From an uncultured Gammaproteobacteria bacterium (GTDB lineage: Bacteria; Patescibacteriota; Patescibacteriia; 2-12-FULL-60-25), in the NCBI GenBank assembly GCA_964360885.1, contig CAYHYU010000002.1, positions 1 through 27,524 on the forward strand: DNA of 27,524 nt, given 5' to 3'. This document shows positions 1 to 27,524 of this stretch, in pieces. Both the position numbers and the translations under genes were made by a program. Positions within the stretch are counted from its first letter, which is position 1. Each line of letters starts with the position of its first letter. The notes under the pieces were generated by a model. It saw only the letters and a list, made by a program, of their open reading frames with translations, ran no database searches and had not been told where the DNA came from.

Positions 1-548
1 AGCGCCGGCGCGCCGACGATATGCACACGCCACGGCTCTTCACCCATCTTGAGAATGCGTTCTGCAGAGTCCGGCGCCGCAGGAAAATGGAGATGCGATA
101 ATTTCGTGATCGCGTGGCGCGCAATTTCATCCACCGTGGACGTCACATCGCCGCCGTGAACGTGCGCCGTCGGAATGCCGAGATACAAGCACGCGTGCGC
201 GGCGCAGAGCATTTCCGGACGGTCACCGAGCGTGAGAAGGATGTCCGGCCGATCTTCGGCGAGGCGCGGCACAAGCGCGGAGAGAAGCACACTCGAAAAC
301 ATTGCCATTGCTTCTCGCGTGTCTCCGGCGAACGTCGCGGGAAGGCGGATCGCGTCCGGGAATTCCGCCTCGACCTCCGTGATCGTGTTGCCGAACTCGG
401 GCATCAGGTGCATCCCTGTCGCATACACGACGAGCCGAAGCTTCGCGCTTTTCGCGATCGCGCGGAGGACCGGCGTCATCAAACCAAAATCCGCCCGCGT
501 GCCGGTCACATAGGCAATTTTTTTATTCGTCGGCGAGATCATGTTCAT
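1..548 (-). CDS. neuC: UDP-N-acetylglucosamine 2-epimerase (hydrolysing), NeuC/LegG family; 5' part only, runs off the window edge (missed by the ORF track)
   Basis: Manual translation from ATG at 548 (alternative 542): MNMISPTNKKIAYVTGTRADFGLM...YATGMHLMPEFG...LGDRPEML...AHVHGGDVTSTVDEIARHAITKLSHLHF...ERILKMGEEPWRVHIVGAPA. These are NeuC-type motifs. The start overlaps the neuB stop. Confidence 0.93.
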   Translation of the reverse strand, partial: MNMISPTNKKIAYVTGTRADFGLMTPVLRAIAKSAKLRLVVYATGMHLMPEFGNTITEVEAEFPDAIRLPATFAGDTREAMAMFSSVLLSALVPRLAEDRPDILLTLGDRPEMLCAAHACLYLGIPTAHVHGGDVTSTVDEIARHAITKLSHLHFPAAPDSAERILKMGEEPWRVHIVGAPA

Positions 549-1584
549 GAAGTAATGCGTCAGCGATAAGGTCTGCAGCTGCTCTTTTTCCGAGAATACG
601 CTCATAGTTGGACGGCTGCATGCCTGTTCCTGGACGTTTTATACCGATATTTTCCCTCGTGAGAAGCTCTCCTTTCCGAATGGCTTTGATAGTCACAATA
701 CTTTTTCTCACGGCTGCACGCATTCCAAGTTCGCTCTCTGTTGGTTGCTTCTCGCGTTCTCCGAGCATGATGGAAATCTGACGTATCTCTTCCACGATTG
801 AACGAAACGCGCGCGGCTCGCATGAAGCTTTGTGATCCGGTCCGGGAAGAGTTTGATCAAGCGTAAAATGCTTCTCGATCACACAGGCACCAAGCGAAAC
901 AGCTATCCGTGGATACAACGGATGGGGCGAGTTGTCAGAATAGCCCACGGGGTAGGAAAACGATTCGTCGAGAGCGCGCAGCATGCGGAGATTGGTTTCC
1001 TCCGGAGGGCAGGGGTAGTTCGTCGTGCAGTGAAGCAAAATGATCTGATCGTTGCCCGCGCGCTCAATGCACGCGACCGCCTCACGCACTTCTTCGAGCG
1101 TTGCCATTCCGGTTGAAATGATCAGAGGCGCGTGAAAATCTGCGATGTATCGTAAAAAGGGAAGATTTGTGAGATCGCCTGAACCAATTTTATAGGCAAC
1201 CAAATCTATCGATCGAAGAAAATCGGCACTTTTTTCTCCTCCATGTGGGGTTGAGAGGAAGAGGATTTTTTTTTCTTGACAACGCTCTACAAGTTGCGGA
1301 TACCATGCTTCCGGTAATTCAAGTGCTTCAAGGAGCGCGCGTTGGCTCGTTGTTCTCCCTAAATTCTTTTTTTGGTAGTCAGCCATCTCTGCATCACCAA
1401 TCACAACATCTTCGGCGTGAAAGGTCTGAAATTTAACAGCATCTGCACCGGCTTCAGCGGCTGCATCAATGAGTTTTAATGCTAAATCCAATTGACCATT
1501 ATGATTCACGCCTGCTTCAGCGATCATAAACACGGGTTGGCCCTCTCCCACCCATCGGTCACCGATACGGACATGCTTCTTCAT
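523..1584 (-). CDS. neuB: N-acetylneuraminate/legionaminate synthase (NeuB family) with C-terminal SAF/antifreeze-like domain
   Basis: AEAGVNHNG, ADAVKFQT, IISTGMA, LLHCTTNYP, VGYSDN, IEKHFTLD..GPDHKAS, and C-terminal RKSIVTIKAIRKGE...KRPGTG. ATGA overlap with the upstream gene. Confidence 0.95.
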   Translation of the reverse strand: MKKHVRIGDRWVGEGQPVFMIAEAGVNHNGQLDLALKLIDAAAEAGADAVKFQTFHAEDVVIGDAEMADYQKKNLGRTTSQRALLEALELPEAWYPQLVERCQEKKILFLSTPHGGEKSADFLRSIDLVAYKIGSGDLTNLPFLRYIADFHAPLIISTGMATLEEVREAVACIERAGNDQIILLHCTTNYPCPPEETNLRMLRALDESFSYPVGYSDNSPHPLYPRIAVSLGACVIEKHFTLDQTLPGPDHKASCEPRAFRSIVEEIRQISIMLGEREKQPTESELGMRAAVRKSIVTIKAIRKGELLTRENIGIKRPGTGMQPSNYERILGKRAAADLIADALLHEHDLADE

Positions 1585-2564
1585 TCTCTCCTTTTAGCAG
1601 AATCTTCTAACGCAGACAAGGTCTCGAGATTTCGCAAGACATCCTCAAACGTATACGGATAGGTAGAAATGCCGCGAATCGCGTCGAGAAACGCCTTGAT
1701 CTCTTCGACGTACATCTCTTCGACGATGATGTAGCCCTCTTCCGTCTTTCCCTTTTCGATCGCGATGATCTCCGTTTCTTTCGACGCGAGCTTCACACGG
1801 ACTTCCGACGCCATCCAATCCCATTCGATGACGCCTTCAGAGCCCATGAGCGTGAGGGTGCGGAGCGGTTTTCGCGAAATCACGTCAATGAGGACGTTGC
1901 CGCGGACGTCGTTGCCATGGACGAGTGAAGCGGAAAGAATGTCGTCTGCCTCCATGTCGAGATCCGAGATGTGCGCGAGAAATCCCGTGACGTCCGAAAC
2001 AGGCGAGCTGACGAGCCAGTTGATCCAGCACAGCTCGAATGGAAAGAGCTCGCGGCACGCGCCCGTTTCTTTTTTCGAGAAGAACACGTTCCGATAATCC
2101 TCCCACGGATGCCAGTCCGGAAGATACTGACCGAGATGGTAGTCGTAGGCGAGAACCTTTCCGATCTTTCCTTCTTCGACCATCCGCTTGATCATCTTGA
2201 TCGGCGCGAAATGGCGGAACGTGCACGACGGCGCGCGGATGATGCCGTCGCCGGACGCGGCGATCGCTTCTTTCAACATTTCATCCGACGTCGTTGTTTC
2301 AACAAAAAAATGTGTGCGATCGTCAAGCGCTTTTTTGATATACGGCGCGTGAAGGTTCGGCGGCGTCGAAATGATCATCGCGTCGTACTCGTTGGACGCG
2401 ACTGCGATGATGTCCGCGACGGTTTTGATTCCGTGTTTTTCTTCCGCTTCCTTCCGACGATCCGCGGACACGTCAAATCCAACGACATCCTTCTCGTCGT
2501 TCGCGAAGAGATTGCGGATTCGCCGCTTTCCCATTGACCCGAGGCCGATGACGAGGAAGCGCAT
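1581..2564 (-). CDS. Gfo/Idh/MocA-family NAD(P)-dependent oxidoreductase (327 aa)
   Basis: True start is MRFLVIGLGSMGKRRIRNL at 2564 (Rossmann motif), 1 nt after the aminotransferase stop. GQYLPDWHPWEDYR motif. The ORF-track extension to 2936 overlaps the upstream gene. Confidence 0.88.
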   Translation of the reverse strand: MRFLVIGLGSMGKRRIRNLFANDEKDVVGFDVSADRRKEAEEKHGIKTVADIIAVASNEYDAMIISTPPNLHAPYIKKALDDRTHFFVETTTSDEMLKEAIAASGDGIIRAPSCTFRHFAPIKMIKRMVEEGKIGKVLAYDYHLGQYLPDWHPWEDYRNVFFSKKETGACRELFPFELCWINWLVSSPVSDVTGFLAHISDLDMEADDILSASLVHGNDVRGNVLIDVISRKPLRTLTLMGSEGVIEWDWMASEVRVKLASKETEIIAIEKGKTEEGYIIVEEMYVEEIKAFLDAIRGISTYPYTFEDVLRNLETLSALEDSAKRRE

Positions 2565-2565
2565 G

Positions 2566-3855
2566 TCAGTTGTATTTCCGGAACACGGGCGTGCACGGCT
2601 CGCCGATGAGCGGCGCATCGCGATACGCGCCGAGCGCCTCGTCGAACACGTCGAGCGTCTTCTGGATTTCCGCTTCCCCGTGCGCGAAGGAGATCGCGAA
2701 ATAACCTTGAAACAAAATCCCGCGCGTGATGACTTCCTGCAGAAATTTCGTGCGGAGAACAGGCGACGCATTTCCGTCGGCATCCTTGAACGCCATCGAG
2801 AGGTTTGGCGCAAAGCCGACGACCGACACCTGTTTTTCCAATCTGTGTTTCGCGATGCGCTCGAGAAGACCTGTTTTGAGTTTTTCACCCATTTTCCAAA
2901 AATGCTCTTGCACTCGATTCTTTTCCATGAAATCAAGCGCGGCGAGCGCGGCCGCGAGAGAAACCGTTTCCGCGCCGTGCGTCGTCGAGATCAAAAAGAC
3001 GCGCGGTGTGTCGTGATGCAATCCGCCGAGCTTCATGATGTCTTTCTTTCCGCCGAGAACGGACACGGAATATCCGTTTGCGATCCCCTTTCCGTACGTG
3101 ACGAGATCCGGTTGAAGATTGTATTTCGGGGCCGCGCCGCGGAGATCCCAGCGGAAGCCCGTGATCATTTCGTCGAGAATGAACACCGCGCCGTATTTCC
3201 GGCAGAGCGCCTGCACGCCCTCGAGAAATCCCGCCTTCGGCTCTTCCGTCGTGATCACTTCCATGATGACGCACGCGACGTCCGCGGGATGTTCCGCGAA
3301 AATCTTCTCGAGCGATGCGAGATCGTTGTAACGAAACGTCTTCGTGAGTCCTTTGATCTCGTCGGGGATCCCCGCGTCGCACGCGGTCGTGCCGATGAAC
3401 CAGTCGTCGTAGCTGAAGAACGGGTGGTCGGCGCAGGCAACGATCAGATCGCGTCCCGTATAGGCGCGCGCGAGCTTTGTGGCGGCCGTTGTGACCGTGG
3501 AACCATTCTTCGCGAATTTCACCATCTCAACGTTCGGAAGCGTCGAGATAAGTAGATCCGCCAGCTCGTATTCAATCGGATGCGGTCGCCCGAAATTGGT
3601 GCCTTGACCCATTTGCTTCTTTACAGCGCGATTTATTTCCGGGTGGCAGTGGCCGAGCGTCACCGAACGCAGCCCCATGCACCAATCGAGGTATTTCTTC
3701 CCGTCGCTTCCCCATACGTATGCTCCTTTGCCGCGGAGGATCGCTTTCGGTGCGACTTCGGGAAATTGGTCGTCGCCTTTTGAATACGTATGCGCGCCGC
3801 CCGGGATGAGTTCGTGGCGTCGGGCGATCAACTCATCGAATTTCGCGTGATCCAT
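2566..3855 (-). CDS. Class III PLP aminotransferase (glutamate-1-semialdehyde aminomutase-like), probably acting on a sugar
   Basis: GAYVWGSDGKKYLD, KFAKNGSTVT, FILDEMITGFR, PLP-lysine motif DLVTYGKGIANG, STTHGAETVSLAAA. Lies between neuA and neuB. Confidence 0.9.
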   Translation of the reverse strand: MDHAKFDELIARRHELIPGGAHTYSKGDDQFPEVAPKAILRGKGAYVWGSDGKKYLDWCMGLRSVTLGHCHPEINRAVKKQMGQGTNFGRPHPIEYELADLLISTLPNVEMVKFAKNGSTVTTAATKLARAYTGRDLIVACADHPFFSYDDWFIGTTACDAGIPDEIKGLTKTFRYNDLASLEKIFAEHPADVACVIMEVITTEEPKAGFLEGVQALCRKYGAVFILDEMITGFRWDLRGAAPKYNLQPDLVTYGKGIANGYSVSVLGGKKDIMKLGGLHHDTPRVFLISTTHGAETVSLAAALAALDFMEKNRVQEHFWKMGEKLKTGLLERIAKHRLEKQVSVVGFAPNLSMAFKDADGNASPVLRTKFLQEVITRGILFQGYFAISFAHGEAEIQKTLDVFDEALGAYRDAPLIGEPCTPVFRKYN

Positions 3856-3856
3856 A

Positions 3857-4579
3857 TCAAGAAAAGTTTTTAATCCGCTCCGCGATCTCGTCGCGGTGCG
3901 CGTGAATGAGTTCGCTCACGACAAAGTCCTGCGACTCGTCGATATCCGCCGCGCGCCAACGCTCGATCTCATAGCCGACAAGATTTCCGCCGACGAACGA
4001 TTTCTCGCGGCGCATGACGTCGGTCTTGATAAGGTAGATCATGCATCCATCGAATTTGTAAAATTTGGGATTCTCCTGCCGGTTCGTCATGAGTTTGGTG
4101 TCGTTCGGTAATATCGTGAGACGGTCTTCCGCATCTTTCATGAGTAGCCACGACTCCGTCTGACAGATGGATACGAGCGACTCGGCGTCCCGCGCCTGAA
4201 ACAACTCGACGGCGCGATCAATGTCTCCCGAACGCCGGAGCGGCGATGTCGTCTGCAGAAGAAGGAGATGCGTTGGTTCGTACCCTTCTGTCGCTTTCAA
4301 CGTATCGAGATGATGAAGCACCGCGTCCATGACCGGGCTCTTGTCGCCGGCCATCTCCGCGGGACGGAGAAACGGCACCTCCGCGCCATGCGTGCGCGAG
4401 ACGGAAGCGGTTTCTTCGTCTTCGGTCGAGACCATGATCCGGTCCACGTATTTCGATCCCTTCGCGCACTCGATGGAATACGCGATCAGCGGCTTGCCGT
4501 TAAATAGCCGGATGTTTTTCTTCGGCACGCCTTTCGAACCTCCGCGCGCCGGAATCAAGGCGAGAATTTTCATCTCCAT
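3857..4579 (-). CDS. neuA: Acylneuraminate cytidylyltransferase (CMP-nonulosonate synthetase)
   Basis: KILALIPARGGSKGVPKKNI, VSTEDEE, GAEVPFLRPAEMAGD, LLQTTSPLR, DIDESQDF. Confidence 0.94.
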   Translation of the reverse strand: MEMKILALIPARGGSKGVPKKNIRLFNGKPLIAYSIECAKGSKYVDRIMVSTEDEETASVSRTHGAEVPFLRPAEMAGDKSPVMDAVLHHLDTLKATEGYEPTHLLLLQTTSPLRRSGDIDRAVELFQARDAESLVSICQTESWLLMKDAEDRLTILPNDTKLMTNRQENPKFYKFDGCMIYLIKTDVMRREKSFVGGNLVGYEIERWRAADIDESQDFVVSELIHAHRDEIAERIKNFS

Positions 4580-4587
4580 ATTGTCCG

Positions 4588-4616
4588 AGGGTACGGAATT
4601 GCGGCCGGGTCGTCAA
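4588..4616 (-). promoter_or_regulatory. Putative sigma70 promoter for the neuA operon: TTGACG-17-TACCCT, 8 nt before the ATG
   Basis: Minus strand reads TTGACG acccggccgcaattccg TACCCT cggacaat ATG. The spacer is exactly 17 nt. Confidence 0.65.
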
Positions 4617-4634
4617 GATATGCGATATCCATTC

Positions 4635-5378
4635 CTACACGTCAATGCGAATGATCTTCCAAGGCAGGGCGAGGGCGCCGCTCATTTGAAGACGCCGGCC
4701 ATCTGCGAGTGAAACGGTGTACGTTCCCATTTGATTCGGAGAAGGCCGCGGCAGGTCGATGGGCATCTCGAAGTCACGGACTTCGAGATGAGATGCGCCG
4801 AGTTCCGCGAGGAACCGTTGGAACTTCGGTAAGCTGTAGATGTTGTAGTACGCGTTGAATCCGTCCTTCCCAGCTTCTTTTTCATATTCGCGAATCTTTA
4901 TCTCGAAATCAATGTCACCGTCGTAAAACAAGGAGCTCAAAAAAATATGGCGCTTCGTCACGGCAACCAACGCGCGAACAGCATCCTCGTAATACGGGAG
5001 CCAGGACAGCGTTTTCCAAATGATCGAGAGGTCAAACTGTTTCGGATACCGCATCGGAAGGTCGAGGATATCCCCGACCTCGAACGCGACGTTTGCCTCA
5101 TCCGCGTTGAGTTTCCGCGCCTCTTCAATGAGATAATCCGTCTGGTCAACGCCGAGAAACTGCGCGCGCGGGTTCATCTCCGCGAGAAGTCGGATAAGAT
5201 GGCCCACGCCGCAACCGGCATCGAACACGTTCGGGCTGCCGGCAAGATGCGGTCGAACCATGTCTTCAAGAATCTTGTCCATTTCCTGCTTTGTGGTGAG
5301 ATACTTCTTCATCGATGCGGTGTTGAACGTTTTATCGGCATCGCCTTTGAAATAGGTTGACGGGTTTGCGGAATCCAT
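4635..5378 (-). CDS. Class I SAM-dependent methyltransferase (247 aa)
   Basis: VFDAGCGVGHL SAM motif, FLGVDQTDYLIEEAR, FEVGDILDL, WKTLSWLP. Directly upstream of neuA. Confidence 0.85.
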   Translation of the reverse strand: MDSANPSTYFKGDADKTFNTASMKKYLTTKQEMDKILEDMVRPHLAGSPNVFDAGCGVGHLIRLLAEMNPRAQFLGVDQTDYLIEEARKLNADEANVAFEVGDILDLPMRYPKQFDLSIIWKTLSWLPYYEDAVRALVAVTKRHIFLSSLFYDGDIDFEIKIREYEKEAGKDGFNAYYNIYSLPKFQRFLAELGASHLEVRDFEMPIDLPRPSPNQMGTYTVSLADGRRLQMSGALALPWKIIRIDV

Positions 5379-5430
5379 AGGTAACCGGAGTGTAGATGAA
5401 AAAATTGTTTTGAGCTATATTGCCCAAAAC

Positions 5431-7869
5431 ATGCTAACCGCATTCGACCGCCTTCTCCAGAAACGACCAGTTTTCCTCATCTGCGTCGCGTTTCTGTGCT
5501 TGGCGCTGTTTCTGTTTGCTCCGATCCTGTTCGAAGAACGACTCTTTTCCGGCCTCTATGTGAATCTGTATCACGTCTTTTTTTTCGCCGGCCAGAAGTA
5601 TTTGATCTTTACGCTGCACCAATGGCCGAATTGGTGGCCGCATTTCGCTTCCGGATATCCCATCAGTCTCACGCTCGACGGGTTCCTGAATCCGATGTTC
5701 ATCCTCGCCCTGAAATTCCTGCCTGTCCTGCCGGCCTACGCGTGGCTGACCTTCTTCCTCTTCGTCGCGAATGGCGCGAGTTGTTACGCCTGCGCTCGCG
5801 CATTCTCGTTGACGCGCGCGGCGAGCGTCATCGCCGCACTCGCCTACGGTTTCAGCGGCATCATCATCCGCTGGACGGACGTCATCGTATTCGCGTCGAT
5901 CTTCCCGATCCTGCCGCTGTCTTTCCTCGCCGTCCTCAAGATCAAGCAGGGAAATCGCACATGGCGGTGGATCTGGACCGCGTTGCTGACCTACGCCTGG
6001 ATCGGCGGCTTCGCGGAGCTTCTGGTGTATGACCTGATCGCGATCGGCGCATTCTGCGTCACGCTCCTTCTCGCCGACAAACCGCTCACCCTGAAAAAAT
6101 TCATGCTCGACGGGTTTCGCCATTTTTTTCTCCCGGTCTTCGTCAGCGTCCTCCTCGTGTCCCCGTGGCTCGTCTCTGTGCTGTACTTCATCACGCATGA
6201 CACGATCCGCGCGGGCGGTCTTGCGGTTGCGGACGCGTCCAGTATGCCTCTCACGATTTCGTACCTCATCCACGTATTCCTTCCGCGCCTAAGCGTTTTC
6301 TACGGTGACAACATCCCCTACCTCCGGCTCGGCGACGATATCGACCTGTTTCTTGGAACCGTCCCAGTGCTTCTCCTCATCTCGCTGTTCTTCTCGTGGA
6401 AAAAGACCTCACAACGGCATCGCGGCTTTTTCGTCGGGCTTCTCGCGTTCGCGCTCCTCATGAGCTTTCGTTCCCCGATGTACCTGCTCCTTCATCAGCT
6501 CCCAGTCCTCAACTGGTTCCGATGGCATTTCAAATGGTCGTTCTTAACCGTGTTCGCGGCGGCGATACTCGCGGGGTATGCGATGGATGCACTGCGCGCC
6601 GTTATTCACGAACGATGGGCGAAACGGACGATCATCATTGGCTGGACCGCTCTCTGTCTCGCCGTGCTCGGATCTTTTTCCATCATGCGCTTCGCGCCGA
6701 CGCTGCAAAACAAAATTGTCAGCTTCGGCATGGCGCATTATGCGGCAAGCGCCTCACAAAACCTTTCCCGCTCCGCCGACTACTACGCCTGGCTTATCCG
6801 TCACATGGCGGATTCGCTCGTCCAAGGTCTGTCGCTTTCGAATCAATGGATCATACTCCTGTTTGCGCTGTGGGCGACGGCGCTCGCCTCGTTCACGATC
6901 ATCGCGTGGCAACGGATCTCATGGACGCGATCCAGACAGCTTCTCGTTCTCGCAACGGCGCTCGGATGCGTGCTGCCTTGGACCGGTTTTCTCGTCGGGC
7001 TCCCCAACCGATACCTCACGGAAGAACCGGCCACGGCCGCGTTCCTCCATCGAGCAAACGCGTACTGGGATCTCCCGGTGAGCGGAGCGCAAGCCGCGAC
7101 GCACGTCCCGTACCGTGTCTTCCCCTATTTTCCGGATCAATCCGTCGCCGACCTCCAAGACCGCTATCGCATCAATTTCGTGGATCACGACAACCGCTCG
7201 TGGCTGTCGCGCGAGATGCTGGATGACAATAACAATACGTGGTTCGGCATCGATGGCATGTTCAATCATGAACCGTTGACCGAGGCGCGCATGGCCGCCT
7301 TGTTCGAACAGGTCATGGGTCGGACAGCGACTGCGACGAAAGACTCGCTCGCCGCCAACATCCGATTCTTCTCCTCCACGCACACCGCGGAGCTACTCGG
7401 CATCGCGAACGTCAAATACGTCACCTCTCCTCATATTCTTGGTGGTCCGTGGAAACTCGCGCAGACGAGCCATATTCTCGAAAAACGAGTTCCCGTCTAC
7501 CTCTATGAAAATCCGTTTTTCCGGCCACGCTGGTATTTTGCCGATCGCGTTTCAGCGTCCGACGGCCTTTCTGACATGACGTTCCTGGAAAGGAAGGGCG
7601 CGGACGAATTGCAATTGGTCGCCTACACGGCGGGGCGTCTTGAACTCTCCACGAAAACGGCAGAAGGGCGTTGGATCGTGTTCAGCGAAACGGGCGTTCC
7701 GTTTTGGCGGGCCAAAATAGACGGCAAGAAGACGCCGCTCATTCGCGCGAATCTCGCGTATCAAGCCGTATTTGTTCCGGCAGGAACGGGGCATCGCGTC
7801 GAATTTTATTACCTCGCGTTCTGGGAGCAGGCGCGGGCGTCGCTCACGGCATTCATCAAGGGCCGTTGA
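5431..7869 (+). CDS. YfhO-family polytopic membrane protein (GT-C-like glycosyltransferase)
   Basis: Many hydrophobic segments, WWPHFASGYP near the N-terminus, and a YfhO-type C-terminus (WIVFSETGVPFWRAKIDGKKTPLIRANLAYQAVFVPAG.HRVEFYY). Start is ATG 5431 (alternative TTG 5410). Confidence 0.8.
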   Translation: MLTAFDRLLQKRPVFLICVAFLCLALFLFAPILFEERLFSGLYVNLYHVFFFAGQKYLIFTLHQWPNWWPHFASGYPISLTLDGFLNPMFILALKFLPVLPAYAWLTFFLFVANGASCYACARAFSLTRAASVIAALAYGFSGIIIRWTDVIVFASIFPILPLSFLAVLKIKQGNRTWRWIWTALLTYAWIGGFAELLVYDLIAIGAFCVTLLLADKPLTLKKFMLDGFRHFFLPVFVSVLLVSPWLVSVLYFITHDTIRAGGLAVADASSMPLTISYLIHVFLPRLSVFYGDNIPYLRLGDDIDLFLGTVPVLLLISLFFSWKKTSQRHRGFFVGLLAFALLMSFRSPMYLLLHQLPVLNWFRWHFKWSFLTVFAAAILAGYAMDALRAVIHERWAKRTIIIGWTALCLAVLGSFSIMRFAPTLQNKIVSFGMAHYAASASQNLSRSADYYAWLIRHMADSLVQGLSLSNQWIILLFALWATALASFTIIAWQRISWTRSRQLLVLATALGCVLPWTGFLVGLPNRYLTEEPATAAFLHRANAYWDLPVSGAQAATHVPYRVFPYFPDQSVADLQDRYRINFVDHDNRSWLSREMLDDNNNTWFGIDGMFNHEPLTEARMAALFEQVMGRTATATKDSLAANIRFFSSTHTAELLGIANVKYVTSPHILGGPWKLAQTSHILEKRVPVYLYENPFFRPRWYFADRVSASDGLSDMTFLERKGADELQLVAYTAGRLELSTKTAEGRWIVFSETGVPFWRAKIDGKKTPLIRANLAYQAVFVPAGTGHRVEFYYLAFWEQARASLTAFIKGR

Positions 7870-9396
7870 CTACTTCGATGGCCGAAATTCGCGCAAGATT
7901 GAAAAAGCGGTATGCGATGGACCTTGTCCGACCAGCTTTCCAACGATGAACAATAGCACGTAATACAAAACTCCGAGTCCGACGAGGATGCCGACGTTCT
8001 GCCCATGGTTCCTCTGTCCGGCGAAGACGGCGCGCAGTGCCAGGTCGACAAAAATAACGCCCGTGCAGGAAACCGTCGCGCTCACGAACGCCGGCACAAA
8101 CAGGTTCCGGTGCATTCGCATGACGCGTTTCGCACGCAGAAGGACGTAGCTGGACAACATGATCCACGTCGCAACCACGGCCCACGCGAGCCCGTTCATG
8201 CCGCCGAACCGGTATCCGGCATACATGAACGGCAACGTGACGATCACGCGAATGATATTCGTCTTAAAATTGATGTCCGGCCGGCCGAGCGCCGCAAGAA
8301 TGGGGGCAACGATTCCGGCGAACGCGAGGAGCAAGTTTCCGAACGCAAAAATTTTCAACGGTTCGACGATCGGCATCCATTTCGGTCCAAGAAACAACGC
8401 GACGATCGCTCCCCCTTCGACAAGAAGAAGGAGCGTGAACGGCAAACTGCTCAAGATGAGCACGTCCATGCTTTTCACGAAACCTTCTTGGACCTTATTC
8501 AGACGGTCCTGAACTTTCGCGAACGCCGCGAATCCAATCTTGCTGATCATGGAGGCGACGGTGTTCGTGGCGGTTGACGCGAGATCTTTCGCTTTGGCGT
8601 AGATGCCGAGCTGGCTCGCCGCCATGAGGCGCCCGACGAAAATCTTGTCGATTTGAGCGATGATCACGTCAAGCACTTCCTGGCCGTAAATCCATTTCGT
8701 GAACCCAAGGAGCTCCACGAGGGTACGGAACTGAAACGAGAACGATGGCCGTACGGGATAGATGGCGTAACTCACGAACACGCCCACGACATTCTGCGCG
8801 ACCGCGCCGATCAAAAGCGCCCAAGCGGACCGACTGACGAAAAACGCGTATCCGACCGTGACGACGGAGGCGGTCGCTTGAATCACGATGTCCCGGTAAA
8901 AAATCTTGCGATATTCGAGTTCTTTATAGAGATAAATCGTGCGAATGTTGGAACACGCCGGAAGGATGAGGAGCAGACCGCTTGTTTTGATGAGCAACAC
9001 GAGAGAAGGATCCGTCACGTGAAAAAACGCGGCGAGCGGTGACCCGAACGCATAGACGAGCAGCGCGAGCGCGCTTGAACGCAGGAGATCGAACGTGAAC
9101 AGCGGGCTTAAAAATTTCTCGATTGAACCTTGACGCTGCATGAGTGCATCGCCGAACGAAATGGTCGTGAGCTGGTTCAGGGGAATCACAACCGCCATCA
9201 CGATCGTTATGATGCCGTAATCGTTCGGCGCGAGGAGACGGGCCAATATAAAAAACGTGACAAGGTTCAGGGTCTTCTGGCCGATGACGCTCGCCATGTA
9301 CCACGATCCGCTTTTGATTGACTTGCGATAGATTCCGCCGGGCGCAAACTCCGGAGACGCATGTGACGGCGCGTCGTTCGTGGACGTATCGATCAT
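7870..9396 (-). CDS. wzx: Polysaccharide flippase (Wzx/WzxC-like, PST family)
   Basis: ILARLLAPNDYGI, FGDALMQ, GFTKWIYGQEVLDVIIAQIDKIFVGRLM...LGIYAKA, and about 12 or more hydrophobic segments. Confidence 0.9.
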   Translation of the reverse strand: MIDTSTNDAPSHASPEFAPGGIYRKSIKSGSWYMASVIGQKTLNLVTFFILARLLAPNDYGIITIVMAVVIPLNQLTTISFGDALMQRQGSIEKFLSPLFTFDLLRSSALALLVYAFGSPLAAFFHVTDPSLVLLIKTSGLLLILPACSNIRTIYLYKELEYRKIFYRDIVIQATASVVTVGYAFFVSRSAWALLIGAVAQNVVGVFVSYAIYPVRPSFSFQFRTLVELLGFTKWIYGQEVLDVIIAQIDKIFVGRLMAASQLGIYAKAKDLASTATNTVASMISKIGFAAFAKVQDRLNKVQEGFVKSMDVLILSSLPFTLLLLVEGGAIVALFLGPKWMPIVEPLKIFAFGNLLLAFAGIVAPILAALGRPDINFKTNIIRVIVTLPFMYAGYRFGGMNGLAWAVVATWIMLSSYVLLRAKRVMRMHRNLFVPAFVSATVSCTGVIFVDLALRAVFAGQRNHGQNVGILVGLGVLYYVLLFIVGKLVGQGPSHTAFSILREFRPSK

Positions 9397-9402
9397 GAAC
9401 GA

Positions 9403-9432
9403 AAGATACGGTCAGGCGTGACGCATTGTCAA
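9403..9432 (-). promoter_or_regulatory. Putative sigma70 promoter for wzx: TTGACA-18-TATCTT, 6 nt before the ATG
   Basis: Minus strand reads TTGACA atgcgtcacgcctgaccg TATCTT tcgttc ATG. The -35 is a perfect consensus match. Confidence 0.65.
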
Positions 9433-9454
9433 ATACGCCAGATGCCGTTAGGAT
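9426..9454 (+). promoter_or_regulatory. Putative sigma70 promoter for the FkbM methyltransferase: TTGTCA-17-TAGGAT, 8 nt before the ATG
   Basis: Plus strand reads TTGTCA aatacgccagatgccgt TAGGAT aaccggat ATG. Its -35 overlaps the opposite-strand -35 of wzx. Confidence 0.6.
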
Positions 9455-9462
9455 AACCGGAT

Positions 9463-10314
9463 ATGGGACAAACCACCGTCGTGCTCCCTCGCGTAAAAAA
9501 AGTGTATCGTGCGCTCGTACGCAACCCCTCGGTGGATCGCGCGGTTCACGGCGCGTTGAACGTCCTTGTCGGGTCGCTCGCCCGCGCGCGGGGATTCGCT
9601 TTTCCGAAAAAATTCAACTGGGATTGGAAATGGGAAATGCTCATGGGGTTGTACGAAAAAGAGACGGTCGCCCTCTGTCGCCGCATGATCAAACCGGGCA
9701 TGCGCGTCTTGGACATCGGCGCACATGCAGGATACTTCACAATACTGTATTCGAAGCTCGTCGGACCGGACGGCTCGGTCCTGGCGTTTGAACCGGATCC
9801 GGAAAACTACGCGCTTCTGGAACGGAACACTCGACATCTCAAGAATGTCCGACTGTTTCCCGTGGCCGTTTCCAATCACGTCGGCATGGTGGATTTTTTT
9901 GAAACCGAAAACAACACCGGCTGCCACAGTCTCATCCCGGCGGGATTTCGCCCGAAAAAAATTTCGGTTTCCGCGACCACGCTCGATGCGCTGCTGGATG
10001 CCGGCGAATTGCCGAAAGTCGATTTCATCAAAATAGACATTGAAGGCGCGGAACCGATCGCGTTCCAAGGCATGCACCGCGTGATTGCCGCCAACCCACA
10101 CATCGCTCTCGTCGTCGAGTTCTGCCCGGACAACCTCCGCGATAGCCACACCGATCCAAGCGCATTCATCGAAACGCTGCGTGGCTTCGGTCTTCACGTG
10201 TATGCGATCAAAGACGAGGGGCTGAAAGAAATCATCCCGGAACACAGCCGAAACGGACAGTTCTTCTTAAAGAATCATTGCGTGAACCTTTTTCTGTCGC
10301 GCGAACCGGCCTAA
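9463..10314 (+). CDS. FkbM-family methyltransferase
   Basis: YEKET, PGMRVLDIGAHAGYFT, VLAFEPDPENY, TTLDALL, VDFIKIDIEGAEP. Confidence 0.93.
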   Translation: MGQTTVVLPRVKKVYRALVRNPSVDRAVHGALNVLVGSLARARGFAFPKKFNWDWKWEMLMGLYEKETVALCRRMIKPGMRVLDIGAHAGYFTILYSKLVGPDGSVLAFEPDPENYALLERNTRHLKNVRLFPVAVSNHVGMVDFFETENNTGCHSLIPAGFRPKKISVSATTLDALLDAGELPKVDFIKIDIEGAEPIAFQGMHRVIAANPHIALVVEFCPDNLRDSHTDPSAFIETLRGFGLHVYAIKDEGLKEIIPEHSRNGQFFLKNHCVNLFLSREPA

Positions 10315-10344
10315 AACCGATGGGAAATGCTGCGGCTCCGACGC

Positions 10345-10373
10345 TTGCCAAAACGTCGGTTTCGATATACATT
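10345..10373 (+). promoter_or_regulatory. Putative sigma70 promoter TTGCCA-17-TACATT upstream of the 10403 gene
   Basis: TTGCCA at 10345-50, 17-nt spacer, TACATT at 10368-73. The -35 lies inside a CCGACG/CGTCGG inverted repeat. Confidence 0.5.
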
Positions 10374-10402
10374 CGTCTTCACATCCGCCTATTTTAAGGT
10401 CT

Positions 10403-11899
10403 ATGAAAGGTTGTTTTGTCCTCCAGCGCCGTTTCGCCTACATCGGCCACTACCTCGCGCAACTGCTCAAGGAGCAATACGGCGTCGAGGAGTTTTGCGG
10501 CATCACCTACACGCGACCGAGCTACGAATTCCTCCTGAAGCAGCAGGATGTCCTGTATTCCACGCTGCTGCTCGATGAAGAGATCCACGCCCGATATAAA
10601 AATGAAACGCTGGATCCGGCATTCCTCGACCGGTTGGAAAAAGAGTACGGAATCCCCTATCTGTGGCCGTTCCTCGCCGTGGACCGCGTCGTGATGTCAA
10701 ACCAGCTCGTGCGCGAATATCCGCATGATCAGCCGCGCTATTCGCACGAAGACATGCTCCGGTTGATTCAAGTCTCCGCCAAAGCCGTGATCAATCTTCT
10801 CGATATGGAGAAACCTGATTTCTTATTCGTCGGACCCATCGGCAGCGTGTCGAACTATCTTCTGTATCGCATCGCCAAAAAACGCGGCATCCGATGTTTC
10901 TTGCTGCTCATGACGAGCACGCGTAACCGATATATTTTGAGCGAAGACTACGACACGTTCAGCTGGGTCAACGAACGGTTCCGCACGGAACGTGCCGCGC
11001 TCGCCTCTTCTCCCATGCGCCAAGCGGCGGCGGATTTTTTGAAGCAATTCAGAGAGAAACCGCTTCCGTATTTCGACAAATCCGCGCCGTCGCAGCAACC
11101 CGTTTCACGTCGGAAACAACTGAAATTTTTGAATCCGATCAATGCCGCAAAATCGCTCACAATTTTTTTTGGCAACTTCTACCGATTTTACACGAGCCCG
11201 GGTCATCAGGACTATTCCGCCATTCATCCCTGGAATTACGTGAAGGACCTCGCCAAACGCAAGATACGCAATCTCATCGGCTCGAACGATCTGTACGATC
11301 CGTTCACTCCCGATGAAGACTTCGTCTTTTTCCCGTTGCATTACGAACCGGAAATTTCCCTCCTGCTTCAAGCGCCGACGCACACGGACCAGGTCGCGTT
11401 GATCCGCCAGATCTCGCGCTCCCTTCCGGTGCGGTTCAAACTCTACGTGAAGGACCATCCGGAAATGGCGCAGTACCGGCCGCGCTCGTACTACAAGGAG
11501 CTCAAAAAAAATCCGAACGTGAAACTGATCGACCCCTGCATCAGCAGCTTCGCCATTACGCCCAAAGCGAAACTCGTCACGACCATCACGGGCACGACGG
11601 GGTGGGAAGCGATCATGTTGAAAAAACCGGTCGTGAGTTTCGGCCATCAATTCTACAACGAGCTGTCCATGGTAAAATATTGCGCCGAGATGGAATCGTT
11701 ACCGCGATTGATCAAAGAACAGCTCGAACGATTCAGCCACGACGAAAGCGAGCTTCTCGATTATCTCACGGCGCTCTTTGAAGATTCCGCGGAACTGAAT
11801 CTCCATCATCTGTGGATGGACGAGCCGGATTTCGCCAAGAAAAAAGACGGGATGAAGCCCGTCGCCGCACTGTTGGCAAAAAAACTTCATTTGACGTAG
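10403..11899 (+). CDS. Capsule_synth/KpsS-like (GT107-like) protein; candidate CMP-ulosonic acid transferase
   Basis: C-terminal motifs FVFFPLHYEPE, LYVKDHP, TITGTTGWEAIMLKKPVVSFG..FY are typical of the KpsS/Capsule_synth family. No TM segments. Confidence 0.7.
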   Translation: MKGCFVLQRRFAYIGHYLAQLLKEQYGVEEFCGITYTRPSYEFLLKQQDVLYSTLLLDEEIHARYKNETLDPAFLDRLEKEYGIPYLWPFLAVDRVVMSNQLVREYPHDQPRYSHEDMLRLIQVSAKAVINLLDMEKPDFLFVGPIGSVSNYLLYRIAKKRGIRCFLLLMTSTRNRYILSEDYDTFSWVNERFRTERAALASSPMRQAAADFLKQFREKPLPYFDKSAPSQQPVSRRKQLKFLNPINAAKSLTIFFGNFYRFYTSPGHQDYSAIHPWNYVKDLAKRKIRNLIGSNDLYDPFTPDEDFVFFPLHYEPEISLLLQAPTHTDQVALIRQISRSLPVRFKLYVKDHPEMAQYRPRSYYKELKKNPNVKLIDPCISSFAITPKAKLVTTITGTTGWEAIMLKKPVVSFGHQFYNELSMVKYCAEMESLPRLIKEQLERFSHDESELLDYLTALFEDSAELNLHHLWMDEPDFAKKKDGMKPVAALLAKKLHLT

Positions 11900-11912
11900 A
11901 ATATTTCTCCCT

Positions 11913-12707
11913 ATGAATATCGGGATTATTGGTCTTGGCGTTGTCGGTAACGCTGTCAAACATGGACTGGAAAAAATCGGACATACCGTGCTTGTATTTG
12001 ATATCAAGCATCCAGAGACAAAATTGGAACACGTGCTCGACACGGAACTCACGTTCGTGAGCGTCCCGACGCCGTGCACGGAAGACGGCGCCTGCGATAC
12101 GCGAATCGTCGAACAGATCGTGCATGAACTTCAGCGGGAGAACTATCGCGGACTCACGGTCATTAAATCCACCGTCACGCCTGGCACGACCGACCGTCTC
12201 ATCAAAGAAACGGGGCTTCGTGTAGCATTCTGCCCGGAATTTTTACGTGAACGCGCGGCCTACACGGATTTTGTGGAGAATCATGACGTGTGCGTCGTCG
12301 GGACGTACGATCAAAAAGCATTCGACCTCGTCCGTGCGGCACACGGTCCGCTGCCGAAGAAGATCATCCATCTCACGCCCATCGAAGCGGAGCTCTGCAA
12401 ATATTTTGCAAATATCTTTAATGCGCTTCGGATCACTTTTGCAAACGAGTTTTACGACGTCGCAATGACGCTCGGTGCGGATTACACACGCATCAAAAAC
12501 GCGATGGTGAATCGTGCCAACATCACGGACGTCTATCTCGACTGCAATGAGAACTTCCGCGGATTCGGGGGTGTGTGCTTGCCAAAAGATACGCAAGCAT
12601 TCGCCGTGTTCGTCAAAACAATGGGGTTGAACCTTACATTGTTCGAAACCCTCGTCGAAGAAAATAAAAAATTCAAACGCACCATCCACGAAGGTATGCG
12701 CGAATAA
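11913..12707 (+). CDS. UDP-glucose/GDP-mannose dehydrogenase family protein, short form lacking the C-terminal domain (264 aa)
   Basis: GIIGLGVVG, FVSVPTP, IKSTVTPGTT, FCPEFLRE, AELCKYFAN, and the catalytic-Cys motif GFGGVCLPKD. Confidence 0.9.
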   Translation: MNIGIIGLGVVGNAVKHGLEKIGHTVLVFDIKHPETKLEHVLDTELTFVSVPTPCTEDGACDTRIVEQIVHELQRENYRGLTVIKSTVTPGTTDRLIKETGLRVAFCPEFLRERAAYTDFVENHDVCVVGTYDQKAFDLVRAAHGPLPKKIIHLTPIEAELCKYFANIFNALRITFANEFYDVAMTLGADYTRIKNAMVNRANITDVYLDCNENFRGFGGVCLPKDTQAFAVFVKTMGLNLTLFETLVEENKKFKRTIHEGMRE

Positions 12708-12716
12708 CAACACACT

Positions 12717-13694
12717 ATGAACACCGTTCTCGTCACAGGAAGCGAAGGGAATATCGGCACGTATCTGGTGCAGGCCATTCAGCGTCTTCAACCGGACATG
12801 CGCATCATTCGTGTGAAGTTGCGTGAACAGGAAGATGCATCATTGAAGAACGGAAACGTGTACGTCGGAGATCTGCGCGATCCGGCATTCGTGTCGAATC
12901 TATTCACCGAAAATCAGATCGACTACGTCATACATGGAGCCGCGCGTCTCTATGGCGTTGCTGGATTCAACGAAGATGTCTATGGCATATTGAGCAACGA
13001 TGTGGAGTGCTTATTGAACGTCCTCGATCAGTGCAAAACAATCAAAAAATTCGTGTACATGTCCTCTTCCATGGTCTATGAGTCAAGCGAAAGAGTCCCA
13101 TTCACGGAAGAACTGGCTGATGAAATCATGCCGCCGAAATCTTCGTACGGTCTCACGAAATTCTTTGGCGAAAAGGCCGTGAAGTTTTTCTCGCAGCAAT
13201 ACGGGTTGAACTATACGATCTGGCGACCGTTCAACGTGGTCTCGCCGCTCGAACCGCATGACCGTAAAGGCGGACACGTCTTCATCGATTTCTATAAACG
13301 TCTTTTCGTCGACCGTGTCCCGAACATTGAAATCTATGGTAACGGACAACAGGTCCGATGCTTCACGTGGGTCGAAGACGTCGTCGAGGCCATTGCCGGA
13401 TCTCTGACGAATATCCTCACGGACAAACAGGTCTTTAATATCGGGAGCAGCGAACCAAAAACGATGATCGACCTCAAAAACGTACTGATTGAGATCGGGA
13501 AAGAACAAAACCTATTGCCACAGGACTACAATCCAGAAACGACAATCGGAAGCCAATCATTCATTGTCGACGTCCAACTGCGCATCCCAAGTACGGAGAA
13601 AATCACACGGATTCTCGGTTGGACCTGCGCAACGAACTTCAAATCCTGCTTCGAAAAATTCGTCGCCTACAAGAAGGAACATGCACACGCGTAA
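12717..13694 (+). CDS. NAD-dependent nucleotide-sugar epimerase/dehydratase (extended SDR)
   Basis: VTGSEGNIG, YMSSSMVY, YGLTK (YxxxK), RPFNVVSP, GNGQQVRCFTWVEDVVEA. Confidence 0.92.
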   Translation: MNTVLVTGSEGNIGTYLVQAIQRLQPDMRIIRVKLREQEDASLKNGNVYVGDLRDPAFVSNLFTENQIDYVIHGAARLYGVAGFNEDVYGILSNDVECLLNVLDQCKTIKKFVYMSSSMVYESSERVPFTEELADEIMPPKSSYGLTKFFGEKAVKFFSQQYGLNYTIWRPFNVVSPLEPHDRKGGHVFIDFYKRLFVDRVPNIEIYGNGQQVRCFTWVEDVVEAIAGSLTNILTDKQVFNIGSSEPKTMIDLKNVLIEIGKEQNLLPQDYNPETTIGSQSFIVDVQLRIPSTEKITRILGWTCATNFKSCFEKFVAYKKEHAHA

Positions 13695-14886
13695 CTGCCA
13701 GATGTGCGGAGCGGATGATCTTGCGCCGATCATTGATCTTGGACATCATCCGCTGGCGGATACGTTTTTGCCGTCGCACCATCTGAACCAATCCGAGACA
13801 CGATATCCATTACGCGTCCTCCTTTGCAAACAGTGCGGCTACGCGACGCTTAGCCACGTCGTTTCGCAGGAAGAACGCTACCAGGGAGTTGATTACAGTT
13901 ACACCGCGTCAAATTCGCCAGTGTCAATTTCGCACTTCACGGACATGGCAAAGGACATCGGTGGCGCTGTCGAAATCAACGCGGGAGATCTTGTGGTCGA
14001 TATCGGCTCAAGCGACGGCACGCTTTTACGCTCCTTTCGTGAACAGTCAGGATGTCGTATCCAAGGCGTTGAACCAGCCAAAAACATTGCGGAATCTGCC
14101 GAACGGAATGGCATCCCGACGATCAATGATTTTTTTACTTCTTCGACCGTGTCGCGCATCGTCTCGAATGGCAAGGCACAAGTGATCACCGCGACCAACG
14201 TGTATAACCATATCACGGACATGAACGCATTCATGGAAAATATTCTGGCCGCACTCACGAACGATGGGATGTTCATCTTCGAGACGCCATCGCTTCTGGA
14301 TCTCATCCGGCGTACGGCTTTCGACACTATTTATCTTGAACACGTGTCGTATTTCGGCGTGAAACCGCTCGCGCGTTTCTATAAAAAATTTGGCTTGTAC
14401 ATTCACAAAATCGAGCTGAACGACTACATGGGCGGATCCATGCGCGTGTACGTAAGTAAGATGCCAGCCGACTCCCATGTCGCCGATGCATTCATTCGCA
14501 TGGAAGAAACCGCCGGAAGTTACGATCCGGCGACCTACGCGTCGTTCATGAATCGGGTCCACGCCTTCAAGTTCGATCTCTGTCGCGAGCTGTATGCGAT
14601 CAAAGCACGTGGCGGCAAGATCATCGGCATTGGGGCAGCGACGAAAGGCAATACCCTTCTCAATTATTGTAAAATTGACGGCTCAATTCTCGAATTCATT
14701 ACGGACAATTCTCCGCTTAAGATCGGTAAGTACACGCCAGGTTCGCATATCCCCATCAAAAGCGACGCGGATATTCATTCCGGCGTGACACACGCGCTCA
14801 TCCTGCCATGGAACATCGGGGATTTTCTGAAAGAGAAACTGAAACATCTCAAGCTTGACTTCATCGTCCCATCCATGGGACGATAG
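13681..14886 (+). CDS. NDP-sugar C-methyltransferase (TylCIII/TcaB9/NovU-like) with N-terminal Zn site (401 aa)
   Basis: Start MHTRNCQMCG at 13681. CxxC..CxxC, DLGHHPLAD, VVDIGSSDGTLL, FDTIYLEHVSYF, GGSMRVY, and C-terminal IGIGAATKGNTLLNY. Confidence 0.92.
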   Translation: MHTRNCQMCGADDLAPIIDLGHHPLADTFLPSHHLNQSETRYPLRVLLCKQCGYATLSHVVSQEERYQGVDYSYTASNSPVSISHFTDMAKDIGGAVEINAGDLVVDIGSSDGTLLRSFREQSGCRIQGVEPAKNIAESAERNGIPTINDFFTSSTVSRIVSNGKAQVITATNVYNHITDMNAFMENILAALTNDGMFIFETPSLLDLIRRTAFDTIYLEHVSYFGVKPLARFYKKFGLYIHKIELNDYMGGSMRVYVSKMPADSHVADAFIRMEETAGSYDPATYASFMNRVHAFKFDLCRELYAIKARGGKIIGIGAATKGNTLLNYCKIDGSILEFITDNSPLKIGKYTPGSHIPIKSDADIHSGVTHALILPWNIGDFLKEKLKHLKLDFIVPSMGR

Positions 14887-14887
14887 G

Positions 14888-15301
14888 ATGTCTATGCGCG
14901 TCGAACACCTCCCTATCAATTTTGAAGATGCCCGCGGCACGATCCGGGATATTTTCGCTCACGAACCCAAAGACACCTGTACGATCATCACATCAAAAAA
15001 AGGCGCTGTGCGCGGAAACCATTATCACAAACTCTCGACTCAATATACCTACGTCGTGAGCGGTCAACTGACCATGCTGTCGAAAACTGTCGGAGAGGCC
15101 ACGATTGAAACGCACGTCCTCCGAGAAGGAGACCTGATGGTGCACACACCGAACGAGGCCCATACACTCATTGCGGACGAGGATACTGTATTCCTTGCGT
15201 TTGCCGACGGAGTACGAGGTGGAGAGGAGTACGAAAAAGACACATTTCGACTCGAAGTGCCGTTGCAGATTCAGTTGGAACGCGGCGACAAAATATCCTG
15301 A
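14888..15301 (+). CDS. Cupin-domain protein (sugar isomerase/epimerase-like; FdtA/WxcM/RmlC-like fold)
   Basis: Start MSMRVEH at 14888, 1 nt after the previous stop. FEDARGTI, KKGAVRGNHYHK, YVVSG, PNEAHTL. Confidence 0.8.
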   Translation: MSMRVEHLPINFEDARGTIRDIFAHEPKDTCTIITSKKGAVRGNHYHKLSTQYTYVVSGQLTMLSKTVGEATIETHVLREGDLMVHTPNEAHTLIADEDTVFLAFADGVRGGEEYEKDTFRLEVPLQIQLERGDKIS

Positions 15302-16491
15302 ATCAGGCGGTCGAAGCTGTCGACCATCCGTCCATCGGTAAATTTTTGAACGATCCGATAACCACCGTCGACCAACTTTTTTCGAAGCTCGGGATCCGCT
15401 AGACGCTTAATGTTCTCTGCGAGAGTAGATGGATCTCCTTTTTTTGACACCATGCCCGTTTCACCATCAAACAAAAAGTCGCTGTAGACGGGTATGTCTG
15501 TACCCAGAACAGGTGTCCCTGCCGCGAAGGATTCAAAAAGCGTCAAACCAAAGGCCTCATAGCGGCTCGGGGCAAGCGTTGCCTCTGCTCGTTTGTAGAA
15601 CCATGCTTTTTCTTCGTTCGAGATCCGAAATAAAACCCAGACCTGATCCGCGAGCCCCCGCTGCGTGACGAGATCCTCTGCTTCTTTAAACTCCTCGGGA
15701 CTGGAGCTCGTGACGAAGACGAGATTTTTCCGAATTCCTTCTTGCTTGAGGAGAGCCAGAGATTCGATGATCGTGTCCCACCCTTTTCGTTTTTTGACCT
15801 GACCGATATAGAAAAGAAACGATTCCGGCAGTGATGTGTTACGTTGCGGATCCGGCACTCGTTCTTCAACTTCTTTCCGCAGCGGAATGCCCCAAGGGAT
15901 CACGAGAGATTCTAGACCCGTGGCCTTCTTGAGCATGTCATGCTCGAAATTCATGATATTGACCCGCACGTCTGCTTGAGCCAATGGCGCATGATACGCA
16001 TAGTTCTCCCAGCAGGAACCGTGCTTCTTCGGATTGAAAAGGCATGAGAGGAACTGCGGAAATCGTGTGATGATCCTGTTCTCGGAATACATCGTCCCAA
16101 TGGGATTGTCTCGATCCGCCACGATATACGGATCGTGCAATACGCCGACAACCTGAAAAATAACCTTTGCGCCAACGAGACGCGCTGCGATAGATGCGAC
16201 GAAATTTAACAAGCTCCGAATGTGACAGAGGATGACGACGTTCGGGCGAAAACAAAGCAATTGCCAGACAAGACGCGGAGAGAAACCTTTGACTTGCGAG
16301 CAACGGTAGACGCGCACTCCCTTGTATGTTCCGTCCCGATATTCCGGATTAGATCGAATGCGATACGTGTAGAAACGGAGGTCATACCCTTTTCGAATAA
16401 GTCCCTGTGCAAGAAGGAAGTCAGCGAAGTGGTCTAACCGCTCTTCCGCGCCGAACGGGGTGACGATGGCTATTTTGAGCAGTGGTGACAT
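15271..16491 (-). CDS. GT4-family glycosyltransferase (406 aa)
   Basis: Likely start MSPLLKIAIVTPFG at 16491. YIGQVKKRKG, PSRYEAFGLTLFESFAAGTPVLGTDIP (EX7E motif). Confidence 0.92.
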   Translation of the reverse strand: MSPLLKIAIVTPFGAEERLDHFADFLLAQGLIRKGYDLRFYTYRIRSNPEYRDGTYKGVRVYRCSQVKGFSPRLVWQLLCFRPNVVILCHIRSLLNFVASIAARLVGAKVIFQVVGVLHDPYIVADRDNPIGTMYSENRIITRFPQFLSCLFNPKKHGSCWENYAYHAPLAQADVRVNIMNFEHDMLKKATGLESLVIPWGIPLRKEVEERVPDPQRNTSLPESFLFYIGQVKKRKGWDTIIESLALLKQEGIRKNLVFVTSSSPEEFKEAEDLVTQRGLADQVWVLFRISNEEKAWFYKRAEATLAPSRYEAFGLTLFESFAAGTPVLGTDIPVYSDFLFDGETGMVSKKGDPSTLAENIKRLADPELRKKLVDGGYRIVQKFTDGRMVDSFDRLIQDILSPRSN

Positions 16492-16499
16492 AACGGAAT

Positions 16500-18260
16500 T
16501 TATAGCAGATAGAGCAGATGGCCGCCAATAGGAATGGGATCGCCTTTGATTGCCCATGCCTTCCGCTCATCCGAACTCAACAGAGCGTCAGAGACGAAAT
16601 AATCGACGCGATACGCATGCAATTGATCGAGAGCGTTCTGTTGCAGGAAAACACGATACCGTGGCTCGAGCACATCAATCTGACGGAGGAGCCAATCGTC
16701 AACGCCTGTCATAAAGATGGTTTTCCAATCATCAAAAAATGAACTGCGCACGAGATTAGGATGCGAGAGGAGATAGGAACGAACATTCGCCGACGTTACA
16801 CCTTGTAAACGCAGATGAAGGAAAAAATTGTGTGCGATTCGATCTTCCGGAACGCCAGAGAAAACCCACGAGGAGATGTACGTGTTGCAATGCGTGAAGG
16901 CAGGAATGAAGCGTGCGAGATGTTCGACAGGTTCCTTCACGAGCACGACACAATCCGGCGAGGCGTTTCGATTCAACCAATCAAAAAGCTCCGCATCCGC
17001 TTGCCGCTTCTTGAAATCCGGCAATACGGACTGATGCGTCACCGCCGCGGCTCCCGCCTGCAGAATGACGAAGAGGAGGAACGCGCCGCATGCGGCGCCG
17101 ACGGCTCTGGACCAACGCGCGCCGACGGCGCGGATGAGAATCACGATCACGACGATCATCGCGAATGGTTTGGTGTATTGCACGAAGTGGTACGGCCAAA
17201 TTTCACGTCCGGTGACGATCTGTTGGTTGAGCGCGAGAAGCCCGCCGAGAAGCAACGATGCGGACACGATCCACCACGGTTCGCGCGTGAGTTCACGCCA
17301 CGAGGTACCACGACGGACGAGATACGCGCTCGCGAGCAAAAAGAGTATGAGCGCGGCGAGGAGCGTTTTATTTAACAGCGGCGCGTGCGTGAAAAACATC
17401 CCGTTCCGAAGCGCAAGCGCTCTCCCCACCTCCCCGCCGACGGAACGGAACGTGGAGATCCAGTACGGCGCACTCACGATGAAGCTCGTGCCGACGACGA
17501 TCGCGACCTGTTTTACGCGCCGCCAATCTTTCTGCGCGAGAAAGATCGCGCCGAGAACCGCCGTGACCGAGATGAGTACGCCCCAACTAAAAAAATAAAA
17601 CACCGACGCTCCGAGCAGGATGCCGGCGAGAACTCCGACCCAAAGACGCCGCTCCTCAAGCGCTTTCCAAAGCAGGTTCAGGTATCCAAAGACGAGAAGT
17701 GCGCCTAAGATCGGATTCACAGGCCGCGTCCAGAGGGATACACGCACGCCGATATCTTGGCCGTGCAAAAGGCTCCAAATATCCTGAATGCTCAAGAGAT
17801 CATATCCGAGCGTCACGAGCAATCCGCCCGCGATCGCTCCGAGCGTCTGAAGACGAGGCGGTTCCGACGTAAGAAGTCGCCGAAGGAACGCATAGATGAG
17901 AAGGAACAACAATGCTGGAAATAAAAACTTCGCGAGCACGAGCGTCTGCGCGAGCACGAGTCCGGTGGCGCGTGAGAGTCCGACGTAGACGTATTCACCA
18001 ATCGGCGGAAGAAGCGCGCGATCGTTTTTATATTCGTAAAAAAATGCGGACCCGACGGACGGGTGCCCGTCCACGATCTCCTGCATGCGCGCGAGGTAGA
18101 TGTCCTCGTCGTCGGTGTACATGAACGGGATGTCCCGATACGCCGAGCCGATGGATCGAACGGCGAGGAGATGCGGAGTGACCGAAAGAACGCCGACGAC
18201 GATCGCGAGAACGAGAGCCGCTCGATGTCGATGGAGATTAATCTTTGCGAGCCACGACAT
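16500..18260 (-). CDS. Polytopic membrane protein, GT-C-like (586 aa)
   Basis: N-terminal TM followed by an acidic loop motif YTDDEDIYLARM, about 10 or more TM segments, and a soluble C-terminal domain. Confidence 0.7.
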   Translation of the reverse strand: MSWLAKINLHRHRAALVLAIVVGVLSVTPHLLAVRSIGSAYRDIPFMYTDDEDIYLARMQEIVDGHPSVGSAFFYEYKNDRALLPPIGEYVYVGLSRATGLVLAQTLVLAKFLFPALLFLLIYAFLRRLLTSEPPRLQTLGAIAGGLLVTLGYDLLSIQDIWSLLHGQDIGVRVSLWTRPVNPILGALLVFGYLNLLWKALEERRLWVGVLAGILLGASVFYFFSWGVLISVTAVLGAIFLAQKDWRRVKQVAIVVGTSFIVSAPYWISTFRSVGGEVGRALALRNGMFFTHAPLLNKTLLAALILFLLASAYLVRRGTSWRELTREPWWIVSASLLLGGLLALNQQIVTGREIWPYHFVQYTKPFAMIVVIVILIRAVGARWSRAVGAACGAFLLFVILQAGAAAVTHQSVLPDFKKRQADAELFDWLNRNASPDCVVLVKEPVEHLARFIPAFTHCNTYISSWVFSGVPEDRIAHNFFLHLRLQGVTSANVRSYLLSHPNLVRSSFFDDWKTIFMTGVDDWLLRQIDVLEPRYRVFLQQNALDQLHAYRVDYFVSDALLSSDERKAWAIKGDPIPIGGHLLYLL

Positions 18261-19047
18261 AAATGGTTGCCGCGATGGTTTCAGCGCCCGGCAAGCGCGC
18301 GAGAAGATAATCCAGGTACTTCAACGGATGCAGGACGATCATGAACACATAGTTCAGGAATTTGCGCAGCGGGGAAATCCCGAATGAGAAGAGAAGAGAG
18401 AGCCACGAGGCGAACACCGTCAGCATGCCGGACGTCGGACCCATGGCCACGCCCTGCTCGACAATGCGGCATCCCGGCAAGAGACGCGAAACGCCCTCAG
18501 TGCTCCAGCGCGCGTAATCTTTCGGCGACGGGTGAAGCGGATAGACAAATGGGACGCCGATATAGATCCAACCGCCCGACTTCGTCACGCGCAGGAGTTC
18601 TCGCATGACCTCATGCGGATCTTTGACATGCTCAAGGACCTGATCGCATATCGCGACATCAAATGCGCTGTCGACAAAAGGCAGGCGCTCGGCCGCGGCG
18701 AGGACGTCGACGTTGGGGAAGGGAAAAATGTCCACGGTGACCACGGACGGATGAAGGCGCGTATGGCCCGATCCGATATCCACGATCCGCTCCGATCCGA
18801 CAAACCGGCGCATAAACGCATTCGCGGTCAGTCCGGTGAACAGGATCGGCGAGACACACAACGCAAGACGATCATAAAAGCGCGGCCAGCGTTTGAAAAA
18901 ATTCTTAAACGCGTTTTCTCGATCGCTCGCCATGTCCGCCTCCGCAAGACGCCGCTCGTCCTCGAAAAGAAAATCCGGAACGCCAGACGTCGACCGAAGC
19001 GGAGGAAGGGCGAAGAGATCTTTTAGGCGTTCAGCATCCATAGACAT
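18238..19047 (-). CDS. Class I SAM-dependent methyltransferase (type 11)
   Basis: Likely start MSMDAERL at 19047, 1 nt after the upstream stop. IVDIGSG, DVLAAAERLPFVDSAFD, QVLEHVKDP, VPFVYPLH..PKDYARW. Confidence 0.88.
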   Translation of the reverse strand: MSMDAERLKDLFALPPLRSTSGVPDFLFEDERRLAEADMASDRENAFKNFFKRWPRFYDRLALCVSPILFTGLTANAFMRRFVGSERIVDIGSGHTRLHPSVVTVDIFPFPNVDVLAAAERLPFVDSAFDVAICDQVLEHVKDPHEVMRELLRVTKSGGWIYIGVPFVYPLHPSPKDYARWSTEGVSRLLPGCRIVEQGVAMGPTSGMLTVFASWLSLLFSFGISPLRKFLNYVFMIVLHPLKYLDYLLARLPGAETIAATIYVVARKD

Positions 19048-19048
19048 C

Positions 19049-20029
19049 TTACGAAGACAACCAACCAAACCCGCGCCAGCTGTTATTGTACCGGCGCGTG
19101 ATCACAGCGTCCCGGAGATGCGCCGACGCGAACCACTTCCGGAACTCCTCTTCACGGATATAAAACGCGATCTCCGGAATCAGGTGGTCGAGCACGATGC
19201 AAAAAATTTCACGAAAGGAGTAGCATGAGATGGAACACAGGTATTCTCCGTACGGCAGCCACTTTTTGAATCGCGAAGACGCGAGGGGGAGATAGATGAT
19301 TTTCAGAACGGCGTAGAGAATGACAGTCAGGACGAAGGCGATGGTTTTTGTGACTGGAACCGGCAGGAACGACGTGATTCGGCGGATGGGATTCAGCAGG
19401 TAGATGATCCATCCATTTCCTTCGCGTCCGTACACCCAAGCGGACACCGAACCGCCTGGCGCGACCTTGTTGACCATGCACTGGAAGGACCGCGCCGGAT
19501 CCGGGGTGTGATGGAGAACGCCGATGGAATAGGCATAGTCGAACGCGGGCGTGAGCGGCAGATTGTAGACATCCGCTTGAATGATGTGGACGCCGGGCAG
19601 TCGGCCGACATTGCGGAAGGCGGCGTCAACGGCATGCGAGAGATCGACGCCCACGACCGTCTTCGCCCCGAAACGCTGCGCCTGAAGCACGTGCCGCCCC
19701 TTGCCGCACCCGACGTCAAGAACGGTTTTATCTCGGAAGTGTTCCGGGCGGACGGGTTCGATCCAGCTCAAAAACTGCTTTTCATATTCGTCCGTCATCA
19801 TGGAAAACTGGTTCCATTCCTCGCCGAAACGGAAGGCCGTCTCCCAATTTCGCGGATCCACGGATCGCGGCAGGAGCCGCGGCACGCCGCGCACGATTGG
19901 ATATGTGCGGCACGCGCACGCGAGCGTTCCTTCGAGAATTTCGTCCGGAGCCGTATCGGAATCCGCGGTGAGAGAAAATGCGCCGCGGCATTCCGGGCAT
20001 TCCAAAAAATCCAAGAGACTCGGTTTCAT
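19049..20029 (-). CDS. SAM-dependent methyltransferase with N-terminal Trm112-like Zn-ribbon
   Basis: LLDFLECPECRGAF...LEGTLACACRTYPIVRGVPRLL, then VLDVGCGKGRH, YSIGVLHHTPDP. Confidence 0.9.
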   Translation of the reverse strand: MKPSLLDFLECPECRGAFSLTADSDTAPDEILEGTLACACRTYPIVRGVPRLLPRSVDPRNWETAFRFGEEWNQFSMMTDEYEKQFLSWIEPVRPEHFRDKTVLDVGCGKGRHVLQAQRFGAKTVVGVDLSHAVDAAFRNVGRLPGVHIIQADVYNLPLTPAFDYAYSIGVLHHTPDPARSFQCMVNKVAPGGSVSAWVYGREGNGWIIYLLNPIRRITSFLPVPVTKTIAFVLTVILYAVLKIIYLPLASSRFKKWLPYGEYLCSISCYSFREIFCIVLDHLIPEIAFYIREEEFRKWFASAHLRDAVITRRYNNSWRGFGWLSS

Positions 20030-20032
20030 GTC

Positions 20033-20995
20033 TTACGGCAGATTGATTTTCTCACGAATGACGTAGGCGCGCGAACCCTTGGATTCGTAATACGTCCGCA
20101 TGAGGACTTCCGCGATCAGGCCGAACAGGATGAATTGGACGCCGACCACGACGAACATGGCGCCGACCGTGGGCAGAGGCGTCTGCACGAGATGGATTCC
20201 GTAGAACCGGAGCACCACCGCGGCGAGCTCGGCGAGGAAGCCGATCCCAAGCGAGACGAATCCGAGCGCGCCGAAAAAATGCATCGGCTTATTGAAATAG
20301 CCGGTGAGAAATTTTACGACGAGCAGATCAAGCAAGACCTTGAACACGCGCGAGAGACCGTACTTGGATTTCCCGAAACGCCGTGCGCGATGGTTGATGA
20401 TAATCTCCGTGACGCGCGCGCCGCTCCATGCCGCATAGGCCGGAATAAAACGATGCATTTCGCCGTAGAGTTCGATGTCCTGAATGATCTCTCGCCGGTA
20501 GGCCTTCAAACTGCACCCGTAATCATGCAGAGCAACGCCGGTGAGCCATGAGATCAGGGCGTTTGCCATCCATGATGGGATCTTGCGGGTCAAAAATTCG
20601 TCCTTCCGATCTTTGCGCCAACCGGACACGCAGGAGTATCCCTCGCGGATTTTTTCGAGAAACAGCGTAATATCCGCGGGATCGTTTTGCAAATCAGCGT
20701 CCATGGGAATGATCACGTCGCCCGTTGCGAGCTTGATGCCGCAGGACATCGCGGCGGTCTGCCCGAAGTTTCGCTTGAAGACGATGCCCTTGAACCGACG
20801 GTCTTCGCGGCACAGCGCCGAGATGATTTCCGGACTGCCGTCCGTGGATCCATCGTCAACCAAAAGAAACTCCATCTCGAGTTGAGGAAGTTTGACGGCG
20901 ACCGCCTTAAGCTCTTCGGCGAGGATGGGCAGGCTTTCCTTCTCGTTATAGGCCGGTAAAACCACGGAAATCTTCCGGATGGGGTCGGATTGCAT
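20033..20995 (-). CDS. GT2 polyprenyl-phosphate glycosyltransferase (DPM1/ArnC/GtrB-like) with two C-terminal TM helices
   Basis: SVVLPAYNEKESL, VDDGSTDGS, RNFGQTAA, MDADLQNDPAD, GWRKDR, DYGCSLKAYRR, EMHRFIP. Confidence 0.95.
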   Translation of the reverse strand: MQSDPIRKISVVLPAYNEKESLPILAEELKAVAVKLPQLEMEFLLVDDGSTDGSPEIISALCREDRRFKGIVFKRNFGQTAAMSCGIKLATGDVIIPMDADLQNDPADITLFLEKIREGYSCVSGWRKDRKDEFLTRKIPSWMANALISWLTGVALHDYGCSLKAYRREIIQDIELYGEMHRFIPAYAAWSGARVTEIIINHRARRFGKSKYGLSRVFKVLLDLLVVKFLTGYFNKPMHFFGALGFVSLGIGFLAELAAVVLRFYGIHLVQTPLPTVGAMFVVVGVQFILFGLIAEVLMRTYYESKGSRAYVIREKINLP

Positions 20996-21013
20996 ATCCG
21001 ATATGTACCAAAT

Positions 21014-21042
21014 TTGGACAAAAAATGCCAGTAGACTACCCT
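21014..21042 (+). promoter_or_regulatory. Putative sigma70 promoter TTGGAC-17-TACCCT, 6 nt before ATG 21049
   Basis: TTGGAC aaaaaatgccagtagac TACCCT tgtggc ATG. The -10 hexamer is identical to the one upstream of neuA. Confidence 0.45.
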
Positions 21043-21048
21043 TGTGGC

Positions 21049-21783
21049 ATGGAACGGCACAGCTATGCCGATATGGAGGCGCTTCAGGCGACGAACTGGT
21101 GGTATGTCGCGAAGCGCGAACTCATCAAACGCTTGATTGAAAAGACGCATCGCGTCTTTTCACGCGTGTTGGATATGGGGTGCGGCGTCGGCTCGAATGC
21201 CTCAGCGCTTCTCGCGCCGGGACGAGACGTCGTGGGATTGGACGCGTCCGATGACGCCTTGGAACGCTGTCGGCGAACCGGGATGTACCGCGAACTCATC
21301 CGTTCGGAAGCCGAGAATATCCCGCTCCCCGATTCGAGTCTCGATCTCATCTTGGCCGCGGACGTTCTCGAGCATGTGGATGACGAACGCGCGCTCGCGG
21401 AAATCCACCGAACGCTTTCGCCGGGAGGACTGTTGCTTGTGACCGTTCCCGCGCATCGGTGGCTCTGGAATTGGAACGATGACTACAGCCACCACCTGAG
21501 ACGGTATGCGAAGCGCGAGCTCATGGACCGGCTGTCGCAAGCGGGCTTCCGTGTGCGCAAGATGAGCTATTGGAATGCGTTTTCCGTGTTGCCGGTCCTC
21601 GTCGTCTCGCGTCTTCAGCGCATGAAGCCGAAGCCCGAACAGCTCGAAAACAATCTGAACAGCGTTCCGGGTCCGTTGAATTCTTTTTTCCTGATGCTCT
21701 TGCGGCTTGAAAACGCCTTTGTCCTGCGCACGGGCATTCCGTTCGGGGTGTCGCTCGTCGCCGTCGCGGAAAAATCCCGTTAA
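21049..21783 (+). CDS. Class I SAM-dependent methyltransferase (type 11)
   Basis: NWWYVAKR, VLDMGCGVG, ADVLEHVDD, VPAHRWLWNWNDDYSHHLRRY. Start is 21049 (alternative 21025). Confidence 0.9.
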   Translation: MERHSYADMEALQATNWWYVAKRELIKRLIEKTHRVFSRVLDMGCGVGSNASALLAPGRDVVGLDASDDALERCRRTGMYRELIRSEAENIPLPDSSLDLILAADVLEHVDDERALAEIHRTLSPGGLLLVTVPAHRWLWNWNDDYSHHLRRYAKRELMDRLSQAGFRVRKMSYWNAFSVLPVLVVSRLQRMKPKPEQLENNLNSVPGPLNSFFLMLLRLENAFVLRTGIPFGVSLVAVAEKSR

Positions 21784-23666
21784 GGATTTTGAAACCAGCG
21801 CTGGTACCAGAGCTGGAACATGAATAACGCCCAGAGCTCCTTCCGGCAATCCGTTTTGCGAGAGAGGTGTTCGGCGACGAGACGCGAAACGGCGGACGGA
21901 TCAAAGAGACCTTGGCGTTCGAGAAACGCCGGATCGATCGCTTCTCGCAGTTTTGGAAGTAATGGCCCGCGTAGCCATTCCGAGATCGGGATCGCGAAGC
22001 CGTGTTTCTTTCGATCAAGAACGTCATTCGGGATGCGTCCGCGCAAAAGTTCTTTAAAGAGCCGTTTTTCTTTCCATGCGCCGAGCTTGTATGACGACGG
22101 AGCGCGCAAAAGATATTCGACGACGCGCGTGTCGAGAAGCGGCGCTCGCGACTCGAGCGCAAACCGCATCGTTGCACGATCCACCTTCACGAGCACTTCG
22201 TCCATGAGAAATGTCCGAAGATACGCCCAACTCCATTGTTTCCAAAATGATGCGTCACTCCCCGCCTCTCTCGCGCGTGATGCGAGATCGTGTTCCGCAC
22301 GAGAAATGTCGGCTTGCGCGGCGATTTCGGGACGCAGGAGACTTGAAAGCGTGTTCGACGTGAATGCACCACGCCACGCGACATCTCGCGCCCACGGATC
22401 CGCGATCCCGAGCCCGCGCGCGAGGCGCTGGGCTTTGAATCCGAAACTGAAATATCCGTCGCCAGACGGAATGTGATTCAGGAGCGGAGCGACGAGCCAC
22501 GAGCTATGAGCGACAAGCTGGCGATGCTTTTCAATAAAAAAATGGGCTGGCACATGCTGATATCCCAAGAGAAGCTCGTCGCCGCCATCGCCCGAAAGCG
22601 CGACAGTAACGTGCTGACGCGTGAAGCGCGAAAGAAGGAGCTGCGGGAGGATCGAGGGATCCGCGAGCGGCTCGTCGAACGTCTGCGCCGCTTCGTCAAT
22701 CATCGCGAGAGCGTCGTTCATCGTAAGGACGTCTTCGTGATGTTCGAGGCTGAGCGCCTTCGCGACGAGACGAGCCGCCGGCCGCTCGTCATGCGTCGCA
22801 TCTTCAAATCCGATCGTGAACGCTTTGATCGGGCGTGATGACTGGCGCGCCGCGCTTTCGGCGACGACGGCCGAATCGATTCCACCGGAGAGGAAAAGAC
22901 CCAGCGGCACATCCGCGACGAGACGATCGCGAACCGCGTCGTCGATACGGGATCGCAGTCCCTCCAGAAGCGACTTTCGACTTTCGACGTTCGACTCCCC
23001 CTCCGGACACGTCCAGAACGACCACGCCTTTTCGATCTTGCCGTTCGACCATGCAAGCGCCGTTGCGGGTTCAAGTTTGTTCACGCCGGAAAAAATCGTT
23101 CGCGGCGTCGGGACGGCATCAGTACGAAAATACAGGCCGAGCGAGACAGGATCGATCTCGCGCGTGACCACGTTCGCGGCAAGCAAGCCCTTCAGCTCTG
23201 ATGCGAACCACAGCGTTCCGTCCCGGACGGTCCAGTGCAGCGGTTTTTTGCCGAGCCGATCCCGCGCGAGCACGAGACGCTGACGCGACGCATCCCAAAT
23301 CGCGATCGCGAACATGCCGTTCAATCTCGCAAAGCACTCATCGCCCCACTCTTCATAGGCGTGCACGATCACTTCCGTGTCCGACTTTGTCGTGAATCGA
23401 TGACCGAGACGCGCAAGGTCGTCTCGAACTGACAAAAATCCGTAGATCTCGCCGTTCAGCATCGCCCACACGGTGCCGTCCTCGTTCGAAAGCGGCTGAT
23501 GTCCTCCGGCGACGTCGATGATGCTCAAGCGCCGAAATGCGAACCCGACACGCGGCGCCTCATAAAATCCCTCATCTTCCGGACCGCGACGCGAAATCGC
23601 CGCGCTCATCCGTTCGAGCGCCGTTCGAGATCCTCCGCTCCCGACAAAGCCGGCAATACCGCACAT
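21780..23666 (-). CDS. asnB: Asparagine synthase (glutamine-hydrolysing)-family amidotransferase, probably glycan-modifying
   Basis: True start MCGIAGF at 23666 (N-terminal catalytic Cys). FRRLSIID, NGEIY, ARDRLGKKPL, LSGGIDS PP-loop, SGDGGDEL, KVDRATM..ALESRAPLLD. Confidence 0.93.
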   Translation of the reverse strand: MCGIAGFVGSGGSRTALERMSAAISRRGPEDEGFYEAPRVGFAFRRLSIIDVAGGHQPLSNEDGTVWAMLNGEIYGFLSVRDDLARLGHRFTTKSDTEVIVHAYEEWGDECFARLNGMFAIAIWDASRQRLVLARDRLGKKPLHWTVRDGTLWFASELKGLLAANVVTREIDPVSLGLYFRTDAVPTPRTIFSGVNKLEPATALAWSNGKIEKAWSFWTCPEGESNVESRKSLLEGLRSRIDDAVRDRLVADVPLGLFLSGGIDSAVVAESAARQSSRPIKAFTIGFEDATHDERPAARLVAKALSLEHHEDVLTMNDALAMIDEAAQTFDEPLADPSILPQLLLSRFTRQHVTVALSGDGGDELLLGYQHVPAHFFIEKHRQLVAHSSWLVAPLLNHIPSGDGYFSFGFKAQRLARGLGIADPWARDVAWRGAFTSNTLSSLLRPEIAAQADISRAEHDLASRAREAGSDASFWKQWSWAYLRTFLMDEVLVKVDRATMRFALESRAPLLDTRVVEYLLRAPSSYKLGAWKEKRLFKELLRGRIPNDVLDRKKHGFAIPISEWLRGPLLPKLREAIDPAFLERQGLFDPSAVSRLVAEHLSRKTDCRKELWALFMFQLWYQRWFQNP

Positions 23667-23668
23667 AT

Positions 23669-24613
23669 TTACCCTGAGCGAGCTTCGCGAGTCGAAGGGT
23701 CTTTCTCCCCCGTCACGATGAGTCCCCACGCCCATCGTTCTCCCATCCATTTTTTGACGGACATCGGAAAATATCTAAAAAACGGAAACTTTGCCATCGG
23801 CCATCCATCAACTTCATGCGGGATATAAAACGGCCACGCCCGCACGTTTGTGTATCCAGCTGCTTCGTACATCCGAGTCGCCTCGCTCGGCGAATAGACC
23901 TTCGTGAGCATGTTCCCGCCTTTCGGCGCGCCGTCCGTGTAGCGCGAGACGATCGCGGTCGTGTTGCCGCGAGTCGAAAGCAGTTTGCCGCACAGAATCC
24001 CGCGCAAAAAAATAAAATTGAACCAGTATGTCCACGACGATTTGTTGTACATGTACGCGAGCATCTTTCCTCCAGGCTTCAAAACGCGATTGATCTGACG
24101 AAGCGCGCGCTCCGTGTCCGGCATGTGCATGACGCACCCCCACGCGAGAACATAGTCGAACGTCGCGTCCGGAAATGACATCTCCTGCGCATCCATCTGC
24201 TGGACAGTGACGTTCACGCCTCTGACCTCCGCGTGGCGCTTCGTCATGCGAATCGCCTCTTCCGTGAGATCGATTCCTGTCACCTCCGCGCCCGCTTTTG
24301 CGAGTGTCACGCTCGACCATCCGGACCCTACGGCGATGTCGAGAACTTTTTTACCGCGAATGTCCGCGTATGGAACAAGATTCGAGAGGAGCGGCGCGCC
24401 TTCCGCCTGACCGGATGTTCCGTATTGTTTCCGCATCTTGCGATCGACTTCTCGAAAAAAATGTTCATCAAGCTCTTGCACACGCCCCGTGATGTCATAA
24501 TCCCCTTCTTGCGCCGCAAGTCCGAGCGTAAACGGATGGTCGTTCCACCACGACTGCACGCGTTTCGTGTATTCTTTCGCGTCTTCCGGACGCATCGTTT
24601 TTGTCGGTTGCAT
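23669..24613 (-). CDS. Class I SAM-dependent methyltransferase (type 11)
   Basis: VLDIAVGSGW, GIDLTEEAI, DAQEMSFPDATFDYV, GCVMHMPD, RVLKPGG. Confidence 0.9.
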   Translation of the reverse strand: MQPTKTMRPEDAKEYTKRVQSWWNDHPFTLGLAAQEGDYDITGRVQELDEHFFREVDRKMRKQYGTSGQAEGAPLLSNLVPYADIRGKKVLDIAVGSGWSSVTLAKAGAEVTGIDLTEEAIRMTKRHAEVRGVNVTVQQMDAQEMSFPDATFDYVLAWGCVMHMPDTERALRQINRVLKPGGKMLAYMYNKSSWTYWFNFIFLRGILCGKLLSTRGNTTAIVSRYTDGAPKGGNMLTKVYSPSEATRMYEAAGYTNVRAWPFYIPHEVDGWPMAKFPFFRYFPMSVKKWMGERWAWGLIVTGEKDPSTREARSG

Positions 24614-24622
24614 GGTCGCGTC

Positions 24623-24651
24623 AGCTTATCAACGCACGAGACCGACGGCAA
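24623..24651 (-). promoter_or_regulatory. Putative sigma70 promoter TTGCCG-17-TAAGCT (extended -10 TGn), 9 nt before ATG 24613
   Basis: Minus strand reads TTGCCG tcggtctcgtgcgttga TAAGCT gacgcgacc ATG. Confidence 0.6.
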
Positions 24652-24654
24652 GGG

Positions 24655-26249
24655 TTACTCGGCGCCCTTGTTTATCGGTCGAATCTTGAACAAATGCAGC
24701 TGAAAGCGCTCCAGCTGAAAATCAGGGCTCTTGCCGACAAAATAAAAAGCCTGAGACACCTCTTCCTCCATCAGAAATGGGGGGAGGTAAGAATAATATG
24801 GCAAGGTCTTTTTTTCCAGAACCTGCATCTGTCCACTACTCAAATTTTTCTCCGAGAATGCAAAATCCGGCAATACCGAATGCCTCATGATGCTCATTCC
24901 ACTTTTTTCGCCATACGGGCCTATGAGTATGTAGAAAATTTCCTGCGAAGGAACAATATTCTGTACCCCATCTACGATGGATACACGGTCTTCTCCCAAC
25001 CATTTACTGATAAAAGGACTATGTGGGTCGTCTCGTAAGAGATACACCGGAGTATGTACACCGACCAGTGCGTGCAACTCTTTATAGCTCTCTACCTTCG
25101 ATTGGATCATGAGCTTTGTCCAATTCAATTGCCCAAAGGCAAAAATAGCAAAAAGAAGACAGAGAACAAATGAGCATTGCCGCGATTTGACTACGTATGT
25201 GCGGAAAAACTCACTCGCGAGAAGAGCAAAGACGAGTACCGTGATGGGATAAATGGGAAATTGCGACCGACCCAGCTTGGTAAACGGCAGAAGATCGATA
25301 AGCATTGAATGAAGAAAAATCACTCCCAAACAAAGCAGTATTATCCGAGATGAAAACGATCGCTCTTTATGAATAAAATACCGGTACAAAAACCAAATAA
25401 TGATTGCAAGAAAAACGATCACGAATAACGGTGAATACATCCACAAGATACGGAGATAACTGAACCACGGACTGCTTGGGATCTGCCCAAATTTCTGAAT
25501 GGCCTCGAACTTATGCCCATTATAAATATTCGGTAGCCAGTGTTCGAATAATCGTCGTCCGTTTATTAAGAGAAAAGGCAGAATTGTCATTCCGAATGTT
25601 CCCGGAAATACGAAACTCATTGAGATCGGACGTCTTATCAGGGCAAATGGTGCTAACGCGGCGATGCTGAGCAGGGCCGCTGACGTGCTCGCAAATAACA
25701 AAGAGGCGACCCCCCCCCAATCATTAAATAGATTGTCTTTTTATATTCCGACTCCTCACGGATCGCCAAAACAAAACAGGCGAGCAAGCAAAGCGTGAGA
25801 AAACCGGTCCATGGCGCATAAGAGGCCATAAGAAGATACGATGCGGGCCAAGCAGAAAAGGCGAACATACCCAACGCCATCGCAGCGGCAGATGCGCTCC
25901 GTGAAATCACATAGGCGAGATAACTCAATATCAGAAGCGTCAAAACATTGGAAACAATAACAAGCACAAGCCACCCGTTGACATCTGAAAGATGCAAAAT
26001 GCGAACCAGTTGCTTCGATGCTTCCATGGTCATAACGCTCACGCCGTTGTAAGACGTTAAAGCCTTGTACCAGGATACGTTTTCAATTCGCGCATCATCT
26101 GAGGGAAACAATCGATATGGTGAGGAGATGAAAATAAAAACTACGGCATAGACAGCTACAAAGACAGCAGTGAGGATAATGATCCCATTTTTGCTTCGAC
26201 AAAAGACGAAAATCGAGGCAAGATATTTCTGGAGTTCTTCCTTCAACAT
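24655..26249 (-). pseudogene. Polytopic GT-C-like membrane protein (about 531-540 aa if restored), split by a frameshift at a G9 tract; pseudogene or phase-OFF allele
   Basis: The upstream frame (MLKEELQKY...PSDDARI...IYLMIGGG) and downstream frame (VASLLFASTSAALL...KGAE*) join at 25710-25718. G10 or G7 gives one continuous ORF. Start is 26249 or 26276. GC is about 35-42%. Confidence 0.8.
25710..25718 (-). repeat. G9 homopolymer (C9 on the plus strand) at the frameshift junction
   Basis: Plus strand reads gcga ccccccccc aatcat. It is the longest G/C run noticed in the window. Confidence 0.9.
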
Positions 26250-26298
26250 ATCAATACCACGAAAGAATAATGGCATATCGAAATAAAAACAAGCTGTC

Positions 26299-26922
26299 TC
26301 ACGAGGAAGATTTTTGCGCGAGGAGATAATACCCCGAAACCTGTTTGCCAGAGCCGAGGCGCACTCCGTCAATCCAGCGACCGATGCGGCGCAGGAATTT
26401 TTGGCGACCGGGGACGAGATGCGCGAGCGTCTCGACCGGTCCGCGGACCGCCGCGATTTTTACGCTCTCAAACTCCCCGCAGAGCGATCGGAGTCCGTCT
26501 TCGGTGAAACGAAAATAATCACCGTAGTATCCCTCAAGCGCGTGGTAGGGCGAAAGGAACGGAACGTAGAGAAAAAGACATCCTCCGGGTTTGAGCACGC
26601 GGTGCATTTCGCGCATCGCGTCCCACGGACGCGAAACATGTTCGAGCACCGCGAGGCAGATGATCGCGTCTTCGCTCGCGTCAGGAAGAGGCAACGACAT
26701 CACGTCGCCCACGATGTCCGGATGATACGTCGGCACGGGATCAAGCACGCGATACGTCACGCCTGCGAGAAGCGGTTTGATCCACGCGCGCGCGGGATCC
26801 TCGCGATTGCCGCGCGAAGCGTCAATGCGCAATCCAGCACCGATATCCAAAATCCGCGCGCCGGGTTGGAAAATCCGATGAACGCTCTCTTCAAAAAATT
26901 GTTCCCAAAACGGTTTCATCAT
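26299..26922 (-). CDS. Class I SAM-dependent methyltransferase (type 11)
   Basis: ILDIGAG, DIVGDVMSLPLPDASED, LAVLEHVSRP, RVLKPGG, VPFLSPYH...DYFRFT. ATGA overlap with the upstream GT4. Confidence 0.9.
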   Translation of the reverse strand: MMKPFWEQFFEESVHRIFQPGARILDIGAGLRIDASRGNREDPARAWIKPLLAGVTYRVLDPVPTYHPDIVGDVMSLPLPDASEDAIICLAVLEHVSRPWDAMREMHRVLKPGGCLFLYVPFLSPYHALEGYYGDYFRFTEDGLRSLCGEFESVKIAAVRGPVETLAHLVPGRQKFLRRIGRWIDGVRLGSGKQVSGYYLLAQKSSS

Positions 26923-27524
26923 AACACGGTTCGAAGGCGACCTATGAACGAATCAATATCCGCTGCTTTTTTCACCCCTTCGCGCGCGACGGGACGGGCC
27001 GCCGGATGACGGAGCGCGGCGAGCACTGCGTCAACGGCCGCGTCATCCGTGAGCGACGGCGCGAGCGTCACGCCGGAAAACCCGCGATACGACGACCCGA
27101 CTGCGACGACCGGCGTTTCGCAGGCGAGCGCTTCGAGAACGACTTTGTCCAAACTTCCGGTTCTGCTCGGGCTCGCGAAGATTGCGGAGCGCGAATAGAG
27201 CGCAACGAGCGCATCACCGAGAAGAGACGGCGACATCGTGACGATGTCCGCGAGTCCGAGCCGCGCAATCTCTTCCTTCACGCGCTGTGTATACGCGATA
27301 TCTTCCGGCAGTCGAGGGTCTCCGACGATCATGGCGCGAAATGCAAGCGACGATGCGCGACTTCTGATGAGATCGCAGAGCGCAATGAATGCGAGTTGGT
27401 CTTTTCGTTGTGAAATGCGACCGATCGTCAAGAGCAGTGGCTCGCGCGGAACAGAAGCCGGACAAAAACGTTCCAGATCAATGCCGTGTCCCATCACGAT
27501 CTTTTTCCGCGAAGGAATGCGCAT
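26919..27524 (-). CDS. GT4-family glycosyltransferase, C-terminal part (5' end outside the window)
   Basis: GHGIDLERF, IGRISQRKDQ, SPSRTGSLDKVVLEALACETPVV. The ATG at the window edge is probably internal. Confidence 0.88.
   Translation of the reverse strand: MRIPSRKKIVMGHGIDLERFCPASVPREPLLLTIGRISQRKDQLAFIALCDLIRSRASSLAFRAMIVGDPRLPEDIAYTQRVKEEIARLGLADIVTMSPSLLGDALVALYSRSAIFASPSRTGSLDKVVLEALACETPVVAVGSSYRGFSGVTLAPSLTDDAAVDAVLAALRHPAARPVAREGVKKAADIDSFIGRLRTVL

Follow-up and report, generated by a model that had tools for sequence, protein, structure and literature searches.

A predicted legionaminic-type nonulosonic acid operon with a candidate oxidation and transamination pair

Which sugar does an operon make that carries an oxidoreductase and a class III aminotransferase between its neuA and neuB genes, and what might these two enzymes do there? 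The window, the whole stretch of DNA that we analysed (27,524 nucleotides), is an entire contig (C2), and the operon belongs to a tiny-genome (candidate phyla radiation) bacterium. ORF coordinates and protein families confirm the layout given in the first-pass annotation, with all six genes on the minus strand:

4635-5378, minus strand: accessory methyltransferase with class I SAM domains (Methyltransf_31/25/11)
3857-4579, minus strand: NeuA/LegF-type CMP-nonulosonate synthetase (PF02348)
2566-3855, minus strand: class III (GSAM-like) PLP aminotransferase, AT3 (PF00202; NF004856 at 572 bits, cut-off 486)
1581-2564, minus strand: Gfo/Idh/MocA oxidoreductase of 327 aa, Gfo (PF01408, PF22725, PF02894)
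523-1584, minus strand: NeuB/LegI-type nonulosonate synthase (PF03102 and SAF; TIGR03569 at 419 bits, cut-off 400)
3-548, minus strand: NeuC/LegG-type hydrolysing NDP-sugar 2-epimerase, N-terminal half (PF02350; TIGR03568 positions 1-175 of 365)

The genes are tightly spaced. From neuA through AT3, Gfo and neuB to neuC the distances are 1, 1, -4 and -26 nt; the methyltransferase gene lies 55 nt from neuA. The Gfo start at 2564 agrees with the N-termini of its homologues.

The neuC gene is truncated by the end of the contig. We recovered its continuation by tblastn with the full-length NeuC of a relative that is 89% identical (L005). In this relative NeuA, AT3, Gfo, NeuB, NeuC, an acetyltransferase, a DegT aminotransferase and a dehydratase are contiguous. 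Query residues 20-193 match C2:524-3 and residues 317-374 match C34:9170-8997, a second contig of the same genome, which thus carries the C-terminal 58 residues of neuC. The assembly gap within the gene is about 370 nt. Directly after neuC, contig C34 holds three further genes:

C34:8599-8991: hexapeptide acetyltransferase, adjoining the DegT gene
C34:7475-8599: DegT aminotransferase (PF01041 at 404 bits), the sole DegT gene in the genome, lying at the contig end between its two neighbours
C34:6427-7524: 4,6-dehydratase of the UDP-GlcNAc type, with PF02719-type matches

Hence the first-pass remark that a 4,6-dehydratase and a DegT aminotransferase are absent is literally true of the window, but both genes lie just past its edge. 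They seemed to be missing because the contig edge cuts the operon. The same annotation had taken NeuC, NeuB and NeuA to form a base pathway to CMP-Neu5Ac, which does not hold with a dehydratase, a DegT aminotransferase and an acetyltransferase directly after neuC. A plain CMP-Neu5Ac pathway, in which none of these three would be coupled to neuC and neuB, is rejected on this ground. Leg genes past the window edge had also been named as part of an outcome that would speak against the original proposal, and that part has come true.

Since these three genes sit on C34 and are contiguous with the others in L005, the predicted base sugar is a 5,7-diamino (legionaminic-type) nonulosonate and not Neu5Ac. 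As read from sequence, one operon, whose upstream half lies in the window, would make a CMP-activated 5,7-diamino-tetradeoxy nonulosonic acid, either of the legionaminic type or a stereoisomer of it. The enzyme set is that of a legionaminic-type cluster: a 4,6-dehydratase, a DegT aminotransferase with an N-acetyltransferase, NeuC/LegG rather than PseG, and a NeuB-family synthase with a CMP-synthetase. PseG has no match in the genome (104 contigs; marker-gene completeness 100%). The best solved relative of NeuB is Bacillus subtilis SpsE (244 bits); a pseudaminic acid synthase scores 210 bits and the Neu5Ac synthase of the meningococcus 188. For the NeuC of L005 it is the GDP/UDP-diacetylbacillosamine 2-epimerase 5xvs (180 bits; GNE, 154 bits). 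The neuA-like gene is the sole PF02348 (CTP_transf_3) match in the whole genome, and its protein scores 148 bits with the PseF model TIGR03584, which is under the cut-off. Among solved structures the dehydratase is closest to 6bwc (268 bits) and PseB 2gn4 (247 bits). This PseB-like enzyme may be retaining or inverting, both being compatible with its sequence, and isomers other than D-glycero-D-galacto may therefore be made.

The six canonical enzymes would turn UDP-GlcNAc into a 4-keto-6-deoxy sugar and this into its 4-amino and 4-acetamido forms. The 2-epimerase would then free a diacetamido-trideoxy-hexose, and condensation with PEP and CMP activation would follow. Like the CMP-legionaminic pathway of Campylobacter jejuni and coli, Plesiomonas shigelloides and Vibrio (LegB/C/H/G/I/F with PtmE/F/A), the operon combines all six enzyme types, and beside its CMP-synthetase gene, where PtmF stands, it encodes an oxidoreductase of the Gfo/Idh/MocA family, about 326 aa long. 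Unlike that pathway, its genome lacks a PtmE-like CBS-nucleotidyltransferase and a PtmA-like SDR, and its dehydratase is of the PF02719 PseB/Pen/CapE type. Because of this dehydratase type the route is probably UDP-linked. NeuC, an SpsE-like synthase and a PF02719 dehydratase are shared with such routes, namely Legionella pneumophila NeuC/NeuB/NeuA, which uses UDP-diacetylbacillosamine, and the sps genes of B. subtilis. However, a Gfo and class III aminotransferase pair is described for neither of these, and the published Campylobacter and Plesiomonas clusters list no class III aminotransferase beside the oxidoreductase.

Other known systems are the Aeromonas group I flagellin islands and the LPS locus of L. 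pneumophila serogroup 6, where a 'GSAM' class III aminotransferase and an oxidoreductase lie by a pseF/neuA-like gene (PMC7874193, PMC3694923). The window resembles them in having both enzymes beside a CMP-nonulosonate synthetase gene. Those loci differ in being of the pseudaminic type with PseG, and the Aeromonas oxidoreductase is an aldo/keto reductase, not a Gfo. Shewanella Kdo8N synthesis (KdnB/KdnA), WbpB/WbpE and NtdC/NtdA follow the same chemical logic, the oxidation of a hydroxyl followed by transamination, but with different families. The oxidase KdnB belongs with the iron alcohol dehydrogenases, and the aminotransferases WbpE and NtdA are of the DegT type. We rejected a KdnB/KdnA-type pair, since the oxidising partner here is a Gfo/Idh/MocA enzyme and not an iron-dependent alcohol dehydrogenase; the likeness does not go beyond the chemical logic.

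The aminotransferase is a class III (fold type I) PLP enzyme: it matches PF00202 at 145 bits, and its Lys256, invariant in 16 homologues, lines up with the PLP lysine region of the GSAM structure 4e77. Could AT3 simply be the haem enzyme glutamate-1-semialdehyde aminomutase (HemL), next to a plain CMP-Neu5Ac pathway? The names of the matched models say so, as NF004856, matched above its cut-off, is called glutamate-1-semialdehyde 2,1-aminomutase and TIGR03569 is called N-acetylneuraminate synthase, and the nearest solved structures of AT3 are GSAMs. We nevertheless regard this as extremely improbable. The HemL equivalog TIGR00713 gives 227 bits (cut-off 527), hemB (PF00490) has no match in the genome, and nearly all of the 85 loci examined for the broader AT3 family are sugar clusters. 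The genes after neuC and the legionaminic-type relatives of NeuC and NeuB argue in the same direction. Thus AT3 as HemL is rejected; by its sequence relationships it is placed in a nonulosonate-linked branch of the misnamed sugar aminotransferase family NF004856. The AT3 tree contains a clade of 69 rows with CDP-hexose contexts, and all 17 other rows are nonulosonate-linked or compatible with that. Homologues found mostly without neu genes had been named as an argument against a nonulosonate role. This is so for the broader family, of which 71 of 85 loci lie outside neu contexts, but not for the branch of the window's AT3, which lies beside nonulosonate genes.

The oxidoreductase is a probable PtmF homologue, as judged from family, size, operon position and the literature. 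Far from being an unusual insertion, it would be an enzyme of the PtmF type, which stands beside legF in canonical legionaminic clusters (PMC4481668, PMC7874193). The Plesiomonas PtmF is an oxidoreductase of 326 aa between legF and ptmE and is 46% identical to that of C. coli (PMC4481668). The window protein has the Gfo fold, nearly the same length and the same neighbour, and is 40% identical to a Campylobacter concisus homologue from a ptmE-legF-Gfo operon. In Aeromonas group III islands, too, pseF is preceded by a CBS protein and an oxidoreductase of the Gfo/Idh/MocA family.

Relatives of Gfo occur in more than 570 stretches of a species-representative genome collection. We surveyed 79 loci carrying this subfamily with flanks of 8 kb, in which genes can be missed. 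The motifs GLGSMGKRR and LPDWHPWE are invariant in the subfamily alignment. A CTP_transf_3 gene is present in 70 of the 79 loci and adjoins Gfo in 55. A common gene order runs through Bacteroidota, Campylobacterota and Betaproteobacteria: NeuB, NeuC, CBS-nucleotidyltransferase, Gfo/CTP_transf_3, AT3, an optional carbon-nitrogen hydrolase (CN_hydrolase) and a PtmA-like SDR (232 bits with the NCBIfam PtmA model). In the former two phyla the order matches ptmE, ptmF, legF, ptmA (reference order from PMC4481668).

The pair itself is recurrent. It is found in hundreds of species and together with neuB, neuA and neuC across many phyla, which bears out the suspected co-occurrence with neu genes. AT3 accompanies Gfo in 55 of the 79 loci (directly adjacent in 44) and is absent from the other 24. 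The PtmE-like CBS-nucleotidyltransferase tracks AT3 (18/55 loci with AT3 vs 0/24 without), as does the CN_hydrolase (11/55 vs 0/24). DegT was detected in 26/55 vs 17/24.

An oxidise-then-transaminate role for Gfo and AT3 is plausible, but on which substrate? Tentatively, and with confidence short of even, we favour the amination of a precursor, following the published assignment of PtmF and PtmA; a third amino group on the nonulosonate ranks lower. Gfo would be the PtmF-type oxidoreductase and AT3 its common partner, and together they would supply the amino-sugar precursor, the segment assigned to PtmF and PtmA in Campylobacter. The compound that is aminated could, for instance, be a ketose phosphate or a keto nucleotide sugar. 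Glutamine may be the donor in many relatives, because the carbon-nitrogen hydrolase that follows AT3 there could act as an omega-amidase. If so, one of the two nitrogens already known would come from the pair, and the operon would make an ordinary legionaminic-type sugar, perhaps methylated. The association of AT3 with the PtmE-like and CN_hydrolase genes fits this role, and so does the lack of any GlmS above cut-off in the window's genome. However, a search of that genome found no PtmE-like, PtmA-like or CN_hydrolase gene. Nor is the pair a general substitute for GlmS: in a phylum sample of 251 genomes, GlmS is present in each of the other two that encode this oxidoreductase, and three genomes of the same family have neither. 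A Campylobacter study reportedly assigned PtmF and PtmA to hexosamine-phosphate formation, a strange task, in biochemical terms, for two proteins with NAD(P) oxidoreductase folds. The loci with Gfo and no AT3 mostly have no PtmA-like SDR nearby either, which early amination leaves unexplained.

Other observations point to a later step. If the first-pass proposal is adapted to a legionaminic base, Gfo may, after CMP activation, oxidise the one side-chain hydroxyl left in the 9-deoxy sugar, at C8 (C4 being less likely), with AT3 aminating the ketone. This would give a 5,7,8-triamino nonulosonate that the upstream methyltransferase may N-methylate. We consider this possible, if somewhat doubtful. 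CTP_transf_3, Gfo and AT3 form the most conserved block, and Gfo is coupled most tightly to the CMP-synthetase gene. Modules in Alphaproteobacteria and archaea consist of rSAM, NeuB', CTP_transf_3, Gfo and AT3 (a GNAT adjoins AT3 in L009 and lies elsewhere in the locus in L143); no NeuC or DegT is nearby, so that the pair itself must supply the amino group there. The sister clade of AT3 is found in CDP-hexose-like modules, together with a gene resembling glucose-1-phosphate cytidylyltransferase, which makes cytidine-nucleotide sugars plausible substrates of the family, and in one genome (L203) a methyltransferase of the window's type is fused to Gfo, which fits late tailoring better than precursor supply. 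The O-antigen of Flexibacter/Tenacibaculum maritimum contains an 8-amino-3,5,7,8,9-pentadeoxy-nonulosonate (PMC3210612, PMC9796276), and the CMP-ulosonic acids of Magnetospirillum gryphiswaldense lose ammonia on fragmentation (bioRxiv 10.64898/2026.04.20.719630). The reported masses of the latter fit three sugar nitrogens, but our attempt to link genes to sugar in these two species gave no link. C. jejuni, moreover, has ptmF and ptmA in this operon position and yet makes ordinary legionaminic acid derivatives. PtmA, and hence PtmF, has been assigned to the GDP-GlcNAc-forming segment (PMC4481668), which again speaks for precursor amination and against a late step. The AT3-free Gfo loci, the tracking of AT3 with the PtmE-like gene and the single acetyltransferase of the operon also argue against a late step.

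It is unlikely that the pair provides a parallel or alternative route to the C4 amine of the hexosamine (which becomes N7 of the nonulosonate), one that skips 6-deoxygenation, or that it serves to make some other amino sugar in the same glycan. In the former case Gfo would oxidise UDP-GlcNAc at C4 and AT3 would aminate it, yielding a 9-hydroxy 5,7-diamino nonulosonate. Loci such as L125 and L135 have NeuA, Gfo, AT3, NeuB, NeuC and the acetyltransferase with DegT and dehydratase absent within 8 kb, flanks that can miss genes, and the lower share of DegT where AT3 is present agrees with this. Gfo/Idh/MocA enzymes that oxidise UDP-sugars are known, and the window's Gfo weakly matches the NCBIfam UDP-GlcNAc 3-dehydrogenase. 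Yet this operon and most complete loci have the dehydratase and the DegT aminotransferase as well, the pair shows no link with a different sugar, and the tight coupling with the CMP-synthetase gene would be left unexplained.

The methyltransferase gene is absent upstream of neuA in the closest relative, L005, and homologues occur in 9 of the 79 Gfo loci. With the methyltransferase domain of the fusion protein, the window's enzyme shares 33% identity.

The operon occupies the first part of the window, with six genes head to tail on the minus strand. The host genome has a size of 863 kb in 104 contigs and is 100% complete by marker genes; the window is all of contig C2. Its nearest protein relatives are Patescibacteria.

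Genes of the operon in the window
4635-5378, minus strand: class I SAM methyltransferase
3857-4579, minus strand: CTP_transf_3 cytidylyltransferase
2566-3855, minus strand: class III aminotransferase (AT3)
1581-2564, minus strand: Gfo/Idh/MocA oxidoreductase (Gfo)
523-1584, minus strand: NeuB-family synthase with SAF domain
3-548, minus strand: NeuC-type epimerase, first 182 residues

Successive gaps are 55, 1, 1, -4 and -26 nt, so the ORF coordinates bear out both the gene set and the tight spacing described in the first-pass annotation. The operon is real, and it is the legionaminic-type pathway of a candidate phyla radiation bacterium.

The first-pass annotation started from the premise that the dehydratase and aminotransferase of pseudaminic and legionaminic acid synthesis are absent. 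This absence is an artefact of the contig edge. The sole DegT-family gene of the genome is found at the end of another contig, C34, between genes for a hexapeptide acetyltransferase and a PF02719 4,6-dehydratase, and the genes of C34 are oriented as expected if its end joins the start of C2. A 139-kb contig of a relative (L005), which carries the closest relative of AT3 (89% identity), has the unbroken order NeuA, AT3, Gfo, NeuB, NeuC (374 aa), acetyltransferase, DegT, dehydratase; there both supposedly absent genes are contiguous with neuC. When the NeuC of L005 is used as a tblastn query, residues 20-193 match C2:524-3 and residues 317-374 match C34:9170-8997. Hence, C2 and C34 carry two halves of one neuC, of which about 123 codons are unassembled, a gap of about 370 nt.

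The genome thus encodes all six enzymes that are canonical for a legionaminic-type route. The best solved relative of the full NeuC from L005 is the GDP/UDP-diacetylbacillosamine hydrolysing 2-epimerase (180 bits, versus 154 bits for the sialic acid enzyme GNE). The NeuB of the window scores 244 bits against Bacillus subtilis SpsE, 210 against pseudaminic acid synthase and 188 against the meningococcal Neu5Ac synthase. The CTP_transf_3 gene is the only one in the whole genome, and no PseG was found there. Because the dehydratase on C34 resembles PseB, Pen and CapE more closely than PglF, we do not claim a configuration for the sugar. A plain NeuABC sialic acid pathway is rejected, since dehydratase, DegT and acetyltransferase genes follow neuC and the relatives of NeuB and NeuC are of the legionaminic type. 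The practical correction for this window is that it encodes a legionaminic-type pathway, not one for sialic acid.

In both C34 (3869-6424, minus strand) and L005 (16977-19532) three genes resembling succinyl-CoA ligase and citryl-CoA lyase come directly after the dehydratase: a succinyl-CoA-ligase beta-like gene (ATP-grasp_2 and Citrate_bind), an alpha-like gene (CoA_binding) and a short citrate-synthase/citryl-CoA-lyase-like gene. The trio on C34 resembles a split ATP-citrate lyase or a citryl-CoA synthetase plus lyase. It might be a source of acetyl-CoA or another acyl-CoA for N-acylation.

Gfo belongs to a sharply defined subfamily with the invariant motifs GLGSMGKRR and LPDWHPWE. In a collection with one genome per bacterial or archaeal species, relatives occur in more than 570 stretches among the matches listed. 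Cultured carriers include Arcobacter, Campylobacter concisus, Helicobacter cinaedi, Legionella bononiensis, Pedobacter, Sphingobacterium, Azospirillum and Paenibacillus. Among cultured bacteria with the aminotransferase are also Arcobacter cryaerophilus, Pedobacter fastidiosus, Herbaspirillum and Azospirillum soli. We examined 79 Gfo loci in detail. CTP_transf_3, the family of NeuA- and LegF-type CMP-synthetases (PF02348), is present in 70 of them and adjacent to Gfo in 55; NeuB is present in 64, and AT3 in 55, adjacent to Gfo in 44. The 24 loci with Gfo and without AT3 are mostly from Patescibacteria, and their operons are otherwise complete and of the legionaminic type. The role of Gfo is therefore independent of AT3.

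Comparable oxidoreductases have been described. The PtmF of Plesiomonas shigelloides, a 326-aa oxidoreductase encoded between legF and ptmE, is 46% identical to PtmF of Campylobacter coli; the pathway is divided into a GDP-GlcNAc-forming segment, which includes ptmA, and a CMP-Leg-forming segment (PMC4481668). In the group III islands of Aeromonas, pseF is preceded by genes for a CBS-domain protein and a Gfo/Idh/MocA oxidoreductase (PMC7874193). Campylobacterota, Betaproteobacteria and Bacteroidota share one gene order: NeuB, NeuC, CBS-nucleotidyltransferase, Gfo and CTP_transf_3, AT3, in some cases a CN_hydrolase, and finally an SDR matching the NCBIfam PtmA model. This order corresponds to the Campylobacter jejuni arrangement (ptmE, ptmF, legF, ptmA) plus AT3. 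The window's Gfo is 40% identical to the C. concisus member, a proxy that, together with family, size, gene order and literature, suggests that it is of the PtmF type. The Campylobacterota among the matches of two collection scans did not include C. jejuni. As a companion of legF, Gfo is already known, though poorly understood.

Two further comparisons concern other legionaminic clusters. In the published table of the Tannerella forsythia legionaminic locus, ptmE adjoins legF and there is neither an oxidoreductase nor a class III aminotransferase; hence this locus is uninformative on the pair. For legionaminic clusters of Escherichia coli, a blastn search of complete E. coli genomes with a gammaproteobacterial neuB-neuC stretch gave no match. 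Within the Gfo loci, the acetamidino trio WbuX/HisH/HisF and AT3 are nearly exclusive: WbuX occurs in 12 of the 24 loci without AT3 and in 5 of the 55 with it. Lineage may be behind this pattern, as the AT3-less loci come mostly from Patescibacteria; another possibility is that the trio and AT3 are alternative partners.

AT3 scores above the cut-off of NF004856, an NCBIfam model that bears the name glutamate-1-semialdehyde aminomutase. Reading it as HemL is rejected, because it falls far below the HemL equivalog cut-off and the window's genome has no hemB. The PLP lysine is conserved; no assay of AT3 was found in the literature searched. We sampled 85 AT3-family loci from many phyla. Most (71) are O-antigen-like modules with a glucose-1-phosphate cytidylyltransferase-like gene, an SDR epimerase/dehydratase-family enzyme, a C-methyltransferase and a DUF4910 protein, and only 14 have a neighbouring neuB. 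A maximum-likelihood tree places 69 of the 71 O-antigen-like rows in a single clade with good support. The 17 rows that fall elsewhere, among them the window's AT3, are all nonulosonate-linked or compatible with such a link. The first-pass annotation would have given up its proposal if homologues mostly occurred without neu genes: this is the case for the family as a whole (71/85), but not for the window's branch. AT3 belongs to a sugar aminotransferase family with a misleading database name, and it is a widespread partner of Gfo. AT3 and its relatives pass NF004856 although they lie in sugar clusters, also in genomes without a haem pathway. The curated model name (equivalog, glutamate-1-semialdehyde 2,1-aminomutase) is probably a systematic misannotation of AT3-type proteins, which we flag here.

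Wherever Gfo and AT3 are both present, oxidation followed by transamination is the natural reading. Where in the pathway this step belongs is less clear. We tentatively place the pair early, in the supply of the amino-sugar precursor, and rate this at somewhat under an even chance. Gfo and AT3 would then follow the published assignment of PtmA, and PtmF with it, to precursor supply. A PtmE-like nucleotidyltransferase occurs in 18 of the 55 loci with AT3 and in none of the 24 without; for CN_hydrolase the numbers are 11/55 and 0/24. If glutamine were the donor, CN_hydrolase could remove 2-oxoglutaramate. That AT3 tracks these two genes, that it sits between legF and ptmA, and that the window's genome lacks GlmS all support the early placement. 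No GlmS scored above the cut-off in this genome; the only weak matches are to the glutaminase parts of two ORFs of about 650 aa (window 21780-23750, minus strand, and contig C6:2447-2833). Counting against it, the same genome has no PtmE-like, PtmA-like or CN_hydrolase gene. The loci with Gfo alone, which it leaves unexplained, weaken it further. Among 251 genomes of the phylum (tallies include one unpublished genome, G150, on which no claim rests), GlmS is above the cut-off in 114. Gfo occurs in only three, this genome included, and the other two have GlmS; three genomes of the same family have neither GlmS nor Gfo. The pattern lends no support to the idea that the pair stands in for a missing GlmS.

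Alternatively, the CMP-synthetase, the PtmF-type Gfo and AT3 would act in sequence on the finished legionaminic-type sugar. We consider this possible, but somewhat less likely than the early placement. The hydroxyl at C8 (or C4) would be exchanged for an amino group, a possible target of the upstream methyltransferase; C8 would be the obvious free hydroxyl on a legionaminic base. That the pair instead serves C4-amination of the hexosamine or a separate sugar seems improbable. The tight coupling of Gfo to the CMP-synthetase gene favours action on the finished sugar, and so does the cytidine-nucleotide context of AT3's sister clade. In one locus (L203, 9001-10737), a 578-aa methyltransferase-Gfo fusion lies between CTP_transf_3 and an AT3-type gene, and the methyltransferase part of the fusion shares 33% identity with the methyltransferase of the window's operon; this locus also carries two NeuB genes and a radical SAM/SPASM gene. 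Pointing in the same direction are compact modules that lack NeuC and DegT and combine rSAM, NeuB', CTP_transf_3, Gfo and AT3, in some cases with a GNAT. There are chemical precedents as well: an 8-amino nonulosonate in the O-antigen of Tenacibaculum maritimum (PMC3210612, PMC9796276), for which no nonulosonate genes are listed in the paper on the O-antigen cluster, and CMP-ulosonic acids reported for Magnetospirillum gryphiswaldense, with masses that fit three sugar nitrogens (bioRxiv 10.64898/2026.04.20.719630). In the protein collection, no relative exceeds 59% identity to the Gfo of a Magnetospirillum MAG, and hence we draw no link between these CMP-ulosonic acids and the Gfo/AT3 block. 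For Aeromonas, glycan masses are reported by island group, and the paper ties no mass to the presence of an aminotransferase. The mechanism of the first-pass annotation, oxidation and transamination of a finished sugar, is possible, but the premise behind it was made by the contig edge.

Nonulosonic acids decorate flagella, S-layers, capsules and lipopolysaccharides, and shape host and phage recognition. Knowing the substrate of AT3 would either change how the textbook legionaminic acid pathway begins or reveal a route to triamino nonulosonates. If the pair does act on the finished sugar, the CTP_transf_3/Gfo/AT3 block would account for triamino nonulosonates like the 8-amino sugar of T. maritimum, whose genes have yet to be named, and the many species with this block would make such sugars.

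The window holds further genes of note. An 819-aa YfhO-like membrane protein (5410-7869, plus strand) is transcribed away from the operon, with a Capsule_synth (PF05159) protein encoded nearby (10403-11899, plus strand). Both recur beside the nonulosonate operon in L005 and in a Marinimicrobia locus (L010), and they are candidate transferases for the activated sugar. Two short UDP-glucose/GDP-mannose dehydrogenase-like ORFs of 264 and 274 aa (window 11913-12707, plus strand; C34 2999-3823, minus strand) cover the N-terminal and central domains only. A C-methyltransferase (13489-14886, plus strand; Methyltransf_13, _23 and _14) adjoins an SDR epimerase/dehydratase (12717-13694); the same kind accompanies the non-nonulosonate AT3-family clade in 37 of 71 loci. 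Besides this C-methyltransferase, five SAM-methyltransferase genes of the window, the operon's among them and one of the FkbM type, lie at 4635-5378, 9463-10314, 18238-19068, 19049-20029 and 21025-21783, and their number suggests a heavily methylated glycan.

Follow-up and report, generated by a model that had tools for sequence, protein, structure and literature searches.

A poly-G tract at the frameshift of a predicted GT-C fold glycosyltransferase gene: a candidate phase-variable switch in a groundwater CPR bacterium

A glycosyltransferase gene divided at a G9 tract

The DNA analysed here (the window, 27,524 nt) is contig 2 of an 863-kb genome in 104 contigs (G000), which is estimated to be 100 % complete. 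Genomes of relatives measure 0.7–1.6 Mb, and the size of this genome, taken with theirs, fits the CPR/Patescibacteria. Sister contigs were recovered from groundwater at Hainich, well H52. An environmental, possibly CPR, bacterium had been suggested in an earlier note made from the letters of the window, and both the CPR-sized genome and the groundwater origin bear this out.

The gene of interest, predicted to encode a GT-C fold membrane glycosyltransferase (hereafter the GT-C gene), belongs to an array of minus-strand genes made up of GT4, methyltransferase, GT-C gene, methyltransferase, and AsnB-like amidotransferase. Both methyltransferases are SAM-dependent, one directly upstream of the GT-C gene (26299..26922, minus strand) and one 41 nt downstream (23669..24613, minus strand). 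An ArnC/PgfS-like polyprenyl-phosphate sugar synthase of the GT2 type (20033..20995, minus strand; Pfam Glycos_transf_2) is located in the same cluster, 3.7 kb downstream of the GT-C gene; it matches the ArnC-type NCBIfam model PRK10714 over positions 3-312 of 316 (E 1.2e-61), below the equivalog cut-off. This GT2 probably makes the lipid-linked sugar donor for the GT-C enzyme, which may in turn decorate a surface glycan outside the membrane with the lipid-phosphate-linked sugar.

Two more large proteins of the cluster, encoded at 16500-18260 (minus strand) and 5410-7869 (plus strand), are without an NCBIfam match, and a Pfam scan of the former gave no match. One sister contig (GCA_038055915.1; L004) reaches 6.2 kb beyond the end of the window at 27524. 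The glycan cluster continues in this extension (L004 1-6162), where a 633-aa product matches GT4 and PMT_2 and is accompanied by a methyltransferase, a 731-aa double GT4, and an asparagine synthase called as two genes, of 257 aa and 359 aa.

On the minus strand the sequence reads ...TTA ATG ATT GGG GGG GGG TCG CCT..., the nine Gs standing at 25718..25710 (25710..25718, C9 on the plus strand). This tract sets the frame of the gene, G9 being OFF and G10 ON. It forms codons 178-180 (residues G178-G180), within a transmembrane helix that spans residues 168-186 of the structural model, and G10 encodes I-G-G-G-V inside this helix. The upstream frame is that of ORF 25653..26372 (minus strand), in which the likely starts of the GT-C gene are the ATG at 26249 or an alternative ATG at 26276, just past the stop of the preceding methyltransferase at 26299. 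With the former start, the 5′ segment of the gene is 25653..26249; it holds a conserved PYRxFPSDD loop and a SAWP motif and ends in a premature stop at 25653-25655. Across the tract the upstream frame reads ...YLMIGGGSPLCYLRARQRPCSASPR, then stop; past G9 it reads GGGSPLCYLRARQRPCSASPR, with the stop 18 residues after the tract. The 3′ segment (24655..25710, minus strand) is in the −1 frame, beginning at the last G of the tract, and reads VASLLFASTSAALLSIAALAPF... (sequence from that G: VASLLFASTSAALLSIAALAPFALIRR...). It is open for 351 codons, with its stop at 24655-24657, and holds the rest of the transmembrane helices and a C-terminal soluble domain with LPFTKLGR, DDPH, GPYGxxSG, and EEEVSQ.

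Two parts of the window match a profile of 55 family members, at model positions 4-166 (25710-26192) and 165-517 (24685-25716); the profile thus splits at 166/165, which places the break inside the tract with nothing missing. In BLASTP comparison with a relative (P0004), the 5′ part aligns up to ...FLIAGG and the 3′ part from shortly after. Four relatives, of 503-594 aa, came from a word-indexed search with the 3′ part; with the intact allele as query, exhaustive HMMER searching recovered 114 representative clusters. Most of these are of 500-550 aa, and they align in one stretch over residues ~25-520, straight across the break. The two segments are one gene of ~531 aa with a true frameshift exactly at the G9 tract as its sole lesion. 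A single unit separates the two states: with G9 there is a stop 18 codons on, and with G10 there is a 531-aa protein (P0010). The earlier note had placed the frameshift at this tract, without other lesion, and had given its coordinates, the out-of-frame tail, and the single ORF with G10. All of this is confirmed by the halves in BLASTP, by the profile running across the break, and by a G10 allele in a sister assembly from the same well.

A split enzyme of two subunits (a 207-aa N-terminal and a 321-aa C-terminal fragment) is an unlikely reading of the same frames, as the helix with residues 181-210 would be lost; it is also disfavoured because every relative is a single chain.

The AlphaFold2 model (55-sequence alignment; mean pLDDT 93.9, pTM 0.93) has ~14 helices followed by a small alpha/beta domain. 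In a Foldseek search of the PDB, ranks 1-41 were all GT-C enzymes (ALG9, ALG12, ArnT, STT3/PglB/AglB, PMT, AftD, Emb), with probability 1.00 and TM ~0.5, and the structure matches in AFDB Swiss-Prot were TMEM260, ArnT, RgtD, and ALG12. Judged by this model, the product is a GT-C fold membrane glycosyltransferase, in agreement with the membrane glycosyltransferase-like gene proposed previously. Sequence searches placed it in no named family: Pfam gave no informative family for either half, the intact protein, or the 55 relatives, NCBIfam gave nothing for the intact protein, PDB sequences searched with the family profile gave no match, and membership of GT39/PMT, GT83/ArnT, GT66/STT3, GT22/ALG, or other named GT-C families was not found by sequence.

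The family consensus PYRxFPSDD lies in the first loop, in a non-helical stretch (43-50) between the first transmembrane helices. P44, Y45, and P49 are at least 90 % conserved over the 55 sequences, and D51 is invariant in the eight closest. GT-C enzymes typically carry acidic residues in the first outward-facing loop, and the acidic residue(s) of PSDD may have a catalytic role. Compared with ALG9/ALG12, ArnT, STT3/PglB/AglB, PMT, and TMEM260, the protein has the same overall fold, a PSDD-type acidic motif in the first outward-facing loop, a length of ~530 aa, a multi-TM core, and a small C-terminal soluble domain; however, sequence identity to these enzymes is only 11-15 %. The family is small and uncharacterized, with 114 clusters at 50 % identity.

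Tract length among assemblies and long G/C runs in the genome

At 90 %, the cluster that contains the 3′ product has six member proteins, drawn from four near-identical assemblies. The window has G9 and is OFF. ENA assembly Hain_H52_02um_R2 (coverage 2; L003) also has G9, with the two-ORF split seen in the window. In ENA assembly Hain_H52_02um_R3 (coverage 3; L002) the tract is G10 and the 531-aa ORF is intact, reading ...MIGGGVASLLF.... The contig of the fourth, NCBI GCA_038055915.1, is 100 % identical over 1789 nt and ends 18 nt before the tract. The comparison of strains recommended in the earlier note gives G9 against G10 among near-identical assemblies, with no further decay in any, and the tract is the only indel over 7.7 kb when the two Illumina contigs are compared with the window. 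Differences in tract length among assemblies are the pattern expected of a switching locus and weakly suggest one.

The G10 contig has ~3x k-mer coverage and error-like substitutions, and its extra G may likewise be an error. Of its three substitutions, two are at most 70 nt from the tract and two are T-to-G, regarded here as the typical miscall of this two-colour chemistry. Eight of the nine substitutions that distinguish the two low-coverage contigs from the window are transversions, and look technical rather than natural. The Hainich metagenomes were sequenced on the NextSeq 500 (2×150 bp), with a two-colour chemistry in which G is dark (PMC8672522). A control is provided by the in-frame G9 tract in uvrA on contig 31, which is G9 in every assembly recovered; the 961-aa UvrA from another Illumina assembly has one residue different and retains the GGG.

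The end of the GCA_038055915.1 contig was considered as a sign of a G9/G10 bubble and found uninformative, since a bubble would break within or after the tract. ENA assemblies ERZ1300416 and ERZ2470813 (L010-L013), from the same population, were considered as controls. They have ~47 gap openings in 6.7 kb, with many genes split and the reverse-transcriptase tract compressed to G6, a gap pattern typical of long-read error, and they are unfit for frameshift or tract-length calls. An exact-pattern scan of JGI metagenomes for the flank of the tract gave no match.

Neither MutS domain V nor a MutL domain was found in the 863-kb genome; each family was matched in 11 of 14 control genomes. In Campylobacter and Helicobacter, absence of MutS/MutL repair is one reason that poly-G tracts slip at high rates. 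Runs of G/C in the genome fall ~6-fold with each added base, from 2135 of length 4 to 385, 64, 9, and 1 of lengths 5, 6, 7, and 8. Extrapolating the decay of the shorter runs predicts 0.30 runs of length 9 or more; there are five, three of length 9 and two of length 10 (Poisson P = 1.6e-5), an over-representation of ~17-fold. The G9 run had been said to stand out in its surroundings, and on this count it does. Codon usage gives a similar picture: GGG makes up 17 % of Gly codons, and among ~130 Gly-Gly-Gly windows 0.65 would be expected to be all GGG, while two are seen in called genes in addition to the target.

In six homologues from other organisms, a single conserved Gly stands at the site, followed by hydrophobic or small residues, and their genes are free of G/C runs throughout. 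This places the origin of the tract in the lineage of the window. On this comparison of sequences, it would have arisen via two extra GGG codons, the tenth G being the G of the following GTC codon.

The other long tracts of the genome are in varied settings, only one of the five being in a surface-glycan gene. A G10 tract on contig 16 (2601-2610; L006:2601-2610) forms codons 9-11 (RGGGV) of a 335-aa reverse-transcriptase (Pfam RVT_1). The G9 tract in uvrA (contig 31, 6973-6981; L005:1973-1981) encodes residues 445-447 of UvrA, an odd site for a slippery run in a genome without MutS/MutL. On contig 1, a C9 tract (6406-6414) is upstream of a RadA-like ORF (minus strand), with a 10-N scaffold gap only 8 nt away; assembly met difficulty at this poly-G/C tract as well. 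The G10 tract on contig 77 (1880-1889) is apparently intergenic, 16 nt downstream of the end of a 520-aa open frame (minus strand). A screen of the genome for homopolymer frameshifts, meant to gauge assembly quality, gave ~30 candidates, nearly all of them ordinary gene junctions with A/T runs, and would need homology checks to discriminate.

Proposed slipped-strand switching and competing explanations

The explanation preferred here, and considered slightly more probable than not, is a contingency locus that slipped-strand mutation turns ON and OFF and that the window captures in the OFF state. The poly-G run would be hypermutable, by slipped-strand slippage inside the GT-C coding sequence. 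With G10, the 531-aa enzyme would take a sugar from a polyprenyl-phosphate carrier, charged by the ArnC/GtrB-like GT2 of the same cluster, and add it to a surface glycan at the outer face of the membrane. Loss of one G in replication (G9) would shift the frame after residue 180 and end translation 18 codons later; only the first third (~180 residues) would be made and the enzyme would be OFF, until gain of one G restored it. The population would be a mixture of ON cells and OFF cells, distinguished by a single surface-sugar decoration. As no MutS/MutL was found, slips should be frequent. Actual switching, like its rate, the substrate, and any benefit, is inferred. The earlier note's contingency locus captured OFF thus stands in part: G9 is OFF and a G10 ON allele is present in a sister assembly, but that allele is on a contig of ~3x coverage and is possibly an error.

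The poly-G/C loci of Campylobacter jejuni, Neisseria, and Helicobacter likewise have an intragenic G run of 8-11 that frames a glycan-modifying enzyme, where a one-base slip means ON or OFF; the tract in the window is alike by its G9/G10 reading. Those loci also share the over-representation of long G/C tracts against a steep decay of shorter runs, and Campylobacter and Helicobacter are, as this genome, without MutS/MutL-type repair. Glycan-decorating enzymes are a typical target for phase variation. In Neisseria, poly-G/C contingency loci include the lgt genes and pgtA/pglA (PMC2193922). There are differences, however. The host of the window is a free-living or episymbiotic groundwater CPR bacterium, whereas these three are animal pathogens, and its genome has only ~five long tracts, most outside surface genes. 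With the other tracts placed as they are, the genome shows no evident classic set of contingency loci in surface genes. In addition, the enzyme here has a predicted GT-C membrane fold, whereas the switched enzymes of the pathogens are usually soluble GT-A or GT-B, and the switch here is a candidate one.

Similarity is also seen to three-component systems for periplasmic glycan modification, of the GtrA/GtrB/GtrC and ArnC/ArnT type, in which a GT-C transferase and an ArnC/GtrB-like GT2 are likewise in one cluster. By analogy, the pairing suggests an optional surface-glycan decoration that may be switched within the population. The gtr operons of Salmonella vary in phase by an epigenetic route, with Dam/OxyR acting at the promoter, whereas the tract of the window is a coding homopolymer. 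Sequence-level membership of GtrC, ArnT (GT83), or PMT (GT39) was not detected for the GT-C protein of the window, and a GtrA-type flippase, as in Gtr systems, was not identified in its cluster.

The strongest competitor, which is nonetheless considered unlikely, is a plain recent pseudogene: a 1-nt deletion in an incidental homopolymer, within a dispensable acquired gene that is being lost, where reversion would have no adaptive meaning. The distribution of the gene fits this. Searches of two same-genus genomes and 38 other relatives did not find it, the family profile run against 400 genomes of the phylum produced no more than five matches, all weak and partial, and a locus search with eight sequences gave only two distant loci, in Omnitrophota and Planctomycetia MAGs. 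The GC content of the gene is 10 points under that of the genome, at 44.4 % compared with 54.4 % for the window (a gene of about 40 % GC had been reported from the letters, which is too low). The near-absence from the phylum, the relatives in Omnitrophota and Planctomycetia, and the low GC together suggest, from sequence comparison, that the gene was horizontally acquired. That G9 is found in two independent assemblies is also in keeping with a gene being lost. Against this, there is no second lesion in 1.6 kb, the sequence is essentially identical in the four assemblies, and an in-frame allele was assembled from the same well. The over-representation of long G/C tracts argues against an incidental homopolymer as well and, without MutS/MutL, at a rate inferred by analogy with Campylobacter-type systems, G9 would often revert, making a fixed OFF state hard to keep.

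Distinctly less likely again is an artefact of sequencing or assembly, in which the true tract is G10, the gene is intact, and the G9 of the MAG and of replicate R2 is a miscalled homopolymer. Poly-G is known to cause trouble, another tract of the MAG (the C9 on contig 1) is next to a scaffold gap, the sister contig ends just before the target tract, and the low-coverage Hainich contigs have about one error-like substitution per kb. However, a 27.5-kb contig and a separate replicate assembly each gave G9 independently, the uvrA G9 was assembled correctly in every assembly, and no other indel was seen in 7.7 kb. Illumina sequencing counts homopolymer bases cycle by cycle, therefore a consensus error at moderate coverage is unlikely.

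It is very improbable that expression is rescued from G9, by RNA polymerase slippage or by a −1 ribosomal slip on G_GGG_GGG, with G9 as a leaky or intended form. A −1 slip on the tract yields exactly the G10 protein, ...IGGGVASLL, and transcriptional slippage is known at homopolymers of 9 or more; these are mainly A/T runs, however, and G/C runs slip poorly compared with A/U runs at both the RNA and the ribosome level. The heptamer G_GGG_GGG of a programmed −1 frameshift or slippage site is present, but it is accompanied neither by a stable structure after the tract (90 nt downstream, MFE −19.8 kcal/mol, z = 0.15 against shuffles) nor by a Shine-Dalgarno-like stimulator upstream of it, and an in-frame G10 allele exists in the DNA. 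The frame-restoring −1 slip raised in the earlier note is thus formally possible on this sequence and without a stimulatory structure. All other explanations together carry about as little weight.

Poly-G tracts in related genomes and significance of the locus

To our knowledge, homopolymer phase variation has been described almost only for host-adapted pathogens, and in the literature searched in full text there was no account of a homopolymer ON/OFF switch in CPR bacteria. The mechanism proposed here is of the well-known poly-G contingency type; what is unusual is the CPR groundwater host and the predicted GT-C family without a Pfam model. CPR cells rely on contact with hosts through their surface and are under heavy pressure from phages. 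If the switch is real, stochastic switching of a surface sugar would be cheap bet-hedging for a 0.86-Mb genome. The locus also offers a first functional handle on an uncharacterized GT-C family that lacks a Pfam model. Public Hainich time-series metagenomes and metatranscriptomes exist, and counting of tract lengths in these can test the claim directly.

Tracts of G9 or longer are present in 30 of 41 relatives, closed genomes included, usually with 1-5 per genome and often at the 5′ ends of genes. It is tentatively proposed, as a possibility that is more doubtful than likely, that groundwater CPR/Patescibacteria without mismatch repair keep a small conserved poly-G contingency set, consisting of surface-glycan enzymes and the starts of reverse-transcriptase genes, which would be a general means to diversify the surface and to gate retroelement activity against phages or hosts. 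The members cited for this set are the GT-C gene of the window, a Wzy_C gene in a relative, and the reverse-transcriptase gene starts. If true, phase variation would be common in ultra-small environmental bacteria, beyond animal pathogens.

In a closed 1.19-Mb relative (G036), an in-frame G10 tract (L032, 2001-2010) is located ~55 codons into a 400-aa Wzy_C open frame. Wzy_C is an O-antigen ligase/polymerase family, making this the second surface-glycan gene of the class with an intragenic poly-G. Five other genomes of the class (L029, L034, L039, L042, L043) have a G/C tract of at least 9 at or just 5′ of an RVT_1 start, in four cases with a full ORF of 337-354 aa and in one with an open frame of 246 aa. 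RVT_1 accounts for five of the ten ORFs tested beside such tracts, and poly-G at the RVT_1 start looks like a conserved feature of a CPR retroelement.

At one homologous locus (L025), the GT-C family gene is beside flgM, flgN, flgK, flagellin, and fliW, a context that hints at glycosylation of flagellin or a surface protein in other hosts.
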